Assembly: GCA_046293175.1 (NCBI GenBank)
Contig: JBKBPM010000001.1
Coordinates: forward strand, 363,446-427,445
DNA: 64,000 nt
Reading direction: 5' to 3'
Source of the DNA: Minisyncoccia bacterium
GTDB lineage: Bacteria > Patescibacteriota > Minisyncoccia > Phycocordibacterales > UBA918
The notes under the pieces were generated by a model. It was given only the letters and a program-made list of their open reading frames with translations. It was not told where the DNA came from and searched no databases. The translations under genes were made by a program, and so were the position numbers. How positions within the stretch are numbered: position 1 is the stretch's first letter; every line of letters begins with the position of its first letter. Below are positions 1 to 64,000 of this stretch, one piece after another.

Positions 1-87
1 GCCTACCGCTTCAATCTCAAAAGAGACTGGTCTTTTGTTGTCAGCCATAATTGGTCTACTATAGCGGGAGAAGTGGTGACTGGCAAA

Positions 88-118
88 TCAAAACGCCACC
101 TTGTTGGTGGCGTTTTAC
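88..118 (-). terminator. Rho-independent-type terminator downstream of the FKBP gene
   Basis: Perfect inverted repeat aaaacgccacc-ttgt-tggtggcgtttt at 90..116, directly after the minus-strand stop codon (119..121) and followed on the minus strand by a T-rich stretch (ggcgttttgatttg). Confidence 0.6.
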
Positions 119-664
119 TTACTTCACAGAGGGAGCAATTTCAAGAAGATCCACCGCAAACACCAGGTTTGCGCCACCAGGGATTGGTCCGTAGCCTTTG
201 TCACCATAACCAAGGTCTGCTGGGACAACGAGGATACGCTTGCCACCTTTTTTCATACCAACAATTCCCTCTTCCCAACCTTTGATTACCTTCCCTTCAC
301 CGACCGTAAAGGTAAATGGTGTGCCGCGCTTGTTTGAGTTATCAAACTCCTGACCATTCTGGAGAGTACCAATGTAGTGCACCGTTACGGTATCGCCTAC
401 CTTCACCTCATCGCCGGTACCAAAAATAACATCATCAATAATAAGCTTTGAGAGATTTCCGGTACTGTCAGCGGCACTCACGATTGCGTCACGGAGGTTA
501 TTCACTTGGTCACCTTCCTCTGACACAAAAACACGTCCAACCTCGGCTGTTTGTGTGCCACTAGAGACAGCGAGTGACCCATTTTCTTTGGTAACAAGAT
601 AGAGGGCCGCGGCCATAGCGGTGACACTCAGAGCAATTCCGGCAATTTCGACTTTAGAAAACAT
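119..664 (-). CDS. FKBP-type peptidyl-prolyl cis-trans isomerase, N-terminally membrane-anchored
   Basis: ORF 119..694 (-). The C-terminal half has a canonical FKBP domain (VTVHYIGTLQNGQEFDNS, FTFTVGEGKVIKGWEEG, ILVVPADLGYGDKG, LVFAVDLLEI). The N-terminus carries a hydrophobic anchor. The tool start is a TTG, so the likely true start is the internal Met (MFSKVEIAG) near 664. Confidence 0.85.
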   Translation of the reverse strand: MFSKVEIAGIALSVTAMAAALYLVTKENGSLAVSSGTQTAEVGRVFVSEEGDQVNNLRDAIVSAADSTGNLSKLIIDDVIFGTGDEVKVGDTVTVHYIGTLQNGQEFDNSNKRGTPFTFTVGEGKVIKGWEEGIVGMKKGGKRILVVPADLGYGDKGYGPIPGGANLVFAVDLLEIAPSVK

Positions 665-725
665 ACAACGACGAATTACGTATAAGTACCACAATGATAC
701 GGTCTATCACTAAAATTGCAACGTG

Positions 726-1793
726 TTAGCGAGGAATCACTATATTTTTGGCCACAATCTGATCAAATAGTGCTGGATCACTCCGGTCAGCAAGACCAAG
801 GAGGAAGCTGTCAGTGGCTTCTTTGTTCATAAGACAAGGTGTGGCTTTGGCACACTGAGACTGCGGATAGAGGGTAAACTGGAGCGTTTTTGGTGTGACC
901 TCAAGCCCAATGACCAACCCAGTTTTGACGTCAGTACTGAAATACTGATCAAACACAAAATTGCCAAGGGAATAAAATACGGGCATATTCTGTATGAGTC
1001 CAACATCTTGAACGACGTGGGGATGATGCCCAATGACGGCATCAACGCCTTCCCCTGCAAACCACGTCGCCAGATCTTCTTGACTACGGTTGTGTATGAG
1101 TTCGTATTCATCTCCCCAATGTATATATACAAATTGAAGGTCTGACTTACCTTTGGCTTCAGTCAGAAGACTCTTCATAGTGGTGCGGTCAGGTGGAACA
1201 AATAATGTGTGTACGTCAAGGACTGCAATAGTGGTACTTCCAACAGGAACATACGTCAGACTGGAAGAACTGACCGTAACGGCATCACCAAAAGGTTCGA
1301 TACCCAGCGCGCGCAGGGATGCGCTCGCATAAGCATAACCTTCGTGTCCGTAATCACGAGAATGATTGTTCGCAAGCGAGGCGTGTGAGACATGGAGTCG
1401 CTCCAAGAGAGTGAGGCTTGATGCTTTGGTTGAAAAGCGCATAGCTCCACTTGGTGTCGGAACATGGGGATTACTCATTGCGCTCTCAAAGTTTGTAAAA
1501 ACAGCCTGAGCAGAAGCAAACAGCGAAATAAAATCGTATGGCTTAATGAGATCTTGCTCCAAAAGAATTTCCACGTGGCGAGCAAGCATGGTATCACCAG
1601 TAAAAAACAAATTAGCTGGCTTTTTTGTAACGACTGAAATTGTAGTGGCAGCTTCTGGTCGCTCCTTTTGTATTGGTGTATGAGTTTGAACTACAGTAAC
1701 TGATGCAGTAAAAAGTATAAGGCTAGCGGCAATAGCAAGACCAGCGATGCTAGCGAGGACGAGATGCTTGTGAGGAGTCACCATGGAAAACAC
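726..1793 (-). CDS. CapA/PgsA-family metallophosphatase-like protein (poly-gamma-glutamate capsule synthesis family), secreted or anchored
   Basis: 355-aa ORF with a signal anchor (LVLASIAGLAIAASLILF). CapA-type motifs are present: GDTMLARH, NNHSRDYG, HWGDEY, GHHPHVVQ, SLGNFVFDQ. Confidence 0.75.
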   Translation of the reverse strand: MFSMVTPHKHLVLASIAGLAIAASLILFTASVTVVQTHTPIQKERPEAATTISVVTKKPANLFFTGDTMLARHVEILLEQDLIKPYDFISLFASAQAVFTNFESAMSNPHVPTPSGAMRFSTKASSLTLLERLHVSHASLANNHSRDYGHEGYAYASASLRALGIEPFGDAVTVSSSSLTYVPVGSTTIAVLDVHTLFVPPDRTTMKSLLTEAKGKSDLQFVYIHWGDEYELIHNRSQEDLATWFAGEGVDAVIGHHPHVVQDVGLIQNMPVFYSLGNFVFDQYFSTDVKTGLVIGLEVTPKTLQFTLYPQSQCAKATPCLMNKEATDSFLLGLADRSDPALFDQIVAKNIVIPR

Positions 1794-2181
1794 CAGCTTT
1801 TTCTACATACATGAGATAGGTGAGCCCCAAGAGCACAATACTCAAAGCCAGAGTAAGTGCGACCATTGTTTGCGCACGCTCAATTTTACGACGTTTTACT
1901 TCAATCTTTTCAATATCATCATCACTGAGAGACACTTTGACACCAAGCAGTGAACTAATATCAGAAGGAGTAAGTCGTTCATCGGAGTGAAAGACACGAT
2001 GGAGCGTATCGACGTGTGTAGCCTTGCTATCACGGTTCTCTTTGAGAACCATGAGTGCGGTATCAACATCGTTATTATCCCAGCGGGCACTAATAAGAAT
2101 TGAACGAATTTCTTCATCGGGAGCAGTTGGTGGAATACCATTTGCTTTAAGAATTGATTCAACTTGTGTTTTTTCGATCAT
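1750..2181 (-). CDS. hypothetical protein with C-terminal TM helix
   Basis: 143-aa ORF with a single C-terminal hydrophobic segment (MVALTLALSIVLLGLTYLMYV). Its stop overlaps the start of the CapA-like gene by 44 nt. No recognisable family. Confidence 0.5.
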   Translation of the reverse strand: MIEKTQVESILKANGIPPTAPDEEIRSILISARWDNNDVDTALMVLKENRDSKATHVDTLHRVFHSDERLTPSDISSLLGVKVSLSDDDIEKIEVKRRKIERAQTMVALTLALSIVLLGLTYLMYVEKAGVFHGDSSQASRPR

Positions 2182-2182
2182 A

Positions 2183-3235
2183 TTATTGCCGTTTGCGTTT
2201 TAAAGGGATGCTATCATCAGAGATATACTGAGCATAAAGCTCAAGTAACACCAAAAAGAGACTAATCATCACCGGCCCAATAATAAAACCTATTGGTCCA
2301 AATAGCGAGATACCCCCGAGGACAGCAAGTAGTACGACAAATGGATGAAGGTTATTACCTCGACTCATGAGATACGGACTAATGAAGTTATCTACTACCA
2401 CAATAGAGATACCGCCCCAGATAGCAAGACCAATGGCAGCTCCAAAATTACCTAAGTAAGCAAGATATATAACACCAGGCACCATAATGGCAACCGTACC
2501 AAGTCCTGGCAGCAAAGCTCCGAGAGCTCCTATCGTACCCCACATAATTGGACGAGGAATGCCAAAAATAGCAAAACCAACTCCGGCAATGAGGCCTTGC
2601 AAGATAGCGACAAGCACTGTTCCGGTAGCCACCGATCGTATCGAGCGAGCAATTCGTTCCATGATGATTTTATCCTCAGTATCCTTTAGTGGACTCACTG
2701 ATACGAGCCACCCAACCAACCGCTCCCCGTCTTTGAAAAGATAAAACGAGCCGAGCATAGCAATCAAGAAGGTTACCACTATCGATACCGTACCAGCAAA
2801 AATGCTACCCAGGTTCCCGGCAAACCACGAAGCACTCTGCTTGAGTTGAGCAGAAAGATTAAAATCAAAACCAGGTATATAGTGTTGCAGTGACGTTTCA
2901 ATCCCCGTGAGCATGGTATCCACTGGAAGTTGACCAGACACTTCAACTGAACGATAAAAGGATACAAACTCATTTACGAGTAGCGTTGACACGAAAAATA
3001 CTGGAATGACGACCGCAAAAAACACAATCAGAGTAGCCAAAAGTGCAGCTAAAGAGCGATGTTGTCTTGTGATAAATCGCAAAATGAAGCGATACATCGG
3101 ATAACAAATAATAACCGTGATAGCGGACAGCGCTAATGCCGTCAAAAATGGCATAAGCATGAACACAGCGACCACACCCACTAACGCCAGTGAGCTAAAG
3201 AAAAAGGTGTACTCGATGATTCGATTTTTCACCAT
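2183..3235 (-). CDS. AI-2E family transporter (PerM/UPF0118-type permease)
   Basis: 350-aa polytopic membrane protein. Architecture and conserved C-terminal block (VLVAILQGLIAGVGFAIFGIPRPIMWGTIGALGALLPGLG, FISPYLMSRGNNLHPFVVLLAVLGG) are typical of AI-2E transporters. Confidence 0.8.
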   Translation of the reverse strand: MVKNRIIEYTFFFSSLALVGVVAVFMLMPFLTALALSAITVIICYPMYRFILRFITRQHRSLAALLATLIVFFAVVIPVFFVSTLLVNEFVSFYRSVEVSGQLPVDTMLTGIETSLQHYIPGFDFNLSAQLKQSASWFAGNLGSIFAGTVSIVVTFLIAMLGSFYLFKDGERLVGWLVSVSPLKDTEDKIIMERIARSIRSVATGTVLVAILQGLIAGVGFAIFGIPRPIMWGTIGALGALLPGLGTVAIMVPGVIYLAYLGNFGAAIGLAIWGGISIVVVDNFISPYLMSRGNNLHPFVVLLAVLGGISLFGPIGFIIGPVMISLFLVLLELYAQYISDDSIPLKRKRQ

Positions 3236-3305
3236 ATGTACTAACTATAGCAAACCTAGTTGTGTGATAGGTGCATAATATTTCATAAAAGTGGATAGGT
3301 CGTTT

Positions 3306-3860
3306 TTATTCAGTTGCGAGAAGTTCGTTTGCAAGCGCTCGTATGGCATCAGCTGTTAGGGGCTGACGCTCGTGGCGCCATAATGTTCCGTCTTTGGTAT
3401 ATAGGACTGTTTCAGGCATGGCGTATCCGGTCACCTCTTTGTAAAACTCGTCGGTTGAGTCAACAACGATGGTGAGATTCGGCAATGGTGGTAAGGTCGC
3501 TAAGTAGGCTTGAGCTTGCGGCAATTGCTCTTTGCGATTGAGTGCAATAAAGGTTATGGGTTTGTCTTTAAATTCACCAGCCACATCATTAAGGGCAATA
3601 AGTTCATCACGAGATAATGGACTCCAGCTTGCCCAGGTGTTTACATACAAGACTTTGTTGCCGATGTCAGCACCAATTTCAACATTACCACCGTTAATAT
3701 CGGTAAAGCGGTTTTTGGTGTCGGTATCAATAAGGGCACGACCAGCGTCGCTACGCTTTTCATTGTGGTCAACCACTGTGCGATAGGTAAACCACACTGC
3801 TACCAAAAGAATACCAATCAGTAAAAGAACGACAATAATAGTTGACCGCTTCGCTTGCAT
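3306..3860 (-). CDS. TlpA/ResA-like thioredoxin-fold protein with CxxC replaced by SxxS (predicted redox-inactive), membrane-anchored
   Basis: ORF 3306..3902 (-), probable ATG at 3860 (MQAKRSTIIVV..., 1 nt after the stop of the upstream gene). N-terminal TM anchor. The motif YVNTWASWSPLSRDE aligns with the TlpA/ResA active site WA[ST]WCxPCRxE, with both Cys replaced by Ser. Confidence 0.6.
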   Translation of the reverse strand: MQAKRSTIIVVLLLIGILLVAVWFTYRTVVDHNEKRSDAGRALIDTDTKNRFTDINGGNVEIGADIGNKVLYVNTWASWSPLSRDELIALNDVAGEFKDKPITFIALNRKEQLPQAQAYLATLPPLPNLTIVVDSTDEFYKEVTGYAMPETVLYTKDGTLWRHERQPLTADAIRALANELLATE

Positions 3861-3861
3861 A

Positions 3862-4335
3862 CTACCCCTTAATGAACAACTCAAAAGACTCTGGTGTCTC
3901 ATTAGCAGCCGCTTCTACTAAATTGAGCTCTACGGCTTTACCCATAAAGCGAGCACTTAGCGTTGCTTCTATGGAGGCGGTAGCAGTCACCAAAAAACGC
4001 TGCATGGTCACCACCTGCGCACAGGCTTCAGCGGTATTAACCACATCAAAGTCAAAGGTGACTTGTTCTGGGTACGATTCTGCCACCATCGAGCGATATG
4101 TCAGTAGATCACAAGGGGTTGGCATAGGAAGTTCACCGACAATTGTGTGAATTCCATCTCGATAAAAATGCTTGGCATCAATACGAGTAATACCATACGC
4201 GTCACTTTGTGGTTCTAAGGTTGCCGCTGGTGACTCAACAGTCGCGGATTTTTTAACCAAGTAGGTATAGGTAAACATACCAAAAACAATCACCAGAAGC
4301 AGTGATGAGATGAGCACAATATCACGATGTCGCAT
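3862..4335 (-). CDS. hypothetical membrane-anchored protein
   Basis: 157-aa ORF with an N-terminal signal anchor (IVLISSLLLVIVFGMFTYTYLV). No recognisable domain. Confidence 0.5.
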   Translation of the reverse strand: MRHRDIVLISSLLLVIVFGMFTYTYLVKKSATVESPAATLEPQSDAYGITRIDAKHFYRDGIHTIVGELPMPTPCDLLTYRSMVAESYPEQVTFDFDVVNTAEACAQVVTMQRFLVTATASIEATLSARFMGKAVELNLVEAAANETPESFELFIKG

Positions 4336-4374
4336 AGTAGATAGTTAGCGAATAACAACACCTACATTATACAC

Positions 4375-6006
4375 CTATTTTAACAGACTGTCTTTACCAG
4401 CGTAGATTATTATTGCCTTTTCACTGGTGTCACTTTGGGCAGAAAGTAAACCAACCTTCAAAATAGTGCGTAGCGCCAACGCTTGTTCCTCAAGGCCAGG
4501 AGGATACACCACAATGGTTTTTTGTTCACTACGAGCTTCGTCGACTGTCAGTGAGCTGACTTCAAAACCAGCTTCTTCTAAAGCAAATTTGGTAGCTGCG
4601 CCTGCTCCCGCTTGACCACTTATATTAATCACTTTGATTTGGTTTGGTTGATTAGTTTGTGGTTCTGGTTTAATTTTACTTTCACGAAGTTTTTGGTAGG
4701 CCAAATCTTCAGAAGACATCACAACATCTTCACCAACATTTTCAACTGACACTTCAAAATGAGCAGCGTCCTTCATGATACCAAGAACAGCAAGATACAT
4801 ACCAACTAGTACAGCACCAACCACAATAATACCAAGAAGAATAAACCGGTAATGGAAAAAGAAATTAAAAAGTGCACTAAACTTTTCTCGTATGCCACTA
4901 CCACCACGCCATGAATCAACGATTTCCTGGGCAGTAGCACGCACAGGCGCTGAGACACCAGTATACCGCTTGACTACCATGGTTTGTTTGGACACGCCAC
5001 CACGTTCATGAAGTGGCACGTATGGAGCTTCGTGAACATTAACACCTGAAAGAGCTAGCATCCGATCAATGTAACGACGGATGAGCCATAAAGTGATTTT
5101 GACTCCAATGAAGAGTATAAGGAGTGTGATAAGTATGGTGGTATAGGGAATCACCCAAAAATAGGTTGTGCTCGTGACATACTTTTTACCATCTTCACCA
5201 TAGCCAAGTGTAGCTACTGCCTTGTAACGTCCAATATCATACGCATCAGTGTCCCCTTTCCAAGTAAATGAAAATTTACGAATGCTATTTGGCAACACGT
5301 TACCAAAATGAGTCTGGTGATTAATCGGAATAAAACCACGTTCCTTTCCCCACATATTAAATATTTTGATGTCACCTTGGGGCTGTACGTGGACATTACC
5401 CGTATTCTCAAAACGCATGTAAAGTGTAGCTTCAGGTTTTTGAACTATTCCTTGTTCAGTAGAAAATTCTCGAATATCGCCTGACTCAAACACTTCGCCA
5501 GCTACTCGTACAAAAAAGAGTGAGGTGACAAATTGTGCTGTTTGTACTTGAGACAAATCGCTACCGTCGCTTGGTGGTTTAGTCCCCACGAGAATAGCCG
5601 CATAGTGCCCACCTGGTGCGGCGTTTTCAGGGACTTGGACCTGCAAGGGTATTTCGGCGGTAGCTTGTGGATCAATTACAACTGGATCAGTCGGTACAGT
5701 AATCCACTCTGCCAATGTTTGTCCTTGGGTTTCAGACTCAAAGACTGGAATGAGATCACCTCGGCCGTCTTCTCCAAGGGGCGCAAAGTTTACTGCCTGT
5801 GGGTACACCGTAATTGGATAGTCATTCACATTAATGACCCGTAGCTGACTTGTCCATGTTTGACTGCGATTGGCCTGCATTTCAAATAGTGTCGGTGACA
5901 CTGACAAGGTCTGTGAATCAGCACCTTGCGCAAATACAGCCATCGGCGCCAACATAAATAAGTAAAGAAGAAGTACTCCCTTAATTTTGTTTGAGATTGA
6001 TATCAT
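4375..6006 (-). CDS. CscA-like (DUF916/DUF3324-like) surface protein fused to a C-terminal LytR_C-like domain; two TM helices
   Basis: ORF 4375..6069 (-). The likely start is an internal Met near 6006 (MISISNKIKGVLLLYLFMLAPMAVFA signal). The ectodomain is a paralog of 5981..6967, 22397..23347 and 58657..59715. It is followed by TM1 (VIPYTTILITLLILFIGVKI), a cytoplasmic loop, TM2 (FILLGIIVVGAVLVGMYLAVLGI) and a C-terminal domain resembling LytR_C (IKVINISGQAGAGAATKFALEEAGFEV...IVVYPPGLEEQALALRTIL). Confidence 0.6.
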   Translation of the reverse strand: MISISNKIKGVLLLYLFMLAPMAVFAQGADSQTLSVSPTLFEMQANRSQTWTSQLRVINVNDYPITVYPQAVNFAPLGEDGRGDLIPVFESETQGQTLAEWITVPTDPVVIDPQATAEIPLQVQVPENAAPGGHYAAILVGTKPPSDGSDLSQVQTAQFVTSLFFVRVAGEVFESGDIREFSTEQGIVQKPEATLYMRFENTGNVHVQPQGDIKIFNMWGKERGFIPINHQTHFGNVLPNSIRKFSFTWKGDTDAYDIGRYKAVATLGYGEDGKKYVTSTTYFWVIPYTTILITLLILFIGVKITLWLIRRYIDRMLALSGVNVHEAPYVPLHERGGVSKQTMVVKRYTGVSAPVRATAQEIVDSWRGGSGIREKFSALFNFFFHYRFILLGIIVVGAVLVGMYLAVLGIMKDAAHFEVSVENVGEDVVMSSEDLAYQKLRESKIKPEPQTNQPNQIKVINISGQAGAGAATKFALEEAGFEVSSLTVDEARSEQKTIVVYPPGLEEQALALRTILKVGLLSAQSDTSEKAIIIYAGKDSLLK

Positions 6007-6967
6007 GGTCTTTAAGGTCGCTATGGACGCCATTTCTGATATACATCGGTAAATTTTCGCTATCTTCATGATGAATTGGTTTGCGTCCGTGATAGATATA
6101 CAACAATGTTAAGAACAAACTACCAGCTAAGAGAATACCAAACAGAACGAGAATTGTTTGCAGTGGTACAACAGTAAAAAAGGTTGTGTCATATAAGTTG
6201 GCACGCTGAAGCTCTCCATATTCTACATCAAGAAAGGCTTTATGTCGGCCATACATGCTGCCTTTTGGCACCGAGCCAGTAAAGGCAACTGTCTCTCCAG
6301 CTTTGAGAGTTTTGTTTTCGGTATTAACCAGAATACTAGCTACCTCACGTCCTCTGACGTCATATACAATAATTTCACCTTGTGGTGTAGTGGGCAAATC
6401 ACCTACGTTTTCGAGTTCGTAGCGGACCGGGATAGTGTCGCCACTTGTTATATATCGATCAATTGAGAAGCTATGGAGGCGTAGGTACTCACTACGTACA
6501 TCGGCCATAGAAATACGCATCGTTACGCCTGGTGCACGACCTGCCATAACCGCATTTTCAGCTTCGTCACGTTTATCACCGGAACCAAAACCTATAAATG
6601 CATAGTAGTCACCTTGCACAGCATTGGGGTTAATAGTAAGAGTGACAGGAATTTTGACAGATTCACCTGGTTGTAGTTCGAGTCTAGCGCGCGATACGGC
6701 AATCCAGCTCGTCACATTACGAGTCTGGTCCGTCATCACGGGTGACTCAAAAGATTTTATTGAACCATCTTCACCAAGCGTAATTGGGTGGACTGAGGGG
6801 AATATCTTCACAGGTACCGTACCAGTGTTTGTGATCTTGATACTATCCTCGAGCATATCACGTGGCTTCACCTTGTGTTCAATCACTGGCGGCGTCACTG
6901 TGTACGATTGCGCATAGCTAAAAGTTGGATACGCAAGGAGAGTAAGTAAGAGAAAGAGGTAACGCAT
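5981..6967 (-). CDS. CscA-like (DUF916/DUF3324-like) cell-surface protein with C-terminal TM anchor
   Basis: 328 aa: signal peptide (MRYLFLLLTLLAYPTFSYAQ), about 260-aa ectodomain, TM (ILVLFGILLAGSLFLTLLYIY), and a short charged tail. The size and topology match the DUF916/DUF3324 family (cscA) of Firmicutes. Four paralogs occur in this window. Confidence 0.6.
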   Translation of the reverse strand: MRYLFLLLTLLAYPTFSYAQSYTVTPPVIEHKVKPRDMLEDSIKITNTGTVPVKIFPSVHPITLGEDGSIKSFESPVMTDQTRNVTSWIAVSRARLELQPGESVKIPVTLTINPNAVQGDYYAFIGFGSGDKRDEAENAVMAGRAPGVTMRISMADVRSEYLRLHSFSIDRYITSGDTIPVRYELENVGDLPTTPQGEIIVYDVRGREVASILVNTENKTLKAGETVAFTGSVPKGSMYGRHKAFLDVEYGELQRANLYDTTFFTVVPLQTILVLFGILLAGSLFLTLLYIYHGRKPIHHEDSENLPMYIRNGVHSDLKDHDINLKQN

Positions 6968-6979
6968 ACGTAAATTAGA

Positions 6980-9900
6980 CTAGTAGACAGGTACTGCTAT
7001 ATACACCACTTCGGTTGTATAGATAGCCGCCGGCTGGAGGCCAGTCACCCGTACTCTGTATACAATATCATGAGTATCGTTGGCTGGAATAGGGCTATAC
7101 ATAACTTCAGCCACAGCTGTGTGTAAACCAGCGTAACTATCAAGAGGTGCAAAACGGGTTGAACCACCAGACAGTGTTGCGTCAGTAGTGTGGTAACCAG
7201 TACAACCAGTTGCAGAGGCAAGACAACCCACCGCCCAAGCCACCGGACTAGCATTAGTACCAGAAATTGGAGGTATTGGAGTGCCATAGTCGTTTATGAG
7301 TTGCTGGCGAGCAAACGAGAGGACACGATACCCATCAGTGGCATTGGTGGTGACCGCTAGTCGGTGTGCCGCTAAGGCATCGGTGTTAATTGGAATAGAA
7401 CCAAAGCTGACCGTAGACGGTGTTGTTGTTACCGTAGTCATGACACCAGCTGTGGTTGTACCACTAGGAAGACCACTGATACTCAATGTGAGTTTTGGTG
7501 TCTCTGTCACTAGACTTGGCAGTGTCTCACCATTTGCAGCTGCTACTGGCATATCCTCAAACACCTCATAGAGTCTAAAGTAGTACACGGCTCCAGCGCG
7601 CGCGGCTGCATGTCGTAGATAAAAGGCAAACTCGGTATCAGCTCCTGCTAGATGAGTATACCCCGTAGTATACGTGGGCGATTCATTATGAGTACCACAA
7701 CCAGATCCTACGCCTGAGGCGCAACTATTGGCATCTGATAGGACTTTAGTGGTGATTGTTGCATTGTCTGTACCGCCACCATCTACATAACACCAGGTTG
7801 AGGTGGCGGTACAACTTGAAGTTGCAACCACATCATGGGGTGACGTAAACGCCGGTGATTCATCATATTGCAGTTTAAACTTTATATCCTGACCAACTAC
7901 AGATTTACGTTGTCCAACTATGACACGAAGCGCAAATTCATTTCCATTTTGTACTTCGACTGGTGCATTTATTTCACTAGCCAGTGGTGTGACTGGAGTC
8001 TCGTTTTCAGCATCTTCATAAAAGCGCCAACGTTTAGTTTGTGGGGAGTAGCCAGCTGTTCGAATCTGTGGGTAGTTAAAGTAACCGTCTAATGGAGTAC
8101 CGTCGCTGCGCACCATGCGGAAGCAATAGGTACTCCGTGAAATGGCTCCATTATGCTCAATAAACCAATCGTACTCAACATCTTCGCCGGGATCAACCAA
8201 ATAAGGATTAGCTGGCGCGGGATTCTCTTCCACCAAACTTCCCGCTCGATCAGCTACCGAAATAAGGAGATCGCCTCCAGTTGGTGGGTTCGTGCTCAAC
8301 ATTGTACCATTGGTGGTACCCGTGGCTGCATAACCACGCCAAATGCCACTGCCGTTTGCGGCATCAAGGTCATTCCAGGTGCCAACGGTCGAACACGAGG
8401 TAGCTCGCAAACCATACTGCAGCTTAAAATCATACAAACCGGCCGGCAGGTTGGCATTGGCCACTCGCATCGTCATCCGGAGTCGAACCACATCTCCATC
8501 ACCAAGTGGCTCGTCTGCAATTGAGATGGGATTATTTTCGCCGAGATCAGATACACCAGGAGGCCATGGATCAGTTGGAGTTAGATTGTTATTGTTAGCG
8601 TAGAACCTAAAGTAATTTTGTCGAATCGCCAAACCGGATATTGGCCACTCAACAATTTCAGTACGATAGGTCATTTCACCTGACGCTTCACTGCGCCACA
8701 GTTCGTAGGTGGATGTCCCGGTAATTCGAGCACCGGCAAACACCAGCGGGAACGTGGTATTGGCACCAACCACACGTGTGTTGGCAAAAATGGAGGCATT
8801 GTTGGTCGCATCAATTGGTGAGAAAATTGAAATTGATAATGTAACCGGTTCTGTACCAGCGTTGGTTGTACCATTGGTGCGCTGCACATCCATTGCGCCG
8901 GCACTGGTTTGGAGGTTTTCAATAATCCATGCCACTGATGTGTGACCGCTCGGAGTGGTTGCCGCCGCCTCAAGTCGAAACGAAACTGCTCCAATACTTG
9001 ATAACCAAACTTCGTGACCAAAGTTGTTAACGTTACCTAAGGCATTCATCCGTTTTTGAGTATGGATAAAGGCGCGAGCGAGACTGTTTACCGGTGTAGG
9101 AATTGATTCAGTTTCAACCACACCAGCCGCTGTGTAGGTATGTTCAATTCGTTGTACTTGCCAGTTTATGCCAGTAAACTCAACCACTGCGTAACTCACA
9201 TTAATAATTGCTCCACCAGCATTACGGTTAAATACCGGAGCAGTACTGGTCGGACTCCATTGCGAAGTGGTCTGTCCCGCATAATAAAAGTTTCGTGCAG
9301 TATCACGGTTTTCTACGCCGGTAATAAAAACGACCACGTCGGCATTATCGGTGATAGTCCCAAGACTGGTTCCAGTCGCAACGAGTGCAGCACTCGCTAA
9401 GTTCACACTTCCTACCCCACGCACTTTCATTTCATTGTCGGTACCAGCATCACCTATAAATTCGATAATCTCCCAGCTCACCCGCGTGTTACCAGTTGCC
9501 GCTGGTGGGCGGGAAATAGTAAAGCTGGTTGGTAAATTCGCTGACGATATATAGGCAGTTACATCATCTGCATTTTGAGCACCACCACCGGCAGTGGTTC
9601 GTCCAGGGCCAGTATTGTGAGTGTCGGTGATACGAACAAAGGCTGTTGTTGTACTTAAAGGTGCTGTGTAATCAACACCAGCAGTAAAGGTTTGTGAAGT
9701 ACCGATAATTGTTGCTGTTCCGCGCTGGACTTTGAAGTCACGTTTTGGTGCGGTGGTTAATTCAGCGTAGTTGGTGTACGTGAGAGGTTCACCATTATTG
9801 GTTAAGCGGAAACAATATGTCGTATTAAAACCAGTAATATTCGTTGAGGTAATACTAAATTCGTATTCAGTAAATTCGGTGGTACTCATCGCAAGCGCCG

Positions 9901-12900
9901 AGGTAGTACTCGTGGTATCACGTTGGCCGGCATTTGCGCTAATAAACGAAGGATTAGGGTCAGTAATACCGCCGTTTGCGACTGAAATGTTAGTGGTGTT
10001 ATTGCCGTTGGTGAGATTGGCACTATCAAACATATTCCAGTCATCAGCCGCATCGCCAACCGGTGTCCATACACTCACCGCACTACAGGTAGTAACCCGT
10101 GGCCCGAATTCCAGTCGATAGGCAGTTGAAACTGACGCTGCGGCTCCTTCGTTTGAGAGTGCCACCCGCAAACGAATTGGTGAATTGGCTGGATGATCAG
10201 TCAAAATGGTATTTTCCGTGCCGCCTGTGGCCGATAATGCGTCAGTTTCAATACCGGTGTCATTGCGCCAGTGGTAGCCGGTTTGGGTAATCACTGGACC
10301 GGACAGCGTTGTTGTACCCGCAATTGCAATTGGTGTTGATGGTGAAACTGATCCGGCTGAAACAACCACATCATTGGCTGGTGAAGAAATTTCTATTTGG
10401 ACAGTGTCGCCATTACTAGCGGTACTCAAAACATCAAATACCACGTACAAACACAATGCTTGTGTGGTAGTTACTGTCACAGAATCACTAAATGTTGAGG
10501 TACCATTGTCGGCAGTAAAGCCGTCGGTGTCAGTAGCCCCGTACTGCGGTTCTGTTCCGGCATACGTCTCACTCGCACAGTTGTACGGTGCGGTGGTATC
10601 GAGGTCGTAACGAAGTCGAATGTTATCAAGATCGTTGAGGGCATCAACAGTACCATTTTCGGCAATCAAAATACTTGTAATGTTGCGACTGCTCGTATTT
10701 TCGCGGAATACAAACTGACCACCAACATGTTGGTTGGTTGATGGTACAAGAAGTGATGTTGCTTGGGTTCCAGAAGCGGTAACACTAACATCTGCCGCAA
10801 TTGTAACACTGGGGAATTGTGAATAGACCGGTAAGGGTGTACCAGCATTAGTAACTCGAAAACAGTACGTAGTTCCTTCAACTGCTGTAGTTGAAGCGAC
10901 AATAGCATACTCAAGTTCAACAAAATTCGCATTGGAGAGTGTAAGTGATCCGGTTTGTGAAGAAATTTCGCGCATACCACCATTTGGTGTGAGGAATGTG
11001 GTATTCTCATCAGCCACGCCACCGTTGGCAACAGCAATATTTGTCGTATTATCACCTTCAACGAAGTTAGATGATAGTGACATATTCCAGGCATCATCAG
11101 TCGCACCCACATCAGTCCATGAAGTTATATCGGTACAGTTTGGTGCAGCTTCACCATATTCAAGCCGGAACGTAGTTGCAGCACTTGAAAGGGATCCTTC
11201 GTTAGATACTTGTAGACGAAGTCGACGTGGTGAATTTACCTGCAGAGCCGGAATTGGTGTATCAGCCACACCAGCAGTAGCTGACAAAGCGGCTGTTTCT
11301 ACACCAGCATCAGTACGCCAGTGGTAGTGTGTTTGGGTCAGTTCATCATTTTGAATAAGACTAGAAGAGGCGGTACGAACTGGGCTCACCGGCATCACAT
11401 CTACACCACCAGTAACGATAATATCGTTATTCGGATCTTCTACAGAGACGGCGAGCGTATCTCCATCAAGCACACTTTCAAGCACGTCAACCACCACATA
11501 GAAACACATCGCTTGGGTAGTTGAGATGCTCTGGAGTCCAGAAAAGCTCGCAGTTCCATTAGGTCCCGAAAAGCCATTGGTATCTGTAATCCCAAACTGT
11601 GTCTCGCTACCACTGTACGATTCACTGGCACAGTCATACGGTGCCGTGGTATCAAGATCGTAGAGTACTTTGATATTTTTGACGTCAGTACTACCATCAA
11701 CAGTACCTCGTTCACTAATCACAATGGCAGTCACATTACGACTACTCTGACTTTCACGAATCGCATACTTCCCACCAGTATAGACGTCTGTGGTACCACC
11801 AACGATAGTACTCACCGCAGTACCCGTGGCATAAAGTTTAGTAATTGGCGCAATATCAGCGAGCGTATCACCAAAATAATCATCAGGTGCTGGGTCTGTC
11901 CATGACACATAAATGCGCTCATCACTCATGAGATTAATATCAAGACCACGATGATCACCAGGAGTGACTCCAGAGACTGTCTGTTCTGCACTCCAGGAAG
12001 ACATGGCTGAAGTAGATGTAGACCAGTAAATTCCACCTGTTGTGGCTGTAGCTGGCGTCGAGCGTAACACATACGCCACATACACCGTACTGGTATTGGT
12101 ATCAAGGCCAATTGCAACGGTGTTGAGTCCCCGGGTAGTGTTGGTAAAGACAGCCGTTGTACCAGTCCATGATCCAGAAGAAAACTTGGCGGTACGCACA
12201 TCGTGGTCAAGTGTTGTGTAATTGTCATGATCGGCACCATAAGCGAGATACACATCACCGGAATTTGGGTCAACTACTGCAGCCATACTTGTGTCGTAAG
12301 TGGCACTTTCAACCGCGGCACCATCAATGGTCGTCCAGCTTGCTGACCAGCTTGATCCATTCCATACGCGAGAACGAATAACGTTGGCACTAATGTCACG
12401 ATTAATAAGCAGTACATCTCCTGTGGTTAGGGCGAGAAGAATATTTGTATCGTTATCAAGATCCATAAAGCGTGCGCCACCCGGCTCATCCCAACCAGTG
12501 GTAGCAGTACATCCGGAATCGGTATCACACCGTACAACAAAAGAGTCAGTGGCATCAGAAATGCCCATAAAAACTTCATTACCGGTATTTTTGGTAATCG
12601 TGACGTTATTCTGACCACTGGTAAATGTACCTGTCTGACCCGAATTACTACTCGTGTCTACTGGTGAGCTACCTAAAAGGAGGGTGTCTGTCGAGGTATC
12701 AAGCGCGTTGTAATAGAGACGATCGGTGGCCGCAGCAGTTTCCATAGTAGCGATGTGAATGGTAGTACCGTAGTCACCGGGCGTCCACTGGTCATACCAA
12801 ACAGCAATACTTGCACAGTCTGTTTGAGCATCAACCGTTACTGCTCCATTCCACGAACTACCTCCGTTAGTGGTTTTACTATAGACACAGGTGTTCGCAG

Positions 12901-13141
12901 CATCACGATAAAACTTGTACCCAACCTGATCAGAAATGAAAACCGTTTGGGAACCGCCAAAGAAAAAGGAGTTGGCATCGGTACTCACGGAGTTATCAAT
13001 AGTAGTTTGAGCCGCTTCGGCAAAACTGGGCCAAACCATGTACTCCAAAAACGAGAAGTTGAGGAAAACCGTAACAAACAACAACGAGCCAGCTATAACT
13101 TGTCGCCATCCATACCAAAAAAACGCTGGAAACCTCCGCAT
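6980..13141 (-). CDS. giant surface protein (2053 aa): BNR-like beta-propeller, four ~120-aa RW...YCFR modules, Cys-rich C-terminal W-G-I-type domain
   Basis: Uninterrupted 6162-nt ORF with an N-terminal signal anchor. Asp-box-like blades (SSWNGAVTV, VWNGSSWSASW, SSGSWTGTTA, MSSWSAEQTV) span about aa 60-430. Repeated modules each begin Y-H/R-W-R-x-D-x-G and end YCFR[VLM].N.G. The C-terminal roughly 200 aa are homologous to the C-termini of the 7450-aa and 625-aa proteins. Confidence 0.85.
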   Translation of the reverse strand: MRRFPAFFWYGWRQVIAGSLLFVTVFLNFSFLEYMVWPSFAEAAQTTIDNSVSTDANSFFFGGSQTVFISDQVGYKFYRDAANTCVYSKTTNGGSSWNGAVTVDAQTDCASIAVWYDQWTPGDYGTTIHIATMETAAATDRLYYNALDTSTDTLLLGSSPVDTSSNSGQTGTFTSGQNNVTITKNTGNEVFMGISDATDSFVVRCDTDSGCTATTGWDEPGGARFMDLDNDTNILLALTTGDVLLINRDISANVIRSRVWNGSSWSASWTTIDGAAVESATYDTSMAAVVDPNSGDVYLAYGADHDNYTTLDHDVRTAKFSSGSWTGTTAVFTNTTRGLNTVAIGLDTNTSTVYVAYVLRSTPATATTGGIYWSTSTSAMSSWSAEQTVSGVTPGDHRGLDINLMSDERIYVSWTDPAPDDYFGDTLADIAPITKLYATGTAVSTIVGGTTDVYTGGKYAIRESQSSRNVTAIVISERGTVDGSTDVKNIKVLYDLDTTAPYDCASESYSGSETQFGITDTNGFSGPNGTASFSGLQSISTTQAMCFYVVVDVLESVLDGDTLAVSVEDPNNDIIVTGGVDVMPVSPVRTASSSLIQNDELTQTHYHWRTDAGVETAALSATAGVADTPIPALQVNSPRRLRLQVSNEGSLSSAATTFRLEYGEAAPNCTDITSWTDVGATDDAWNMSLSSNFVEGDNTTNIAVANGGVADENTTFLTPNGGMREISSQTGSLTLSNANFVELEYAIVASTTAVEGTTYCFRVTNAGTPLPVYSQFPSVTIAADVSVTASGTQATSLLVPSTNQHVGGQFVFRENTSSRNITSILIAENGTVDALNDLDNIRLRYDLDTTAPYNCASETYAGTEPQYGATDTDGFTADNGTSTFSDSVTVTTTQALCLYVVFDVLSTASNGDTVQIEISSPANDVVVSAGSVSPSTPIAIAGTTTLSGPVITQTGYHWRNDTGIETDALSATGGTENTILTDHPANSPIRLRVALSNEGAAASVSTAYRLEFGPRVTTCSAVSVWTPVGDAADDWNMFDSANLTNGNNTTNISVANGGITDPNPSFISANAGQRDTTSTTSALAMSTTEFTEYEFSITSTNITGFNTTYCFRLTNNGEPLTYTNYAELTTAPKRDFKVQRGTATIIGTSQTFTAGVDYTAPLSTTTAFVRITDTHNTGPGRTTAGGGAQNADDVTAYISSANLPTSFTISRPPAATGNTRVSWEIIEFIGDAGTDNEMKVRGVGSVNLASAALVATGTSLGTITDNADVVVFITGVENRDTARNFYYAGQTTSQWSPTSTAPVFNRNAGGAIINVSYAVVEFTGINWQVQRIEHTYTAAGVVETESIPTPVNSLARAFIHTQKRMNALGNVNNFGHEVWLSSIGAVSFRLEAAATTPSGHTSVAWIIENLQTSAGAMDVQRTNGTTNAGTEPVTLSISIFSPIDATNNASIFANTRVVGANTTFPLVFAGARITGTSTYELWRSEASGEMTYRTEIVEWPISGLAIRQNYFRFYANNNNLTPTDPWPPGVSDLGENNPISIADEPLGDGDVVRLRMTMRVANANLPAGLYDFKLQYGLRATSCSTVGTWNDLDAANGSGIWRGYAATGTTNGTMLSTNPPTGGDLLISVADRAGSLVEENPAPANPYLVDPGEDVEYDWFIEHNGAISRSTYCFRMVRSDGTPLDGYFNYPQIRTAGYSPQTKRWRFYEDAENETPVTPLASEINAPVEVQNGNEFALRVIVGQRKSVVGQDIKFKLQYDESPAFTSPHDVVATSSCTATSTWCYVDGGGTDNATITTKVLSDANSCASGVGSGCGTHNESPTYTTGYTHLAGADTEFAFYLRHAAARAGAVYYFRLYEVFEDMPVAAANGETLPSLVTETPKLTLSISGLPSGTTTAGVMTTVTTTPSTVSFGSIPINTDALAAHRLAVTTNATDGYRVLSFARQQLINDYGTPIPPISGTNASPVAWAVGCLASATGCTGYHTTDATLSGGSTRFAPLDSYAGLHTAVAEVMYSPIPANDTHDIVYRVRVTGLQPAAIYTTEVVYIAVPVY

Positions 13142-13195
13142 GTCCTAATTTTGTCACGGTATTGCTTTATTTTCTATGCTTTTACTGTAGAGAAA

Positions 13196-14746
13196 CTACT
13201 CGACCACAGGTATGACTGTTGGTGAAGCATTAGGGGTAAACGGGGTAACCACAAGATCAGGTATTTCAGCTGTTGGCCCTGGCTGTGGTTCGATGATTGT
13301 TGACTCTTTGATCAGGGTAAGGTCCAAGGTTAAACCGGTGGTACTGGCAGTACTGACTGTTGTGGTAGCTAGATCTAACTCAAGATCAGGTGGTGTACTG
13401 GAAGCATTTGTATCACTTGGTGGTGCACCCTCAAGTGCCTCTTCTTCTGTAGTTGATTTTGCAGTGAGCAGTGCTCGCGGTTCGCCAGTGGTATCAGGAT
13501 CAGGAATCTCTTCTGGTAGTGGGGCTGGCTCTGCAGCAAATGAGGTTATTTCACCTGTTACTAAGTCATAACCGCGCGTTATTGTCTCGCCACTATCCAT
13601 CGCTGCGTCATACACAAGAACCATACGCGGATTTGAAATAGTACCTCCGTTATCATCACGAATCGTCATAAAGGCACGTGAGTTTAGATCGTAGACCTCT
13701 ATAGTTTTTTCGTTGTAATGAACACGGTGCCAAACCACAAGATTATTTCGTACGACTGGCGCTAAATTGTGTTCACTGGTGTTGGTGAGTTGGTTCGCTG
13801 TCTCGCCATCAAAGAGCATAATCTGCCAAGCATCGTTGTCCCAGTACTGCCAAACAATAATGTTGTCTGCTCGGAATGGCTCCATGTTGTTGGTGCTGGT
13901 ATTTGTTAACTGCTGTTCTTCACCCGAAGCCATATCGTAGACCATAATCTGATACCGTTCATCAATCAAACGATGCCAAACAAGACTATCTGATGCCGGG
14001 TCGTAGTAGGGTGACGCATCATCAACTGTATTGAAGGTAATTTGCTGCATTCCATTTTTATTTTTGATGTAGATTTCGAGATCACCATCACTGTCAGGTA
14101 ATGAGAATAATCCCTGTTCGTCGCTGACCGGAGTTGTTGTTGCAACCTGACAGTAGAAGGAGCCATCTTCAACAGCCAGACAGTTATCTTTATTGAATTG
14201 AATCATCTGGTCACTCTCAACCGTCAGTGTTGGTGCATTTGGGTCGGTGGTTGTTGCGGTTGAGGTGGCAATTTCTTCTATGGTGGTAGTCGCATCACTG
14301 GCAAGAGCAACTTCTTCAGGAACCACAACTTCCCCGTCACCTGAGGTATCAGGTGCAGGGTCAAGCGGCGGCGGGTCTTGAGGAGGTGGACTTTCGTTTG
14401 GTAACTCTGGCGTGACAGGAGGGACTTCAGGTGCAACTACGTCGCCATCAGGAGAGGTGTCAGACTGAGCAACCTCTACCTCGGCAACCGGCTCTGGGGT
14501 TGTTTCAGTTCGTTCTGAAATCTCGTGTTGGATAGTAGCTACCGTTTCATCAGTGATAGTAACTTTGAGGTCTGGTGCTGGTTCAGGAACAGGTTCAGAG
14601 GCATAGGCACGCTCAATTGTTTGGAGTAAAAATGAACAAACCAGAACAACAACAAAGACCCGTACAAGCGCACGTTCAAAGACAAGTCGATACAACAGGG
14701 GTGTACCTGGAGGCGACGAAGATGTATTGGCTGGTAGTTGTTTCAT
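13196..14746 (-). CDS. secreted Pro/Thr/Glu-rich protein with propeller-like W-rich repeats
   Basis: 516 aa with a signal anchor and acidic PT/PE-rich low-complexity N- and C-terminal regions. The central domain has repeated ~40-aa units (LVWHRLIDERYQIMVYDM, IVWQYWDNDAWQIMLFD, LVVWHRVHYNEKTIEVYDL, MVLVYDAAMDSGETITRGYDL), suggesting a beta-propeller. Confidence 0.65.
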   Translation of the reverse strand: MKQLPANTSSSPPGTPLLYRLVFERALVRVFVVVLVCSFLLQTIERAYASEPVPEPAPDLKVTITDETVATIQHEISERTETTPEPVAEVEVAQSDTSPDGDVVAPEVPPVTPELPNESPPPQDPPPLDPAPDTSGDGEVVVPEEVALASDATTTIEEIATSTATTTDPNAPTLTVESDQMIQFNKDNCLAVEDGSFYCQVATTTPVSDEQGLFSLPDSDGDLEIYIKNKNGMQQITFNTVDDASPYYDPASDSLVWHRLIDERYQIMVYDMASGEEQQLTNTSTNNMEPFRADNIIVWQYWDNDAWQIMLFDGETANQLTNTSEHNLAPVVRNNLVVWHRVHYNEKTIEVYDLNSRAFMTIRDDNGGTISNPRMVLVYDAAMDSGETITRGYDLVTGEITSFAAEPAPLPEEIPDPDTTGEPRALLTAKSTTEEEALEGAPPSDTNASSTPPDLELDLATTTVSTASTTGLTLDLTLIKESTIIEPQPGPTAEIPDLVVTPFTPNASPTVIPVVE

Positions 14747-14852
14747 TCAAAAGGGACTTTCAAAACTAGAAAGTTCTACGTTGTCCCATCAAACATATAA
14801 TACCAGTACTTTGTCAACGTTTGTTTTTGCTTATCAACAGCTAAAAAGCGTT

Positions 14853-14875
14853 TCTGCCGTCAGAAAACGGCTAAC
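14853..14875 (-). terminator. weak hairpin immediately after the stop of the cohesin/dockerin gene
   Basis: gccgtcagaaaacggc (14856..14871) forms a 5-bp stem with a 6-nt loop, directly downstream of stop 14876..14878. On the minus strand it is followed by a weak T-run (agaaacgcttttta). Confidence 0.3.
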
Positions 14876-15628
14876 TTAATTTTTTGAACGGAAATAATTC
14901 GCTAGGAGTATTGAAAAATCTTTAAATGTCATCAAACCATCATTATTAAAATCGTAGCGGTTATTTTGCTTGAACCACTCCACCATAAAAATACTAATAT
15001 CTTCTAGGGTCACCTTACCATCAGCATTGACATCACTGACCAAAAGTACCACTGCTTCCCCTTCAAGGGTTCCGTTTGATTCAGCAATCTGCACGCGTGC
15101 CACACTATCTTCGCCGACTTTGGCGTCAATTTTGGTACCACGACCGTCTCCAGCCAATAAATTGGCTTCTTTAGTGGTAATAACAACCTCACCGGTAGCC
15201 CGAGCTTTTGCATTAATGGTGGCAATGAGGTGCTTACCAACAAAGCCTTTACGGTACGTACCTCCTTCTAAGATAACTGCGCCATTTTCGACCCGCGGGT
15301 CACTTGTCCAAAGCGTAATCACTGACTCCCCACGGTCTATACCTAATATTTCAATTTTGTCCTCTGGGTAGGCAATAGAAAGTGAAACGGCATTCACGGG
15401 TGTATTCGCAACCGCATACACATCTATAGCAAAAGTCTCATTTGTTAAGTGTTGCTTTTGTTTAGTTTCAAGTACAATAGTTGATTTTGAACTTCCGACC
15501 ACCGAAGCCACACTTACTACCAACACTAGCAAAAAAGCTAGCGAGAACATATACCGCACAGTTTGATTGGGCGGCACTGGTCGTCGCTTCTTTATGACTT
15601 CTTTAAGTGCCGACCGAAATTTGATCAT
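14876..15628 (-). CDS. small cohesin-domain plus dockerin-domain protein
   Basis: 250 aa with a signal anchor. The N-terminal cohesin-like block (FAIDVYAVANTPVNAVSLSIAYPEDKIEILGIDRGESVITLWTSDP...) parallels the cohesin domains of 16319.. and 52812... The C-terminus is a classic duplicated dockerin (DVNADGKVTLEDISIFMVEW...DFNNDGLMTFKDFSILLANY). Confidence 0.7.
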   Translation of the reverse strand: MIKFRSALKEVIKKRRPVPPNQTVRYMFSLAFLLVLVVSVASVVGSSKSTIVLETKQKQHLTNETFAIDVYAVANTPVNAVSLSIAYPEDKIEILGIDRGESVITLWTSDPRVENGAVILEGGTYRKGFVGKHLIATINAKARATGEVVITTKEANLLAGDGRGTKIDAKVGEDSVARVQIAESNGTLEGEAVVLLVSDVNADGKVTLEDISIFMVEWFKQNNRYDFNNDGLMTFKDFSILLANYFRSKN

Positions 15629-16302
15629 ATTGTTTGCAACTCTCGTCTGGTGGCCTCAATTTGTTGCATTCGAACCGTCATATTATTTTTGATGTCAGTT
15701 ACGTTACGAAGGGTTCTGGTAATCTCATCAGAATCACGACTCTTGCCTGCGAGAAGAGCCATAATGATGTCGCGCTGGAGTTCTACTAGTCGAGTAAAGT
15801 CGGCGGCAGTTGAAAGTTCATCATCTGCTACCCGTTGCCAAAGTGCTACTCGCTCTGTCAATTCATCATCAGTTGATAGAATCCGCGCTCGTAATGAAAT
15901 ATACTCTTCATAAACACTTACTTCGCGAGCGAGTCGAGCCGCCATCACAGACTTTTTGTCAGCAAAGTAACTTCCACAAGCAAAGAAGAGACTATCGAGC
16001 TCAGTAAGCTCAGATCGAGTAATAGTAGACGAAAGTTTATCGAGGAGTGTCTCAAAGCGCTGACGCTCGGTTGGCGAGCAATCGACTACAATGCGTTCTG
16101 TAATTTCGTCTGCCTCATTTCGTTTGGTGAGGTCAGCAATAGTTGCCAGTACGAGTTCTTGTTCCGCAATATTAGTATCAAGGGCCAAGCTCGTGGAATC
16201 AAGCTTCTTCGCGACAGCAGAATCTGTGTACAAAGAAATGCCCCACAGAAGAAGTACAATACCGATAATAATCAGGGTTATTTGGCGGGCAGAAACATGC
16301 AT
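15625..16302 (-). CDS. hypothetical membrane-anchored coiled-coil protein
   Basis: 225 aa with an N-terminal TM (ITLIIIGIVLLLWGISLY). The rest is helical, charged and heptad-like. The gene overlaps its neighbour by 4 nt, consistent with an operon. Confidence 0.55.
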   Translation of the reverse strand: MHVSARQITLIIIGIVLLLWGISLYTDSAVAKKLDSTSLALDTNIAEQELVLATIADLTKRNEADEITERIVVDCSPTERQRFETLLDKLSSTITRSELTELDSLFFACGSYFADKKSVMAARLAREVSVYEEYISLRARILSTDDELTERVALWQRVADDELSTAADFTRLVELQRDIIMALLAGKSRDSDEITRTLRNVTDIKNNMTVRMQQIEATRRELQTI

Positions 16303-16318
16303 AGCAAAATTGGGTTAG

Positions 16319-18034
16319 TTAGTCAGTTAGTTTGGTTACATCGGATACCTCTTTTTGAACAATACGCTCTGCAGATTTTAGCACATCTCGAACGTCGGTG
16401 ATAAGGGCTTCCTCTGTAGTAGTAAGCTTGCCAGATTTGCGACTACGAACAATATCAGCTTCGTGATTGCGAAGGAGAGCTTCAATGGCCAAAAATTGGC
16501 TATGTAGTGCAACACCAACTTCACTACTCTCGCGATTAAGAAGAATACGGAAACGACGATAGCGAGCCAAGAAATAAAGACAAAGAAGCACCGTCAGTGC
16601 TAAAAGGGCAACCAGTGGAATGATAACGGAGAGAACATCAATCAAAAATGAACCGATTCGGAGTAACCCCATTGGCTGTACCACAAACTGTATTGGATCA
16701 GATACGCTACTTTGAGCACCAAACTCATCTTTAGCAGAAGCGGTTAGTGTATATACACCTTCAGTGAGTGCACTGTTAGGAATAAATCTAAACGAGCCAG
16801 TCTCATCACTTTTCACTTCATACCTCGCTGGCTCCTGACCACTATTTGTGAGAGTTATGGCAACCGTAGCATTTGGACGAGTTGTTCCCATGAAGACCGG
16901 AATAACCCCAGTGCTGATTTCGGCCGGAACATCTGTAAAGCGAGGTGCTTCAAAAGATTCAATTTCAAAAGTAAAGGTTGAAACTGTACTATTGCCAGCG
17001 GCATCTACTACTTCAACCACTAAGGTCTGGCGACCGGGCGTGAGATTTTCAAGTTTTATTTCATTTTTACCATCTTCGTTTTTGTACTCAACTGGCGCAG
17101 CCCCATTAAGCTGGACCATAAAGGATTTGATTGGTGAACCGTTTGTGTCAGTGGTCGAGGCTACAATAATTTGGGTTGGATTAGCAAGGTTGCTGTCAGG
17201 CTTGAGACTGAGGACTACATTTTGCGGTGCAGTAGTGTCAACCGCAAGACGATAATGTGTCACCTTCCCCCACCCCTCGTCATTTTTGAACTGGATATGG
17301 AAATATGACACTCCTTCTTCAAGATCAGTGAGGGTAATCTCTTTGATTGGACTATCGTACACCTTAGTTGGAATAGCAGTTGGTGATTCATCAAGGGCTG
17401 TACGTACCGCAACGACATCTGAAGGCAATGTCCAACGCAATACTGCTGTGGTTTCCTTTGACCAGCCAGCAGGGTCGCCATGCGTATCAGAGGTGATTTT
17501 TGGTGCGGCTGGTGTATTGGCTGGAGGGACAAACTCGACAATCGCTTCAGGTTCTGGCGTCTCACTCGCTGCCGAGATGGTATAGGCACCACTTCCCATA
17601 CTAGAAAGTACATTGGTGCCACGACCATCGGCTGCCAACACCGAGCCACTGCCAAAATTGACGCGTGCTGAACCAGAACCAAGGGTGCGGAATGTAATAG
17701 TCATCACTGTTCCAGAACCACCAGTATAGCCAGTTGGGGTGCCACCACTAAAACTGATAGTTCCAGCACTATTTGAAAAGGCTGGCTCAGTAGTCCATAG
17801 GTTGAAGATGGAACTACTACGAGAAACCGAAACTACCTGCAGGGCTTTGTTGTCAAAGGTAATAGTTCCATCAGCCGCATTAATGGCTGCCCCTTTTGTA
17901 TCAACTGATACACGGACAGTAAATGTACTGCCACTTCCATAGACACCAGTGGCTGGTGAAATATTAAGAGTTGCAGCAAACGAAATACTGCTGTAACCAA
18001 AAAGAGCGAGAACGATGAGTAAACGAAGGAACAT
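16319..18034 (-). CDS. cohesin-domain membrane protein with Ig-like domains, C-terminal TM and conserved cytoplasmic helical tail
   Basis: ORF 16319..18133 (-). Probable start at an internal Met (MFLRLLIVLALFGYSSISFA signal) near 18034. The cohesin block (ATLNISPATGVYGSGSTFTVRVSVDTKGAAINAADGTITFD...LWTTEPAFSNSAGTISFSGG) is followed by a PT linker, Ig-like domains (VEVVDAAGNSTVS), a TM (VLSVIIPLVALLALTVLLCLYFL) and a roughly 90-aa tail homologous to the tail of 52812..54365. Confidence 0.7.
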   Translation of the reverse strand: MFLRLLIVLALFGYSSISFAATLNISPATGVYGSGSTFTVRVSVDTKGAAINAADGTITFDNKALQVVSVSRSSSIFNLWTTEPAFSNSAGTISFSGGTPTGYTGGSGTVMTITFRTLGSGSARVNFGSGSVLAADGRGTNVLSSMGSGAYTISAASETPEPEAIVEFVPPANTPAAPKITSDTHGDPAGWSKETTAVLRWTLPSDVVAVRTALDESPTAIPTKVYDSPIKEITLTDLEEGVSYFHIQFKNDEGWGKVTHYRLAVDTTAPQNVVLSLKPDSNLANPTQIIVASTTDTNGSPIKSFMVQLNGAAPVEYKNEDGKNEIKLENLTPGRQTLVVEVVDAAGNSTVSTFTFEIESFEAPRFTDVPAEISTGVIPVFMGTTRPNATVAITLTNSGQEPARYEVKSDETGSFRFIPNSALTEGVYTLTASAKDEFGAQSSVSDPIQFVVQPMGLLRIGSFLIDVLSVIIPLVALLALTVLLCLYFLARYRRFRILLNRESSEVGVALHSQFLAIEALLRNHEADIVRSRKSGKLTTTEEALITDVRDVLKSAERIVQKEVSDVTKLTD

Positions 18035-18035
18035 A

Positions 18036-19061
18036 TTATACGATATCGGTAATATCAGCTGCTTCTGGTACCGTCGCAGCACACTTGGTTTTACGTCTAC
18101 GACGCCAGTACCAGATGAGTAGCGTAAGGACAACGAGGGCTACCACCGCACTTCCACCAGAAGCTATCATCCAGAGTGGCCAACGTTCAAGACTCGCATT
18201 CTTTGGAGCTAATGTTGCAATATACTCGTTTCCGGCCTTGTCTACCGCGCGGACACGAATGGTACTCTTAAGACTCTGATCATTGAGAACATACGGACTA
18301 CGAGTTTCAGTCCAGACTGTGGTAGCAGCACCAAAGGTGAAAAGGCGGGTATCTTCAACCGGTTCTTCAATTACTTCGTAGTGACTGATGCCACTTTGTT
18401 TGTCGGTGGTATTAAAGACAATATAGTATTTCTTATCAAAGGCAAACTCATCCTTTTCAAGTGTAATCGAGAATTCCTCAGGCGGAATATTATCAGCAGT
18501 AATGACATCACGCCAATCATCAACAATGGTACTTCCTACCACTTGATTGAGGATAAGTTCTGCACCAAGGGTTTGGAGTTGTGCTTCGGTCCCAAAACCA
18601 TCATTGAGAAAAGCGCGTGTTTCAGGCTTAAAGGTGACAGTACCTAAAGCCGGAACATCAGTTCCACCAACAGTGAGGCCTGGGGCTCGAAAGACAATCT
18701 GTAGCAACGTGTTTGTAAGACGTGGATCCCCTTCAACACGACCACAATAACCATTTGGAATGCCGCCGGCAAAAGTGATGGTTCGGCTGTCTTTATCAAT
18801 GACGGGTTGTTCTACCCAGATTGGGAAAATTGATTGTCCAATTGAAATGTCAACTGGATTAATTGCTTCGTTGTAAGTAATAACACCATCAATGGCATTA
18901 ATACATTCATCGGTCGCTTCATCAGTATCAAGACGAACTGAGAGGGTTACCGAGTCACCTCGGTTAAGTGTGGGACGTGGCGGATCAAGATACAAAGTAG
19001 CTGCTGACGCGAAATCAGCTGCAAAAAACATACACAAAAGAAGAGCGAGTCGATAGACCAT
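18036..19061 (-). CDS. cohesin-like membrane-anchored surface protein
   Basis: ORF 18036..19166 (-). Likely start at MVYRLALLLCMFFAADFASA (near 19061). The cohesin-like N-domain (ATLYLDPPRPTLNRGDSVTLSVRLDTDEATDECINAIDGVITYNE...) is followed by an Ig-like domain (VRAVDKAGNEY), a C-terminal TM (VVALVVLTLLIWYW) and a short basic tail. Confidence 0.65.
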   Translation of the reverse strand: MVYRLALLLCMFFAADFASAATLYLDPPRPTLNRGDSVTLSVRLDTDEATDECINAIDGVITYNEAINPVDISIGQSIFPIWVEQPVIDKDSRTITFAGGIPNGYCGRVEGDPRLTNTLLQIVFRAPGLTVGGTDVPALGTVTFKPETRAFLNDGFGTEAQLQTLGAELILNQVVGSTIVDDWRDVITADNIPPEEFSITLEKDEFAFDKKYYIVFNTTDKQSGISHYEVIEEPVEDTRLFTFGAATTVWTETRSPYVLNDQSLKSTIRVRAVDKAGNEYIATLAPKNASLERWPLWMIASGGSAVVALVVLTLLIWYWRRRRKTKCAATVPEAADITDIV

Positions 19062-19172
19062 ACTCACAGTATACAGAATGACACCAGTCAAAAAGGGTTT
19101 TTTACACAAACAAAAATTCCCCGTGGTGGGGGGAATTTTTGTTGTATTACTCCAAGCTTGGACCAATATTCT

Positions 19173-20327
19173 TTAGAACACTGGGGTTGCTACGTATGTC
19201 AGCGTAGCGGTATAGTCGTTCCCCGCTTCCTGGAGCGGAGAAATTTCAACTTTGTAACCTACGCGGGTACTACCAACATTTGGAGTGGTCCCGTCTGAAG
19301 GTCCATTGTGTCGAAATACTTCAACTGGTGTGGTTGATGCAGACACAAACAGTTGCCCGGTTGTGCTTGCAGCAAATGGATCCGTCAAAGCATCGGTGAG
19401 TGAAGAGTCTTCTGTGGTTATACCCCAGTGACCCCACGTATTCTCATCGCTGATTGAACCGGTTGGCGGTTGCCACGCCACTGGCGTGTTAGTGTACGCA
19501 CCATCGATAAATCCATCAATATCAGCACCAGTTGAAGAGAGCAACTGCTGATCAACTTGCACAGTTACGGCAAAACCGTAGCTCGCATTTGTTGACACAG
19601 ACAATTGCTGAGCTGATGTCGTGGCTGTACCCTGTGTCAAAACACCAAATGGAATTGATGTGGCAGAGGTTGAGCCAGTAATTGCTTCTTGGTTAACTGT
19701 TCCAGTAGCGACACCGCTTACGGTAAATGTAAAGCTAGTATCAACTGCAGCAGTAACAACGACTGGTGAGATGATAGCTACTCGAGTAGTTCCACTATCC
19801 GCTGAACCCGCAGTAATGTCGATTTCGTATGAACCGACAGCTGGGTTGGTCAGCTGAGCATTACCAGTGGCACCAAAAGTGGCATTGGTTCCGATCTGGA
19901 TAGTAGTTGTACCGTTGGCCGGCAACGAAGCACCATCACCAGCACAGAACTCGAGGGTAATGGTGTTGGTACTTGTTGAAAAACCAACCTCATCAGTGCC
20001 TCCACATCCTGCACCAATAGACAAATCTGTACCGTCATCAGTGATGTCGACGTCATCAAATGCGACTGCTCCAAGAGCGAACGGCCCGTTAGAGAAATCG
20101 ATGACAATTGATTCACCGTTTGCAACACCAGAAGGTGTAACAAAGCTGATGGTGTGATTTGATGGCACACTCGGAGCTGAATCCGAGAGCGTATCACTTA
20201 CTAATCTGACATTTGCGGCCTCCGCAAAGCGGAACGTTGGTAGACCCAAAGACCATAACAAGATGGCGAGTCCAACAACAGAAGCCAGTGCTTGGAGTAG
20301 TCCGAACGTTGAATTCGTTCTACTCAT
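19173..20327 (-). CDS. WxL-like cell-surface protein (N-terminal SNHTIxF domain, C-terminal W-G-[IL] beta-rich domain)
   Basis: ORF 19173..20399 (-). ATG verified at 20327 (MSRTNSTFGLLQALASVVGLAILLW signal). The C-terminal half (SFTFTVSGVATG...TWGHWGITTEDSS...TATLTYVATPVF) carries two motifs reminiscent of the WxL domain. A paralog lies at 59876..60997. Confidence 0.65.
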   Translation of the reverse strand: MSRTNSTFGLLQALASVVGLAILLWSLGLPTFRFAEAANVRLVSDTLSDSAPSVPSNHTISFVTPSGVANGESIVIDFSNGPFALGAVAFDDVDITDDGTDLSIGAGCGGTDEVGFSTSTNTITLEFCAGDGASLPANGTTTIQIGTNATFGATGNAQLTNPAVGSYEIDITAGSADSGTTRVAIISPVVVTAAVDTSFTFTVSGVATGTVNQEAITGSTSATSIPFGVLTQGTATTSAQQLSVSTNASYGFAVTVQVDQQLLSSTGADIDGFIDGAYTNTPVAWQPPTGSISDENTWGHWGITTEDSSLTDALTDPFAASTTGQLFVSASTTPVEVFRHNGPSDGTTPNVGSTRVGYKVEISPLQEAGNDYTATLTYVATPVF

Positions 20328-20626
20328 GACTCTACATTGTATTAGCCAGGCACTACTGCGAGAGTTAGACAATGCAGTAACGTGACTCGCGACCGTCATC
20401 GTTCACAGTGTGGTCTCCACCCCACTTCTGTATAGACGAGCGACAGGCATACTAATGCTGTAACAGCGGCTGTTCTGTCCTAGCATACCATTGTGGTGGG
20501 AGCTAGCAGTATCATTAAAGAGATACCTCCAACATTAGTACTATTTCATTGTAGCCTGCTCCCCGAAACAAAAGAGAAACTTATACACAAAATTTATTTG
20601 GTTTGTCCCATTCAATTGAATATTGC

Positions 20627-21119
20627 TCAGTTAAGTAGGCTTTTACTTAATAAAAGCATCGTTGCTAACGTATAGATATTTAAACGTTCACCATTGGATT
20701 GCACCCACCAGGTATGTGCTGGTGACATATTTGTTTGATTTGACACATAATTTTTACCGCCTATAATCGCATTTGCATCTCTACTAACAAAATAAGTGTT
20801 TGGATCTATTCTTGTGGTTTTTGAATTTTCAAAATGTTTAATGTTTGTTACAAAATCTGCAACAATTTTTAAGTTCTTTGACCCTTCAGTTCTTGAAAAA
20901 ATTTTCTCAATGTTTTTATCATTACTGAATACTTTAATCCAATCTTTTAGATGATAAAGATAAAAAAATATATAAATAATCTTCTTGTTCAACTATAGGC
21001 ACTCCGTTTATCTGGTGAACATTTGACTCAACCTCTTTCACTTTCGTATGCCATCTTTTTACATGTTCCCACTGTTCCAAGTAGTCTTTTCCTTGAAATT
21101 GAGGTGTAAAACTTTGCAT
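20627..21119 (-). pseudogene. AT-rich-island gene interrupted by a frameshift in a T7 homopolymer (possible phase-variable or degraded gene of unknown function)
   Basis: ORF 20934..21119 (-) ends ...EQEDYLYIFLSLSSKRLD. ORF 20627..20992 (-) begins only at a TTG, with no ATG. The two frames cross at the A7/T7 run at 20962..20968. A +1 shift gives a continuous product of about 165 aa (...EQEDYLYIFFYLYHLKDWIKVF...HTWWVQSNGERLNIYTLATMLLLSKSLLN). The surrounding 0.8 kb is about 30% GC against about 50% elsewhere. Confidence 0.45.
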
Positions 21120-21284
21120 ATAATGATTTTAACACCAAACTTCGAAATCTGGACTATTACATAGGTAGTATGAAACAAAATGCTTGCTAGCAAGGCGCAC
21201 CAGTGATAAAGAACGAGCTATATTGTTATACGGTGATGATTCCGAACAATATGCAACAAAGCTAGGGAGGATTTTGATCGTAGC

Positions 21285-22391
21285 CTAACCGGTCCAGTTG
21301 AAAAGAAGAATAGAAAAGTCCTCCAACCCTACCCGCCCATTACTATTAATGTCAGCTGGTGGATTTGAGTCGCCACCGGCAGTCTGCCACCAGAAAATGA
21401 GAATAGAAAAGTCAGTGAGATTTACTTTACCATCGCGACTGAGGTCAGATGGGGAACTTGGTGCCCCATCAACTCCCAACAGAAGCTGTACAACGCTACT
21501 ATAGCCACTTTGTGTAAGCAACGGTGGTGTACCAGTAATCGAGCGTACTTTGATTGGATAGGTAGCATTTCGCATCGAAGCAGTGTTCAGGGTAAAGGTA
21601 TAGCGACCACTCGCATCACTCGTCGTACGCTCAGTACGGAGACTACTATTTCCCACTTGGATTTCAATTGTAGCACTCGGGACCGCTTGGCCAAAAATGG
21701 TGATCGTGCTACCTGGACTCACTTTAGTATTCGAGAGAATGAGAGTTGGTGGCAACAAAAGGCCACTCACGTTTGTTACCGCTCCTTGGGTCACATCAAA
21801 GGTACTATTGAGCGTGATTGATCTGACACCATTAGCATCGTTTGCCCACACTCCAAGTGTCGCTGTTCCAGGAGACGCTTTAGTAGAAAATTCAAACCGT
21901 CCTGAGCTATTGGCTCGTACCGAGCCAACCGACTTGGTATCAAGTAAAAAGTTTACTTGTTGGTTAGGGTAAGCGATACCAGTCACGCTGATTGACGCAT
22001 CACCCAAATCACGTGTACCTCCTCCTCCCCCACCACCACCTGAGGATCCACCACCACCTGAACCAGCCGGTTCAATTTGGCAGGTAGCCGAACAAAAGTC
22101 ACCGCCGGTATTGTTGGCGTCGTCACATTCTTCTGCATAAGTGGTCTGCAAAATACCATCGCCACAGTACGGTCCATAGTCACAAACGGCATTACACTGA
22201 CGACCGGCTATAGTGGTACTGTATAGCCCAATTTCACCAGGCACATCACACTGCTCACCAACATCCACTAGTGCATTACCACAGATACTGAGATCGATAG
22301 TAGTAGTCGCAGTTGAAATCGTCACCGCATGAGCATCGCCAGGAAAAGTTCCAAGTGAAGCAATTATGAGAAGGAAGGCTATCCACTGCAT
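21285..22391 (-). CDS. secreted dockerin-domain protein with N-terminal Cys-rich (myxococcal-type CxxxGEECD) repeats and Ig-like/CarD-like beta domains
   Basis: 368 aa with a signal peptide (MQWIAFLLIIASLGTFPGDAHA). Cys-rich repeats (CGNALVDVGEQCDVPG, CGDGILQTTYAEECDDANN, CSATCQ) are followed by a Gly linker and beta-sandwich domains. The C-terminus is a duplicated dockerin (DLSRDGKVNLTDFSILIFWW...DINSNGRVGLEDFSILLFNW). Confidence 0.75.
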   Translation of the reverse strand: MQWIAFLLIIASLGTFPGDAHAVTISTATTTIDLSICGNALVDVGEQCDVPGEIGLYSTTIAGRQCNAVCDYGPYCGDGILQTTYAEECDDANNTGGDFCSATCQIEPAGSGGGGSSGGGGGGGGTRDLGDASISVTGIAYPNQQVNFLLDTKSVGSVRANSSGRFEFSTKASPGTATLGVWANDANGVRSITLNSTFDVTQGAVTNVSGLLLPPTLILSNTKVSPGSTITIFGQAVPSATIEIQVGNSSLRTERTTSDASGRYTFTLNTASMRNATYPIKVRSITGTPPLLTQSGYSSVVQLLLGVDGAPSSPSDLSRDGKVNLTDFSILIFWWQTAGGDSNPPADINSNGRVGLEDFSILLFNWTG

Positions 22392-22396
22392 AGTTG

Positions 22397-23347
22397 TTAG
22401 CCTAAACGTCGCGACCGGCGATTGTGAATAAAATAAAGGATAACTATCAAGAGCGCAAAGATTGGGAGAAGGAGTGAGAGCTTATGAGCAATAGAAAGTC
22501 CCATAAAACCATAACCGGCAAGCTGCAAGGTACCATACGGCAAAATACTAAGGTTTAACTCACCTTCCTGTTTGACGTCTTCTTCATTCTTGATGGAGTA
22601 CCGCACCATATAGCTCCCAGCCGGTAGACGGGTTGGCAGCGAAGCATTAATCTCTTCAATGGCGTATGGAGCAATTTTTTTAAGTCTACCAGTGTTATGT
22701 GTCTCTTCGAGGAGTACTGCCCCAGCCCGATCATAAATACGAAACTCAACATCAGACGGTGCGACATCGACATTACCGGTGTTTTCAATCAACATTGCAA
22801 AATTAATTTTTCCGGGGAAGTAGAGCCATCCCACTTTCTTACCTTCATTGAGATCATTTACTGAAATCTTACGAACACGGAAATCTTTAATCACTTTATC
22901 AATCACAGAAAGATCAATATCTACTTGAGCACCAAGCGAAATACTTACCACACCCTCAGCTACTTGATCATCGGCGGAGAGAGTTCGAATACGAATCTTA
23001 CCGGTATAGTCTCCAAAATCAGCATCTGCTGGAACTTTGATGCGTACCGTCATTGGTACCTTCTGCTGACCACGTGGCAGCGGAATAGATTGTCCTTCTA
23101 CGATTTCAATCCAGTCTTGAATCTCCGGTGCATCAATAGTGACTTCGGCTTTGAGGTTATCGCTTGGGTTACCTCGTACCAAGAGGATTTGTTGTTCGTA
23201 AGTTGAGTTTCGAGTGAGACTGGTATTGCGAACATACGGTGGAGTAATACCAAAACTAGCATGACTTAAAGCTGGCCAAAAGACTAGGATTGCGACCACG
23301 CACAAAACAAAAGAACGAAACAAAAACGTTGGCAAAATTACCTTCAT
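22397..23347 (-). CDS. CscA-like (DUF916/DUF3324-like) cell-surface protein with C-terminal TM anchor
   Basis: ORF 22397..23425 (-). ATG verified at 23347 (MKVILPTFLFRSFVLCVVAILVFWPALSHA). About 270-aa ectodomain, a C-terminal TM (LLLPIFALLIVILYFIH) and the tail NRRSRRLG. It lies immediately downstream of 23440..25317. Confidence 0.6.
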   Translation of the reverse strand: MKVILPTFLFRSFVLCVVAILVFWPALSHASFGITPPYVRNTSLTRNSTYEQQILLVRGNPSDNLKAEVTIDAPEIQDWIEIVEGQSIPLPRGQQKVPMTVRIKVPADADFGDYTGKIRIRTLSADDQVAEGVVSISLGAQVDIDLSVIDKVIKDFRVRKISVNDLNEGKKVGWLYFPGKINFAMLIENTGNVDVAPSDVEFRIYDRAGAVLLEETHNTGRLKKIAPYAIEEINASLPTRLPAGSYMVRYSIKNEEDVKQEGELNLSILPYGTLQLAGYGFMGLSIAHKLSLLLPIFALLIVILYFIHNRRSRRLG

Positions 23348-23439
23348 GCGATACAGACTATTATCGAAAATATCTGACAAAAAAGCAATAACCACTGTTA
23401 GGATAACAGTGGTTATTGAAGTCAATTATGGTCTGTTAT

Positions 23440-25317
23440 TTACCAAGCAGATGGTGTTGAGATAGCACCAGTGAATGTGTTCTGACCGGTATACGATCCT
23501 GCGAGTGTAATCGTACCTGGTACTGCAATACCCCAGTAGGTTGTTCCAGAAGTTGGAGTTGAGGTACTCGTTGGCTTTGGAATCTGAATTTGGAGCAAAG
23601 CCGGCGAGGTAGTGGCAGGAAGGGGTGATCCCGATGCGTAGGCAACTGCCGAGGTTGCATAGCGCTGCTGGTTTTGCGGGATAGTTGAGGTTGCAGAGAC
23701 GGGACAAAGACTACTGTTACTAAATGTTGTACACATAGACTCTCCACCGAGCAGCTGGTTGAGGCCAGTGTTACCAAGTACTCGCAGTGACGATGATGAA
23801 GTCAAGTTCGGCATGTTGGTACCTGGTTCGAGCTGATCGTACGCAATGGTACTCGTGAGAAGGTCAATCGCCACCAGACTAAGTAGCTCTACTGGGCTAG
23901 TGGTGGTAGCCATGGTACCCGTAGCAAAGTCATCGTCGACGCCTGCCACACCAGCACTCCAGGCTTGGGTATCAAATGGTGTACCAGAAACTGTTGGGTC
24001 GGCAATAAACCAAAGTGGGAAACTACATGAGTAGTTAATCGTGTCATCAGTAGCACCTGTACACGAAGTAGATGAAGCGGTACATGAGAGGTTCCAGACC
24101 GACGACGAGACACCACTTGGGTAACAGTTGTTGGGGTTGTAGCTACCGGCGGTACCGTTACAGGTAGTGGTACCGATAGAGCTGCGGAAGATAGATACAA
24201 CCGAGCCAATAATTTCATCAGCAGAACCGCCACCAACTGCATCACAACTATTGGCATCTGCAACCACAAAGTCAAGGGTAAAACCTGATGTTTGCGCCCC
24301 TGGAACGGTCAGTGCCATATCAAGACCACCATTAAGAGAGATGGTACTTCCTGAAATAGTTGGAGCAACGTTATTGACTGCAAAGGTGACATTTGTTCCT
24401 TGTGCTCCACCTACTGCCTCATGGCCATGTTCGTCATAAAGGTACCCAAAAGCATTATAGTTCGTGTCTTGGAGAATACTTGCCATTACCCGACTAGTTG
24501 TCGCATTAGCATAAGCGAGTGATATTGATGAAGACGCAACGGTGTCACCAGAGGCACAACTGTTTGTGGTAGTACTATAGGATGCACTGCCGCACACAAC
24601 AAGATAGAGAACATCTTCTGTGTCAACAACGTCTGGGTCAGTTGATGTGGATCGAAATAGCAGTGTACCGCCTGGGTCTACCGGTCCATCATTACTGAAG
24701 CCAGAAAATATTGGTCGACGGTTAACGTTAAATGGAGAAGAGTTAGTAGCGTTTGTTCCTTGTGAAAAAGTTGTACTACAACGTGGATTTACAGGATCAT
24801 CATCACATACCCAAGCATACCACTCGTTTGACTCAGAAAATAGACCTACTTCGTCAGTGGTGGTCGCGGCGCGAGCCTCTGTACCACTTGGAGTTCCTGT
24901 AGAGACAGCCCATCGGGTACCGGCACTACAAACTGGAGGTCGGGTACCAAGCGTTGAGGTTGATTGTTGTGCTGTTGGAGTCGCACTGGTACTACAAATA
25001 ATGAGGAAGTACGGTGCACCGTTAGCGTCTGTTGCTGTACCTACCCATGCTATCTGATCACCAGAGTTCGTCGGCGAAGTTGATGAGGAGCTTATCAACT
25101 CACGTGCTTCTTGACCGGCCACCCACGTTGGTGGGGTGTTTAGTACCGTTAGAGTGGTCGTCGCGGTGCTGGTCGCTTCAGCCTTTTCTAGTTCAGTTTT
25201 ACCAATGTTAAGAATAAATATAAAGGTAAAAATGAGCAGTCCTGATAACGCTGATAATACAGTGATCTTTCCTGCGGTCTCTACATACCGCGGAAGGTTA
25301 TTTTTGTTGTACAACAT
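23440..25317 (-). CDS. surface protein (625 aa) with Cys-rich C-terminal domain ending YWGIAVP, homologous to the C-termini of both giant proteins
   Basis: Signal anchor (ITVLSALSGLLIFTFIFIL). The C-terminal roughly 250 aa (SSIGTTTCNGTAGSYNPNNCYPSG...IPQNQQRYATS...TYWGIAVPGTITLAGSYTG...) align block-by-block with residues about 7200-7450 of the 7450-aa protein. Confidence 0.7.
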   Translation of the reverse strand: MLYNKNNLPRYVETAGKITVLSALSGLLIFTFIFILNIGKTELEKAEATSTATTTLTVLNTPPTWVAGQEARELISSSSTSPTNSGDQIAWVGTATDANGAPYFLIICSTSATPTAQQSTSTLGTRPPVCSAGTRWAVSTGTPSGTEARAATTTDEVGLFSESNEWYAWVCDDDPVNPRCSTTFSQGTNATNSSPFNVNRRPIFSGFSNDGPVDPGGTLLFRSTSTDPDVVDTEDVLYLVVCGSASYSTTTNSCASGDTVASSSISLAYANATTSRVMASILQDTNYNAFGYLYDEHGHEAVGGAQGTNVTFAVNNVAPTISGSTISLNGGLDMALTVPGAQTSGFTLDFVVADANSCDAVGGGSADEIIGSVVSIFRSSIGTTTCNGTAGSYNPNNCYPSGVSSSVWNLSCTASSTSCTGATDDTINYSCSFPLWFIADPTVSGTPFDTQAWSAGVAGVDDDFATGTMATTTSPVELLSLVAIDLLTSTIAYDQLEPGTNMPNLTSSSSLRVLGNTGLNQLLGGESMCTTFSNSSLCPVSATSTIPQNQQRYATSAVAYASGSPLPATTSPALLQIQIPKPTSTSTPTSGTTYWGIAVPGTITLAGSYTGQNTFTGAISTPSAW

Positions 25318-25395
25318 ACTAAATACTCTTATATTCTATAGGATACAAAGCAAAGTTATGCACTAGTTATGCACACCAGACAACCTTTACGACTT

Positions 25396-25576
25396 CTGGT
25401 GAGTTGTATGCTCACGCAATAATTTTCTAAAAGTACGAGGCGAGACCTCGTACTTACAAACGATTTTCTACTAAAGAGTTGCGAGCAGTAGCTGAGAGAC
25501 GTGGATTGGGCCATTAGGAATAGGCCCAACTCACGGAAATTCGCCATTGTCGGGCTAAAGCCCTCTGTGGCTTATT
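25396..25576. repeat. hairpin-rich intergenic repeat element, copy I
   Basis: ggtgag...ctgagagacgtgga-ttgggcc-attaggaata-ggcccaa-ctcacggaaattcgccattg...ctctgtggct. Contains the hairpin gtacgagg-cgaga-cctcgtac (25433..25453) and the covarying hairpin at 25506..25529. Lies between the stop of the ABC permease and the start of 23440..25317. Confidence 0.7.
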
Positions 25577-26785
25577 TCATTCATATCTGATGGCATCAAG
25601 TGGGTTGAGTGATGAAGCGCGGCGAGCTGGAAAAATACCAGTTAGGTATCCCACAGCTGCCGAAAAAAGCGCAATAAATACCAAAAAGCCAATTGGGAAT
25701 GAGAAGAGTTTTACAGCTTGACCACCAAATTGACCAGCAACAATATTAAGAAATAGATTAATAGTGACACCCAAGCCCACCCCCATCACAATTCCACTAA
25801 TACCACCAAGGAAGCCTACCACCACTGATTCAGATACGAAGAGGTATTTTACATCATTAGGTGATGCACCAATGGTGCGCATAATACCAATCTCCTTGGT
25901 ACGCTCAAGGAGTGTCACCGTCATGGTATTAAACATACCAATCGCGGACACAACCAAAGCAATACCACCAAAAGTGGCAAGGACAATCTGAATGCCTTGA
26001 AAGATCTTTGACGCTTGCTCTACAGTTTTTGAGAGCGCTGTTACACGGTACCCGGCCTCAATGAGCTTATTCTCTACTACCGGGAGGTTTTCATTCGTAT
26101 CAACACGCACCTGAATACGTTCAAACTCTTCAATGCCTACATAATTACGGAGTTCTGGTAACATCATCATGGCATTAAGGACACCCTCCTCTTTGGTGAT
26201 ACCACGGACGGTAAACTCTTTATTAATTACCACTTCGGTATTATTGTTCGTACCATCGTTTGCGGGAATCAAAATACGAAATGACACCTTCTCCCCCACA
26301 AAACTCGCTGGGTCTTCGACCCCGAAGAGCTTGAGGACTGCTGGTGAAATCATCACTGAGTTGGTGTCACCGGCATCAGCATCTGTGAATACTGTTCCTT
26401 CGGTAGCAGATACACCAGCATAGCGCAGATACGGTGGCTCCACGCCTTGAATAAAGACGTTACCGGTCAGTCCTTTGTAGGTCACGAGGGCGGGAAAGCG
26501 AGCCAAAGGTGCCGCATCAAGTACTTCAGGCATTTTTTCAAACTCAGCTACGGTGTCGGCGGTCAATTTAAGATTTTGAGCACCGGTGGCTGACACACCA
26601 AGAGACAACAGCGTCTCACCAAACACAATTTGTTCCAAGATGATTTGTTGGAGACCAAAGCCAAGACCCACGAGGATTACCACCGCTCCAGTCCCCACCC
26701 CCATACCCAAAATCGTCAACCAGGTACGGAGAGGGTTCGTTTTGAACATACGCGTAGAAAGCTGCGCTAGATCCTGCACTCGCAT
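25577..26785 (-). CDS. ABC transporter permease, FtsX/MacB-type (periplasmic-domain-containing)
   Basis: ORF 25577..26869 (-). ATG verified at 26785 (MRVQDLAQLSTRMFKTNPLRTWLTILGMGVG). N-terminal TM, large extracytoplasmic domain, then a C-terminal FtsX-like four-helix bundle (IGIMRTIGASPNDVKYLFVSESVVVGFLGGISG...). Confidence 0.85.
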   Translation of the reverse strand: MRVQDLAQLSTRMFKTNPLRTWLTILGMGVGTGAVVILVGLGFGLQQIILEQIVFGETLLSLGVSATGAQNLKLTADTVAEFEKMPEVLDAAPLARFPALVTYKGLTGNVFIQGVEPPYLRYAGVSATEGTVFTDADAGDTNSVMISPAVLKLFGVEDPASFVGEKVSFRILIPANDGTNNNTEVVINKEFTVRGITKEEGVLNAMMMLPELRNYVGIEEFERIQVRVDTNENLPVVENKLIEAGYRVTALSKTVEQASKIFQGIQIVLATFGGIALVVSAIGMFNTMTVTLLERTKEIGIMRTIGASPNDVKYLFVSESVVVGFLGGISGIVMGVGLGVTINLFLNIVAGQFGGQAVKLFSFPIGFLVFIALFSAAVGYLTGIFPARRASSLNPLDAIRYE

Positions 26786-26885
26786 AGTACATCCATTATG
26801 ACACAACTCGTTACATGCATTGGGCAGATAACCCCACCTATTAAAGGTAAACTTTGTACTAGAGCACACTAGTTGATTTAAGATT

Positions 26886-27195
26886 CAAGGTGAGAAATGG
26901 GATGGGGTAAAGAATGATGGGTATCATTCTTTACGAGGTTGCCAGCTATTTTGATTAAAAATAGCGACAACCTGTACTGGTCATGTAATGACCCATTTCG
27001 TAAGACGTTGCCAGCTACTTTATGAGAGAAACGAAATAAAGTAGTGACAAGGTGTGCTACTCCTCTAAGGAGGTGAGAAATTTTGAATTGTTTTAAAATG
27101 CTACCTAAAGTAAGGTTGTGGTAACTGAGAGACGTGGACAAAGCCATTAGTAATAGGCTTTGCTCACGGAAATTCTCACTAGTCAGCTTACACCT
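26886..27195. repeat. hairpin-rich intergenic repeat element, copy II (between ABC ATPase and permease genes)
   Basis: ggtgagaaatgg..., two sub-copies of the gccagcta hairpin (gctattttgattaaaaatagc; gctactttatgagagaaacgaaataaagtagt), then ctgagagacgtgga-caaagcc-attagtaata-ggctttg-ctcacggaaattc (hairpin 27139..27162 with compensatory changes relative to copies I and III). Confidence 0.7.
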
Positions 27196-27207
27196 CGTTT
27201 GTTTATT

Positions 27208-28530
27208 TCAGCTTTTGTACGAGACATCAACCCCCTGCGCAATCAGCTTCTCAAAATAGCGCGTCATATCATCAGCCTCACTTTCTGAGAGAGCTAGACC
27301 TTTACTTTTCACACCCTCCATAAGACGAGCGTTGAAGTCTTTCTCTTCTATCACTCCCGTCACACGATCGGCTACCAATTCAACTAGATTTGCATCTTGG
27401 TCTTTACTGAGTTTCATGCGATAGACTTCCAGGAGGTGGTCACGAAGACGTTCAGCTAATTTGTGTTGACTGAAAAATACGCCAGCGTTGTCCTTTTTGG
27501 CGCGGAAACGACGAATGTCATCTGATTGTTCAATTAGCTTTTCACTGCGTTTGGCCATATCCTTGGCCACGTTTTCAGGAATCTCTACTCCACCACGTTC
27601 AAGTGGTAAAACAAGAGCTTTGATAAATGCATCACGGTCAATTTTACCTTTGATAAAAAAGGCTACAGCCCGCTCAAGACGCTGAAGTTGATCAAACGTA
27701 TAGTCCTGAGTCAGGTAGTTTACGAGACTTTTTACACGGAGAGTTTCCACCGAGTCATACGGGAAGAGACGGGCCAGCTGTTCGAGTTCAGTTACAATCG
27801 TCTCACCTTCTCGTACTGGTTTGATTTGTTTTCGCTGTGGGTTAACCACCTCACGAACAATTAAGCCATCTTTGAGATAGTACACCCGATGGGCGTAGGA
27901 GAGGTGGGCCGCGTTGTGGGATACCATAATAATTGTTCGACGATCAAATGTGTTAATTTCGTCAATCTTGTCCATCACTTGCTGTGTTGAAATTGAGTCG
28001 AGGTTACCAGTTGGTTCATCAGCAAGGAGAATTTTTGGGTCATTCACCATACTTCTGGCGACCGATACACGCTGCTGCTGACCCCCCGAAAGCATCGAAG
28101 GGATCTTATGAGAAACGTGACCCACTCCAAAGCGTTCAAGGAGCGATTGGGCACGTCGATTACGCGTCTGCTTGTCTGCATTACAGAAAATCATTGGCAA
28201 GGCGACGTTGTCGAGCACCGAAAGAGAACCAATCAAGTTGAAGGACTGGAAGATAATACCCATCACATAACGTTGAAAGTACACACGTTCCGAGGGTGGA
28301 TAGGAGTAGATATCGTCACCGCGAATGAGGAGTGTCCCATCACCGGGCGGGAGTGAACCTTGAATCGAATACATCAAGGTCGACTTACCAGAACCAGAAG
28401 CACCGAAGAGAATAATGTACTCGCCTTCATAGATATCCGTGTTCACGTTCTGGAGCGCACGAAATTCATTGGACTTGCCCTTATTATAAATAATCGACAA
28501 GTCACGGCACACAATGAGTGGTTTCGCCAT
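27208..28530 (-). CDS. ABC transporter ATP-binding protein (MacB/LolD-like) with an unusual ~215-aa C-terminal extension
   Basis: Walker A GASGSGKST, Q-loop, signature LSGGQQQRVSVAR, Walker B ILLADEPTGNLD and H-loop VSHN lie in residues about 1-225. Residues about 226-440 (IKPVREGETIVTELEQLARLF...LIAQGVDVSYKS) are helical, charged, and have no recognisable family. Confidence 0.9.
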   Translation of the reverse strand: MAKPLIVCRDLSIIYNKGKSNEFRALQNVNTDIYEGEYIILFGASGSGKSTLMYSIQGSLPPGDGTLLIRGDDIYSYPPSERVYFQRYVMGIIFQSFNLIGSLSVLDNVALPMIFCNADKQTRNRRAQSLLERFGVGHVSHKIPSMLSGGQQQRVSVARSMVNDPKILLADEPTGNLDSISTQQVMDKIDEINTFDRRTIIMVSHNAAHLSYAHRVYYLKDGLIVREVVNPQRKQIKPVREGETIVTELEQLARLFPYDSVETLRVKSLVNYLTQDYTFDQLQRLERAVAFFIKGKIDRDAFIKALVLPLERGGVEIPENVAKDMAKRSEKLIEQSDDIRRFRAKKDNAGVFFSQHKLAERLRDHLLEVYRMKLSKDQDANLVELVADRVTGVIEEKDFNARLMEGVKSKGLALSESEADDMTRYFEKLIAQGVDVSYKS

Positions 28531-28559
28531 ACGTTTCTCTATTATGACATATCAGTACA

Positions 28560-28870
28560 AATGCAGTCGTCTCCCCTATCCCCATTAGTCTCCTCTTTAG
28601 GTTCTGAGAAATAAATGTAGTATGCAAGCGAAAGTAAGGTTTCAAAAATCAGTGTAATTCGAGGTGAGAAATGGAAAGGGACCATTTCGCAAGGCTCATT
28701 TAGAATCTTTTGAGTGATAACAAATAAAGAGCCAAATGAGTGGACAGCCTCTGTAAGAGGGGCGAGGAAATTATTGCTGCAAGATTTGAGAGACATGGAC
28801 AAAGGCATTAGGAATAGCCTTTGCTCACGGAAACTCGCCATAGTCGGCTACGGCCTCGTTGGCTCATTCC
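28560..28870. repeat. hairpin-rich intergenic repeat element, copy III (upstream of ABC ATPase gene)
   Basis: ggtgagaaatgg-aaaggga-ccatttc (28668..28688), cctct-gta-agagg (28748..28760), ctgagagacatgga-caaaggc-attaggaata-gcctttg-ctcacggaaactcgccat (hairpin 28800..28823), ...ggctcatt. Confidence 0.7.
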
Positions 28871-30345
28871 TAATTAGTTATATTCTTAACCCAACCAAAA
28901 GTTGATTCGAAGTTCTCGAGAATCAAATCAATAATGTTCTTTTCTTGAATTGGGGTGAAGAGCACGAAGTTTTCAGATTGGATTGTGTTGTTCGCTTCAT
29001 CAGTACAATTAAGCCAGAATTGGTACACGGTGGCTGGCGCAAAGTCGGTAATAACTTCAACATGATTGGTGTTGTACTCAAGCACTTCCTTTTCGAGCAC
29101 AATCGGGTCAACACCACCAGCCACCCCTTCACGATACGTCATGATACACGAAGCTGGTTCGTCGGTATTCCATTCCACAATGGTCTGAATTCGCGACTCA
29201 CCACCAGGGAAAATGGTTGATTCGTTAGTAACATTTGAAATGAGAGGTGCTGAAATATCACGTACGGTAATGAACTGAATTGGCTGACTCCGCACCCGAT
29301 CACCACCAGAGTTTTCTGCAATCACAAAAGCAACATAACGGGTACCAAGAGTAAGATCTGAGAGTCGCATCTGGTGTGTGGTTGCAAGAGTTGGTCGCCC
29401 TACCGAACTTTGTGTTCCCTGTGTCAAATCCTGGTATTCAATGAGCGCTTTGGCGGGCACCGTGGTGTCCCATGCCAACGTAGCGGCATTTTCTTCCACT
29501 TTAACAATTCTGAGGTTACGGATCTCTGGCAAGGCGGCTTTCGTACGAAAGGTGTACGTCCGACTTTCACCGGTAATCTGGTACGAGTCAGTGGAGCGAA
29601 CTTGAAAACTGTATTCTGTGTACGGTTCAAGACCAATAAGTCGAATTTCGTGATCAGTCACAGCACCAGCAGTAGATGACTGTGAAAAATCAAAGTTTGT
29701 ACCATCAAAACCATTTGTTTTTGAGAACCGCACTTCAGAACTCGCTTCGCGGTCGGTTACCCATGAGACTGTAGCTGAAGTTGTCTCAGGTACTACCGTT
29801 GGTGGACCTACAATGGTGAGGTCTTCGGTAATACCGGCAATCGCTTTAATAGTTTCGTTCAAAATCTCCTGCAGTTGTTGAGGGTTTTGAATTTCCTGTA
29901 TTTGCTCAACAATTTCTTGCGGAGTATTGGTTTGACCGGGACCAATACCAGTTCCGGTACCACTATCTGAAGTTGTCTCACTTTCTACTTCAATTTTGTA
30001 GTCAGCAGAGATACCCTGATTACCCTCAGCATCAGCTGAAATCACTCGGAAATAGTACGTTCGTCCCGGTTCTAAACTTTCAAGCGTCACCGAATGACTG
30101 GTACGATTAGCAACTGGCACACGCACCACACCCAGATCTGGGTTCAAGCTATAATTTACTGCTGAATCAGCATTTTCACTGGTCTTCCAAGTAATTGTCA
30201 CTGAGGTGTCAGTTGAAGAAGCTACTTTTACTTCGGTAATTTCTGGCGCTTTGGTGTCGTTAGTCTGAGCAATCACCAGTACAGTCGGCCATACTAAAAG
30301 CGCCATTACGAGGAACAATGCCAAAATATTCCGAGACATAATCAT
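28870..30345 (-). CDS. secreted protein with four FN3-like (purple-acid-phosphatase-N-like) domains
   Basis: 491 aa with a signal peptide (ILALFLVMALLVWPTVLVIAQT). Four ~100-aa repeats each end in Y.F.V-type motifs (RTYYFRVISADAEGN, TEYSFQVRSTDSYQ, TRYVAFVIAENSGGD, TVYQFWLNCTDEANN). No C-terminal anchor. Confidence 0.7.
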   Translation of the reverse strand: MIMSRNILALFLVMALLVWPTVLVIAQTNDTKAPEITEVKVASSTDTSVTITWKTSENADSAVNYSLNPDLGVVRVPVANRTSHSVTLESLEPGRTYYFRVISADAEGNQGISADYKIEVESETTSDSGTGTGIGPGQTNTPQEIVEQIQEIQNPQQLQEILNETIKAIAGITEDLTIVGPPTVVPETTSATVSWVTDREASSEVRFSKTNGFDGTNFDFSQSSTAGAVTDHEIRLIGLEPYTEYSFQVRSTDSYQITGESRTYTFRTKAALPEIRNLRIVKVEENAATLAWDTTVPAKALIEYQDLTQGTQSSVGRPTLATTHQMRLSDLTLGTRYVAFVIAENSGGDRVRSQPIQFITVRDISAPLISNVTNESTIFPGGESRIQTIVEWNTDEPASCIMTYREGVAGGVDPIVLEKEVLEYNTNHVEVITDFAPATVYQFWLNCTDEANNTIQSENFVLFTPIQEKNIIDLILENFESTFGWVKNITN

Positions 30346-30371
30346 AAAATCATAAACAGTATACCACTTTA

Positions 30372-33300
30372 CTACGGTGACACCGGAGTAAAGACGTTGA
30401 TACCAGCGTGAGGTGCACTATTGACCCCAAACGGAACCTCAATACCCCAATAGATATTTGTGGTAACCGCTGGTGATGGTACCGTTGGCTTGGCAAGGTT
30501 AACATCTAGTGTCACCGGTGTTGATGATGACAAGAGTGAACAAACCGAACAGCCAGCGTACGTGAAGGTACTGGTGGCAAATTTTTGCTGATTTGCTGGA
30601 ATAATTGAGCTGCTACCGTCACTGAGGTCTGTTCCTTCGACTTCGATGTCAAAGGCGACGTTACCAGTGTTTGCAATGGTGGTAGTTGGGTTGTACGAAC
30701 CAGTGTTGTCCTGTGGTGCAAGTGATCCGTAATTGATACCAGAGTCAACGCTTAGGGCGCGCACGGTGTAAAGCTCAACACCAGCAGGTGGTGTGGCCAT
30801 ATCATATCCACCACTCGTATCACTCACCTCAAGGTACGCCAACCAAGTGTCACCGTTATCGTCGGTTGCTTCAGCGTGGAAGAAGATGTCGGCATAACAC
30901 TCAAAGGTACAGGTGTTGCCACTACAATTGGTAAATGAACACTTATTACCAATTGTCGAAACATAACAGTTGTTGTTGTTTGGCGTACAACTTGGACCAA
31001 CGCTACTTCGATAGATGGTACTTGTTCCATTTACCAAGTCAGCCACCCCATTAAAGTCAGTCACCGTACCAGTCGCATAGACTCGAGTAGTAGTACCTGG
31101 TAAGAGAGAGATATCAAACCCGTTGTTAAGTGCCACCGTACCGAAAGTTGGATCAAATTGGAGTCCAAGCTCAGCGACTTCGCCATAGAAATCAATTGGT
31201 GTTGCATCATTAACCACACGGAAACAGTAATTGTCGGTAGCGTTGAGGGTTGGGGTGATGACGTACTCAAGTTCGGTATAGTTATCGGCCGGCACCGTCA
31301 GTGCGCTCGACATATTTGATGGACTTTCAACTACCATACCTGGTGTAAACTGACCATTAATAGTCGTCAGTAAGTCAGTGGTTGGTGCCCCATCAGTAAC
31401 CTGAGTTGAAGTCTGCATACAGATTGGTGAAGAGCCACAGGAAGCTTGATTTGGTACTGCCACATAACTGCCGCTTGATACCGCTTCGCAACTCGGTGAA
31501 GTGCCTTTTGCTGCATATTGGAGTCGGTACGTTTGTCCAGTAACCGTCAATCCAGAATTTTCGATACCGATACGGAGACGACGTGTCACACCAGGGAGCC
31601 CACTGCCCAGAGCATTTTCTGCAGAAAGCCAGGTGGCTCCGCCATAGGTTTGTTTGGCACCAAATGTAATTCCTGGATTGATTGGACCGCGATCACTGAC
31701 ATGATAACTATCCCAGGCACCATTTTGCACCCAGAAGGTGAAGCCCATGCCACCGCTGGTGTACGAACTATCGGTAGCTGATGTGGTGGCAACGAGCGTA
31801 CCTGAAGGGTTATAAAGGTACACATCAATACGGTTGTTGGTTTGCCAATCGATTTCCACTTGGTACCAGCCTGTTGTGTAGGTCACCGTGGTAGAAGCCA
31901 AACGAGTACCAGAGATATCGTTGTCAGTCACATTCTTTGAGAGTGAAAGACGATCGGTACCAAAGAGCTCAAGACAGACCGCGTAGTTGTTGTTGGCAGT
32001 ACCTGGTGTCTGTACCCCAAAGAGCGCACAACCTTCATCAGCCGCGCCACCAGATATGTCAACGTACTGTCGATACCGGATAATCTGTCCTTGCGCGGTG
32101 AGGTTACCGGTACGGAAGATACCATCAGTCGTTCGACCTGATTTGTTTTGGGCTTCAAGGGCATAAGCACCACCATAGACTGGTGTTGTATCAGTTTGGA
32201 AGAGGCTTGTATCACCACTGTATTCAGTAATATTATTATCTTCAAAGTCATCACTGAAACTAAAAGTATTGGCAGCCGAACTTGAACTGGTTGAACTCGC
32301 ATTACCAAAGTACATAAAGAGATTAGTGTACGCATTTGGAGCTAGACTTGGTACTTCTACCCACACCACTGCTTCGGTACTGGCGACATACCGATCCACC
32401 CAGAAATCAAGTGGGGTAAGACCATCGCTACTGGTGAATCGGAGATCATCGAAGTCGGACTGCATCGCACTATCATACGGCACGGTGACGCGTACAGTTG
32501 TCGTTGCAAAGGTTGTTGCCGTAGTGTTTTCGACACGTACTCGCTCACGGTAAGTCCAAGCAAAGTTATACCACTCAGAATTTGGTGCCCCTTCTCCCCC
32601 ATCATCGGCTCGCCAACGAGAACTGGTTTGTGAGGTCAAGAGACAACCACTGTCATCAAAGCGAATCGCTCCACAGAGGCCACCAATGTCACTGTCAAAG
32701 GCTTCCCCGCCAATATTGCCGTAGTTACCACTAAAGCGCCACGCATTGGTCGTACTTCCCACCAAGGCTACGTTTGTACCGGTCCAACTATTACCAGCAT
32801 TAAAGCCAACGGCGGTAAAGATCTTTGAAGCGTTCGCATTTAATGCAGTGTCAGTAAGACTAATTAACGTACCACCATTTACCGCGAGATTGTAGTACGC
32901 ATTACTGAGATTGGTGATAGTGGGCGCGTTACTGAAGGAGAGACCACTACTATTAAGCGCATCAAAGCGGTAGTACTGGGCGTTAAATGTTCCGCCAGTA
33001 ACAAGGAATGCGTGGGTACCAGTACTGATAGCCCCAATGGTAGTACTTGCGCTCGCAGCACCGAGGATAGCGAGACTGCCGCTTTGTACCGTGGTGGTAC
33101 TATTTTGTGCCATGCGGACAGTCACCGCACGCTGACTCGGTCCGACCAGTGCAGCACCATCAAAGTCCGTACTGTATGACCAGTATTCACTGGTGGTGGC
33201 AACCGTAAAGTCGCCGTAGATATTAAGTGTACCATCAACAGCTCCATGATCCTGTGAGTAGAGTGAAGCTCCGGTACCAAGCGTCGTAGTAGCCACCGTA

Positions 33301-36300
33301 CTATTCCACAACCGAAGATCAGCCGAACTAATCGCCAAGGTAGCGTAATCATCTCCTCCAGCAGACTTCGTATTAATTGTGTACGGAGCACTATTCGTGA
33401 GACTGATGATGGTATTAATCCAAGTGGTAGCGCCACCACCAACCAAGTTCGTGAATACGCCACCAATGCTCAGTGTGGTACCAGCTTCCTTTGTAAACGA
33501 CGACGCGGTGGTCAACGTGACATTATTGGTAGTTGTTGCATTACCCTGCCAAGTCCAACCACCTGAAGCACTGGCAAACTGGACGTTATAGAACGGACTG
33601 GTACTCGCATTAATGGTCTTGCCACTAGCGGTTGCATTAAAGAGGACAGTACCAGAGGCATGATCAAACGTACCACCGGTAACAAGGAACGAACCGCCAA
33701 CTGAAAGTGTATTGGTAGCTGAGATGAATGCGCCAGCACTGATGACCACATCATCACGGAAGGTGGCCGAAGCATCGGTGATAGTGATGGTGCCAACCCC
33801 CGTCTTTCGGAGAGCAAATAAATCTGATCCACGGGTGGTGATTGAAGCGTCAGCGGCACTCGTCATATAGAGATCAGCAGTGTTATGCGTCACGGTACCA
33901 CTGGCGTTGGTGAATGATCCACCGACAGCCAGTGCACCACTTGGGAGCGTGACCGTACCGGTATTGCTGATGACGAAGCTACCAGTTGTAGTTGCATTTG
34001 TATCGGTCATACTCCAACTACCAGCAGCACCCGTAAAATACAAAGCTGGTACTGTTGCGTCATCAAAGCGTACGATGTTGCCGGTTGATGAACTCACGAA
34101 GGCCAATCCAGTGCCGGGCATTGAGAAGCTACCGCCAGTAGCGTTAAACGAAGCCCCTATGGTGGTAGTACCACTACCAAAGGTTACCGCACCAGCGCTT
34201 TGGGTAAATGATCGGGTTGTTGTAAAGGTAGCATCAGTCACTGTCCAGGAACCACTTCCAGTAAAGGCTACGTTGTAGAATGGGCCACCGTTTACATCGA
34301 TTGTACGACCCGCTCCGGTGGTGGTGAACGTAGTGGTTGACTGACCGGCGATGAAGATCGCTCCCGGACCAAAGATGAAACTACCGCCAATACTATGGGT
34401 TTCAGTACCCAAGGCGCGCCACGTAGCATTCGCTTGCGCTTCGAGTGTACCGTCTTGCGCTCCGCCACCACCCCCACCACTTAAGGTGACATTACCGTTT
34501 GGTTCAAAGGTTTTACCAGACCAAATGAGGAGCTTTTGGTCTGCTGGCAACGTCAAGGTATCACTACCTGCATCAACTGCGGTAAAGAGAATATCACCAT
34601 CATCTGAACTGTCCCAGACTGCCATATCAGCAATTGAGAGTGGACTGGTATTTTCGTGTCGAACAATGACACGATTTTCATACAGATGCATGTTACTGAT
34701 CGATGAAATCGGATCAGCACTGACTGTTACTGCTTTCCGAATATTGTTGTCAATATATACCGTAAGGGTGTCAGCCGGACTAAAAGCTACGTTTGAAATA
34801 CTGTACGCACCAGTACCTGGATCACATGAGGCAGTATACGTAGTCAGTCCAGCAACGCGCAGGAGGATATTTTGAGTTACTCCGTCACAGACCGGAGAAA
34901 CGGTTACCCCTTCATCACTGTAGACGTTACCCGAAACGGTGATCAGAGCAGCTGAATCGTCCCATACAATATAACCTGGATCACCAGCTGGATCATTATC
35001 ATAAGCTTCTCCATCAATTGAACCAATGTGGTTTGTGAAGCGCCATGAACTGACAGCAGTACCGGTAGCAGTCACGTTTGTAGCCGCACTTACACCTGAT
35101 GAAGTCGCGAAGCTGTTATTGGTGAAGTTCTTGGCTGGGTTGTTGTTGAGAACGGTCGCGCCAACGGTTATACCAGTACCACTGTTAGCTGCTACCTCGA
35201 TATCAACCCGTGAGAAATCTGTAACGGTTGGTATACCAGTAAAGACAATACCGGTTGAAGTAGCATTACGAATGGTGGCGTAGTTCCAGTTGGTTGTTCC
35301 ACTGCCGCCAATCGTCACATTGTAGGTACCAGACCCTTGATTGTTGATCGAGGTTGAAGCATTGGCGGCACCAACAACAGAGAGACTACCACCGAGGAGA
35401 TTGTAGCTGGCTCCTGAGGCAAAAGCTACAGTCACTACTCGTTCACTACCAGTCAGTGAAGCACCATCAAAATCGGTGGCATAACTCCAGTAATCACTGG
35501 CAGTGGTTTCGGTAAAGGTACCGTAAATATGAAGGAGGCCATTGGTATTATTGTGATCTTGTGAGTAGATACCACCAAGCGCATTGTAGGTGGTAGCACT
35601 ACTATTCCAGAGGCGGATACGAGTATCACTTGCTACCGAAAGAGTACTGTAGGTATCAGCCGTAGTCTTTTGGTTGACTGCAATATTACCACCACCATAG
35701 AAGTAGAGGGTGCCTGGGAAATCGGTAGCAGCGCCTCCGAGCTGATTTTCAAAGACACCTGCAACCGCTAACGTGGTCCCTGTGGCAACTCTAAAGAGAC
35801 TATGGTTTTGGAGGATAAAGCTTTGGGTTGACGTCGCTGACTCGGTCACCGTAAAGGATCCAGTACCATTGATACGAGTGCGAGCAAGTGGTGAGTTACC
35901 CATCGCAATAGTATGTGTACCGCTACCGGTAAAGGCGACCACGCCACCATTGGCAAGTACTGTACCATTAGCATCAATGCTGCCAGCGATAGTGGTAGTC
36001 GCCGTATCACTAAGACTGAGGGTGGACGCAGTTGCCACAAAGACATCGCCAGACACCGTCAGTACTGGATCTGATTGATTGGTCGTAAAGGTTGAAGACG
36101 CGGTACCGTTACCAATCGTCAGGTTGCGGTTTACCAAGATACCGACACCACTGGTCGTGAAGGTTGAACTACCAACAGTTGTACCAATCGCTAAGTCGTA
36201 GTAGGTCGTACCAAGTACGGTGGCATTTGCACCACTATAGGTAACGAGACCTGTACCTGATCGATAGGTTCCGGCTACTGAAAAGACAGTTCCACTACCG

Positions 36301-39300
36301 GTTAGATTAATAGCGGTTGCACCAACATCATACACGTGAGCTGCACTGACCGTCAGTCGGCCACTAACCGTAGTCGTAGCAGCTGAGGCTGGAGTTGTGG
36401 TACCGGCCATCGAACCATTACCGAGCACGAGATTTGCAAAGGTCCATGGTGTAGTGCCGCCGAGAGTATTAGTACGAGCAATGGTGGTAGTCCCAGCTCC
36501 AAGTGACAACGTACCGTTACCGGTGAGCTGACCATTGAGGAGTGAGATGTTGTTGGTGCCCGTCACCGTACCAGCAGTAATAGTCATGTCACCAGTAAGA
36601 CTCAGTGGTGCGGTGATGTTCCAGGCTCCGCCAACGCCAGTAAACGATAGGTTGTGGAAGTTTTGGGTAGCAGCGGCCGTAATACTCTTACCGGTAGTTG
36701 TTGCCGTAAAGACAAACGTCGAAGAGGCAGCGGTGATAGTGGCATTGGTACCAACAACGAGTCGTCCTGAGAGACTATGGGTATCAGTGCCAGCGGCGAC
36801 GAACTGTGAAGAAGTGGCGAGGGTGAGGCTGCCTTCAAAGGCACTACTTGACGCGTTACCGGCAAGCGTCACAGGGCCACCAGGGGTAAAGGTGGTACTC
36901 GCCCACACAAAGAGACCGTTGTTTGCAAATACAGTGAGCGAGGTCGACGGTGTAGTGGTCGCAGTAAAGCGCAAGTCAGTATCAGACGCGGTGTTAAAGA
37001 GGGTCAAATCAGCAATTGAAAGCGGCACAGCTCCTTCATGGCGAGTAATGAGCTGGTAAGCATACACATCAAAGTTGGTGATATCAGTAGTTGGTGTCTT
37101 CGTGACAGCTGCACCTGTAACACCACCATTGGTGTTGAGGTAGACGGTAATCTTCGGGTCACCAATAAAGGCGACGTTACTGAAACTGTATGCACCAGTT
37201 GCCGCATTACATGATGTTTGTGCAGTATAACTGCCGCTGTTCACAACCACCCGAACATTTGGTGTTACTCCATCACAAACTGGTGCACCCAGTGCGGCTG
37301 AACCATCGCTGCGTAATACCCGACCAGAAACAGTAATCAAGTATGAACTATCGTCAAAGCGAATGGCACCGGGGTTGGTATCCCCTCCATCAAACGCTTC
37401 ACCGTAAAGATTGCCAGTTCCCTCCTTAAACCAAACGAAGCTGGTTGATGTACCGGTAAAGGTGACGTTACTGCCTGTACCAGCTGTGGTCGTCGCAAAG
37501 GCAACCCGCAAGAACTGCTTGGCTGGGTTGGTGTTCACGGTGGTGCCATCAATGCGAAGACCTGAGGTGCCAGGCGTCACCTCGACATACCCATCATCAA
37601 ATTGTGACAAGGTCGTTGAACCTAGGAGTCCAAAGCCAGCGGGACCGGTACTAGCAACACTGAAGTTACGAGCGGTGACAATTGAGTTGGTGGCATTAAG
37701 TGAGAATGAGCCAGTGAGTGCAGCGACGGTGGTGGTAGCTGAAGTGGTACCGGTAAGGTTAAGCGAAGCTGCGGTGAAGCCAATACTTGAACCACTTGCC
37801 ACCCGCACGTCAACCTGCCGAGGACTACCAAGTACCGTACCATCAAAGTCAGTGGCGTACGCCCAATGTTCAGTGCCGGTACTGCGAATGTAATTACCAT
37901 AGATATTGAGGTCACCATCAACTCCAGCATGATCTTGTGAGTAAATTGAACCAGTACCATTGGTGGTATACGTTGCAGCTGATGAATTCCACATCGCCAC
38001 ATCGGTGTCGCCGTCAACGAAGAGTGTGCCGTAGACATCTCCCGAGAAAGTCTTTGCGTGCATACTATGATCCCCACCAATGAGACGGAGGATTGAACCA
38101 GTCCAAGTCGTTGAGGTGCCGGACATGGTTTGCGAGAATGTACCTGAAGCAGTCAGCGAGATACCACTGTTTAGGGTGAACTGGGTGGCGGTTATAAGAT
38201 TAATGGCCACGGTTGATGTTGCCGCTTCAGTGATCGTGAAGTCTCCCCCCGCACTATTAAATTCAAGTGTCGCAAAGTTTGAATTACCAGCAGCAATAGT
38301 TTCTGCTCCAGCGATTGAATTAAAGCGAACAGTACCGCTGGCATTGAAGAAGGTAGCGTTGTTATCAAATGATCCTCCTACACTCAAGACTCCTGTTGGG
38401 AAGGTTGTATCTCCTCCAGTATCAAGCACAAAGTTACCTAAGATAGTGGCATTGGTATCTGTAAAGGTACGAGCAAATCGTGCTTGACTACTACTTGTTG
38501 CGTAGAACGTACTCGCACTGATCTGATTGTTATATTCAGTGGTCAACCAGCCGTTTGTACGAGCCACATTAGACAGACGAATTTCATCAATGATGCCCGA
38601 GAAGAAGCGACCACCAGCATCATCTTGCCCAAACTTGAGATCGTTGATGGTTGAAGAGGCATGGGTAGTACTATTACTACTACTAGCTGAACCAGAAGTA
38701 GCAAAACGATAGATAGTAGCGGTGGTTGGATTGACCACCAGGGCAGCCATAAACCACTGATTTTGAAGATAGGTTGGTGCCCCATTCCAGCCATAGGTGG
38801 CAACCGTATCGTTCCAGTGGTACCCAAGGTTTCCAGCCGTACCGTTAATACCAAGACCGGTGGTTACCGCACCACGAGAGAAAACCACACCATCGTATGC
38901 ACTCTGTGCTCCGTTTGGACGCATCCACACCGACCAGGTAGATGTCGCCATCGAAGCCGCAAAAGTAGTCTGAATAAACTCGTTCGTACCATCAATACTT
39001 TGACCTCGACCCACCTGTGCAGTCACTCGGTCACCCACCTCCATATTATTACTCGTACCGGTGGTACTACCCGTACTACCAACATACTGTGGGGCAGAGG
39101 CAGTTGGGCTTTCATCCAAGTGATAAACCGCGAGATATCCATTGGTCCAAACATTATTGCGACCAAATGGATCTGTTACAGCATAAGCACTAGCAGCACT
39201 GTTGCCGTAGTAAATATAGAAAGTGGTGTTCGTAACATTACTAATAGTTGGCGCTTTGAAGTGTAACTCGCCACTTAGTGAACCAGTGTTTATGCTCACA

Positions 39301-42300
39301 AGTTCATATGGTACTTCGGTTACACCATCACTCGTGGTGACGCGAATATCACTACCGTCACTTTTCACTCCTGCAAAGAAGGCACTACCAAGCGTAGCCA
39401 AATCAACATAGACTGGGAAATCCGTCACTGTTTCCGCGACCTGACTGGCACTAATAGTGATGGCCATGCGACTCGTCCAACTGTTGTTATACCAAGAACC
39501 AACCCCGCTACGAGTACGTAGATGGTTGAAACTTGAACCATTGGTGCTGATTTGATTGGCATCCTGCACCAACAAAATGACTTCACCATTGTTGTGGGCA
39601 AAGGCCCCAGAACCAGTTACAGCAAAGTCACCGCCTACAGTTAACGTGCCGCTTGGCATAGTGACGGTACCGCTTTGAATACGATGTGCACGTGTGGTAG
39701 TGGCGGCACTTTCAGAGTAAGTCCACGAGCCTGCACCAGCAAAGGTAAGATCGTAGAAGGCATTAAGGAAATTCGTAGCCCTTTGGGTAATTGTGCGTCC
39801 AGCTACACTACTGGTCATACGAACCTCACCATTGTTATGTGCAAACTGTCCGCCCGTATTGAGGAAAGATCCCGCAATCGTCGTAGTACCAGTTGGCAGC
39901 GTGACCGTACCGGTTGCGATGGTGAGTGTACCATTAAGGACTAGTGTACTTGTGCTAAATGACCAGTTACCACCAGCACCGGTAAATGACAGGTTGTTAA
40001 AGGCAGAGGTACCACGTGCAATCACACCGGTACTGGTACCAACAAAGGTCACCGTACCACTTTGCGGAACAAAGAGGTTGTTGTTTGTCCAGGCCCGGAC
40101 GACATTTATGTTAAAGCCAGAACCAGAGGCATTAAGCGTATCGTCTGCTCCAATAGTTATCGACTCGCTGCCGACATTACCAGAGAGCGTGATGGTTTTG
40201 GCTGTACCATCAATGACAACATTACCGACATTAGTACTTGAAGCGGCACTTTTTGCATCACCCCAAAGACTACTGCCAGCACCATCAAAGGTGGTTGTAC
40301 CAAGCCCACTAAAAGTACCATTGGCGCCAAGACTTAAGTTACCGCCGATGTTTATACTCGATGTACCACGAGCCAAGGTTCCAAAGTTCATCGTCACATT
40401 ACCAGAAGCAATCAGTGGTTTTGTGAGACTAAACGTAGCATTACCACTACCTTCACCAAAGGTAACATTATGGAAGAAGAGTGAACTTGAGGCATTAACT
40501 GGCGTTTGGGTCGAAGTAGTAGCCGTAAAGATAATGGTTGAAAGACCAGTCGTAAATGTACCTTGGTTATTCCAGAGATTACTAATACGGAAGGTACTGG
40601 TGGCTGGGGCAAAGGTACCATTATTTTGGAAATTAATGACACTCGTGTCAGCCCCTGGTGCGTAGGTTGAACCAGAAAGTACTCGCAGACGAGCATCACC
40701 ACAAGTTGATTCAGCACAGAGAGTGATAGCGTTACCACCATCAGCACTAAAGAAGATGTCTTCGTTGGCACTATTGGCATAGAGCGCAAGCTGAGCATTG
40801 GTGATTGTGGTGTTGTCGTTTGAACCAATCGTCAAGTGACGCTTACTGAGCACCATACCCGTAATATCGCCCGAACCATCATAGACGGTGGTGCCCACTG
40901 CTTCGTCGGTACCACTTGCATTTTGCATAAACACCGTGATGACATCACCAGCCACAGCTGACACATTTGGAATCGACCAAGAACCAGCCGCTGAGACTGT
41001 TGACCAGGTAATAACCACCCGTCCAGGATTACCATTGCCTCCATTGGTTGAAGTCGCACTGGTACCACCACTACCAGCTCCACCACCATAATCACTGTCG
41101 GTGTTATTACCAGGTAGACCAGGAGAGGTGGAAGAACCACTGACCGTTGATGTAGCAGTTACACCACTGGTTGTAATATACGATGAACCACCGCCGCCGC
41201 CGGCACTCGCTTGGTAGATACCTGCCCCACTAGCACCGCCGCCGCCGCCGTAATAACCGGCGCCACCACCAGCACCACCAGCAGCCAGGGTTGATGAGGC
41301 ACCGGCACCACCAGCCCCACCACCATGTATGCCACCAGCACCACCGGCGCCACCACCAGCACCAGAACTACCACTACCGCCGTTATAGGCCGAACCCACG
41401 GTTGCATTCCCGCCACCAATGGCACCACCCGTTGACTGTGTACCACCAGTTCCAGCTGTACTGCCAGTCACACTGACTCCATCACCACCAACGAGACCAC
41501 CTCCAACCCCACCAGCACCCGCCAGTGTTCCGGTGACGCTATGCGGTTTGAGCGCAAAGGTAAAGTAGCGACCAACATCAGCACCAACTGATGCTTGTGT
41601 CATGGTAGGTGCACCAAGCTGTCCAGGTGCCCCAACTGGATTATTATCGTAACAAAGGAAAACAGAGTTGTCGGTACCGTTAGCGTTAGCTGAATAAAAG
41701 TTTGCATCAGCATTCGTTGGGATGTCACAAGAACCTCCGCCAGGACCCCAGGTGTTGTTATCCATCGAGCCACCAACATGAACTACCATGGCATCTGCCA
41801 CCGTGGCATTGAGATCAGTTCCCGTAAAGACAGTATTGGCTACCGTGACGGCAGTGTTTGTACCAACCACATCATACGGATTACCAGTAGTAGTCACGCC
41901 ACGATAGGCCCAAATACGACCGGTGTATGACTCAGTGGCTGGTCCACCAAAAGTTGGATTACCAGGCACAGCACCAGTGCGGCGATAGTACCAGACAGAC
42001 AAACGACCTTCACCAGCCGATCCTGCTTGAGAAGAAAATTCTGTCCAACCGGTGCAGTTAGCGGTACATGTATGTGCGGTGTTTGTTCGTGAATGTAATA
42101 CGGCAATATAAACGTCATCAACTGCTGTACCAGCCGGAATGGTTGGAGTACAACTAGCACCGCTAACCGCACAAGCTGTACCAACCCCAACATAGCTTAT
42201 GCCACCAGCCACTGACCCACCACCGCCACCAGCACCAGCCACAAAGAGTGGTGTTGAGGCACGCATCACGGAGGTAGCGCCACCTCCCCCACCACCACCC

Positions 42301-45300
42301 GGTGGTGCACCAGTTACTCCTCCGCCGCCGCCACCACCGACGTGAATGGTGAGATTTTCACCAGGAATAGTCGTGAGTGTACCCCCAACAAATCCACCCC
42401 CACCACCAGTTGCTCCAGCATATTGTGTACCGCCACCACCAGCACCACCACCTGCACCCCAAGCCTTGACGGTGACATTAGTAACACCAGGTGGTACCGT
42501 GAAAGTACTGGTACCTGCAGTACTATAGACCATTTGTTGGGTGGTGGTACCAACTGCAATTTGAGCTGTTTTACCTGACTGTAAGACACCGTTTACCGCA
42601 ATCGCAACGGTACCAGTAGCCACCAAGGTTGACTGATCATATTCAAAAGCACTACCAGATACCGTAAGCCCTTCAGACCATTCAACTGACCAATCTTGTA
42701 TTGATGGACAATTTCCACTATCACAAAGGAGTTCCGCATCAAGCTTGAGCACTGCATAGATGTTTTTATCAAGGTTTGAAAGATCAATTGGTGAGTTAGT
42801 GAATCCTGCCGCATTACCAGGCAACGCTGAATCAGGAATCAACACAAAGTTACCTGGGGTTGTTTCATAGTAAACCCGATACAACACATCACTCAGGCCT
42901 GGTGTCGTATCAGTAAAGCGTACTCGCTCCCAACGTGGACTGACCCCGTCTTCAAAATTAATAGCAGTTGAGCGTATTGCACCCGAGGTAAAGCTTGGGT
43001 AGATTTGAGCAGCAATTGTTAGGGATCCATCAAAAGGCAACGTCGTAATTGATGGACTTGTACTGAAGTTCTCCCGCGCGGTCCATGTCACCCCATCCCA
43101 GCGACTTGTGTCATAGCGATCAGGGTTTGAACCATCATCAAACGCGAGCATGTGAATGTTACTATCACCACCACGTACGGTCTGGATACGCCAACTATTA
43201 TTGACTGTATCAAGACTAAACTCTCCAGAAGAAGTACCAGTAAGTACCGAATACGTTTGATAGCGGGCTGCTACTGTATCTGAATACGCGACAATCACTT
43301 CGCCTTCAGCTGTGCCAGGAGTAGTTTGAAATTCACAATCAACAGGCAAACCACGGTTATCATTACCGGTGGTGGTCATTTCAGTGAAAGTACCCCAACC
43401 ACTACCTGTCCAACGGAGTACACCAATGTCAGTATCAGCGTCCATGTAACAGAGAATCATTCGGTCACTGCCCTCGTCACGTTTAAGACTTCCCCAGGTC
43501 ATGACGTTGCCGAGCGCTACTGTGCTGGTGGCTGACCAAGTTGAACCATTCCACGTCTTCCATGGCATATTGACAGTACCATTTGGAAGCGCCAAAACCG
43601 CTTGATCTCCTGATTCTTCATATTCTATTACAATTGCTTCGTTAGAGTTAGCACTAACATCACCAAAACGATTCGAATTGCCCCAACTACTACCATTCCA
43701 CACGAGCGCCTCGTAATCAGGTGTAGATGCATTATTGTGTCGGAAGACTACAATCATTTCGTTTGAAGTAGGGTCACTGGCCAGCTTTACCCACTCACAG
43801 TCAGCGGCTTTAACTAAATCAATACTCGAAGTAGCTGACCAGCTTGTTCCATTCCAGATAGCGTAAACAGCATCATTGCCGGTACATGCTACGGCCATCA
43901 ATCGACCAGAGACAGTCTCGTACCCAATATCAAAACGACGTTTTGTTGATTCAGTGGCATTGTCAACAATTTCAAATATATTACCCCACGACTCAGTGAG
44001 AGCGTCATAGATTTGGATATTGATGTCAAGGTCAGTACCAAGAGTACCAAGGGCATATTCAGGTCGAGTTGTCGCAGCTTTGAGTTGTGTCCAGCGGATC
44101 TGGGCACCAACGGTCTCAGCGGACTGAGCGGAACTCCAAGTAGAGCCATTCCAGGTGCGGAACTGCGGTGCCTGTGCGGTACCAATACCATAAGCAGTCA
44201 TTGCGCCACTAATAATTGATGTTACTTGCGCACCGCCAGCCACAGTTTCAATATCAACATTGTCGTTAGTGGCAAACTGATCACCGGTCGTTTGATACCA
44301 GACTGATACATTAGTGGCTGTGTCAACCGTAAAGCTAAACGGTGTTGCGTAATTTGACCAACTATTGTTGCCACCGGGGTCACGCGCCCGTGCACGCCAC
44401 CAGTAGGTCACTCCATTTGTGAGTGGCGTCTGAGTTTGATAACGAACCGTGTTACCTGACGTGTATGGATTAGTATCAGCTGGGGTGGTGACATTTGTGA
44501 AACCAGCATCCACGCCAGAGAGGAAGGTAGATGGACTAGCAAAGTCTGCAGTACTCGAAATTTGCACTTCGTACTGCAAATCGTCGTTTTGTGGATCGGT
44601 TGTGGTAAAGGTGAAGGCTGGTGTCACAGTGGCCGTCTTTGCATTGTCAAAGAGTGAGATAAGCGTTGGTGGCTCAATCTTTTGACTCCAGGTCACCGTC
44701 ATATCTAAAAGCCGTGGCAAGGTAGAGTTACCAGAGAAGACCGAGGTAATACGAAGCACGTTATATGTCCTGGTATCAAGGTTTGCAATTGATATTGGTG
44801 ACGAAGTAAAGCCGCTACTGTTACCAGGCAAGTCAGTATCAGGCACCAGTTCAAATGTATTGGCAGAAACTTCATACTCAACGTAGTGTCGAATGGTACC
44901 AGAGGTGACATTTTGGTTGAAGTTTATACTACCCCACGCATTACCAATTTCTCGGTTATCATAATCAATTTCGGTAGTCGTTGTAGTCGCAGCAGTAAAG
45001 CCTGTGTTAATACCAGTATCATTGGTGGTGGTACTCGTGATCGCATCATTAAGGCTGTTGGTATTAAATTGATCACCGGTTGTTTGGTACCAGGTTGTGA
45101 TGACTGTGGCACTATTAATTGTAAAGCTTTTAGCTTCAGACCAATTACCGTAGGTATTTGAACCAAAATCATCTTTGGCACGTACTCGCCACCAGTAGGT
45201 TACTCCATCAGTCAAACCAGTGTTTGGAATAAATTGAATTGTCTGGCCAGACGAATACTGACTACGTTCTGAAGGTGAAGCTAAGTTGGTGAATTGTGAA

Positions 45301-48300
45301 AAATTAGCATTTGATTCCCGAATAAGGGTTGGTGAAGAAAAGTCAGCATCGTCATCAATCACCACTTCGTATGATACGAGGTCGCCCAGTTCATCTGTAG
45401 CGGCAAATTCAAAAGTTGGTGACGTTGAAGCCATCTGTTCGTTGTCAAATGGTGCAATCAGTGTCGGTTCAAGTGGTGCCGCGTTGGTAATCAACCGTGG
45501 GTAGTTGTCATAGCTATTCAACACAGAACCATCAGCATACACGACACGGAAACAGTAACTCGTATTAGCAGCTGCATTGTTGTTTTGAAGTACAAAGTCC
45601 CATTCAGCATTTTGACCTACCAATAATGCATTACGATTGAGATTGGTAGGGTTGTACTCTTCATACGTCTCAGGGAACGTACTACTAGCCAGCAAAGTGC
45701 TTGGTAGCACTCGACCATCACTGATGATTTCTTCAGAGGCAACGGCATAAAAGCCCGTAGGGTTTGATTTGTTATTAAAGGTGGTTTGTATCCAGCCGTC
45801 ACTACGAACGATATTTGAAATAGATACTTCATCAATACCACCGGTAAAAAGTCGTCCACCTAATGGATCTTGTCCAATATCAAGAGCTGCATAGGTACCC
45901 GTCGAGTGGGTTACCGCATTAGTTCCACTTGCTACCCCCACCCCGGAGTGACGCCACATTACCGCTCGAGTCGGCTCAATGGTCAAGGTGGCCATAAATG
46001 GCGCACTAGAAGTTGGATAGGTCGGCCCCCCTGTCCAGTTGTACGTAGCAGCAGCATCACGCCAGTGGTAGCCGAGACGATTTGTATTCGATGGAATATT
46101 GATACCACTGGTTTCACCTGACGCGCGAGTCATTAAAAGACCATCAAAGGCGCCTTGGTTACCGGTTGAAGAAGCCCAGATTTGCCAGGTTGAGTTGAGG
46201 AAAGAACGATTAAAGCTTGAACCAAGATCGATATACTCATTGGTTCCATCAATTGCTTGGAAGCGACCAACAATACCGTTCTGACGATCGCCCACTTCCA
46301 TATTTTGTGATGTACCATTACTATTGCCGGTACTATCAATAAATTGTGGTGCTGTGGCAGTTGGACTTTGATCAAGGTGGTACACCGCCAAGAAGTTGTT
46401 ACTCCATACATTATTGCGACCATAGGTAGCTGAGACACTATAGCCACTGGCTGCACCATTGCCGTAGTACACATAAAAGTCAGTGTCGGTTGTTGTCGAA
46501 AGCGATGGGGCTCGGAAGTGGAGCTCACCAATATCACTACCCGTATCAAGCGAGACTAGTTCATATGGTACTTCAGTTACTCCGTCACTGGTGGTGATGC
46601 GGATATCGTCACCGTCACTTTGCACATTATCAAAGAATTGCGCAGGAAAATCATCGAGATTGAGGTAAACCGGGAAGTTTGTTACATCATTACCTGAAAC
46701 TAAAGAACTCTCAACTGTCACCTTAACCCGCCGTGGCCAAGAGGCACTGTACCAATCAGTACCAACGATTGAGTTCGCATATCCGCGCCAGGTTGCCGTT
46801 GTACTTCCAACCGCACCCACGTCTTGCCAACCGGTAGCAATATTACAGGAGACACCAGTTGCGTACTGTAACTTGAAGGCGGACGTACTCGTCGGCAACG
46901 TCACATTTGCCCCCTCAAGTGAGAGACGAAGACGGATCACATCGTTGAGACTGACCGCTTCTGCTGAAGTGAGTGCAGTATTTTCTGCCACATCGGTACC
47001 TCCTACCGGCCAGGCATCCGTCGGGGTAAAGACACTCGCGTTTGTATACCAGCGAAAATCATTTTGTACGAGTTTTGGCTTACGCACCCAAGCCACTGAC
47101 CAATCATCAAGACTCGCACTGGTGGCGCCAAACGTGGTCAAGGTGGCCTCAAGACAAATCTGACTGTATGTGGTGGTAGAAAGACCAGTCAAGTTAAGAG
47201 GCATAGCCGTACTGTCAAAACCTGCACTATTTCCTGCCAGTGCTCCGTCTGGTATATAGGTGTCACAAGTGGTCGTACTCGTGTATTTAAGCTTTACCGT
47301 TACGTCCGTTCCAAACGGCTCAGTTGAAGAGAACGTAAAATCACCCCAGGTTTGCTGGTTTGGCACCGCCGAAAAGACAATCGGCTGCGTCGTCACAGTA
47401 CTTTGAGTAAATTGGTAGCGCTTAGCAGCCATTTCAAACGTTTCAAATGGAGCACCGGCTATTGAAGATGGGTTTGGTACTATTGATTGTTTCGTTGACC
47501 AGCTGGTTCCGTTCCAGTACGTTGACTCTATTTCATCCCCCGCCACAGCATCATCGTGTGAGACTGAGACGATGGTGCCATCTCCAGCTCGTTCTGTCTG
47601 CACCCAAAATACACCAGTACCCGCTCCGACACCTGTAATGGGCTGAGGGGCTGACCATGATGATGTCGCATACACGCTATACCGTGCATTAGTTGTGTCC
47701 GAATAGGCGGCGAGCGTATACCCCGAGCGACCTGCTACCGTCTCATATTCACAATCAATTGGTCGCCCAGCCTGAGAGTTACCAGCCGTAGAAAAATCAT
47801 TATAGGTGCCGGTCCAGATACTACCATCCCACCGGATCGCTCCTGGACGAGCCGAATCATTGATGTAACACAACACCATGTTGTCTGAGTTTGGATCAGC
47901 CGAGAGTGTTCCCCATTCAAAGTCATTTTGCAGTGCCTGGGTGGCAGGAGCGGTCCAATCAAGACCCGTCCAAGTACGATAGATGAAACTATTTCCCGTA
48001 CCATTGGTGACTGCTACAATCGCTTGATCACCGGAAGTTTCATACTTCACCCCAATACCAGCTCTCGCTTCTTGACCAGCCTGTACCGAACCCATGACCC
48101 GACTATTACCAAAAGCCGAACCGTCCCACACGAGCATCTCGTAGTTGTTACCAACCGCCGCTCCACTATCGCGTACTACCAAAATCATTTCATCTGAGGT
48201 TGGATCAGACGCAATCTCAACATGGTTACAGACGTTGACGAGGCTGGTAGTAATACTACTTGTAGCTGACCAGGTAGAACCATTCCAAATACGATAGACC

Positions 48301-51300
48301 GGATCTTTAGTGTTACTACAAGACACCACCATGGCGTCACCCGAGACACTTTCATACCCAACGGCAATACCACGGCGGCCGACATTTGAGACAGTGTTCG
48401 TGATGAGTGTTTGATTACCCCATGAACTACTCGTTGCATTATAGACCTGCGCATAGGTGGCGTTTGATTGGTCCATGGTCACAAGAATATACTCATCTCG
48501 CTTCACTCCAGCAGCAGTGCGCACCCAGTTTATGGTACCCCCTACTGGAATTGCCGATTGCTTAATACCCCAACTTGTACCACCCCAAAGACGGTAACGT
48601 GGCGTATTGTTGGTGCCATCACCATAGGCAATGAGCATCTCGGTGTTGGTAGTCGAATTAACGACGACATTATCATTATTAGAAACACCACCAAATAAGG
48701 TGTTGGTATTAAACTGACCGCTTGTGGTCTGGTACCAATTCGGCACGGTATCCGCCGCATTTACTGTAAAGCTTTGGGTTGTCGAGTAGTCACCAAAACC
48801 ACCAGAACCGGTTACATCCCTGGCTCGCACACGCCAATAGTAGGTCGTCAGGTCGGTGAGTGTCTCACTGGGTTGTAACTGGTAGCGGATTTTTTGCCCT
48901 TCTGTAAATGGAGAAGTATCGCCACCCGAAACAGTGTTGTAAAAGCCAGCATCACTGCTTGAGACCCGTACGGTAGCAGTAGCAAAGGTTGATGAAGTTG
49001 AAATCGAAAATTCATACTCAATATCAGAGGTCCCATCTGGATCACTCGCAGTAAACTCAAAATATGGAGTAGTTGAAGCCAGGCGAGCATTATCAAACGG
49101 CACGCCATGCAATGTTGGTGCAGCCGGACGGAAATCAAGCGCAGCTTTTTTCCACAACATGAGTGTTCCTGGTGTCGTTGAACTTACCTGACCAGCAGTG
49201 GCCTCCTGCTGACTTTGGATAGAAATAATTTGTCCAGCCGTGACACCTTCAAGGAGAAACACGAGATTGCCAGAAGCTTCAGCGTGTCCATTTTGATTAC
49301 GAATAAAATTTGACTTTGTCTGGGCACCAGTGGTGGTTACACCATTAACAGTGACCGTAATGCGATTGTTGGTACGCGCAGTGGCACCAGTAAAAGCACC
49401 ATTGTATGTCAGGAGGTAATCACCACTGGCGTTGACAGTTATCTGGTGACTATTAACTGCGGTTGAATGTGTATAGGCGTTACTATCGTACGCCAGTTGC
49501 GTATTAAACCGTGACGAAGAAGCATTACTATTGTTAAAGTTCATGCCAGTTGTACCATTGAGGTAGTTGCCGGTGAGGGCAATCACACCGGTTGATGGTA
49601 ACTTTTGTATATAGATTGATCCAGCAAACCCTGGTGTCACCACCACATTACCACCACCCGCTTCTTGTTGTGTCGTTACTGTCAATACACTGTTAGTGGA
49701 GCTGGCGACCACAATACCAGACCAGTGAATACTCGAGTCACCATCGCTTTCCGTCGCTGCCGTTTCCATATATCCCTGCATAAATTGCGCTCCGGGTACA
49801 GCCATGCCATTGATGAGCACTTGTCCTTTTACGTTTGTTTGGACCGTATGGTTAACGCCGGTGAGTGGAATATTGATATGAACCATGTAGGTACCGGTGG
49901 CTGACAGTGTAATGTTTTGTGGCGATACGGTATTTGAGTGCACATAACCACTATCCTGGCGAGTTTCTACCCAGTCAAGTGCGTTTGCTGTCGCTGTGTT
50001 AAGGCTCGTGGTCGCTGTCGAACGGGTTGTGGTCGCGGCAAATACTGTATTGGTATCGTTAATATATTCGAGATACATCGAAGCCAGGCCGGTTACGTTG
50101 ACGGTGTCTCCTGCGTCGATAGTGTTGAGGTTTTCGACAAAGACTTCAATGTAATCGTTTGCGCTAACATCAGTGAGCAAGAATGCGACGTTTGAAGATG
50201 ACTCAGATTGTGCTCCAGCATTTTCAATGTAGCCACTACGTCCAAGACCTTCTTGGACGGCAATTCCATTCTTTCGTACTTCTATACCAGAACGAGTACG
50301 ACTCACATTAGCGTCAGTTCGCTGTACTGGCAAGTTGACCGAAACAAAGTAATCACCATTCTGACGAAGGGTTACTCGCTGTGAGTTGGTTGAGGTCGAA
50401 TGAGAATAATAGTAGTTATCAATTGAACTGGTTGACCACTGCATTGGACTTGGAGCTTCGTTTAGGTTTGTACCTGCAACAGTCCGCGTCCCTTTGAACC
50501 AACCGATATTGTTAAGAGCGTCAGAAGCAATTTGCCACTGCCGCAACTCGTGGAAGGTATCCATCTGGAGCGGTCCCAAAAGATACATATATGGACTTAT
50601 ATCCGGTGCGTCAAAGGTGTATGAGAGTGTAATCTCATCACCCTCATTAAGCGTAATATCCGACCAGGTTATCACACTGTACTGTGGAAGAGCAGTAATA
50701 GTGGCTCCTTCTAGTCCTTCTATAATAAAACCACGCGGTACTCGTTCGGTGATATCACCTGTGTAGGTTCGGTTGGCTTTAATATTGAGATCAACCTTAT
50801 ATGGTGCTGGTGGATAGATACGAGTTGGCGCAGTACGAGTGATGTCAAACGGAATGTAATCACGCACTTCAAATGAATCAGTAATTTTATGAACAACTTC
50901 CCCATTCACATTCAAATGCTGCAACTGAATCGTGTACTCACCCCACTCACCAGTATCTGTAAAGGTGGCCAGGTAGTCTGGCATATCAGTCACATTGTTG
51001 GCATTACATGAGCCAGACTGTTCGACCGGCACTTCATAGATGGTTCCTTTTGGATCAATAATCTTCATTTGCAGATTTGCATCACAAATCGTGTCACCAC
51101 TATCAGTCAACGCAGCAAGATTGAGTTGCACTTCTTCGTTCGGGAAGTACATACTCTTTTTTGTGTTCACCGCCAAAAGACCCCAATAGAATTCAAAGGT
51201 ATCGATGAACTTTTCACCATTTTCGAGTACTTCTACGGTGACTTCATATTTGCCTGGTTCAAGTGTGTACGGGAGTTGCTGTACCTCCATAGACCAAGTC

Positions 51301-52724
51301 AGATCATCGTAGTATTTAATATCAAACAAAGCTGGTATCTCAGTTCCTTCTGGATTTTTTATACTCACCCGATCAACAACAAAGGTGTTTTCGGTAAAGA
51401 TAGCTCGGAAGATACGATTGAGGAAACCTTGTTGTGGGTCGTATGAGAGCGTAAACATCGGTGACTTGCCAAGTACCTGATCGAGATCGGCATTGACAAG
51501 CTCATTGAGACTTGGTTCTTTCAAATCACGCTCGTAGCTAATGGTATCGGTTGGCGCTTTAAAATCTGAAGCTTCATAAAAGCGGCCAGAGGTGACATCA
51601 AGCCACACCCCATCTACAAACACCTCTTCAGTCTCAGTTTCGATACCTTCGTAGGCCACTTTAACGCGGAGATTTGAGAGGTCATTACTATATGGTGAAA
51701 CAGCGAGTGCTACAAGGAAATGATCACCATTGAGACTATTAGAAATTTCGCCATCCACATCAATGACAGTACCTGGGAGGTAGGTTGCACCAGCATCAAG
51801 CGAGTACGATACAACAAACCGCTGAATGGCACTACCTGGCTTAGCTTTGGCTGCCAGCGACAGGCGGAGCTGCACCGTATCAAGTACCGTACCACTGGTG
51901 AACTCTGGCAAGGCAAAATTATCAAACGTGAGTGACCGAGTCTTACAGCCGGCTTCAATCAAACATGGCGAAAGTCCAAAGAGATCCGTAGTCGATGTGG
52001 CAGTCAACTCAACCAGAGCTGATTCCTCTTCATTACTGGTAGTAGCAGCTTCACCATCTACTGCCGGCATGACAGCAGTTGTCTCTTCACCAGCTACAGG
52101 TTCAGATGTAGGTAGCGATTCTGGAGTAGGAAGTACCGTTTCTTCCACTGGTTCTGTTGGACTTTCATTTACTACCTCTTCACTCACCACTACATCATCA
52201 GAAACCGGTGTGGTTTCATCAAATTGCGCCAGCGGGTATGTCTCGGCCTTTAGTGAAGTTTCAAGTGGCGTTTCAGTCGGTGCTGGTTGTGGAGCAGGCT
52301 CTGGTGTTGGCTCTGGTTCCGAAGTGGACTCTGCCGGTGTTTCAGTTGGTTTTGGTTCAGTGGTCGGAACATCAGGAACAACACCGTCAGCTGGAGTATC
52401 AGGTGAAGGGTTTTGATTTGGTGCGTCTCCTGTTGGTGTTTGTGGTTCTGTTGGAGCGAAATATTTAAAGTAGGCAGAATTGCTGCTAGTGAAGTTTTGC
52501 AAAATACCATCACCGTCAACATCTTGAATCAAAACTTCGTTCGGATTATCAAAGCCATCTGACACAACGCCACCTGGCACTACGAGCAATTCCTCGGTGG
52601 TATAGACGGTGCGATCAATATACGAGTACGCCAAAAAGCCACTGATACAGACAAATACCAGCAGAACCCGCAAAGTGAGGCGGTTTAGCTTAGGAATTAC
52701 ATGCGACACAACTCTAGCGCCCAA
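30372..52724 (-). CDS. giant multidomain surface protein (7450 aa)
   Basis: Single uninterrupted 22,353-nt ORF; the residue count matches exactly. Approximate layout by aa: signal anchor (1-40); acidic PT-rich linker (95-250); three ~140-aa jelly-roll-like repeats (770-1190); FN3-like (1200-1325; 2420-2545; 2685-2805); two 8-bladed BNR/Asp-box-like propellers (1370-1760; 2855-3220; blades like YRIWNGSTWSATSSI); DUF2341-like + LamG-like modules (1996-2320; 4415-4745; 6700-7020); Gly-rich region (3420-3900); parallel beta-helix-like ~95-aa repeats (3940-4410; 4750-6690); Cys-rich C-terminal domain (7200-7450) ending NIYWGIEVPFGVNSAPHAGINVFTPVSP. The annotated start is TTG; the true start is uncertain. 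Confidence 0.9.
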   Translation of the reverse strand: MGARVVSHVIPKLNRLTLRVLLVFVCISGFLAYSYIDRTVYTTEELLVVPGGVVSDGFDNPNEVLIQDVDGDGILQNFTSSNSAYFKYFAPTEPQTPTGDAPNQNPSPDTPADGVVPDVPTTEPKPTETPAESTSEPEPTPEPAPQPAPTETPLETSLKAETYPLAQFDETTPVSDDVVVSEEVVNESPTEPVEETVLPTPESLPTSEPVAGEETTAVMPAVDGEAATTSNEEESALVELTATSTTDLFGLSPCLIEAGCKTRSLTFDNFALPEFTSGTVLDTVQLRLSLAAKAKPGSAIQRFVVSYSLDAGATYLPGTVIDVDGEISNSLNGDHFLVALAVSPYSNDLSNLRVKVAYEGIETETEEVFVDGVWLDVTSGRFYEASDFKAPTDTISYERDLKEPSLNELVNADLDQVLGKSPMFTLSYDPQQGFLNRIFRAIFTENTFVVDRVSIKNPEGTEIPALFDIKYYDDLTWSMEVQQLPYTLEPGKYEVTVEVLENGEKFIDTFEFYWGLLAVNTKKSMYFPNEEVQLNLAALTDSGDTICDANLQMKIIDPKGTIYEVPVEQSGSCNANNVTDMPDYLATFTDTGEWGEYTIQLQHLNVNGEVVHKITDSFEVRDYIPFDITRTAPTRIYPPAPYKVDLNIKANRTYTGDITERVPRGFIIEGLEGATITALPQYSVITWSDITLNEGDEITLSYTFDAPDISPYMYLLGPLQMDTFHELRQWQIASDALNNIGWFKGTRTVAGTNLNEAPSPMQWSTSSIDNYYYSHSTSTNSQRVTLRQNGDYFVSVNLPVQRTDANVSRTRSGIEVRKNGIAVQEGLGRSGYIENAGAQSESSSNVAFLLTDVSANDYIEVFVENLNTIDAGDTVNVTGLASMYLEYINDTNTVFAATTTRSTATTSLNTATANALDWVETRQDSGYVHSNTVSPQNITLSATGTYMVHINIPLTGVNHTVQTNVKGQVLINGMAVPGAQFMQGYMETAATESDGDSSIHWSGIVVASSTNSVLTVTTQQEAGGGNVVVTPGFAGSIYIQKLPSTGVIALTGNYLNGTTGMNFNNSNASSSRFNTQLAYDSNAYTHSTAVNSHQITVNASGDYLLTYNGAFTGATARTNNRITVTVNGVTTTGAQTKSNFIRNQNGHAEASGNLVFLLEGVTAGQIISIQSQQEATAGQVSSTTPGTLMLWKKAALDFRPAAPTLHGVPFDNARLASTTPYFEFTASDPDGTSDIEYEFSISTSSTFATATVRVSSSDAGFYNTVSGGDTSPFTEGQKIRYQLQPSETLTDLTTYYWRVRARDVTGSGGFGDYSTTQSFTVNAADTVPNWYQTTSGQFNTNTLFGGVSNNDNVVVNSTTNTEMLIAYGDGTNNTPRYRLWGGTSWGIKQSAIPVGGTINWVRTAAGVKRDEYILVTMDQSNATYAQVYNATSSSWGNQTLITNTVSNVGRRGIAVGYESVSGDAMVVSCSNTKDPVYRIWNGSTWSATSSITTSLVNVCNHVEIASDPTSDEMILVVRDSGAAVGNNYEMLVWDGSAFGNSRVMGSVQAGQEARAGIGVKYETSGDQAIVAVTNGTGNSFIYRTWTGLDWTAPATQALQNDFEWGTLSADPNSDNMVLCYINDSARPGAIRWDGSIWTGTYNDFSTAGNSQAGRPIDCEYETVAGRSGYTLAAYSDTTNARYSVYATSSWSAPQPITGVGAGTGVFWVQTERAGDGTIVSVSHDDAVAGDEIESTYWNGTSWSTKQSIVPNPSSIAGAPFETFEMAAKRYQFTQSTVTTQPIVFSAVPNQQTWGDFTFSSTEPFGTDVTVKLKYTSTTTCDTYIPDGALAGNSAGFDSTAMPLNLTGLSTTTYSQICLEATLTTFGATSASLDDWSVAWVRKPKLVQNDFRWYTNASVFTPTDAWPVGGTDVAENTALTSAEAVSLNDVIRLRLSLEGANVTLPTSTSAFKLQYATGVSCNIATGWQDVGAVGSTTATWRGYANSIVGTDWYSASWPRRVKVTVESSLVSGNDVTNFPVYLNLDDFPAQFFDNVQSDGDDIRITTSDGVTEVPYELVSLDTGSDIGELHFRAPSLSTTTDTDFYVYYGNGAASGYSVSATYGRNNVWSNNFLAVYHLDQSPTATAPQFIDSTGNSNGTSQNMEVGDRQNGIVGRFQAIDGTNEYIDLGSSFNRSFLNSTWQIWASSTGNQGAFDGLLMTRASGETSGINIPSNTNRLGYHWRDAAATYNWTGGPTYPTSSAPFMATLTIEPTRAVMWRHSGVGVASGTNAVTHSTGTYAALDIGQDPLGGRLFTGGIDEVSISNIVRSDGWIQTTFNNKSNPTGFYAVASEEIISDGRVLPSTLLASSTFPETYEEYNPTNLNRNALLVGQNAEWDFVLQNNNAAANTSYCFRVVYADGSVLNSYDNYPRLITNAAPLEPTLIAPFDNEQMASTSPTFEFAATDELGDLVSYEVVIDDDADFSSPTLIRESNANFSQFTNLASPSERSQYSSGQTIQFIPNTGLTDGVTYWWRVRAKDDFGSNTYGNWSEAKSFTINSATVITTWYQTTGDQFNTNSLNDAITSTTTNDTGINTGFTAATTTTTEIDYDNREIGNAWGSINFNQNVTSGTIRHYVEYEVSANTFELVPDTDLPGNSSGFTSSPISIANLDTRTYNVLRITSVFSGNSTLPRLLDMTVTWSQKIEPPTLISLFDNAKTATVTPAFTFTTTDPQNDDLQYEVQISSTADFASPSTFLSGVDAGFTNVTTPADTNPYTSGNTVRYQTQTPLTNGVTYWWRARARDPGGNNSWSNYATPFSFTVDTATNVSVWYQTTGDQFATNDNVDIETVAGGAQVTSIISGAMTAYGIGTAQAPQFRTWNGSTWSSAQSAETVGAQIRWTQLKAATTRPEYALGTLGTDLDINIQIYDALTESWGNIFEIVDNATESTKRRFDIGYETVSGRLMAVACTGNDAVYAIWNGTSWSATSSIDLVKAADCEWVKLASDPTSNEMIVVFRHNNASTPDYEALVWNGSSWGNSNRFGDVSANSNEAIVIEYEESGDQAVLALPNGTVNMPWKTWNGSTWSATSTVALGNVMTWGSLKRDEGSDRMILCYMDADTDIGVLRWTGSGWGTFTEMTTTGNDNRGLPVDCEFQTTPGTAEGEVIVAYSDTVAARYQTYSVLTGTSSGEFSLDTVNNSWRIQTVRGGDSNIHMLAFDDGSNPDRYDTSRWDGVTWTARENFSTSPSITTLPFDGSLTIAAQIYPSFTSGAIRSTAINFEDGVSPRWERVRFTDTTPGLSDVLYRVYYETTPGNFVLIPDSALPGNAAGFTNSPIDLSNLDKNIYAVLKLDAELLCDSGNCPSIQDWSVEWSEGLTVSGSAFEYDQSTLVATGTVAIAVNGVLQSGKTAQIAVGTTTQQMVYSTAGTSTFTVPPGVTNVTVKAWGAGGGAGGGGTQYAGATGGGGGFVGGTLTTIPGENLTIHVGGGGGGGVTGAPPGGGGGGGATSVMRASTPLFVAGAGGGGGSVAGGISYVGVGTACAVSGASCTPTIPAGTAVDDVYIAVLHSRTNTAHTCTANCTGWTEFSSQAGSAGEGRLSVWYYRRTGAVPGNPTFGGPATESYTGRIWAYRGVTTTGNPYDVVGTNTAVTVANTVFTGTDLNATVADAMVVHVGGSMDNNTWGPGGGSCDIPTNADANFYSANANGTDNSVFLCYDNNPVGAPGQLGAPTMTQASVGADVGRYFTFALKPHSVTGTLAGAGGVGGGLVGGDGVSVTGSTAGTGGTQSTGGAIGGGNATVGSAYNGGSGSSGAGGGAGGAGGIHGGGAGGAGASSTLAAGGAGGGAGYYGGGGGASGAGIYQASAGGGGGSSYITTSGVTATSTVSGSSTSPGLPGNNTDSDYGGGAGSGGTSATSTNGGNGNPGRVVITWSTVSAAGSWSIPNVSAVAGDVITVFMQNASGTDEAVGTTVYDGSGDITGMVLSKRHLTIGSNDNTTITNAQLALYANSANEDIFFSADGGNAITLCAESTCGDARLRVLSGSTYAPGADTSVINFQNNGTFAPATSTFRISNLWNNQGTFTTGLSTIIFTATTSTQTPVNASSSLFFHNVTFGEGSGNATFSLTKPLIASGNVTMNFGTLARGTSSINIGGNLSLGANGTFSGLGTTTFDGAGSSLWGDAKSAASSTNVGNVVIDGTAKTITLSGNVGSESITIGADDTLNASGSGFNINVVRAWTNNNLFVPQSGTVTFVGTSTGVIARGTSAFNNLSFTGAGGNWSFSTSTLVLNGTLTIATGTVTLPTGTTTIAGSFLNTGGQFAHNNGEVRMTSSVAGRTITQRATNFLNAFYDLTFAGAGSWTYSESAATTTRAHRIQSGTVTMPSGTLTVGGDFAVTGSGAFAHNNGEVILLVQDANQISTNGSSFNHLRTRSGVGSWYNNSWTSRMAITISASQVAETVTDFPVYVDLATLGSAFFAGVKSDGSDIRVTTSDGVTEVPYELVSINTGSLSGELHFKAPTISNVTNTTFYIYYGNSAASAYAVTDPFGRNNVWTNGYLAVYHLDESPTASAPQYVGSTGSTTGTSNNMEVGDRVTAQVGRGQSIDGTNEFIQTTFAASMATSTWSVWMRPNGAQSAYDGVVFSRGAVTTGLGINGTAGNLGYHWNDTVATYGWNGAPTYLQNQWFMAALVVNPTTATIYRFATSGSASSSNSTTHASSTINDLKFGQDDAGGRFFSGIIDEIRLSNVARTNGWLTTEYNNQISASTFYATSSSQARFARTFTDTNATILGNFVLDTGGDTTFPTGVLSVGGSFDNNATFFNASGTVRFNSIAGAETIAAGNSNFATLEFNSAGGDFTITEAATSTVAINLITATQFTLNSGISLTASGTFSQTMSGTSTTWTGSILRLIGGDHSMHAKTFSGDVYGTLFVDGDTDVAMWNSSAATYTTNGTGSIYSQDHAGVDGDLNIYGNYIRSTGTEHWAYATDFDGTVLGSPRQVDVRVASGSSIGFTAASLNLTGTTSATTTVAALTGSFSLNATNSIVTARNFSVASTGPAGFGLLGSTTLSQFDDGYVEVTPGTSGLRIDGTTVNTNPAKQFLRVAFATTTAGTGSNVTFTGTSTSFVWFKEGTGNLYGEAFDGGDTNPGAIRFDDSSYLITVSGRVLRSDGSAALGAPVCDGVTPNVRVVVNSGSYTAQTSCNAATGAYSFSNVAFIGDPKITVYLNTNGGVTGAAVTKTPTTDITNFDVYAYQLITRHEGAVPLSIADLTLFNTASDTDLRFTATTTPSTSLTVFANNGLFVWASTTFTPGGPVTLAGNASSSAFEGSLTLATSSQFVAAGTDTHSLSGRLVVGTNATITAASSTFVFTATTTGKSITAAATQNFHNLSFTGVGGAWNITAPLSLTGDMTITAGTVTGTNNISLLNGQLTGNGTLSLGAGTTTIARTNTLGGTTPWTFANLVLGNGSMAGTTTPASAATTTVSGRLTVSAAHVYDVGATAINLTGSGTVFSVAGTYRSGTGLVTYSGANATVLGTTYYDLAIGTTVGSSTFTTSGVGILVNRNLTIGNGTASSTFTTNQSDPVLTVSGDVFVATASTLSLSDTATTTIAGSIDANGTVLANGGVVAFTGSGTHTIAMGNSPLARTRINGTGSFTVTESATSTQSFILQNHSLFRVATGTTLAVAGVFENQLGGAATDFPGTLYFYGGGNIAVNQKTTADTYSTLSVASDTRIRLWNSSATTYNALGGIYSQDHNNTNGLLHIYGTFTETTASDYWSYATDFDGASLTGSERVVTVAFASGASYNLLGGSLSVVGAANASTSINNQGSGTYNVTIGGSGTTNWNYATIRNATSTGIVFTGIPTVTDFSRVDIEVAANSGTGITVGATVLNNNPAKNFTNNSFATSSGVSAATNVTATGTAVSSWRFTNHIGSIDGEAYDNDPAGDPGYIVWDDSAALITVSGNVYSDEGVTVSPVCDGVTQNILLRVAGLTTYTASCDPGTGAYSISNVAFSPADTLTVYIDNNIRKAVTVSADPISSISNMHLYENRVIVRHENTSPLSIADMAVWDSSDDGDILFTAVDAGSDTLTLPADQKLLIWSGKTFEPNGNVTLSGGGGGGAQDGTLEAQANATWRALGTETHSIGGSFIFGPGAIFIAGQSTTTFTTTGAGRTIDVNGGPFYNVAFTGSGSWTVTDATFTTTRSFTQSAGAVTFGSGTTTIGASFNATGGSFSMPGTGLAFVSSSTGNIVRFDDATVPALYFTGAAGSWSMTDTNATTTGSFVISNTGTVTLPSGALAVGGSFTNASGTVTHNTADLYMTSAADASITTRGSDLFALRKTGVGTITITDASATFRDDVVISAGAFISATNTLSVGGSFLVTGGTFDHASGTVLFNATASGKTINASTSPFYNVQFASASGGWTWQGNATTTNNVTLTTASSFTKEAGTTLSIGGVFTNLVGGGATTWINTIISLTNSAPYTINTKSAGGDDYATLAISSADLRLWNSTVATTTLGTGASLYSQDHGAVDGTLNIYGDFTVATTSEYWSYSTDFDGAALVGPSQRAVTVRMAQNSTTTVQSGSLAILGAASASTTIGAISTGTHAFLVTGGTFNAQYYRFDALNSSGLSFSNAPTITNLSNAYYNLAVNGGTLISLTDTALNANASKIFTAVGFNAGNSWTGTNVALVGSTTNAWRFSGNYGNIGGEAFDSDIGGLCGAIRFDDSGCLLTSQTSSRWRADDGGEGAPNSEWYNFAWTYRERVRVENTTATTFATTTVRVTVPYDSAMQSDFDDLRFTSSDGLTPLDFWVDRYVASTEAVVWVEVPSLAPNAYTNLFMYFGNASSTSSSSAANTFSFSDDFEDNNITEYSGDTSLFQTDTTPVYGGAYALEAQNKSGRTTDGIFRTGNLTAQGQIIRYRQYVDISGGAADEGCALFGVQTPGTANNNYAVCLELFGTDRLSLSKNVTDNDISGTRLASTTVTYTTGWYQVEIDWQTNNRIDVYLYNPSGTLVATTSATDSSYTSGGMGFTFWVQNGAWDSYHVSDRGPINPGITFGAKQTYGGATWLSAENALGSGLPGVTRRLRIGIENSGLTVTGQTYRLQYAAKGTSPSCEAVSSGSYVAVPNQASCGSSPICMQTSTQVTDGAPTTDLLTTINGQFTPGMVVESPSNMSSALTVPADNYTELEYVITPTLNATDNYCFRVVNDATPIDFYGEVAELGLQFDPTFGTVALNNGFDISLLPGTTTRVYATGTVTDFNGVADLVNGTSTIYRSSVGPSCTPNNNNCYVSTIGNKCSFTNCSGNTCTFECYADIFFHAEATDDNGDTWLAYLEVSDTSGGYDMATPPAGVELYTVRALSVDSGINYGSLAPQDNTGSYNPTTTIANTGNVAFDIEVEGTDLSDGSSSIIPANQQKFATSTFTYAGCSVCSLLSSSTPVTLDVNLAKPTVPSPAVTTNIYWGIEVPFGVNSAPHAGINVFTPVSP
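30375..31124 (-). other. Cys-rich C-terminal domain of the giant ORF ending in the YWGIEVP motif, shared with 23440..25317 and 6980..13141
   Basis: aa about 7200-7450: SVGPSCTPNNNNCYVSTIGNKCSFTNCSGNTCTFECYADIFFHAEATDDNGD...IPANQQKFATSTFTYAGCSVCSLLSS...TTNIYWGIEVPFGVNSAPHAGINVFTPVSP. Confidence 0.6.
32654..38474 (-). other. long array of ~95-aa parallel beta-helix-like repeats within the giant ORF (approx.)
   Basis: aa about 4750-6690. Recurrent pattern ...F.NL.FTG.GG.W..S...L.L.G.LTI..GTVT.P.G..T..GSF.N.GG.F.HN.G.V.. occurs more than 15 times. A shorter array lies at aa about 3940-4410 (nt about 39494..40904). Confidence 0.5.
41024..42467 (-). other. Gly-rich low-complexity region of the giant ORF (GGxGG repeats) containing short (CCG)n tracts
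   Basis: aa about 3420-3900: AWGAGGGAGGGGTQYAGATGGGGG..., GSGSSGAGGGAGGAGGIHGGGAGGAGASS..., interrupted by a Cys-containing island (ACAVSGASCTPT...HTCTANCTGW). Nucleotide tracts of ccgccgccgccg occur near 41211, 41236 and 42321. Confidence 0.6.
45765..46739 (-). other. DUF2341-like + LamG/ConA-like lectin module (copy 1 of 3) within the giant ORF (approx.)
   Basis: WPRRVKVTVESSLVSGNDVTNFPVYLNLDDFPAQFFDNVQSDGDDIRITTSDGVTEVPYELVSLDTG...FYVYYGNGAAS followed by a ~220-aa LamG-like block. Copies 2 and 3 lie at nt about 38489..39482 and 31664..32627 (SRWRADDGGEGAPNSEWYNFAWTYRERVRVENTT...LRFTSSDGLTPLDFWVDRYV...NLFMYFGNAS). Confidence 0.55.
47445..48617 (-). other. BNR/Asp-box-like 8-bladed beta-propeller domain within the giant ORF (approx.)
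   Basis: aa about 1370-1760. Blades: RLWGGTSWGIK, YNATSSSWGNQ, YRIWNGSTWSATSSI, LVWDGSAFGNS, YRTWTGLDWTAP, IRWDGSIWTGT, YSVYATSSWSAP, TYWNGTSWSTK. A second propeller lies at nt about 43067..44162. Confidence 0.55.
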
Positions 52725-52748
52725 AAAAACTTTTGGGTTACATACAGT

Positions 52749-52781
52749 ATAACGCGCCGGTCGTTATGACCGGCGCGTTAT
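52749..52781. terminator. perfect 33-nt palindrome (14-bp GC-rich arms, 5-nt loop): putative bidirectional terminator or operator between the cohesin gene and the giant gene
   Basis: ataacgcgccggtc-gttat-gaccggcgcgttat. It lies 35 nt after the stop of 52812..54365 and about 30 nt before the annotated TTG start of the giant ORF. A second A/T hairpin (cccaaaagtttttttggg) follows on the minus strand. Confidence 0.55.
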
Positions 52782-52811
52782 AGCTAATTTATTGTGGATT
52801 GTTTAGCTCAC

Positions 52812-54365
52812 TTAGCGAAGAATAGTTTTTACGTCATTGATTTCCTTCTCTATCAAGGTCTCTGATACTTCGAGTGCTTGATTGAGACCCTCTACAGCTT
52901 CTTTTTCTTTCTTTGAAAGGCGTGGACGCTTCGTGATGAGATTTATCTGATCATAGATTTCATCGCGTAGCGCTGAGAAGATTTTTTCCATCTGGTCTTG
53001 AATCTCACGTGTCTCGCGACGGAGCTTATCTTCACGGAGTTTGTTCTGCTTGCGGTCATACCAAATGTAGATGAACTGCATGAGAATTGTGATGAGGAGC
53101 AACGCGGTGAAAATGTTTCGTCCAGTGAGGTAATCCCAGATGGTCGTTTCGATTTCTACTTCTGCTGGTTTGATCCACCCGGCAGTGATCTGTACAGCCA
53201 CGCGAGATTCTTTGGTGTTACCAGCCTTGTCGTGCGCTACTACTTTGACAGTATACGTACCATCTTCCAGTTCCTTAAGGAGATAGCCAATAGCTGCTTC
53301 ATCAGGACTAACTTTGATTGGTTCATTATCCGCAATCGTCATTTCGTAGTAATCGATACCAGAGGTGGTGTCGTTCGCTGCGAAATTAAGTTGTGGGAAG
53401 CCGGTCGGTGAGTTCGAGACCCGTACTTCAATAATGAAGTCTTCCGGTGGGATCGTATCAATCATGATCTTACGATTGAGGACCGCACCCCAACCGACCT
53501 GATTCTTATATTTGATACTGAGGTACTGAATACCTTCAATGACATTTTCTCGGTTCAAAGCAAATTCTTTAACCGGAGGATTTGAAATTGCTGACTTCGT
53601 GAGCTCTGGCTGATTCTCGGATGAGGTAGACAGCATCACGGCGAGTTCGTTCACATCAAACGGGATATCCCATTCAAAGAGACCATCGGTGGTTGCGTAC
53701 CAGGTTTCCGGATCAAGGAAGGTCTTTGATCCAACCTCAGGCGCCCGTGGTGGATCACCAAACACAATTGCCGCATTACTATCTTCGTTGTCATCATTAC
53801 GTGGAGGTGTTGGCGTATCGGTAGGAGTCGGTGTTAGTGTTGGAGTTGGTGGTGGGGTTGCTCCAGCCGCTACCGTAAACGATCCATTAGTACTCTTGGC
53901 ATAAACATCGGTTCCGCGACCATCTGCTGCAAGAACAGAGGCACTTGAGACCGTGAGCGCTCCGGTACCGGCAGCAACCGCCCGGAAGGTCACACTCACG
54001 AGGTTAGACTGGGCCGTAAACGGAGATGGACTACCACCACCAAAGGTAATGGTTCCGGCACTGTTTGAGTAAGTTGGCTCAGTCGTCCATAGCGAGAAAA
54101 CCGAACCGGTCTTACTGACGTTTACAACTGAGAGTACCGCCGGATCAAACTTGAGACTCGCCTCAACCGCGTTTACACTCTGACCACCAGGAGACACACG
54201 AACTGAGACGGTAAAAGTCTGGCCAGGAGTGTAGTTACCGGTACTTGGTGAAATAATCAAATCGGCAGCCTGTGCAACACTAGAGAAAAAAGCAAACAAC
54301 AGAACAGCTCCCGCCAAGGCCAATACTTTACTTATATGTGTACGTGTGGATGTAAATGAGAACAT
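52812..54365 (-). CDS. cohesin-domain membrane protein with Ig-like domains, C-terminal TM and conserved cytoplasmic helical tail (paralog of 16319..18034)
   Basis: 517 aa with a signal (VLALAGAVLLFAFFSSVAQA). Cohesin block (ADLIISPSTGNYTPGQTFTVSVRVSPGG...LWTTEPTYSNSAGTITFGGG), TP linker, Ig-like domain (VVAHDKAGNTKES), TM (IFTALLLITILMQFIYIWY) and a cytoplasmic tail (...RLSKKEKEAVEGLNQALEVSETLIEKEINDV). Confidence 0.7.
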   Translation of the reverse strand: MFSFTSTRTHISKVLALAGAVLLFAFFSSVAQAADLIISPSTGNYTPGQTFTVSVRVSPGGQSVNAVEASLKFDPAVLSVVNVSKTGSVFSLWTTEPTYSNSAGTITFGGGSPSPFTAQSNLVSVTFRAVAAGTGALTVSSASVLAADGRGTDVYAKSTNGSFTVAAGATPPPTPTLTPTPTDTPTPPRNDDNEDSNAAIVFGDPPRAPEVGSKTFLDPETWYATTDGLFEWDIPFDVNELAVMLSTSSENQPELTKSAISNPPVKEFALNRENVIEGIQYLSIKYKNQVGWGAVLNRKIMIDTIPPEDFIIEVRVSNSPTGFPQLNFAANDTTSGIDYYEMTIADNEPIKVSPDEAAIGYLLKELEDGTYTVKVVAHDKAGNTKESRVAVQITAGWIKPAEVEIETTIWDYLTGRNIFTALLLITILMQFIYIWYDRKQNKLREDKLRRETREIQDQMEKIFSALRDEIYDQINLITKRPRLSKKEKEAVEGLNQALEVSETLIEKEINDVKTILR

Positions 54366-54392
54366 AAGAACAATTCAGGATTACGGCGAGAG

Positions 54393-54857
54393 CTATTTGG
54401 GGGGCCGGCGCTTATCGGCAGTAATCTTCAGCTTGACCCGTTCCTTCTCTTCAGGTTTTAACAGTGGCAAGATGAGAATGAGTACACCATTTTTAATCTT
54501 TGCTTCTGCCTTCTCGATATCAACACTCTCGGGCAAAATAATTCGACGGTAAAAGTCTCCCCACACACATTCTTCAGTAAAGAATGAACCGCGTGGCTTA
54601 CTCTTCGGGAAGACAATAAACTCGGGTCGGATGCGACGACCTTCGATGAGCACAATGTCAGCATCGCCTTCAATTGAGACGTGTACGTCATTCATGTCAG
54701 CACCAGCTGACTGAGCGTAGATAACGATCGTACGCTCAGTTTGAAACACATCCACATCAAGTTGCGCCACCTTGTCGACGGCAGTTTCCTCCTCACTTGA
54801 TTGCAAGGTTTGGTCAGAGCGAACTCCCCTTCCTTTGAGACGCTGTAAAAATGACAT
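54393..54857 (-). CDS. Hsp20/alpha-crystallin family small heat-shock protein
   Basis: 154 aa. An alpha-crystallin domain (LDVDVFQTERTIVIYAQSAGADMNDVHVSIEGDADIVLIEGRR...GDFYRRIILPESVDIEKAEAKIKNGVLILILP). An AGGA SD-like sequence sits 6 nt upstream of the ATG. Confidence 0.8.
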   Translation of the reverse strand: MSFLQRLKGRGVRSDQTLQSSEEETAVDKVAQLDVDVFQTERTIVIYAQSAGADMNDVHVSIEGDADIVLIEGRRIRPEFIVFPKSKPRGSFFTEECVWGDFYRRIILPESVDIEKAEAKIKNGVLILILPLLKPEEKERVKLKITADKRRPPK

Positions 54858-55051
54858 ACTAGTTCCTATACATTATATAGGTGTCAACTTGCACATGTAG
54901 AGGTTTCCCACAGTACTGCCCTATCATAGAAACAAAATTTGGTGAGGGTGATTATTGTGGTTCGTTGGTAGAGATTAGTTCGGCTTTAATAATCTCACGT
55001 GTATTAGGCAAGAGCTAGTGTCATCGTCGCAAATAATAGCTTCAATTTGAC

Positions 55052-56968
55052 TTAGCCGGTCCAGTTGAAGAGGAGAATCGAAAAGTCGGTAAGGTTCACC
55101 CTACCATCCTGACTAATATCCGCCGGTGGATTTGAATCGCCACCATCGGTGTTCCACCAGAAGAGGAGGATCGAGAAGTCGGTAAGGTTCACCTTCCCAT
55201 CTCGATTAAGGTCAGAGTTACTGCCTGTTGATTGGGACGGCCCACCCACACCATAGAGGGTGTACTGGGAGAAGTTTGAGGTGAGTGTCCCGGCCACGGC
55301 TTTCGCTCGAACTTTGTAGGTACCGTTGCTGAAGCCTCCGGTATCTATCGGAGTTGACCAGGCACCACTACCGTTTGCTTTCACGGTATACGACTTGCGA
55401 GAAGCGGTGTTTTTATCTTTTTCATTTTCAATGGTCACTTCGGCATCGGGGAATGTGTAGCCAGAAATGGTGAGAGCCTGCCCAGGATTAACGGGGTTTG
55501 GTGAGACCAAAATGGATGGCGGAATATTGATGTTACTCAAAGCCGATTCACGCGCACCAGCCACCGTAAAAGAAGTACTGAAAGTCGATGACTTCGTACC
55601 AGCAGCATCGGTAGCATAAATACCAAAAGTATATGCTCCGCGAGCAATCTTTTCGACTGTAGCAGTATAGGCACCGTTGCTATCAGTATTAGCGGTCACT
55701 GCCGACTTACCATCCACCAGTACAGTAATTTTTGCTCGCGGCGATGCATACCCGGTAATCACCACCTGACCATCACCACTCCGGTATGGAGCGGGAGATG
55801 ATTCAAATCCCCCGCCACCCCCGCCACCGCTACCGCTACTACCGCCGCCGCCACTACCGCCGCCACTACCGCCGCCTGAGGAACCTTGTGTACTTCCACC
55901 GCCAGTGGCAGCACCTCCTTGATTTCCACTACCAGAGCCACTACCAGATCCACCATTACCGGTACCAGTTCCCGAGCCACTACCATTACCGTTTTCGGTT
56001 GAACTACCGGTTGGCTGTGCACTCACGAAGAAACTAATGAGATAGTCATCAATGTTGAAGTTGCCTTCATCGTCTCGGCAGCGGACGTAGAAGTCTTGTT
56101 GGGAATTTGGGGTCACCGCTACGACATTTGTATGAAACAAGAGACCAGTATTAGAAAAAACTGCCGACATGGTGTTGTAGTCTGCACCGGGACTACGAGC
56201 AAATCGACAGGTAGCAAATTCATCGGTCTCGAGACTAATTTCTACGTTAAGCGTCGTTCCACCCACAGTTGATGTCGGAGCACCATTAAAGCGAAGTGGT
56301 GGCACCAGCTCGGTGGTGTCGACCGGGCCAATTCCCACCTGTTCAACCAGCGCAATCAAAAACCCAGCATTGGCGATTTCAGTTGCGGTGTTATCGTAAA
56401 TACGCATATTAACCTCTTTGGTACCTATATCTGGACCATTGATGATACCCGGTACATCAGCCGGTACAGTCGTAGTTCCGGTTGAGGTACTAAAGATAAA
56501 TCCTCCTTTATTGGCTAAAAAAGTATGGTTACCGATTTTGAGTTCCAGAAGACTACCTGCGGCAATACCAGTACTTTGATTTAACGTATAGCGGATCATG
56601 CCCGGTGCCCCAGGGATAATATCAACCTTGTCATCTGTGGCAGATAAAGACGCTCCAACATCCCGCCGCACCCCATTGACCCGTAGCTCAACATTACGGA
56701 GTTCTGAGAACTGCGCACTACTGACGACCGTAAAGTCATCTGGTGGCACCACTTCAATGTAGCCTTCAGGAGGGATGCTCGTCGTATCAACCAGACGAAA
56801 TGAAAGAGTGTGATTGGAAGCGAGGTTTGGGGCTGACCGAGAAAGGGTATCTTTATATTCTTTGACGTTGCGAGCAAAAGAAAAATGTGGAGAGGACAAC
56901 AAAAAGGCCATGGAGCAAAGTCCCAAAACGAAATACACGAACAGACGCAGCGGTCTCGTGATATACAT
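55052..56968 (-). CDS. secreted dockerin-domain protein with N-terminal SNHTLxF domain (shared with the WxL-like proteins), Gly/Ser linker and Ig-like domains
   Basis: 638 aa with a signal (LRLFVYFVLGLCSMAFLLSSPHFSFA). N-domain YKDTLSRSAPNLASNHTLSF..., compared with LVSDTLSDSAPSVPSNHTISF (19173..) and LVSNTLSDSDVSALSNHTIRF (59876..). A long G/S linker precedes a C-terminal duplicated dockerin (DLNRDGKVNLTDFSILLFWW...DISQDGRVNLTDFSILLFNW), about 70% nt identical to the dockerin of 21285..22391. Confidence 0.75.
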   Translation of the reverse strand: MYITRPLRLFVYFVLGLCSMAFLLSSPHFSFARNVKEYKDTLSRSAPNLASNHTLSFRLVDTTSIPPEGYIEVVPPDDFTVVSSAQFSELRNVELRVNGVRRDVGASLSATDDKVDIIPGAPGMIRYTLNQSTGIAAGSLLELKIGNHTFLANKGGFIFSTSTGTTTVPADVPGIINGPDIGTKEVNMRIYDNTATEIANAGFLIALVEQVGIGPVDTTELVPPLRFNGAPTSTVGGTTLNVEISLETDEFATCRFARSPGADYNTMSAVFSNTGLLFHTNVVAVTPNSQQDFYVRCRDDEGNFNIDDYLISFFVSAQPTGSSTENGNGSGSGTGTGNGGSGSGSGSGNQGGAATGGGSTQGSSGGGSGGGSGGGGSSGSGGGGGGGFESSPAPYRSGDGQVVITGYASPRAKITVLVDGKSAVTANTDSNGAYTATVEKIARGAYTFGIYATDAAGTKSSTFSTSFTVAGARESALSNINIPPSILVSPNPVNPGQALTISGYTFPDAEVTIENEKDKNTASRKSYTVKANGSGAWSTPIDTGGFSNGTYKVRAKAVAGTLTSNFSQYTLYGVGGPSQSTGSNSDLNRDGKVNLTDFSILLFWWNTDGGDSNPPADISQDGRVNLTDFSILLFNWTG

Positions 56969-57156
56969 ACATATATTCTACCCCGTACGGACTAGCCAAA
57001 TGGTCGTTCTCCCACACCTATTAAATTTATTAGGACTCAGCAAATGACCCTAGATTCGAGGCGTCGAGGACTGAGAGCCTGAGGTGTATTAGATAGATAT
57101 ACATTGAAGGTTTGAAGGACGAAGACAACAAAGAAGATGGGGTTAGCTAGGTGGTT

Positions 57157-58149
57157 CTAGAGAAAGAGGGCAACAATGAGGAAATAAACCCACAATGTCA
57201 TCACATCGCGAATCACCGTCGCCACTGGACCACTTGTGAGTGCAGGATCGTATTTGAGCTTCGTTGCCAAAAACGGTATCACGAGCGCCACCACCATCGC
57301 GAGCATAAGGGTTGCCAAGATAGCGGTAAACAAAAGCGGCACAAGTTCAGATGCGCCAAACCACCACGAGGTAATGCACCCAACGACCACACCAAGAATT
57401 GTGGCCAAAGTACCGGAGACAATCACTTCACGAAAGAAGTACCGGCGGAATCGCGCAAAGGTACCAAGCTCGGGATCAAGCGCAATCGCGCGTACAAAGA
57501 TGATTTCGGTTTGTGAACCCACCGCATCAGCCAAGTAGACCACTAGTGGGATAAAGGCCACAATGAGAACATGAACGGCCAGCGCCTCTTCAAAACGCTG
57601 CACGATAGAGGCCGCGAGTAGTCCACCAAGCAACCCTAAAATGAGCCAGGGTAGCCGTTTGCGGATATGGAGGAGAGGCGTACCAGATAACAGTGAATTT
57701 TGTGGGTCTTCAAAGTTCGTGGTACCGGCGTGCGCAAGCGCATCAGCGATGCGGCCGTAGTGAAGAATATCGCGTATCTTATCTGGGGTCACCACCCCAA
57801 GTAACCGACCAGTACCCTGATCAACAACCGGAACTGCCTTGAGGTTGTGATTAATGGCAGTCAGGGCCACCTGTTCCGCTCTCATGGTGGCCGGGACTGA
57901 CACCAAAGTCGCTTTGGCAGCAGCAGCCGCAATAGTATGATGTGAATGCGTAAAGACTTCTTTGACTGAGACCACTCCGGTGAGCTGGCGACTACTATTA
58001 ACAAGATAGACATACGCCACACTAGAGTATGAGGAAGCGTGTCGAGACAGGAGATTGACGATTTCACCGATAGTGGCTTTGGGTGAAATTACCGGGACAT
58101 TTTCGACCATGCAATCGATGGCGGTTAAATTTTTGAAACGATCAGACAT
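57157..58149 (-). CDS. mgtE: magnesium transporter MgtE (CBS pair + MgtE membrane domain; no N-terminal MgtE_N domain)
   Basis: 330 aa. Two CBS-like motifs (VISPKATIGEIVNLL..., LKAVPVVDQGTGRLLGVVTPDKIRDIL) are followed by a five-TM MgtE-type domain (RLPWLILGLLGGLLAASIV...DPALTSGPVATVIRDVMTLWVYFLIVALFL). Confidence 0.85.
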   Translation of the reverse strand: MSDRFKNLTAIDCMVENVPVISPKATIGEIVNLLSRHASSYSSVAYVYLVNSSRQLTGVVSVKEVFTHSHHTIAAAAAKATLVSVPATMRAEQVALTAINHNLKAVPVVDQGTGRLLGVVTPDKIRDILHYGRIADALAHAGTTNFEDPQNSLLSGTPLLHIRKRLPWLILGLLGGLLAASIVQRFEEALAVHVLIVAFIPLVVYLADAVGSQTEIIFVRAIALDPELGTFARFRRYFFREVIVSGTLATILGVVVGCITSWWFGASELVPLLFTAILATLMLAMVVALVIPFLATKLKYDPALTSGPVATVIRDVMTLWVYFLIVALFL

Positions 58150-58219
58150 AAGAACTGTGTACTATTATAGTCTTCAAGACTAGAAAGACCAACCACTGAC
58201 CAATGCGTAAGGTCAGGGT

Positions 58220-58642
58220 TTAGACGGTAACGTTTTGCTGCGTCAATCGTAACCGCTCTCGACTCCGAGCGTAGTCAAGTGCGTAATTGAGAATAATGAG
58301 CACAAGGAGAATAAAGAGAATGGTAGCGAGTACAAAGGTTCCAGAATCAAGTCCGGCAATACTGCCACCTTTATTGATACCAACTTCAATTTCTCGCTCT
58401 GAAAGTGCGAGCTCTCGCTCATCAAGTTCACGCTCACGAGCAGTTAGGGCTGCTGTCATTTGATTAAGTTCAGTTGGTGCAACACCAACAGATACCCCAA
58501 CTGCATTGGCGAGATAAAGCTCGGTACGATCAGCGAGTCTGGCTGTGACTGGACTGAAGAGTCCACTCTCAAAGACGAGCATCACCGCTACTACCGCACT
58601 CGCGATACGTAAGAGACTATGATATGAAGAATTTCCTAACAT
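58220..58642 (-). CDS. hypothetical two-TM membrane protein with coiled-coil loop
   Basis: 140 aa. TM1 (SAVVAVMLVFESGLF), a charged helical segment (ARERELDERELALSEREIEV) and TM2 (FVLATILFILLVLIILNYAL). Confidence 0.5.
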   Translation of the reverse strand: MLGNSSYHSLLRIASAVVAVMLVFESGLFSPVTARLADRTELYLANAVGVSVGVAPTELNQMTAALTARERELDERELALSEREIEVGINKGGSIAGLDSGTFVLATILFILLVLIILNYALDYARSRERLRLTQQNVTV

Positions 58643-58656
58643 ATATAAAGTATACC

Positions 58657-59715
58657 CTACGCAAACAAGATGAGGAGCACAATAAAGAACAGCGCACTGA
58701 CTGACAACATCACAAGGAAGATGAGGAGGATCGGATTACCCGTATTGCGACGCTCCACAATCCTTCGAGTACCACCGCCAGTGTAGTACGCGAGCTTGCG
58801 ACGAATATACAGCTTCACACCAAAGTATACGGTAAGGAGCAGTATCGCCAAGATACCAAGGGCTGGAAGTACAATCTTAACCGGTAAGACCCAGAAGGTT
58901 ACGGAACTCGACATTGTCTGCTTGGCTCCCTCTTCGCCGTAAATAGGACTCACGACCGCCTCGTAGCGACCAAAACCATATCCCTCACCTTTCCAATCAA
59001 ACGTAAATTCTCTCGTATCAGCCGGAAACACTGCTGCAGCAGATTCGTTAAAGATAAGATTGTCATCAACCTTTTGTCCAAACATGTTCGTAATCTCTAC
59101 TGGTCCGACCGGACGAACAAGTGTATTACCGTCGTTTTCAATCCGAAGATTAAAGGTTACATTTGGAGAACCATAGATATAGTTATCGGTCGAAAATTGA
59201 CGAATCTTAGCTGACTCAACACACTCACCGGCCACCCGCAAACTGATGATGTTTGCGACCTCGTAACCAATAGCGGCACCACTCTCACTGAGCTTGGGTG
59301 GTTCCATTGAGACGAAGATCCCAGCAAAGTGATTACATGGCGGTGCATCAGGCGGAACAGATACAACAAATGAGATTGGGGCTTCTCCTCCGGCTGGGAC
59401 TGTCACAGTATCAGCAGTCAAAGTAATCCAACTACTCATATCAAGTGGAGTCGGCTCAACGTTGTCTGGAGCATAAACAGGCACGCTGCCATCCCGCACA
59501 CCAATGATATCGCGACGACCAAGGTAGTAGGTCTGTTCAACGTCACTCTCATTCTTAATTGATGCCACGAAGGTTTTTGTTGCACCAGGATCAATTTTTT
59601 CTTCAATGGTGGCAGGCTTCAACGTAACACCAGCACTTCCCTGCGCACCCACCAACGTAGGAGCGAAACCAACAAACAACACAGCCAACAAAAGTGATAA
59701 GAATGTCCTTCGCAT
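58657..59715 (-). CDS. CscA-like (DUF916/DUF3324-like) cell-surface protein with C-terminal TM anchor(s)
   Basis: ORF 58657..59760 (-). ATG verified at 59715 (MRRTFLSLLLAVLFVGFAPTLVGAQ). About 270-aa ectodomain, a TM (IVLPALGILAILLLTVYFGV), a basic loop and a second C-terminal hydrophobic segment. It lies immediately downstream of the WxL-like gene 59876..60997. Confidence 0.6.
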   Translation of the reverse strand: MRRTFLSLLLAVLFVGFAPTLVGAQGSAGVTLKPATIEEKIDPGATKTFVASIKNESDVEQTYYLGRRDIIGVRDGSVPVYAPDNVEPTPLDMSSWITLTADTVTVPAGGEAPISFVVSVPPDAPPCNHFAGIFVSMEPPKLSESGAAIGYEVANIISLRVAGECVESAKIRQFSTDNYIYGSPNVTFNLRIENDGNTLVRPVGPVEITNMFGQKVDDNLIFNESAAAVFPADTREFTFDWKGEGYGFGRYEAVVSPIYGEEGAKQTMSSSVTFWVLPVKIVLPALGILAILLLTVYFGVKLYIRRKLAYYTGGGTRRIVERRNTGNPILLIFLVMLSVSALFFIVLLILFA

Positions 59716-59875
59716 GCAAAAACTCATAGTGATAATGTTATTTATTATAGCATCGCTCAACTGTCATGAGCAGAACCTATAAACAGCGGGAGGGATTTGT
59801 TACACAACAAAAAACTCCCAATGGGAGTTTTTTGTTTCTACTTTTTTAATGCTTGCGACAAATTATAGACTTTCT

Positions 59876-60997
59876 TTAGAAGGTAGGAGTTGCGATGTAC
59901 GTTAGGACTGTACTGTAGTCATCTCCCGCTTCCTGGAGTGGTGAAATTTGGATTTGATATCCAATATCAGTTTCTCCAATGTCAGCGGTTGCACCATCAG
60001 ATGGACCATTGTGTGCAAAAATCTGTCGTGGCGTTGTACTCGCTGCGACAAAGAGTACAGATCCGAACTCATCACCGTTAAGGTCAGAATCTTCTGAAGT
60101 GAGACCCCAGTGACCCCAGGTATTTTCATCAGTAATGTTGTTCGTCGGAGATGACCATACGGTTGGCGTATTTGTGTACGTACCGTTGGCAAAACCATCG
60201 ATGTCAGCACCTGTAGATGAGAGAAGATTTTGGTCTTGCTCTACAGTTACTACGAAGCCGTTACGGGCGTTCGTGGTTACGTTCAATCGTTGTGCCAGCG
60301 TCTTTAGCTCACCGGCTGTCAAGACACCGAATGGAATAGCAGTGGCGGTAGTAGAACCAGTAGTACTGGTACCATTAACTGCTGTACTGGTAGCAAGACC
60401 AGTTACCGTAAAGGTAAATGAGGTATTGACGATAGCAGTGACATCAACGTTATCAAGAATAGCTACTCGTGTGCGACCGGTATCGGCCCCCGCTGTCACA
60501 AGAAATTCGTAAGAACCCGCAGTTGGATTCGTGACACGATTTGTACCACCAGAAGCATTTGTACCGACACGAATAATGATTGCATCAGTGTTAGTGGCAA
60601 TTGCCGTTCCTGTTCCTGCTGTGAACGTAATGTTCTGTCCTGCTACAGCAACACCCCAGGTGTTAAGCGCAGGGGCACCAGCCAAAGTCTGGTCAACGCC
60701 ATCGATTGACATATCAATGTCACCGAGTGCAACTGAACCAAGCGTGAAGCCAGCTGGAAACGCGACAACAATTGTCTGTCCAGTGGACACACCAGCTGAT
60801 GAGGTAGCAAGCGTGAAGCGAATCGTATGATTCGAGAGAGCTGATACGTCAGAGTCTGATAAGGTGTTGCTTACCAAAGTAAGGTTTGCAGCATCAGCTG
60901 TATTGTAGAAACCTACAGACACAACTAGTACAGCTGCAGCAACGAGCATCGCGACTACTCGGTGCAAAGCTTCAACACTCGTTGAAATTTTTTGCAT
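59876..60997 (-). CDS. WxL-like cell-surface protein (paralog of 19173..20327)
   Basis: 373 aa with a signal (VAMLVAAAVLVVSVGFYNTADA). The N-domain contains SNHTIRF. The C-terminal domain (SFTFTVTGLATSTAVNG...IPFGVLTAGE...TWGHWGLTSEDSDL...TVLTYIATPTF) has the canonical W-G-L (WxL) spelling. Confidence 0.65.
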   Translation of the reverse strand: MQKISTSVEALHRVVAMLVAAAVLVVSVGFYNTADAANLTLVSNTLSDSDVSALSNHTIRFTLATSSAGVSTGQTIVVAFPAGFTLGSVALGDIDMSIDGVDQTLAGAPALNTWGVAVAGQNITFTAGTGTAIATNTDAIIIRVGTNASGGTNRVTNPTAGSYEFLVTAGADTGRTRVAILDNVDVTAIVNTSFTFTVTGLATSTAVNGTSTTGSTTATAIPFGVLTAGELKTLAQRLNVTTNARNGFVVTVEQDQNLLSSTGADIDGFANGTYTNTPTVWSSPTNNITDENTWGHWGLTSEDSDLNGDEFGSVLFVAASTTPRQIFAHNGPSDGATADIGETDIGYQIQISPLQEAGDDYSTVLTYIATPTF

Positions 60998-61261
60998 GAA
61001 TATTATTTTTTAAATAACTAATATTGTAGTCAGAGGCGACTCTCCGGTACAAGCTCGGTTGAAGGTGGAGATAAATGAGATAGTTATGTGAAAAAAATTC
61101 AGCCACTATTCATTTAATGCTTCAACCGATCTAAGTACATTATAAAGACTTTTAGAAATACTGTCTCAAATCGCGTGTTGATAAGTAAAGTATCGAACAT
61201 TTTGTGCTTATAGAAAGTTGTTATCACACAATCGTTTTCTTCAATTCAGTATGTCTTCTAC

Positions 61262-61295
61262 CAAAAAAACTCTAAAGTACCTGCGTCTTAGAGGG
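61262..61295 (-). terminator. Rho-independent terminator downstream of the Y-family polymerase gene
   Basis: On the minus strand: ccctctaag-acgcaggtac-tttagag followed immediately by TTTTTTTGG (A-run 61263..61269 on the plus strand). It sits about 15 nt after stop 61308..61310. Confidence 0.7.
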
Positions 61296-61307
61296 CTTTT
61301 TAGAGAC

Positions 61308-62567
61308 TCAGGCCTTGACGATTTGGAGTGCTTGCCACTCTGTCGTATAGGCTGGTGAACGTAAGGCAATTTTTGTTTGCCAGGTAGGTGTCTTCGTGAA
61401 TTGGCCAAGCTTGATGGTATCGCGACCGTAGCGCTGGTTAAGCGTATCAACCATTTCATCAACCACATCGGCCTTCCCTGTCTGCACATCAGTAGCGGCA
61501 AACAAGCTCTGCGGAACAAAGGCGGTGGGCATTAATCCAAAAGCCACTACGCCAGTTTTGGTGTACGGTACACCTGGTCGATACAGTTGTTTGAGGGCCT
61601 TAAGCGCCTCATTAAGCACAATAGTTGTGGTTGCTGTGGGAATCTCAAATACCACTCCAGTACTACCACCATAACCACGCCAATCACCATGGCGTGAGGT
61701 ATAGAGAATGACCTGTAGACCGCTTGCCACCAGATCTTGTTCACGCAATTCTTCACACACAAAGCGCACATGGTACGCGAGCGCATCTTTTATAACCGCA
61801 AGATTATTCGTCTTTTCACCAAAAGAACGTGTAGACATTTGAGACTTGGGAATTGAGTGGGATTCCGTTACCAGGTACACTGCCTGCCCCGCCAATTCAG
61901 CTTGCAGCTGTACACCATTTTTATGAAAAAGCTTCGCTATCCGTGGAGTTGGGGCAGCCAGTAGGTCGTTGATTGAATGGATCTTGGCTTCCTTGTAGGC
62001 AACAACCAGCTGTCGACCCACCCCCCAGATATCTTCAAGTGGCGTTCCCCCAAACTCAGTGATGAAATCTTCTCCCGCAAAGACCCCAATACCACCATTG
62101 CGCTTAGCATAGGCATTTACCCGTTTGGCCCGCGTTTTTGTGTCAGAGACACCGATGGAAACCGGAATACCAACGAGTCGCTCCACTTGTTCTTTAAGCG
62201 TCAGAGCGTACTGACGAGCCTCAGCTGCCGTCGTGGCCGGTACAAGGAAAAAAGCTTCGTCAATAGAATACTGTTCTATCTGGCCACAGTATGACTTGAC
62301 CACCGAGAACACCCGCCTGGAGATATCGCGATAGAGCGCAAAGTGTGAAGAAAAGCAGACGGCACCTATGTCTTTTAGTATGTCCTTTACTTCAAAATAA
62401 GGGACACCCATCGGGATACCATTGTCCTTTATTTCCTGTGACCTAGCGACAATACAACCGTCATTACTCGAGAGGACTGCTACCGGCCGGTGCCGTAAGT
62501 CAGGGCGAAACAGCCGCTCACAGGAAACGAAGAAGTTGTTACAATCAAGGACCGCAAGGTATGCCAT
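61308..62567 (-). CDS. Y-family DNA polymerase (UmuC/DinB-type translesion polymerase)
   Basis: ORF 61308..62633 (-). ATG verified at 62567, with GGAG 7 nt upstream (MAYLAVLDCNNFFVSCERLFRPDLRHRPVAVLSSNDGCIVARSQEIK...YSIDEAFFLV). These N-terminal motifs are diagnostic of the UmuC/DinB (IMS) family. No umuD-like gene is adjacent. Confidence 0.85.
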   Translation of the reverse strand: MAYLAVLDCNNFFVSCERLFRPDLRHRPVAVLSSNDGCIVARSQEIKDNGIPMGVPYFEVKDILKDIGAVCFSSHFALYRDISRRVFSVVKSYCGQIEQYSIDEAFFLVPATTAAEARQYALTLKEQVERLVGIPVSIGVSDTKTRAKRVNAYAKRNGGIGVFAGEDFITEFGGTPLEDIWGVGRQLVVAYKEAKIHSINDLLAAPTPRIAKLFHKNGVQLQAELAGQAVYLVTESHSIPKSQMSTRSFGEKTNNLAVIKDALAYHVRFVCEELREQDLVASGLQVILYTSRHGDWRGYGGSTGVVFEIPTATTTIVLNEALKALKQLYRPGVPYTKTGVVAFGLMPTAFVPQSLFAATDVQTGKADVVDEMVDTLNQRYGRDTIKLGQFTKTPTWQTKIALRSPAYTTEWQALQIVKA

Positions 62568-62654
62568 AGATACTCCTAGTATACCAAAACCCACTGGCCA
62601 GTGGGTTTTGGTATACATTTTGTTTTTGGTCACCTGTGAGGACGGTCAATAATG

Positions 62655-62962
62655 CTGCAGGTTCGAGGTGAGAAATAATTCATAAGACCTTGCCAGCTAC
62701 TTTATGAGTGAAGTGAAATAAAGTAGCGACAAGGTGTACTGCTCCGGTACGGAGGCGAGGAGAAACAAAGTGATACGGCGCGGATAAAGCCATTAGGTGA
62801 GAAAACGTGGGACGTTTTCGCAAGACTCATTGAGTAATTTTATGAGTGATAACGAAATAAAATAACCAATGAGTAGACAGTTTCTGTAAGAAATAGGCTT
62901 TACTCGCGACAATTCGCCATTGTCCCACTTCGTACTCTGTGGCTCATTCTACGTTGAACTTT
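62655..62962. repeat. hairpin-rich intergenic repeat element, copy IV (two tandem units; left stem of the 3' hairpin deleted)
   Basis: Unit A 62655..62795 (ggtgagaaat...gccagctactttatgagtgaagtgaaataaagtagc...ctccg-gta-cggag...aagccattag). Unit B 62796..62962 (ggtgagaaaacg-tggga-cgttttc, tttct-gta-agaaa, aataggctttactcgcgacaattcgccattgtcc...ctctgtggctcatt). Lies between the Y-family polymerase and GH18-like genes. Confidence 0.7.
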
Positions 62963-63008
62963 TTTGTGACGCAGGCAATAAAGAAGATGCGGTATTAGTG
63001 GCTGTACT

Positions 63009-64000
63009 CTAGAAGAGTTTCCAGATGTTCTTATCCTCCTCCCCATCAATCTTAAACATCACTACCCCACGAAGGTCATGTTCTTTGGCAATATCAAGTT
63101 TATCCTCAATAGCCTTGGCATCACTATAGGTGATAAATCGTACACTCACAGTCTCACCAGTTTTGTTGGCATAAGCGAGTGCTTTGGCAGCCGCTTCCAT
63201 ACCTTTTGGCGTACCTTTTGGAGTTCTTTGGTGCTTGAGCTTCTCCCAGGTCGAATCCTCGGGGAAATAACTCATTACCGCTTCACCACCAGCACTCCGA
63301 CCAATTGGAGTTTTGTAGATTTTCTTTGAGAGCTCGAGGATGCGTGGGGGATTAAGAGTCGCCACGCGTGTGTAGTTGCTAAACCAATCTGGCTCAACCG
63401 TCACATCCCAAGCACGTCCGTAGGTAGCGACACCAACGAGAACCTTATCTTTTGGAAAATCCTTAAGAGCAAGCTCCACCACCTTTTCTACCCATTCTTT
63501 GTCTGCCACTGGTGCATAGGGGTAGCCAGCACGTTTTTTGTTGAGCGTCAGGTCGGCCCGCTGCTGGTCGTAGGTCATGATTTCGATATGATCACAGTGC
63601 TTTGCAATTTCTTTGTAGTCATTGGCATAGTTGAGTGGATTAGGCACATTAACGTACAAATCCTTGGGTGGTGTACGAGCCTCAACGGTGCAGGTGAGAA
63701 GTTTTCCCTTTAGGGCTTGTTTGAGATCTTTAAGGAAAAGAGAGAAGTAGTCTTTGGTTTCGCTATTTTTGTCCTCATAGTCGATATTAATACCGTCGAA
63801 TTTCCCCTTCTCGACAATCTTAACAATAGACTTGATTTGGTCTTCGCGGTACTTGTCATTGCTCAAAATCGGATGAATTTGATCACCGTCAAACCAAGCA
63901 ATGGTCGGAATAATTTCCACCTTATTCTTGCGCGCGGTTTTGAAAAAGGTCTGCCACTGACGCTCATCGAGATTGGCTTTATCGATGATACTTCCAGCTG
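63009..64000 (-). CDS. glycoside hydrolase family 18-like protein, 5'-truncated by the window edge
   Basis: The in-frame reading continues without a stop from 63920 to the window end (...[39 protein letters not shown]). The GH18-type DxxDxDxE-like motif FDGINIDYE is present, with N at the second Asp position. The tool start at 63920 is a GTG. Confidence 0.6.

What the first reader, a model, noticed from the sequence alone, without database searches (positions are those of the whole stretch)
6980..13141. Second giant ORF (2053 aa) built from the same module set: propeller plus repeated RW...YCFR units plus the shared C-terminal domain
Four ~120-aa units each begin with a Y-H/R-W-R-[NT]-D-x-G-x-E-T-x-A-L-S-A-T motif and end with a T-Y-C-F-R-[VLM]-x-N-x-G-x-P-L motif. 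For example, YHWRTDAGVETAALSATAG...TYCFRVTNAGTPL and YHWRNDTGIETDALSATGG...TYCFRLTNNGEPL.

The same unit recurs in the 7450-aa protein (FRWYTNASVFTPTDAWP...; ...NYCFRVVNDATPIDFYG). This indicates a shared, shufflable domain vocabulary between the two giant genes. They are paralogous mosaics rather than independent acquisitions.
Basis: seen in the sequence. Interest (0 to 1): 0.55.

Follow-up and report, generated by a model that had tools for sequence, protein, structure and literature searches.

The report
Giant pilus-linked adhesin with repeats
The 2053-residue gene from an uncultured ultra-small (CPR/Paceibacteria) bacterium encodes a conserved secreted surface protein with four real copies of an uncatalogued Ig-like domain and a pilin-type tail, which makes it a candidate host-attachment subunit of the recently described CPR "Pam" pilus.

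Summary
The ORF (6980-13141, minus strand, 2053 aa) and its four repeat units are real. Pairwise shuffle z-scores are 7-50 (one pair 2.6) and profile-profile E-values run from 3e-9 to 3e-83.

The description needs correcting:
- The units are about 185 aa, not about 120.
- Only two units carry the YHWR[NT]D start motif.
- The recent tandem duplication is a 350-aa two-domain block (X+Y).

The unit ("Y") models as an Ig-like beta-sandwich (pLDDT 96.8). It has no Pfam or NCBIfam family and no close PDB fold. It occurs in about 3,900 representative proteins, with up to 21 copies in one protein.

The 7450-aa neighbour has only two Y units, one of them split by a nested 340-aa insertion. It does not share the propeller, X, M or C-terminal domains.

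The gene is not a fluid mosaic. At least 120 full-length orthologues (48-97% identity) keep the same architecture, and each unit is orthologous by position.

The main new point concerns the C-terminal 175 aa. This domain is a sub-threshold but consistent match (37 of 37 sequences) to NCBIfam CPR_Pam_pilin_C, and it is shared with two pilin-like paralogues in the window. It sits in an 11-gene cluster conserved in three other genomes examined, with WxLIP-like membrane-anchored proteins immediately downstream.

Best reading: an adhesin-pilin fusion displayed by donor-strand complementation.

The parts
13010..13141 (-). aa 1-44. N-terminal hydrophobic leader ending ...PSFAEA/AQ; probably a Sec signal peptide.
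   Evidence: Read from the translation. The AEAA motif is conserved in the orthologue consensus. No signal-peptide predictor was run.
11858..13009 (-). aa 45-428. BNR/sialidase-like beta-propeller head.
   Evidence: PF13088 BNR_2 passes its gathering score in orthologues P0045 (33.7 bits) and P0069 (31.7 bits) but not in this protein. The region aligns at 41% identity with the P0045 propeller, which is duplicated in the long subfamily. Recurrent G-S-S-W motifs and invariant Cys pairs are present.
11348..11857 (-). aa 429-598. X1 domain; type unknown and not modelled, unrelated to Y.
   Evidence: X1 against X2: hhalign E 5e-73. No relation to Y. No Pfam hit.
10787..11347 (-). aa 599-785. Y1 unit (YHWRTD ... 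TYCFRVTNAGTPL).
   Evidence: AlphaFold2 model with pLDDT 96.8 and pTM 0.92; nine-strand all-beta sandwich. Repeat statistics.
10298..10786 (-). aa 786-948. X2 domain, second copy of X.
9740..10297 (-). aa 949-1134. Y2 unit (YHWRND ... TYCFRLTNNGEPL).
8630..9739 (-). aa 1135-1504. M region: conserved, no internal repeat, no known family.
   Evidence: hhalign of sub-segments finds no repeat. No Pfam, NCBIfam or PDB sequence match. Recurs in 35 of 149 Y-containing representatives.
8045..8629 (-). aa 1505-1699. Y3 unit (YFRFYANN ... TYCFRMVRSDGTPL).
   Evidence: Closest to the split Y unit of the 7450-aa protein.
7502..8044 (-). aa 1700-1880. Y4 unit (RWRFYEDA ... VYYFRLYEV), the most divergent; carries four invariant cysteines.
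   Evidence: Invariant C1777, C1784, C1807 and C1815.
6983..7501 (-). aa 1881-2053. C domain: a conserved beta-strand (LTLSISGL) followed by a Pam-pilin-type truncated-Ig domain.
   Evidence: NF058581 CPR_Pam_pilin_C hits 37 of 37 isolated C domains; this protein scores E 8.2e-4 over profile positions 3-148 of 148. Model pLDDT 94.1. Top PDB fold matches are chaperone-usher pilin domains. The HMM hits the C-termini of o19173_20399 and o59876_60997 at about E 1e-25.
19173..20399 (-). Pilin-like paralogue, 408 aa: signal peptide, N-terminal domain, then the same C domain. In the same conserved cluster.
   Evidence: C HMM E 1.3e-25. NF058581 E 2.5e-5. Orthologues at 59-64% identity sit in the same position in CP060229.1 and CP060228.1.
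59876..60997 (-). Second pilin-like paralogue, 373 aa, followed directly by a WxLIP-like gene (58657-59760).
   Evidence: C HMM E 7.6e-26. NF058581 E 8e-4 over the full profile. 54% identical to o19173_20399.
5981..6967 (-). WxLIP-like protein, 328 aa: signal peptide, probably two beta domains (inferred, not modelled), C-terminal transmembrane helix. Starts 12 nt downstream of the giant gene. Candidate chaperone or anchor.
   Evidence: The family profile hits PDB EfmWxLIP1 (9i25_C, 9i1y_A) at E 7.6e-4. Paralogous to o4375_6069 and o58657_59760. Adjacency is conserved.
4375..6069 (-). Second WxLIP-like protein, 564 aa, with a LytR_C domain.
   Evidence: Pfam WxLIP_PGBD E 6.2e-5 (23.5 bits, cut-off 27.3) and LytR_C E 1.4e-8. 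Conserved in synteny.
45480..47078 (-). Split Y unit of the 7450-aa protein (aa 1883-1987 plus 2328-2415), with a 340-aa nested insertion.
   Evidence: A DUF2341 hit lies inside the insertion at aa 2037-2095.
31161..31637 (-). Second Y unit of the 7450-aa protein (aa 7030-7188), closest to Y1/Y2.
   Evidence: HMM E 5.5e-20 and 1.6e-29.

Best explanation
The gene encodes a Sec-secreted, roughly 2,050-residue modular surface protein of a Candidatus Paceibacteria (CPR/Patescibacteria) bacterium.

**Domain order.** Signal peptide, BNR-type propeller, X-Y-X-Y, M, Y-Y, then a C-terminal pilin-type domain.

**The repeats.** The four Y units are true homologues. They belong to a widespread but uncatalogued Ig-like beta-sandwich family. 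Invariant cysteine pairs in each unit suggest disulfide stabilisation. The units most likely act as the rigid arm, and possibly as ligand-binding modules, of an adhesin.

**The C-terminal domain.** The last ~175 residues are a conserved beta-strand followed by a truncated-Ig domain of the Pam-pilin type. PamA and PamB of Ca. Mycosynbacter amalyticus assemble by donor-strand exchange.

**Proposed mechanism (inferred, not shown).**
1. After export, the C domain is held by strand insertion from one of the membrane-anchored WxLIP-like proteins encoded immediately downstream.
2. The C domain is then joined by donor-strand complementation to the pilin-like subunits encoded in the same conserved cluster.
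3. The propeller/X/Y/M arm is thereby presented at or along a thin pilus to bind a host-cell surface glycan or protein.

Whether it sits at the tip, like FimH, PapG or PamT, or is interspersed along the filament is unresolved. Unlike PamT, it seems to keep a linker-like strand.
For: **Shown**
- The repeats are real and homologous.
- The Y1 model has pLDDT 96.8 and is all-beta.
- No Pfam or NCBIfam family covers Y: at most 3 of 101 isolated units hit any family, all at E>0.006. No PDB fold matches below E 1e-3 and TM-scores are at most 0.42.
- Y occurs in 3,904 representative proteins, with up to 21 copies in one.
- At least 120 orthologues have a fixed architecture and uniform 45-70% identity along the whole length.
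- Cysteine pairs are invariant in every extracellular domain.
- C domain:
  - 37 of 37 isolated C domains hit NF058581 CPR_Pam_pilin_C over the full profile (best E 4.2e-10; this protein 8.2e-4). Six of 37 also hit NF058579 PamT.
  - The model has pLDDT 94.1.
  - The top 50 PDB matches are dominated by chaperone-usher pilin domains (PapGII pilin domain 2wmp_B, CfaB, FimA/F/G, CsuA/B, EcpA) and also include the TasA fibre. These are the comparators used for the Pam C-terminal domain in bioRxiv 10.64898/2026.03.03.709456.
- The same C domain ends two 373- and 408-aa two-domain pilin-like proteins in the window (E ~1e-25; NF058581).
- Among 149 Y-containing representatives, 54 carry this C domain. 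It is at the extreme C-terminus in 53 of the 54, and a Y unit lies directly before it in 51 of the 54.
- The 11-gene order is conserved in CP060229.1, CP060228.1 and an ENA contig at ~50% protein identity. The order is: a dockerin-like gene (o21285-like), pilin-like gene, five further genes, the giant gene, WxLIP-like, WxLIP-like with LytR_C, then o3862-like.
- The downstream family matches EfmWxLIP1 (PDB 9i25, 9i1y) at E 7.6e-4 and Pfam WxLIP_PGBD.

**Established knowledge**
- Pam pili assemble by donor-strand exchange with membrane-anchored chaperones (preprint).
- WxLIP is predicted to insert a strand into its partner domain (PMC10599100).

**Inferred**
- The secretion signal, the strand exchange itself and the host-binding role.
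Against: - All matches to the Pam families are below NCBI's curated cut-off: 19.5 bits for this protein and about 40 bits at best, against a cut-off of 55.
- The whole-protein NCBIfam scan reported nothing.
- The fold matches to pilin domains are weak (E 4e-3 to 8e-2, TM-score 0.25-0.43) and could reflect a generic Ig-like fold.
- No direct comparison with PamA/B/T sequences or coordinates was possible.
- The downstream proteins were not modelled, so their PapD- or WxLIP-like fold rests on sub-threshold sequence matches.
- The Pam preprint found Pam pilins mainly in Saccharimonadia and Microgenomatia. It does not mention Paceibacteria or large adhesins.
- Nothing here shows expression, filament formation or binding.
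- The function of the Y units themselves is not tested.
Confidence: 0.55

Rival explanations
1. WxL-type, non-filamentous display. The C domain does not polymerise. It is simply clamped to the cell surface by the WxLIP-like membrane protein encoded downstream, with a strand from that protein inserted into the C domain. This mirrors what is proposed for the large WxL proteins of Enterococcus and Lactobacillus. On this reading the protein is a stand-alone fibrillar adhesin.
For: - Cluster logic matches WxL loci: a large and a small protein share a C-terminal domain and lie next to a protein built as signal peptide, two Ig-like domains and a transmembrane helix (PMC10599100).
- Pfam WxLIP_PGBD gives E 6.2e-5 in o4375_6069.
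- The family profile hits EfmWxLIP1 in the PDB at E 7.6e-4.
- A LytR_C cell-envelope domain is present in o4375_6069.
Against: - The C domain has no Pfam hit at all, so none to a WxL-domain family, and no W-x-L motifs.
- Its only family matches are the Pam pilin and PamT models.
- The small paralogues look like two-domain Pam pilins rather than WxL-only proteins.
- This reading overlaps with the best explanation rather than excluding it, since Pam and WxL systems may be related.
Confidence: 0.25
2. The two giant genes are paralogous mosaics assembled from one shared, actively shuffled domain vocabulary: propeller, RW...YCFR units and a common C-terminal domain.
For: - Y units occur in both genes.
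- The split unit in the 7450-aa protein is Y3-like, at 41.6% identity.
- At deep divergence, the heads on the Y-Y-C core vary.
Against: - Only Y is shared. The propeller, X, M and C HMMs do not hit the 7450-aa protein.
- The C-termini are unrelated.
- The architecture is fixed in at least 120 orthologues.
- Units are orthologous by position in 100 of 100 cases.
- Y is a common mobile domain, found in 3,904 representative proteins.
Confidence: 0.12
3. A surface-tethered glycosidase. The BNR propeller is a catalytic sialidase-like head and the X/Y/M domains are carbohydrate-binding modules. The main role would be degradation of host glycans rather than adhesion.
For: - PF13088 BNR_2 hits in orthologues.
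- Some weak fold matches of Y are to Ig-like accessory domains of glycoside hydrolases (GH66, GH123).
- A GH18 gene lies elsewhere in the window.
Against: - BNR_2 covers only part of its profile and fails its threshold in this protein.
- No catalytic family was matched in Pfam, NCBIfam or PDB sequence searches.
- No carbohydrate-binding-module family was hit by any of the 101 Y units above noise.
- This reading does not explain the pilin-type C domain.
Confidence: 0.08

Closest known systems
Pam pilus pilins of CPR bacteria (PamA/PamB/PamE and tip pilin PamT; Ca. Mycosynbacter amalyticus; bioRxiv 10.64898/2026.03.03.709456; NCBIfam NF058581 and NF058579)
   Same: - CPR-specific and Sec-exported.
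- C-terminal truncated-Ig domain matched by the same NCBIfam models, below threshold but in 37 of 37 sequences and over the full profile.
- A conserved beta-strand lies directly before that domain, as the Pam linker does.
- Paired cysteines.
- Encoded with two-domain pilin-like proteins and with membrane-anchored proteins that appear to have two beta domains.
   Different: - The ~150-aa nine-strand N-terminal domain of Pam pilins is replaced here by ~1,830 residues: propeller, two X, four Y and M.
- The lineage is Paceibacteria, where the preprint did not report Pam pilins.
- Scores are below the curated cut-off.
- The neighbourhood holds cohesin/dockerin-like genes rather than the ATP-synthase context described for pamA.
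- No structure or filament is shown here.
WxL clusters of Firmicutes (large WxL protein, small WxL protein and WxLIP = DUF916-DUF3324-TM; PMC10599100; PDB 9i1y/9i25 EfmWxLIP1)
   Same: - Same cluster logic: a large protein with N-terminal binding domains and a small protein share a C-terminal domain.
- Next to them is a protein with a signal peptide, beta domains (probably two) and a transmembrane helix, which here gives sub-threshold matches to WxLIP_PGBD and EfmWxLIP1.
- Strand insertion is predicted as the mode of attachment.
   Different: - The C domain is not a WxL domain: no Pfam hit and no W-x-L motifs.
- The organism is a CPR bacterium.
- The small partner has two domains, like Pam pilins.
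Two-domain tip adhesins of chaperone-usher pili (FimH, PapG)
   Same: - A receptor-binding N-terminal part is fused to a C-terminal pilin domain that accepts a donor strand.
- The PapGII pilin domain is the top fold match of the C domain.
   Different: - No usher and no outer membrane.
- No sequence similarity.
- The binding part is about ten times larger.
- A linker-like strand seems to be retained.
Fibrillar adhesins with Ig-like stalk repeats (for example the CLIPPER domain, PDB 9ifr)
   Same: - A giant secreted protein.
- Tandem beta-sandwich domains that probably form a stalk beneath a distal binding head.
- 9ifr is the top, though weak, fold match of Y.
   Different: - Only four Y units, interleaved with other domains at fixed positions, rather than a long homogeneous array.
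- No LPXTG motif was seen in the translation and no sorting or secretion-system domain was matched in Pfam/NCBIfam.
- Unusually strong conservation for an adhesin.

Membership tests
Pam pilus pilin (NCBIfam NF058581 CPR_Pam_pilin_C) | C-terminal domain matched by the family model above its curated cut-off (55 bits) | tested here: inconclusive
   Isolated C domain: E 8.2e-4, 19.5 bits, profile positions 3-148 of 148. All 37 of 37 orthologue and paralogue C domains match, best E 4.2e-10. None reaches 55 bits. The whole-protein scan reported nothing.
Pam pilus pilin | C-terminal domain has a truncated Ig-like fold resembling chaperone-usher pilin domains | tested here: inconclusive
   Model pLDDT 94.1. 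Chaperone-usher pilin domains and TasA dominate the top 50 PDB matches, but E values are 4e-3 or weaker and TM-scores 0.25-0.43. Coordinates could not be inspected for an open groove.
Pam pilus pilin | Nine-strand beta-sandwich N-terminal domain joined to the C-terminal domain by a single donated linker strand | tested here: not met
   In place of a ~150-aa N-terminal domain there are ~1,830 residues of propeller, X, Y and M domains. A conserved alternating strand (consensus LxFxVxGL) does precede the C domain and aligns with the pilin-like paralogues. Its role as a donor strand is untested.
Pam pilus pilin | Encoded with pilin paralogues and membrane-anchored PapD-like chaperones | tested here: inconclusive
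   Pilin-like o19173_20399 lies in the same conserved cluster. Two downstream proteins have a signal peptide, beta domains and a transmembrane helix. Their PapD-like fold was not modelled. The sequence evidence points to WxLIP.
Pam pilus pilin | Polymerises into filaments by donor-strand exchange | not testable with these tools
   Needs complex prediction or cryo-EM.
PamT tip pilin (NF058579) | Single truncated-Ig domain lacking a linker strand | tested here: not met
   Only 6 of 37 C domains give weak hits (best E 0.003). The protein is multi-domain and seems to keep a linker-like strand.
Large WxL protein (WxL cluster) | [quoted passage not shown] | tested here: not met
   No Pfam hit at E<=1. 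No W-x-L motif in aa 1881-2053.
Large WxL protein (WxL cluster) | Adjacent WxLIP (DUF916-DUF3324-TM) and a small protein sharing the C-terminal domain | tested here: inconclusive
   WxLIP_PGBD scores 23.5 bits against a cut-off of 27.3 in o4375_6069. The o5981 family profile hits EfmWxLIP1 at E 7.6e-4. Small partners share the C domain.
BNR/sialidase beta-propeller (PF13088) | Match to BNR_2 above the gathering score | tested here: inconclusive
   Met in orthologues P0045 (33.7 bits) and P0069 (31.7 bits), cut-off 31.4. Not met in this protein (0 families at E<=1). Homology to those orthologues is 41-50% identity.
Any catalogued repeat-domain family for the Y unit (Pfam-A, NCBIfam) | Consistent model match across units | tested here: not met
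   101 isolated units were scanned. No family was matched by more than 3 units, all at E>0.006.

The most novel reading that the evidence does not exclude
The Pam pili of CPR bacteria and the WxL surface complexes of Firmicutes may be two versions of one ancient surface-assembly system of single-membrane bacteria. In that system, strand complementation would join proteins that share a pilin-type C-terminal domain, under the control of WxLIP/PamC-like membrane proteins.

The conserved giant '...Y-Y-C' proteins would then be its host-recognition adhesins in Paceibacteria. If so, host-attachment determinants of this uncultured, very abundant group could be read from genomes and tested.
Probability: 0.25. 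Interest if true: 0.75.

Novelty: new variant of a known kind. Interest (0 to 1): 0.55.

Why it matters
Paceibacteria (Parcubacteria) are among the most abundant uncultured bacteria in groundwater and sediments. For most of them neither the hosts nor the means of attachment are known.

The Pam pilus preprint of 2026 left open how those filaments recognise a host.

A strongly conserved 2,000-residue protein that fuses a propeller and Ig-like arm to a Pam-type pilin domain gives a concrete candidate for the missing adhesin. It is encoded with pilin-like and WxLIP-like partners in a gene order conserved across the genomes compared here.

It also extends the Pam system to another CPR class and points to a possible evolutionary link with WxL clusters.

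Separately, the Y unit defines a large domain family (about 3,900 representative proteins) that is absent from Pfam and NCBIfam.

Tried and rejected
**Searches that found nothing**
- Whole-protein Pfam and NCBIfam scans returned no family. Weak domain-level hits only appeared when domains were scanned alone.
- Profile searches of PDB sequences with the full-length alignment and with the C-domain alignment found nothing.
- A word-indexed search with the Y alignment returned only 14, mostly short, proteins. The exhaustive search was needed.
- A viral fold search for Y found nothing below E 1e-2.

With a single sequence it found only 3 loci.

**Relationships tested and rejected**

| Relationship tested | Result |
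|---|---|
| X domain as a distant relative of Y | One weak HMM hit (9.5e-4), not supported by profile-profile comparison (probability 2-4%) |
| Internal repeats in the M region | None |
| C-terminal domain shared with the 7450-aa protein | None |
| o3862_4335 as a small pilin | No relation to the C domain |
| Extra length of the long subfamily as extra Y units | It is a duplicated propeller |

Full report
**1. The object**

The window is a co-directional stretch of a Candidatus Paceibacteria (CPR/Patescibacteria) genome.
- The gene just downstream of the finding is 100% identical to an NCBI protein of a 'Candidatus Paceibacteria bacterium' MAG.
- The closest species representatives are Ca. Parcubacteria and Ca. 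Kaiserbacteria MAGs.
- The ORF is as stated: 6980..13141, minus strand, 2053 aa.
- It has no Pfam or NCBIfam match as a whole protein. A profile of 74 orthologues has no match among PDB sequences.

**2. The repeats are real but were mis-described**

Tiled BLAST shows that aa 430-780 and 781-1131 are a tandem duplication, 40-50% identical, with E down to 5e-37. Each copy holds two unrelated domains:
- X (about 165 aa), and

Two further, more divergent Y units lie at 1505-1699 and 1700-1880.

Statistics:
- Smith-Waterman z-scores against 500 shuffles are 7.3 to 49.8 for Y-Y pairs, with Y2-Y4 at only 2.6. Y against X or M controls gives -1 to 2.9.
- Profile-profile E-values between orthologue alignments run from 3e-83 to 3e-9.
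- An HMM built from 300 Y domains of the top exhaustive-search hits (mostly other proteins) finds all four units at 1e-37 to 1e-56.

Corrections to the description:
- The units are 181-195 aa, not about 120.
- The YHWR[NT]D...ETxALSAT start is present only in Y1 and Y2.
- Y4 ends VYYFR.

**3. What the unit is**

A 101-sequence alignment of Y units gave an AlphaFold2 model with pLDDT 96.8 and pTM 0.92. It is a nine-strand all-beta sandwich with a long irregular segment between strands 5 and 6.
- Foldseek against the PDB finds nothing below E 1e-3. The best matches (TM-score 0.33-0.42) are generic Ig-like sandwiches: the CLIPPER adhesin domain 9ifr, RhoGDI, cohesins, complement MG domains and GH66 accessory domains.
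- The viral library also gives nothing.
- Scanning 101 isolated units against Pfam and NCBIfam gives no consistent family.

The family is nonetheless large. An exhaustive HMM search of 1.84 billion cluster representatives finds 3,904 proteins at E<=1e-3 and 2,098 at E<=1e-10. One protein has up to 21 copies, and protein sizes range from 342 to 7,591 aa. One 13-copy protein is from Chloroflexota. The other named hits are Parcubacteria/Paceibacteria.

Invariant positions are the R of RLR, a Cys-x5-Trp, and Y-C-F-R. The two cysteines are invariant in Y1-Y3, and Y4 has four invariant cysteines of its own. This fits extracellular disulfides, although that is inference.

**4. The gene is a conserved orthologue, not a fluid mosaic**

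- A search of 5.8 billion proteins returned more than 120 full-length relatives at 48-97% identity, all from Patescibacteria where named. Most are 2025-2076 aa long.
- A sub-family of 2413-2477 aa differs by a duplicated propeller, with the two copies 64% identical. It does not differ in the number of units.
- Identity to the window protein is even along the whole length, 0.39-0.71 per 50-residue block beyond the leader.
- For 25 diverse genomes, each of the 100 units has its nearest neighbour in the same positional class in another genome. Y1 and Y2 within a genome are 46% identical, while Y1 orthologues are 53% identical.

The duplications are therefore older than the divergence of these orthologues, and there is no concerted evolution.

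**5. Relation to the 7450-aa gene**

That protein has exactly two Y units.
- One is at aa 7030-7188 and resembles Y1/Y2.
- The other is Y3-like but split, at aa 1883-1987 plus 2328-2415. A 340-aa insertion holding a DUF2341 match sits in the loop region.

The propeller, X, M and C HMMs of the 2053-aa protein do not hit the 7450-aa protein. Its C-terminal domain is instead shared with the 625-aa o23440_25317. That domain is unrelated to the C domain of this protein (hhalign E 0.19; no NCBIfam hit).

The 'same module set' and the 'shared C-terminal domain' are therefore not supported. A shared domain family is supported.

**6. The C-terminal domain gives the functional lead**

- The HMM of aa 1881-2053 hits the C-terminal halves of two paralogous proteins in the window, o19173_20399 (408 aa) and o59876_60997 (373 aa), at about E 1e-25.
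- NCBIfam matches both paralogues to NF058581 'CPR_Pam_pilin_C, Pam pilus system pilin subunit'.
- When the C domains of 35 orthologues and the two paralogues are scanned in isolation, 37 of 37 match that model. This protein scores E 8.2e-4 over profile positions 3-148 of 148, and the best member scores 4.2e-10. Six also match NF058579 PamT. All are below the curated cut-off.
- The AlphaFold2 model of the domain (pLDDT 94.1) finds no PDB fold below E 1e-3. Its top 50 matches are dominated by chaperone-usher pilin domains (PapGII pilin domain 2wmp_B first, then CfaB, FimA/F/G, CsuA/B, EcpA) and include the TasA fibre.

The Pam preprint (bioRxiv 10.64898/2026.03.03.709456) reports the following:
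- PamA and PamB are two-domain pilins. Their C-terminal truncated-Ig domain accepts the linker strand of the next subunit.
- It compares that domain with Pap/Fim pilins, including 2wmp.
- It proposes membrane-anchored PapD-like chaperones (PamC/D) and a single-domain tip pilin (PamT).
- It reports the system mainly in Saccharimonadia and Microgenomatia.
- It does not mention Paceibacteria, adhesins or giant proteins.

**7. Gene context**

The gene lies in a conserved cluster. Three other genomes keep the same order at about 50% protein identity: two complete genomes (CP060229.1 Ca. Nomurabacteria and CP060228.1 Ca. Kaiserbacteria) and a contig of the long sub-family. The order is:
1. a dockerin-like gene,
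2. the pilin-like gene (59-64% identical to o19173_20399; C HMM 1e-25 to 1e-31),
3. a membrane-anchored cohesin-like gene,
4. a cohesin/Big_13 gene,
5. a 225-aa membrane protein,
6. a dockerin/EF-hand protein,
7. a TolB-like propeller,
8. the giant gene,
9. a ~330-aa protein,
10. a ~550-aa protein with WxLIP_PGBD and LytR_C,
11. a 160-aa protein, followed by a redoxin.

The ~330-aa protein (o5981_6967) starts 12 nt after the giant gene's stop codon. It has a signal peptide, beta domains (probably two; none was modelled) and a C-terminal transmembrane helix. Its family profile matches EfmWxLIP1 of Enterococcus faecium in the PDB (9i25_C, 9i1y_A) at E 7.6e-4.

WxL clusters of Firmicutes have the same logic. 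They hold a large protein with a C-terminal WxL domain and N-terminal host-binding domains, a small WxL protein, and WxLIP, which is predicted to insert a strand into WxL (PMC10599100). The Pam preprint does not mention WxL.

**8. Broader family**

Among the 149 best Y-containing representatives, 54 carry the Pam-like C domain.
- It is at the extreme C-terminus in 53 of them.
- A Y unit lies directly before it in 51.
- Their architectures share a Y-Y-C core under variable heads: YYC, XYMYYC, PXYXYMYYC and others.

**9. Mechanism proposed**

*Shown:* domain homologies, the models, conservation and synteny.

*Inferred:* the protein is exported by Sec (leader ending AEA/A). Its C domain is held by a WxLIP-like membrane protein, then joined by strand complementation to pilin-like subunits. 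The propeller/X/Y/M arm binds a host surface.

Unlike PamT, the protein appears to keep a conserved strand (consensus LxFxVxGL) before the C domain that aligns with the pilin-like paralogues. It could therefore both accept and donate a strand. A tip position is likely on steric grounds but is not shown.

*Rivals:*
- WxL-type non-filamentous anchoring, which overlaps with the best explanation;
- a tethered sialidase-like enzyme, for which support is weak;
- the mosaic reading, largely refuted.

**10. Verdict**

The repeat itself is an ordinary kind of thing, namely Ig-like domains in a giant surface protein, although the family is uncatalogued. The interest lies in the conserved fusion of that arm to a Pam-type pilin domain, within a conserved pilin and WxLIP-like cluster, in Paceibacteria. 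I rate it a new variant of a known kind, with interest 0.55.

Noticed in passing
window 45480-47078 (-), 7450-aa protein aa 1883-2415: One Y unit of the 7450-aa protein is split by a ~340-aa nested insertion. A Pfam DUF2341 match lies inside it (aa 2037-2095). The insertion sits in the loop that is irregular in the Y1 model.
   Followed up: partly
window 22397-25317 (-) and 30375-31139 (-): A second, parallel set is present. The C-terminal ~250 aa of the 7450-aa protein are shared with the 625-aa o23440_25317 (BLAST E 8e-15). The next gene, o22397_23425, is a remote homologue of the WxLIP-like family (hhalign 97.5%, E 6.4e-12). That C-terminal domain has no family match.
   Followed up: partly
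window 58657-60997 (-): A separate pair lies 45 kb from the giant gene: a pilin-like gene (373 aa) followed directly by a WxLIP-like gene (367 aa).
   Followed up: partly
window 14876-19166, 21285-22391, 52812-56968 (-): Several proteins give cohesin-like (o16319, o52812, o18036) or dockerin/EF-hand-like (o14876, o21285, o55052) Pfam matches. Most are conserved in synteny with the giant gene. This may be a cohesin-dockerin style surface assembly in a CPR bacterium.
   Followed up: no
orthologues P0041-P0048, P0053 and others (2413-2477 aa); L006 10001-17347: A sub-family of the giant protein carries two tandem copies of the N-terminal propeller (64% identical within P0045). The rest of the architecture and the gene neighbourhood are unchanged.
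   Followed up: yes
window 13196-14746 (-): The gene just upstream of the giant gene encodes a protein with weak TolB-like beta-propeller repeats and long low-complexity Pro/Thr/Glu-rich ends. It is conserved in synteny but variable in length (516-617 aa).
   Followed up: no
window 25577-28530 (-): A MacB/FtsX-type ABC transporter pair lies between the 7450-aa gene and the o23440/o22397 pair. A link to export or assembly of the surface proteins is possible but untested.
   Followed up: no
window 5981-6069 (-): The called ORFs o4375_6069 and o5981_6967 overlap by 89 nt. The orthologous pairs overlap by 32-62 nt in the two complete genomes, so the true start of the downstream gene is probably further in.
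   Followed up: no

Follow-up and report, generated by a model that had tools for sequence, protein, structure and literature searches.

The analysed window is a 64-kb stretch of a 676-kb contig from a member of the Minisyncoccia/Paceibacteria (CPR). In groundwater and sediments, Paceibacteria (Parcubacteria) rank with the most abundant bacteria that have yet to be cultured, and little is known of their attachment to hosts or surfaces. Two conserved gene clusters in this window hold cohesin and dockerin genes. All genes of the cohesin/dockerin set lie on the minus strand, their coordinates being those of the first-pass annotation, and the features referred to below are as follows (CTD and NTD, C- and N-terminal pilin domains).

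4375..6069, minus: Chap564, chaperone-like, with a LytR_C domain and a membrane segment
5981..6967, minus: Chap328, chaperone-like, with a membrane segment; closes the cluster with Chap564
6980..13141, minus: Giant2053, secreted, 2053 aa; last ~170 residues (nt ~6983..7492) are a pilin CTD
13196..14746, minus: Prop516, with an N-terminal membrane segment, a Pro-rich region and a beta-propeller-like region
14876..15628, minus: CohDocA250, with an N-terminal signal-anchor-like segment (nt ~15485..15553), a cohesin (~15113..15490) and a dockerin (~14891..15034)
15625..16302, minus: X225, a small protein whose N-terminus is a membrane segment or a signal peptide, with a helical domain
16319..18034, minus: CohB571, with a signal peptide, a cohesin, three Ig/FN3-like domains, a membrane helix and a tail
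18036..19061, minus: CohC341, with a signal peptide, a cohesin-like domain, one Ig/FN3-like domain, a membrane helix and a short tail
19173..20399, minus: Pilin408, Pam-like pilin with an N-terminal beta domain, an alternating-hydrophobic linker and a C-terminal domain
21285..22391, minus: Doc368, with a signal peptide, a short N-terminal strand, DUF4215, a Gly linker, two Ig domains and a C-terminal dockerin
22397..23425, minus: Chap342, two-domain chaperone-like protein of WxLIP/PapD-like fold with a C-terminal membrane helix
23440..25317, minus: P625, secreted, Cys-rich, with a C-terminal domain in common with Giant7450
25577..28530, minus: MacB-type ABC transporter (Pfam and NCBIfam), syntenic in most loci
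25577..26869, minus: its MacB_PCD/FtsX permease (Pfam and NCBIfam)
27208..28530, minus: its ABC ATPase, 440 aa, extended C-terminally by ~200 helical residues without annotation
30372..52724, minus: Giant7450, an ORF of 7450 aa directly downstream of CohD517
52812..54365, minus: CohD517, CohB paralog with a cohesin, Ig/FN3 domains, a membrane helix and an 81-aa conserved tail
54393..54857, minus: Hsp20 small heat-shock protein (Pfam HSP20, 40 bits), cytoplasmic, 27 nt upstream of CohD517
55052..56968, minus: DocPilin638, with a pilin NTD, a linker, an Ig domain (Cys), a Gly linker, two Ig domains and a dockerin (nt 55055..55213)
58657..59760, minus: second chaperone-like protein, membrane-anchored (WxLIP_PGBD, E 0.0024)
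59876..60997, minus: second pilin (NF058581 over the full profile, 2-148/148, E 8e-4, below cut-off)

Conservation of the two gene clusters

The gene order of the clusters is stable across dozens of Paceibacteria species. In the first cluster, the order FN3, ABC, MacB, P625, Chap, Doc368, pilin, CohC, CohB, X225, CohDocA, Prop516, Giant2053, Chap, Chap was kept in dozens of species-level loci. Spacing is 1 nt between the stop codon of CohC and the start codon of CohB and 16 nt between CohB and X225, and X225 and CohDocA overlap by 4 nt. All eight tested genes of this cluster were full-length in 34 species-level loci. The set thus stays together in no fewer than 34 such loci, which makes a pairing of its cohesins with its dockerins plausible. 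Four distant lineages (L056, L060, L061, and L063) retain a core of Chap, Doc368, CohC, and CohB.

The second cluster groups genes for a pilin, a chaperone, DocPilin, Hsp20, CohD, and a giant protein, both here and in locus L084. The latter keeps the order pilin, chaperone, a 139-aa protein, transporter, DocPilin, Hsp20, CohD, and giant gene, with a 6976-aa counterpart of Giant7450 in the matching position, while L073 and L078 keep the part from chaperone through DocPilin and Hsp20 to CohD. Co-occurrence of cohesin genes with dockerin genes is strict in either cluster, in all lineages sampled. For each protein family searched, homologs numbered between 700 and over 1,200, with at least 50% identity among the matches listed. 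The set of about 23 genes is strongly conserved and therefore probably central to the lifestyle of Paceibacteria. A Mg2+ transporter gene adjoins the cluster, and an Rfam scan of the window returned no RNA family.

Cohesin and dockerin proteins

A family HMM search of the window returned exactly four cohesin proteins, each with one cohesin. Pfam PF00963 (the cohesin module, a nine-stranded jelly roll; gathering cut-off 24.1 bits) matched CohB571 at 33.9 bits (residues 21-156, nt 17567..17974) and CohD517 at 41.9 bits, and CohD517 aligned with the CohB family across the membrane helix and tail as well (hhalign probability 100%, E 4e-99). CohC341 and CohDocA250 were without a Pfam cohesin match; against the cohesin region of the CohB family, hhalign gave 99.9% (E 1e-32) for the CohC341 family profile and 98.8% (E 5.5e-17) for CohDocA250. 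The cohesin-like domain of CohC341 carries a conserved Cys pair. The sole PDB match of the CohB profile, an Ig domain of SiiE, was set aside. In the membrane cohesin proteins, the mature N-terminus opens directly with the cohesin fold. CohB571 (helix at nt ~16577..16651), CohC341, and CohD517 each cross the membrane once, near the C-terminus, and basic residues come directly after this segment. CohDocA250 and all its orthologs have a hydrophobic segment (residues ~26-48) with a conserved TVRYMFP before it, by which the protein is probably tethered to the membrane.

Three dockerin proteins were found in the window, all within the two clusters. Each contains two 12-residue loops of the form D-x-[DNS]-x-[DN]-G...[DE], seen in no other ORF of the window, and both Ca loops are kept in ~95% of orthologs (Doc368, 47 of 50; DocPilin638, 5 of 5; CohDocA250, 48 of 52). 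Against Pfam PF00404 (Dockerin_1, cut-off 22.9 bits), DocPilin638 scored 38.1 bits, and CohDocA250 and Doc368 fell just below the cut-off with 22.2 and 21.9 bits. The CohDocA250 dockerin also matched NCBIfam dockerin_GC (E 1.6e-5) and has D199, D203, G204, D210, D226, D230, and D237 as invariant residues. In Doc368, which matched Pfam DUF4215 (a Cys-rich repeat) and Big_7, both the N-terminal strand (ATTTxxxSIC) and the dockerin are conserved, the latter to about the degree of the MacB permease (mean pairwise distance 0.18). DocPilin638 has 702 homologs, of ~636 aa among the matches listed, and its dockerin is the best-conserved segment. Mirror-tree partial correlations of the Doc368 dockerin were 0.25 with CohB, 0.13 with CohA, and 0.10 with CohC; being too weak, they were dropped as a means of assigning dockerin-cohesin pairs. 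Searches of Pfam and NCBIfam found no enzyme or carbohydrate-binding domain on the dockerin proteins.

What the first-pass annotation had observed in these proteins is confirmed, and its interpretation is borne out in part. The cohesin-like N-terminal domains are genuine, by Pfam in 16319..18034 and 52812..54365 and by hhalign in the other two; the dockerins do carry the expected Ca-binding pattern; the cohesin subunits are membrane-anchored as suggested, three by a C-terminal helix and the fourth probably by its N-terminal segment; and the dockerin proteins, free of enzyme domains, fit the non-cellulolytic context that had been envisaged. For 14876..15628, the cohesin and the dockerin stand and the statement that it has no membrane anchor does not. 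Likewise, the three proteins listed as dockerin-only all have a dockerin, but that term applies to 21285..22391 and 55052..56968 only, 14876..15628 having a cohesin too.

Pilin-like proteins and comparison with known systems

For Pilin408, the match to NCBIfam NF058581 (CPR_Pam_pilin_C) had E 2.5e-5; 23 of 31 members of the pilin family matched as well, the best at E 1e-7, and every score was under the curated cut-off (at most ~35 versus 55 bits). Residues V213, V215, A217, V219, and T221 are invariant. A PDB sequence search with the pilin, taken to E 10, was without a match; nor could a solved Pam structure be matched. Two further proteins show complementary truncations of the pilin, Giant2053 having the CTD only and DocPilin638 the NTD only, plus a dockerin. 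The pilin-CTD HMM matched Giant2053 over its full profile (residues 1885-2054, E 3e-17) and gave no match in DocPilin638; the pilin-NTD HMM matched DocPilin638 (residues 35-153, E 8.5e-11) and gave none in Giant2053. DocPilin638 is a truncated pilin with a dockerin, and Giant2053, judged by its domain content, is a candidate tip adhesin. The DocPilin638 linker VGVGPVDTTEEIPP is conserved, but the V-x-V-x-A-x-V pattern of the pilins was not matched in a unique register; that this linker is a donor strand is a conjecture.

The syntenic Chap328/Chap564 region (4375..6967) matched Pfam WxLIP_PGBD (E 6e-5) and LytR_C (36 bits). Because WxLIP_PGBD gave weak matches in just 3 of 34 members of the chaperone-like family, the designation as chaperone-like rests on the fold, which is matched by generic PapD-like/ASH Ig domains that match many unrelated beta sandwiches too.

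The closest comparison is the Pam pilus of Ca. Mycosynbacter amalyticus (Saccharimonadia; bioRxiv 10.64898/2026.03.03.709456). According to that paper, which names no Paceibacteria, cohesin, dockerin, or MacB transporter, Pam pilins consist of NTD, linker, and CTD, the chaperones have a C-terminal membrane helix, the tip subunit is a CTD only, and the terminator is membrane-anchored. As in Pam, the pilins here have an N-terminal beta sandwich, a linker, and a C-terminal domain, with the repeated weak match to CPR_Pam_pilin_C; the chaperone-like proteins retain a C-terminal membrane helix next to their PapD-like fold; and there is a CTD-only subunit and a Mg2+ transporter gene beside the cluster. 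Unlike in Pam, the pilins fall short of the curated cut-off, the host lineage is Paceibacteria, and the filament is a predicted one. Further, the tip candidate Giant2053 has ~1880 residues more than the single-domain PamT, and cohesin membrane proteins and dockerin adaptors stand in the presumed place of PamR, which is RbmA-like with an N-terminal donor strand. The window proteins examined include no PamR-type terminator; FN3_491, the sole other multi-FN3 protein checked for FnIII domains with a membrane helix, has no such helix and was rejected both as a PamR-like terminator and as another anchor.

Set against the WxL/WxLIP clusters of Firmicutes (PMC10599100; WxLIP structure 9i1y), the window has proteins of WxLIP-like fold and some weak WxLIP_PGBD matches. 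It has no WxL motifs, no protein matched the WxL-domain family in Pfam or NCBIfam, the host is not a Firmicute, and WxL clusters, as far as they are described there, are without cohesin or dockerin genes. Chaperone-usher pili (Pap/Fim, with the terminator PapH and two-domain tip adhesins) are comparable by domain content: here there is no usher or outer membrane, the chaperones are membrane-anchored, and the proposed base would be fastened by a dockerin-cohesin joint. Compared with known cohesin-dockerin pairs (the C. thermocellum CipA cohesin-dockerin, 1OHZ; the anchoring scaffoldins OlpA/OlpC/ScaC; the non-cellulosomal cohesin of Archaeoglobus fulgidus, 2XDH; and the C. perfringens toxin-complex cohesins), cellulosomal or not, the present set is without enzymes or CBMs, has one cohesin per protein, and has a putative pairing. 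An integral membrane helix with a conserved cytoplasmic tail replaces SLH domains or sortase, and the surrounding genes form a pilus-type cluster of a CPR bacterium.

A possible fibre anchor and its alternatives

The cohesin/dockerin set is not a free-standing scaffold: it forms part of two conserved clusters that resemble a donor-strand pilus or fibre system related to Pam, a context that the first-pass annotation missed. From the gene content, we consider the chances about even that the two clusters build a pilus-like fibre related to Pam, which dockerin adaptors would tether via the membrane cohesins. Such a fibre would be assembled at the membrane by strand complementation, with Giant2053, which offers an acceptor domain only, at the tip and ordinary pilins making up the shaft. 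The last acceptor groove would be filled by DocPilin638 and, by means of its conserved N-terminal strand, Doc368; the Ig stalk and dockerin of these adaptors would plug, with Ca2+, into CohD517, CohB571, and perhaps CohC341; CohDocA250 may act as an adaptor with both cohesin and dockerin. The cohesin proteins would thereby take the role of the Saccharimonadia terminator PamR by a non-covalent plug-and-socket joint. If so, the newly described Pam pilus would extend to another large CPR class, and cohesin-dockerin pairs would gain a structural role in tethering fibres outside enzyme complexes.

Alternatively, the membrane cohesins could be sockets for any dockerin-tagged surface protein, independent of a pilus, their neighbours being there merely as cell-surface genes. 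This is compatible with the genuine cohesin and dockerin modules and with Doc368, which has no pilin domain, just a Cys-rich repeat and an Ig stalk; further dockerin proteins may also exist elsewhere in the genome, beyond the 64 kb considered. We nevertheless regard it as rather unlikely, as dozens of species, and two separate clusters, preserve the arrangement of cohesin, dockerin, pilin, and chaperone genes in both order and spacing, the three dockerins of the window all lie inside these clusters, and one of the dockerin proteins is itself a truncated pilin.

The tails of the anchors measure 85 aa in CohB571 (nt 16322..16576), where the tail is a cytoplasmic helix-loop-helix, and 81 aa in CohD517 (nt ~52815..53057). 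In the window, a tail HMM built on one family recovered just the other family (E 5e-12), in keeping with the first-pass observation of a single membrane segment and a conserved tail in 16319..18034 and 52812..54365; the tail of 18036..19061, noted there as short, is indeed so, and variable and basic/acidic in the family alignment. The tail is conserved in 82 sequences from the two paralog families, some of them from Falkowbacteria and Portnoybacteria. When 1.8 billion representatives were searched, it was always at the extreme C-terminus, and a Big_13 Ig domain preceded it in 10 of 10 matches scanned. Searches of Pfam and NCBIfam with the tails gave nothing significant and no known signalling domain. 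Against PDB, the tail profile gave weak apolipoprotein E-like (E 2e-3) and spurious designed-PPR matches, which were discarded as a likeness in amphipathic-helix composition rather than homology. The conserved tail is a predicted amphipathic helical hairpin, which probably serves to oligomerise the anchors or to link them to a partner in the cytoplasm.

As co-conserved cytoplasmic partners, the only candidates are Hsp20 and the extended ABC ATPase, whose C-terminal extension had no significant match in Pfam or NCBIfam. Besides the window and L084, 9 of 11 other loci have Hsp20 as the next gene upstream of CohD, in the same orientation. We think it unlikely that the fibre model holds in its full form, with the cohesin-dockerin joint as anchor/terminator of a donor-strand pilus in a large CPR lineage and the tails coupling the base to Hsp20 and/or the extended MacB-type ATPase; if true, joint and cytoplasmic coupling would add a new means by which a bacterium without an outer membrane builds and senses a surface fibre.

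That the tailed cohesins act chiefly as a transmembrane linkage or sensor, relaying an outside state (fibre load, host contact) to Hsp20 or the C-terminal domain of the ATPase, seems quite unlikely. In its favour, the tail is of ancient origin and specific to the family; at least 80% conservation is seen at the charged positions and in the loop motif, which reads RKxxKLT or, in the paralog family, KPxL[ST]; Hsp20 adjoins CohD as described; and the extra ATPase domain of ~200 aa is conserved. However, the tail as a whole is less conserved than the ectodomain (0.42-0.46 versus 0.68) and resembles no signalling domain, the adjacency of Hsp20 may be mere co-transcription, and CohC, equally conserved in the cluster, has no such tail.

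It is very unlikely that the cohesin folds bind other things (cell wall, host surface, or each other) and that the dockerins are Ca-binding, EF-hand-like modules with another role, given the strict co-occurrence of the two gene types, the dockerin, which few other segments of the same proteins match in conservation, and CohDocA, which joins both modules like cellulosomal adaptor scaffoldins. A cellulosome-like complex of polysaccharide-degrading enzymes, for which the presence of cohesin and dockerin modules and nothing more speaks, is effectively refuted for the window genes and hardly credible, since the dockerin proteins have no catalytic or carbohydrate-binding domain, the cohesin proteins have a single cohesin, and anchoring is through a membrane helix, not an SLH domain or sortase.

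Outside the fibre model stand the MacB transporter, P625, Prop516, and X225. P625 shares its C-terminal domain with the C-terminus of 30372..52724 (BLASTP E 8e-14); this domain had no significant match in Pfam or NCBIfam, and a relationship to the pilin CTD was ruled out (hhalign probability 3.5%). Prop516 matched TolB-like propeller repeats of NCBIfam (E 9e-8, under the cut-off), and its membership of the cluster is conserved by synteny. X225, which matched no Pfam or NCBIfam family, always lies between CohB and CohDocA and occupies this same position in ~50 loci.

Cohesin and dockerin modules

Searches with an HMM for each family found exactly four cohesin proteins in the window. One of them is also among the three dockerin proteins.

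14876..15628, minus strand: CohDocA250, cohesin and dockerin
16319..18034, minus strand: CohB571, cohesin
18036..19061, minus strand: CohC341, cohesin
52812..54365, minus strand: CohD517, cohesin
21285..22391, minus strand: Doc368, dockerin
55052..56968, minus strand: DocPilin638, dockerin

The Pfam Cohesin profile matched CohB571 (33.9 bits) and CohD517 (41.9 bits) above the gathering cut-off. CohC341 and CohDocA250 had no Pfam cohesin match; profile-profile comparison aligned them with the CohB cohesin (probability 99.9%, E 1e-32, and 98.8%, E 5.5e-17, respectively), and by this measure they are its homologs. The cohesin-like domains claimed in the first-pass annotation were thus recovered in all four proteins. 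CohB571 had more than 1,199 homologs in a protein search; the 120 matches listed were full-length or nearly so, with at least 50% identity, and the named ones belonged to Parcubacteria/Paceibacteria. A protein encoded on a 676-kb contig of a 'Candidatus Paceibacteria bacterium' MAG was 100% identical to CohB571. The AlphaFold2 model of CohB571 (pLDDT 83) comprised a beta sandwich (residues 21-154), three Ig/FN3-like domains, a single long helix (456-531) made up of the membrane segment plus its extension on the cytoplasmic side, a loop (532-538) and a second helix (539-570).

Dockerin_1 in Pfam matched DocPilin638 at 38.1 bits, and CohDocA250 and Doc368 at 22.2 and 21.9 bits, against a cut-off of 22.9. 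The earlier proposal would have failed had the dockerins lacked the Ca-binding pattern; both 12-residue Ca loops were present in all three proteins (for example, DLNRDGKVNLTD with DISQDGRVNLTD, or DVNADGKVTLED with DFNNDGLMTFKD), and no such loops were found in other ORFs of the window. Both loops were kept in orthologs of Doc368 (47/50), DocPilin638 (5/5) and CohDocA250 (48/52). DocPilin638 had 702 homologs, those listed being ~636 aa long, and the dockerin was its best-conserved part. Doc368 and DocPilin638 have a stalk in common and nearly identical dockerins; the mature N-terminus of Doc368, after the signal peptide, is a conserved short strand-like segment, VTISTATTTIDLSIC. By fold and sequence, these are members of the cohesin and dockerin families, and pairing between them is plausible.

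Membrane anchors and predicted cytoplasmic tails

A signal peptide is present in CohB571, CohC341 and CohD517, and all three end in a single C-terminal hydrophobic segment followed by Arg/Lys, which, under the positive-inside rule, would place their C-termini in the cytoplasm. CohDocA250 had been described as lacking a membrane anchor; a conserved N-terminal hydrophobic segment was found instead, and the protein is probably membrane-tethered. The tail of CohC was short, as noted previously, and variable in its family alignment; those of CohB and CohD were 85 aa (residues 487-571) and 81 aa (residues 437-517) long. Their proposed conservation between paralogs held: the family-family alignment (hhalign) extended across the membrane helix and tail with an E value of 4e-99, and CohD (E 5e-12) was the sole match in the window to an HMM of the CohB tail.

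Ten tail residues were invariant in the CohB family (E502, F514, K533, K536, L537, T538, E541, K561, E562 and D565), and the RKxxKLT motif to which several of them belong fell exactly in the predicted inter-helix loop of the CohB571 model. The pattern E..E........F....L...E....L....KE..D was at least 80% conserved in a set of 82 sequences drawn from both families, with Falkowbacteria and Portnoybacteria among them. When 1.8 billion representative proteins were searched with the membrane helix and tail as query, 166 matches were obtained; among the 150 listed, single-stretch matches lay at the C-terminus or at most ~20 residues away, and a Big_13 Ig domain preceded the match in all 10 proteins scanned. 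Judged by this position and the preceding domain, the tail is specific to the tail-bearing cohesin family. No relatives of the tail were found in Pfam, NCBIfam or PDB beyond a weak resemblance to apolipoproteins, read here as a sign of amphipathic helices.

Two genes of the clusters are candidates for a cytoplasmic partner.

54393..54857, minus strand: Hsp20 small heat-shock gene, 27 nt upstream of CohD517
27208..28530, minus strand: MacB-type ABC ATPase, 440 aa, with a helical extension (~200 aa) at residues ~235-440

Hsp20 lay immediately upstream of CohD in 9/11 related loci, as well as in the window and in locus L084 from another genome; in locus L067 it stood upstream of a divergent cohesin that also bears a tail. 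It is odd, and conserved, that the gene of a cytoplasmic chaperone adjoins that of a membrane cohesin. The C-terminal extension of the ATPase had no Pfam match, and its length of 440 aa was kept across loci. The tails may serve signalling or mechanosensing, for which the positive evidence consists of their conservation and these two candidate partners.

Pilin domains and a proposed fibre

The NCBIfam profile CPR_Pam_pilin_C ('Pam pilus system pilin subunit') matched both pilin-like proteins, Pilin408 (19173..20399) and a second pilin (59876..60997), with E values of 2.5e-5 and 8e-4, below its curated cut-off; the weaker match spanned the whole profile. It matched 23/31 members of the pilin family (best E 1e-7), always below that cut-off. 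Separate HMMs were made from the two pilin halves. Besides both pilins, the N-terminal HMM matched DocPilin638 (E 8.5e-11), a protein that has no C-terminal domain; its linker (residues ~199-224, the pilin linker being at ~207-221 in Pilin408) leads into an Ig(Cys) domain, which is followed by a Gly-rich linker, a pair of Ig domains and the dockerin. The C-terminal HMM matched both pilins and the extreme end of Giant2053 (E 3e-17), a 2053-aa protein at 6980..13141 that has no N-terminal domain. A second shared C-terminal module, different from that of the pilins, is common to P625 (23440..25317) and the following ORF, whose last ~200 residues are homologous to the P625 C-terminus (BLASTP, E 8e-14, 30% identity).

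30372..52724, minus strand: Giant7450, Thr-, Gly- and Ser-rich ORF of 7450 aa, directly downstream of CohD517

L084 has a 6976-aa counterpart at the equivalent position.

In Pap/Fim donor-strand pili, an acceptor-only subunit forms the tip and a donor-only subunit the base. The same arrangement has been proposed for the Pam pili of a Saccharimonadia bacterium, in which the tip subunit has an acceptor domain only, PapD-like chaperones retain a C-terminal membrane helix, the terminator PamR is membrane-anchored and a CorB Mg2+ transporter adjoins the pam operon (bioRxiv 10.64898/2026.03.03.709456). Following this rule, the simplest reading is that Giant2053 would stand at the fibre tip, pilins would form the shaft below it, and a dockerin adaptor would follow the shaft and be received by a membrane cohesin. 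Beyond domain content, we infer this chain throughout, and hold it with middling confidence.

The system may work like Pam or a chaperone-usher-type fibre. Since its pilins fall under the curated Pam threshold and no PamR was found among the window proteins examined, we class it as a distant variant of Pam with a different anchor and not as a member. The Pam paper makes no mention of cohesin, dockerin, MacB or Paceibacteria (bioRxiv 10.64898/2026.03.03.709456), and no paper was found tying cohesin-dockerin modules to CPR pili. A general display scaffold unrelated to a pilus is possible because the view is limited to 64 kb of the genome, and the cohesin folds might bind no dockerin. A cellulosome, which this system is not, is excluded for the genes of the window because their dockerin proteins carry no enzyme domain, in keeping with the non-cellulolytic context suggested earlier.

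Gene order and neighbouring genes

The feature is real and strongly conserved. All genes of the region lie on the minus strand, as does each ORF of at least 150 aa counted as a gene in the window (1..64000), which contained no Rfam family at gathering score. Related loci from 80 species-level genomes were annotated with the window proteins. Dozens kept the order of the first cluster: FN3 protein, ABC ATPase, MacB permease, P625, chaperone-like 342, Doc368, pilin-like 408, CohC, CohB, X225, CohDocA, Prop516, Giant2053, chaperone-like 328 and chaperone-like 564. All eight tested genes were full-length in 34 loci, and a core of chaperone-like protein, Doc368, CohC and CohB was kept in distant lineages. 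The second cluster was also conserved (pilin 373, chaperone-like 367, P140, transporter, DocPilin638, Hsp20, CohD517 and giant ORF).

4375..6069, minus strand: chaperone-like protein, 564 aa, with a LytR_C domain (36 bits) after membrane segment(s)
15625..16302, minus strand: X225, small conserved membrane protein, fixed position in the first cluster
58220..58642, minus strand: P140, small conserved membrane protein, fixed position in the second cluster
57157..58149, minus strand: MgtE-type Mg2+ transporter gene, second cluster, between the chaperone-like gene and DocPilin638
61308..63920, minus strand: Y-family DNA polymerase (IMS-like by synteny) and GH18-like protein, upstream of the second cluster

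The LytR_C domain suggests a cell-envelope link. X225 contains two Cys residues that look conserved, and it may have a signal-peptidase cleavage site of the AxA type. An ABC exporter replaces the MgtE-type transporter in L084. Since the polymerase and GH18-like neighbours recur in both L084 and L085, conservation reaches beyond the fibre genes. Doc368 and the pilin gene are separated by an AT-rich insert of ~600 bp (~20600..21130), which contains two short ORFs of 61 and 121 aa that overlap and could be a degraded inserted gene; in L001 the corresponding gap measures only 264 nt. Loci L055, L060, L065, L067, L070 and L074, and many titled 'Saccharibacteria', carry MAG labels including Acidimicrobiales, Promethearchaeota, Gammaproteobacteria and Saccharibacteria. 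In gene content they show the same Paceibacteria-type cluster, and these labels are probably binning or labelling errors in public records.

Follow-up and report, generated by a model that had tools for sequence, protein, structure and literature searches.

What are the hairpin-rich sequences that recur between the genes of this bacterium, and what has spread them? In the window, by which we mean the whole 64,000-nt stretch analysed here, a first-pass annotation had described a four-copy family of intergenic repeats, all in one orientation, and had suggested a structured RNA or a MITE-like element. The shared blocks are real. Blastn with the four spacers as queries on the window, together with a repeat search, recovered a block of about 82 nt that is common to 25493-25576, 27126-27207 and 28787-28868 and partly present at 62889-62949 (74-80% identity), and blastn of the spacers also paired 26997-27077 with 62679-62759 (85% identity) and 28662-28758 with 62795-62891 (79% identity). 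These are repeats and not chance resemblances, as GGTGAGAAA occurs six times, always on the + strand, against an expectation of 0.44. All four loci are indeed intergenic and share one orientation, and the ORFs of at least 200 aa in the window are all on the minus strand. The remaining spacers of the window hold no further copies.

The four related loci thus stand, but they are not four copies of a single element: they are mosaics of modules with differing content (Table 1), and the family is far larger than four. We found 48 related loci in Patescibacteria/Saccharibacteria MAGs and metagenomes, a count that overstates independent events because many of the loci come from one narrow clade and some are orthologous. 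Pattern-scan loci L002, L016, L023 and L028 were excluded as chance matches, and covariance models were built for the repeat elements. The first-pass annotation recognized no Rfam family and proposed a search, which bears it out: the whole window gives zero matches at the gathering score, 25300-28900 gives zero at E<=10, and 62540-63020 gives only chance microRNA-type matches, all on an unrelated hairpin at 62579-62616. We found no description of such repeats in the Saccharibacteria/Patescibacteria literature, and the family is previously undescribed. IMG/VR scans lent no support to a viral origin: they gave two matches and no convincing copy, one of the two being a contig already judged a chance match.

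The recurring core, here called T, is a unit of some 95 nt (about 95-125 nt) in which two hairpins directly adjoin. H1 consists of a GAAAU/AUUUC helix, tandem G·A, a GCCA/UGGC helix and a GC-rich tip, and H2 of CGUG/CACG, a 7-bp stem (P3) and a conserved 11-nt loop. T units also form tandem arrays of up to four, all direct, with a period of 82-84 nt, and degenerate copies and arrays exist (window copy II, L040). Modules of a second kind, B, are about 100 nt long with three hairpins, and lie beside T, within a T loop or nested in one another.

Table 1. Modules at the four loci of the window (+ or - is the strand on which the feature is read)
Feature	Position	Strand	Description
Copy I, T-unit H1	25536..25579	-	GAAAU/AUUUC, tandem G·A, GCCA/UGGC, GGGC-UUUA-GCCC tip
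Copy I, T-unit H2	25500..25535	-	CGUG/CACG, P3 UUGGGCC/GGCCCAA, conserved loop CUAUUCCUAAU
Copy I, terminator-like hairpin downstream of T	25427..25460	-	GUACGAGG-ucucg-CCUCGUAC then UUUUAG; under simple terminator-scan threshold
Copy I, degenerate GGTGAG...CTCACGCAA hairpin	25398..25419		module-B-type end motif
Copy II, degenerate T-unit H1	27169..27210	-	overlaps ABC ATPase TGA stop (27208-27210)
Copy II, T-unit H2	27133..27168	-	P3 CAAAGCC/GGCUUUG
Copy II, 42-nt mini-module	27073..27114		GTGAGAAATTTT...AAAGTAAG
Copy II, B-type module hp1, hp2, hp3	26889..27072		84-nt insert nested in hp1 loop (26907-26990)
Copy III, T-unit H1	28830..28872	-	overlaps FN3 protein gene TAG stop (28870-28872)
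Copy III, T-unit H2	28794..28829	-	CAUG/CACG: G-U on gene strand, A-C on plus
Copy III, module B beside T	28663..28760		hp1 GAAATGG/CCATTTC, hp2 CTCATTT/AAATGAG, hp3 CCTCT/AGAGG
Copy IV, variant T-unit H1	62909..62950	-	~60 nt downstream of GH18 gene stop; unanchored
Copy IV, T-unit H2	62779..62908	-	CGCG/CGCG + UAAAGCC/GGCUUUA; module B (62797-62890) inserted in loop
Copy IV, second B-type module	62667..62754		the gctactttat/ataaagtagc module of the first-pass annotation

Is the pairing itself under selection? The compensatory changes reported in four hairpins are real, and pairing persists when relatives are added. In T, 97.8% of cells are paired, against 86.7% in shuffles and 27-43% in slid controls, with 70 double-change cells against 19.8 in shuffles and covariation in each helix; P3 occurs in at least 14 different versions, each perfectly complementary, and the diverged T unit of L048 has compensatory changes in all its helices. 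Module B also shows covariation, with 97.3% pairing against 74.5% in shuffles. Selection for pairing and not for coding is therefore upheld, as is the lack of conservation of the small ORFs. We rejected a coding or leader-peptide origin, since the minus-strand MANFRE... ORFs and the plus-strand mini-ORFs (SD plus ATG or GTG) alike shift frame and sequence with the compensatory changes, and the array period is not a multiple of three. Two structural candidates also failed: K-turn and 11-nt tetraloop-receptor motifs in H1, where by inspection the loop geometry is unsuitable, and a long-range helix formed by CUCACCUGAAG and UUUCCGUGAG, considered either as a switch or as a terminal inverted repeat, which shows no covariation across loci. 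Between the window and L022, orthologous T units share 86.5% identity, against 44% at four-fold degenerate sites of the adjacent gene, so that T is conserved far above synonymous sites, i.e. above the neutral level. Such conservation could stem from recognition by a DNA enzyme instead of from RNA function.

T has a precise address. In 25 of 32 cases (first units), a long co-oriented ORF has the start of H1 within its stop codon, at nucleotide 2, and ends at -3, -4 or +2 relative to AAUGAGCC; in copy I the TGA of the FtsX-like gene (25577-25579) provides the first two H1 pairs. TGA makes up 21 of 26 anchored stops and only 3 of 29 stops of other window genes (p about 1e-7). The anchored genes are unrelated (dnaA, dnaN, recG, rplB, yidC and others; Pfam confirms DnaN, DnaA, RecG, L2, UvrD, YidC, FBA, GDH, SMC, FtsX and ABC ATPase), and T precedes no common functional class, for which reasons a riboswitch or cis-regulatory leader was dismissed. 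A readthrough or SECIS-like signal was discarded too, as the stop, which can also be UAG or UAA, is followed by no conserved in-frame extension. Canonical terminators are found 150-260 nt past T, and neither H1 nor H2 directly precedes a U tract. It follows that T is not an intrinsic terminator and lies in the 3'UTR, between stop codon and terminator. At the convergent FBA/rpmG locus, where both genes share a terminator, T lies after a stop codon and ahead of that terminator; L046 has it on the FBA side, L048 on the rpmG side. The unit is thus oriented with its neighbouring gene and not with the replication strand.

Are these elements mobile? Spacers III, II and I measure 340, 418 and 260 nt in the window against 63, 26 and 61 nt in L041, a relative whose ATPase protein is 93% identical to the window's and which nevertheless lacks T at all three sites. 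Orthologous sites are empty in L041 and L047 and filled in the window, L022, L040, L014, L046, L038 and L045, and the orthologous spacers of the window, L022, L014 and L040 hold differing modules. The insert in the hp1 loop of copy II is absent from its orthologue in L022, a clean insertion difference, and the 3' arm of hp3 comes partly from host nucleotides at insertion sites. These differences support the mobile, MITE-like character suggested by the first-pass annotation. The target-site duplications that the first-pass annotation proposed to look for were not found in clean form at the junctions examined, and the inverted repeats present are internal hairpins, not element ends; with neither clean duplications nor terminal inverted repeats, this is not a classical MITE. 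The left junction of filled sites is TGA or TAG, the spacing differs somewhat from that of the empty sites, and the TAA at the right junction of six filled sites could be an old stop codon or a short duplication. At one stop-codon site L040 has TAG-GGAAUGAG where the window and L022 have UGA-AAUAAG, possibly through independent arrivals; this, along with the change of side at FBA/rpmG, would point towards targeting. The loci of about 4-14 kb read around the copies showed no transposase, recombinase or RNA-binding partner.

On which strand would the structure form? The first-pass annotation leaned to the plus strand, antisense to the genes, and a version in which the repeats are independent structured sRNAs would fit some features. 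The plus strand of B begins with a Shine-Dalgarno-like AGGTGAG and gives the slightly better fold for 7 of 10 single sequences, with two near-ties. A G-T pair in copy II is compatible with the plus strand, and the T tip followed by CTCATTTCA is weakly terminator-like there. The strand of B is in truth ambiguous, and B is found running both with and against the genes, which suits a DNA-level module better than an RNA of the sense strand. For T the plus strand fares poorly. The consensus is predicted to fold at -28.7 kcal/mol on the gene-sense strand (minus in the window) and at -20.2 on the other, 8.5 kcal/mol weaker, where the base helix of H1 has C-A mismatches in 6 of 26 sequences and U·C tandems replace G·A; on the gene-sense strand there are 33 variable G-U pairs to 12 A-C mismatches. 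The position of the terminators agrees, no consistent promoter lies upstream, and a separate sRNA gene would leave unexplained why the element so regularly ends at the stop of a gene on the opposite strand. T thus appears to fold on the gene-sense strand, and we regard antisense sRNAs as very improbable.

Might the hairpins act as single-stranded DNA, recognized by a REP/RAYT-like or IS200/IS605-like (PATE) system or by other structure-specific recombination, with RNA irrelevant and the sequence conserved for the enzyme? Presence and absence at orthologous sites, tandem arrays, nested insertions and conserved unpaired nucleotides would all suit such a process, as would the two orientations of B and the host contribution to hp3, which resembles target recognition by base pairing; DNA hairpins, moreover, also tolerate G-T wobble. 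Yet no transposase turns up beside the copies examined, as judged from ORF lists and from Pfam scans on selected neighbouring genes; T switches orientation with the adjacent gene at one locus, the REP signature (5' GTAG, 35-40 bp palindrome) is absent, and a single-stranded DNA transposon gives no reason for exact anchoring at stop codons. We consider this explanation unlikely. That same anchoring, with its UGA enrichment, is what a non-mobile, cis-acting 3'UTR device would offer, whose stop-codon helix senses or modulates termination, ribosome recycling or 3'-to-5' decay and whose copies are kept by selection. The 3'UTR position and the conservation of T agree with it, and in L035c a change at nucleotide 2 of the stop codon is compensated (UAA paired with AUUUU). 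E. coli REPs that lie no more than about 15 nt from a stop codon reportedly stall ribosomes and bring on tmRNA action (Liang, Rudd and Deutscher 2015). Against a fixed device stand the degenerate copies and arrays, host genes without a common function, and the close relative without T at any of the three sites and others with unrelated hairpin modules there, which imply that T is dispensable for these genes. A non-mobile device of this kind is quite unlikely in our judgment.

On balance it is probable that we are dealing with a new family of invasive, structured repeats of the 3'UTR, similar in kind to REP, BIME and BOX and lineage-specific to one Patescibacteria (Saccharibacteria-like) clade. 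In this scenario, non-coding, modular hairpin repeats would have colonised the 3' ends of genes. T would be transcribed as the start of the upstream gene's 3'UTR and would fold on that strand into its two hairpins, in effect carrying its own UGA, with the covarying stem and invariant loop of H2 following. Modules B, C and D may have joined T at its side, within its loop or within one another, by duplication, recombination or insertion. Copies would spread to new stop codons, build arrays and be lost again, and either selection or gene conversion among them would maintain their sequence. To judge from REP/BIME, ERIC and Correia elements, a stable fold where the ORF ends might protect or process the upstream mRNA and interact with the terminating ribosome.

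How close is the likeness to known families? Like REPs and BIMEs, T is a short extragenic hairpin unit at gene 3' ends inside regions that would be transcribed, clustered in tandem and in mosaics with other motifs, present in many copies per genome and variable between relatives. REPs confer stability on the mRNA upstream, and those near a stop codon affect translation too. T, however, shares no sequence with them and lacks the conserved GTAG head; it has two hairpins and a conserved loop in place of one imperfect palindrome, its array units are not alternately inverted, its first helix and the stop codon overlap exactly, the loci of about 4-14 kb revealed no RAYT, and its host is a reduced-genome Patescibacteria lineage, not an enterobacterium or Pseudomonas. 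BOX (boxA-boxB(n)-boxC of Streptococcus pneumoniae) and ERIC/IRU are likewise modular, strongly folding intergenic repeats with variable numbers of internal modules, transcribed with neighbouring genes, and ERIC copies have extra segments inserted at fixed internal sites; their sequences are unrelated to ours, in which modules nest in hairpin loops and the core is anchored to a stop codon and points the same way as the gene. MITEs such as Correia/NEMIS and RUP are also non-autonomous and multi-copy, differ in their insertions between close relatives, as this family does at orthologous sites, and can supply gene-end signals, but here there is no TA or other clean duplication, and there are head-to-tail arrays and a structure conserved through compensatory changes. 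At integron attC sites, too, an imperfect hairpin comes straight after the stop codon of the ORF before it, often overlapping that codon, and the resemblance extends to a two-box helix with an unpaired spacer, a variable tip and strand-specific folding; our elements have the GAAAU/AUUUC and GCCA/UGGC helices in place of RYYYAAC/GTTRRRY core sites, follow syntenic housekeeping genes and not cassettes, and have no integrase nearby. IS200/IS605-derived PATEs have subterminal hairpins at either end of one strand, insert 3' of a fixed tetra- or pentanucleotide and depend on a TnpA partner. In our elements the hairpins are strand-specific and host nucleotides complete hp3 at insertion sites, whereas a fixed target did not emerge and the 4-14 kb loci showed no TnpA.

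A bolder proposal, which we put forward tentatively and think rather doubtful, is that T represents an element of a new kind, with its spread or its function tied to translation termination. It may be a mobile cassette of the 3'UTR that inserts exactly at stop codons, its own UGA forming the first hairpin pairs and the old stop being left at the far junction. It may instead be a domesticated RNA device whose first helix the terminating ribosome must open, so that translation of the gene and the condition of its 3'UTR would be linked.

With their tightly packed sequence of about 1 Mb, Patescibacteria/CPR genomes are an unexpected place for an expanding family of structured spacers of 100-400 nt. 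The genes of the host organisms, as a separate observation, appear to have very short leaders. The covariance models could annotate the elements in MAGs, which would help to avoid spurious small-ORF or sRNA calls, and the elements could serve as markers of strain-level variation. A conserved helix that exactly overlaps, and supplies, the stop codon is unusual among bacterial repeat families, and T offers a route to study the interplay of 3'UTR structure, translation termination and mRNA decay.

The four intergenic repeat loci of the window (copies I-IV) are mosaics of modules. A blastn comparison of the window with its own four spacers and a repeat search, in which the same shared blocks appear as families D6, D11 and D14, confirm the first-pass annotation as to four related loci and a shared repeat family; the notion of four copies of one element gives way to combinations of a core, the T unit, with an accessory module B, joined in relatives by modules C and D. 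The sequence GGTGAGAAA occurs six times in the window, on the + strand only, against 0.44 expected. All window ORFs of at least 200 aa lie on the minus strand, and the genes flanking the copies encode, by Pfam, a MacB/FtsX permease, an ABC ATPase, an FN3 protein, a Y-family polymerase and a GH18 hydrolase. The Rfam search of the four loci matched no family, as had been supposed. All of the weak Rfam microRNA-type matches are due to a perfect 17-bp hairpin (GTATACCAAAACCCACTGG/CCAGTGGGTTTTGGTATAC) directly 5′ of the AGGAG RBS of the polymerase gene, which scores as a terminator on the + strand and has no relation to the repeat family.

Locations of the repeat blocks, modules and neighbouring features (window positions unless a related locus is named)
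Feature	Location	Strand	Remark
~82-nt block	25493-25576, 27126-27207, 28787-28868; partial at 62889-62949		blastn
81-nt block	26997-27077 vs 62679-62759		blastn, 85% identity
99-nt block	28662-28758 vs 62795-62891		blastn, 79% identity
Module C	L022 4635-4700; spacers III/II of L042 and L040		
Module D	L045 2566-2620; L004 2338-2395; L040 site I; L043 site III		contains ...GACTATGAAAAT...GCCCTTGTGGT...
17-bp hairpin	62579-62616		
Extended -10-like motif	26795-26803, 28541-28549	minus	TGTCATAAT
TGCATAA-N4-TGCATAA	25356-25374	minus	GTGCATAACTAGTGCATAA
Giant ORF	30372-52724		7450 aa
Giant-ORF internal repeat (example)	39028-39380 vs 46285-46637		
119-nt direct repeat	21331-21449 vs 55098-55216		75% identity
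ORFs holding the 119-nt repeat	21285-22391, 55052-56968	minus	
L4-L23-L2, then T	L010 823-1683 and downstream		

What is the structure of the ~95-nt T unit? In alignment A1, which holds 26 simple first T units in gene orientation, RNAalifold gives two adjacent hairpins, H1 and H2. H1 is 5′-GAAAU-GA-GCCA-(5-nt loop)-(GC-rich 4-bp hairpin)-(5-nt loop)-UGGC-GA-AUUUC, in which the facing GA dinucleotides could form tandem sheared G·A pairs, and H2 is CGUG-AG-(7-bp stem P3, loop CUAUUCCUAAU)-UC-CACG, followed by the tail UCUCUCAAnUACC. The compensatory pairing changes claimed earlier are borne out for T: on A1, an unfitted alignment, standard pairs fill 97.8% of cells versus 86.7% in shuffles, and 70 cells are changed on both sides versus 19.8, while sliding the partners by 1-3 columns leaves 27-43% of cells paired. 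The GCCA/UGGC helix varies among C-G, A-U and U-A pairs, and across 45 distinct units P3 is found in no fewer than 14 perfectly complementary versions, several of which recur at more than one locus, so that independent events are fewer than the cell counts imply. Searched with R1, a covariance model built from A1, the window gives the four known loci and no others, each on the minus strand; the same model detects at 48.7 bits a diverged T unit in the related locus L048, with compensatory changes in every helix (AAAGU/ACUUU, UUAA/UUAA, AGCAGCC/GGCUGCU). Head-to-tail arrays of T, repeating every 82-84 nt, also occur: four units in L027, with arrays likewise in L035, L013 and L040.

The T unit is anchored in stop codons. 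For 25 of the 32 first units, the stop of a long ORF in the same orientation (200-770 aa, or truncated by the contig end) falls at -3, -4 or +2 relative to AAUGAGCC, so that the first pairs of H1 are formed by nucleotides 2-3 of the stop codon; two more first units have the stop at -5 and -11. In L035c, with a UAA stop, the pairing partner C has become U. TGA accounts for 21 T-anchored stops and other codons for 5, versus 3 and 26 in the remaining window genes (Fisher's exact p about 1e-7; 3e-6 with orthologous sets collapsed). The 32 main window genes together end in TAA (15), TAG (12) and TGA (5), and the element overlaps two of the five TGA codons. Genes hosting T are unrelated to one another and encode DnaN, DnaA, RecG, an amino-acid kinase, ribosomal protein L2, a UvrD-like helicase, YidC, a class I aldolase (FBA), glutamate dehydrogenase, SMC, FtsX and an ABC ATPase.

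Canonical terminators, hairpin plus U tract, follow T at 150-260 nt 3′ of the stop (L001, L006/L030, L010, L015, L026, L038), and a weaker one follows it in copy I. Where FBA and rpmG converge, T is placed between a stop codon and the common bidirectional terminator; L046, L038 and L045 have it on the FBA side, L048 on the rpmG side and on the other strand. From the position before terminators and this switch of sides we therefore infer that T is part of the upstream gene's 3′UTR, and that its orientation tracks that gene, not a fixed DNA strand. In L010 the order is L4-L23-L2, T, a strong terminator and an unrelated gene, with no rpsS there; the S10 operon is broken after rplB.

The other hairpins of the first-pass annotation belong to the ~100-nt module B, which reads on the plus strand GGTGAGAAA-hp1-TTCGCAAG-hp2-TRGACAG-hp3(NNNCT-GTA-AGNNN) and whose two window variants, A and B, align end to end. 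Their compensatory pairing also holds up, with 97.3% of cells paired versus 74.5% in shuffles in the 24-copy alignment of model R2, which is fitted to the model. B adjoins T in copy III; it lies within the H2 loop (ATTAG/GTGAG...GTAAG/RAATAG, slashes marking junctions) in copy IV, L004, L006, L007, L014 and L035; and in L003 and L013 it occurs by itself, oriented oppositely with respect to genes. The hp1 loop of copy II carries an 84-nt insert consisting of paralogous hp2 and hp3, and the orthologue L022 reads GATGGG/ACCC at that site, without the insert. At insertion junctions host nucleotides partly provide the 3′ arm of hp3. Module D splits T between GAAUUU and CCGYGAG. Module C, a second and unrelated hairpin family that occupies these spacers in relatives, consists of an A/T-rich stem, TTCA, CCGTAC..GTACGG, CTCAC and a closing A/T-rich stem.

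Elements are gained and lost between orthologues, as the spacers 3′ of three genes of the window and its relatives illustrate.

Spacer lengths (nt) 3′ of the FN3 (III), ABC ATPase (II) and FtsX-like (I) genes
Locus	ATPase protein identity to window	III	II	I
Window		340	418	260
L040	96%	200	~26	673
L041	93%	63	26	61
L042	89%	227	274	58
L043	85%	533	207	74
L044	83%	51	145	103

R1 and R2 found neither T nor B in L041, L042 and L044. Empty alleles have a TAA or TAG stop with the next gene's -10-like motif almost directly after it; in filled alleles this codon is where the composite starts, reading TGA or TAG+G. A TAA at the far junction of six filled sites might tentatively be taken for the old stop codon, but its spacing agrees only inexactly with that of empty sites. 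The site I junctions, TAG-GGAAUGAG in L040 and UGA-AAUAAG in the window and L022, would fit independent arrivals at a single stop codon. Between the window and L022 orthologous T is 86.5% identical (95% over the first 62 nt), with two compensated pair differences in P3, far above the 44% identity of the neighbouring FtsX gene at four-fold degenerate sites. T is thus not in neutral decay: selection, or gene conversion between copies, maintains it.

Several other features of the region were seen. The extended -10-like motif precedes the FtsX and ABC ATPase start codons by 9-12 nt and is kept in all orthologues (L040-L044), even with a spacer of just 26 nt, which suggests separate promoters for the individual genes and mRNAs almost without a leader. 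The TGCATAA direct repeat, 5′ of a gene for a 625-aa surface protein, is kept at site I of L041-L043, element present or not, and may be an operator. Orthologues of the giant ORF, which has long internal repeats, match DUF2341 and Laminin_G_3. The 119-nt direct repeat falls within two ORFs, suggesting that these are paralogous genes.

In which bacteria does the element occur? Among species-representative genomes, a pattern scan detected the core block in two MAGs, of which one, labelled Candidatus Saccharibacteria, carries it on three contigs; a scan of metagenomes yielded 34 loci, some 30 of which are genuine. A protein of an NCBI MAG labelled Candidatus Paceibacteria matches the window's ABC ATPase at 100% identity, and close relatives carry the labels Parcubacteria or Patescibacteria. 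By these labels the host is therefore a CPR/Patescibacteria lineage, its exact label varying by source. We found no description of such elements in the literature on Saccharibacteria or Patescibacteria.

The plus strand had been weakly favoured as the RNA sense, which would make the element antisense to the genes. Fold energy, pair counts and H1 mismatches instead favour folding of T on the gene strand; module B may fold on either strand. The predicted consensus energy is -28.7 kcal/mol there versus -20.2 on the plus strand, and variable G-U pairs outnumber A-C mismatches on the gene strand (11 versus 2 in A1, 33 versus 12 in 45 unique units). On the plus strand, the tandem G·A of H1 would turn into U·C, and the second H1 pair would be C·A in six sequences. 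With T anchored in stop codons as well, and with no promoters found for it, an antisense small RNA is disfavoured. Two further rivals concern what the hairpins do: they might be a single-stranded-DNA recognition structure for an unseen transposase, or T might be a purely functional, non-mobile device linked to termination.

In its mosaic extragenic behaviour the element is of the same broad kind as REP/BIME, BOX, ERIC and Correia repeats. However, it lacks the GTAG palindrome of REP, the terminal inverted repeats of classical MITEs, the core sites of attC and, after its hairpins, the U tract of intrinsic terminators; stop-codon overlap, an element-supplied UGA and modules nested in loops set it apart from known families. 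The best-supported reading is that these modular hairpin repeats form an invasive family specific to the lineage, with a gene-sense 3′UTR structure anchored in the stop codon as its core. Such an element would be transcribed, would spread as an invasive repeat, and may affect mRNA stability or termination. In this clade, positions just 3′ of stop codons seem to act as landing sites for hairpin modules in general.
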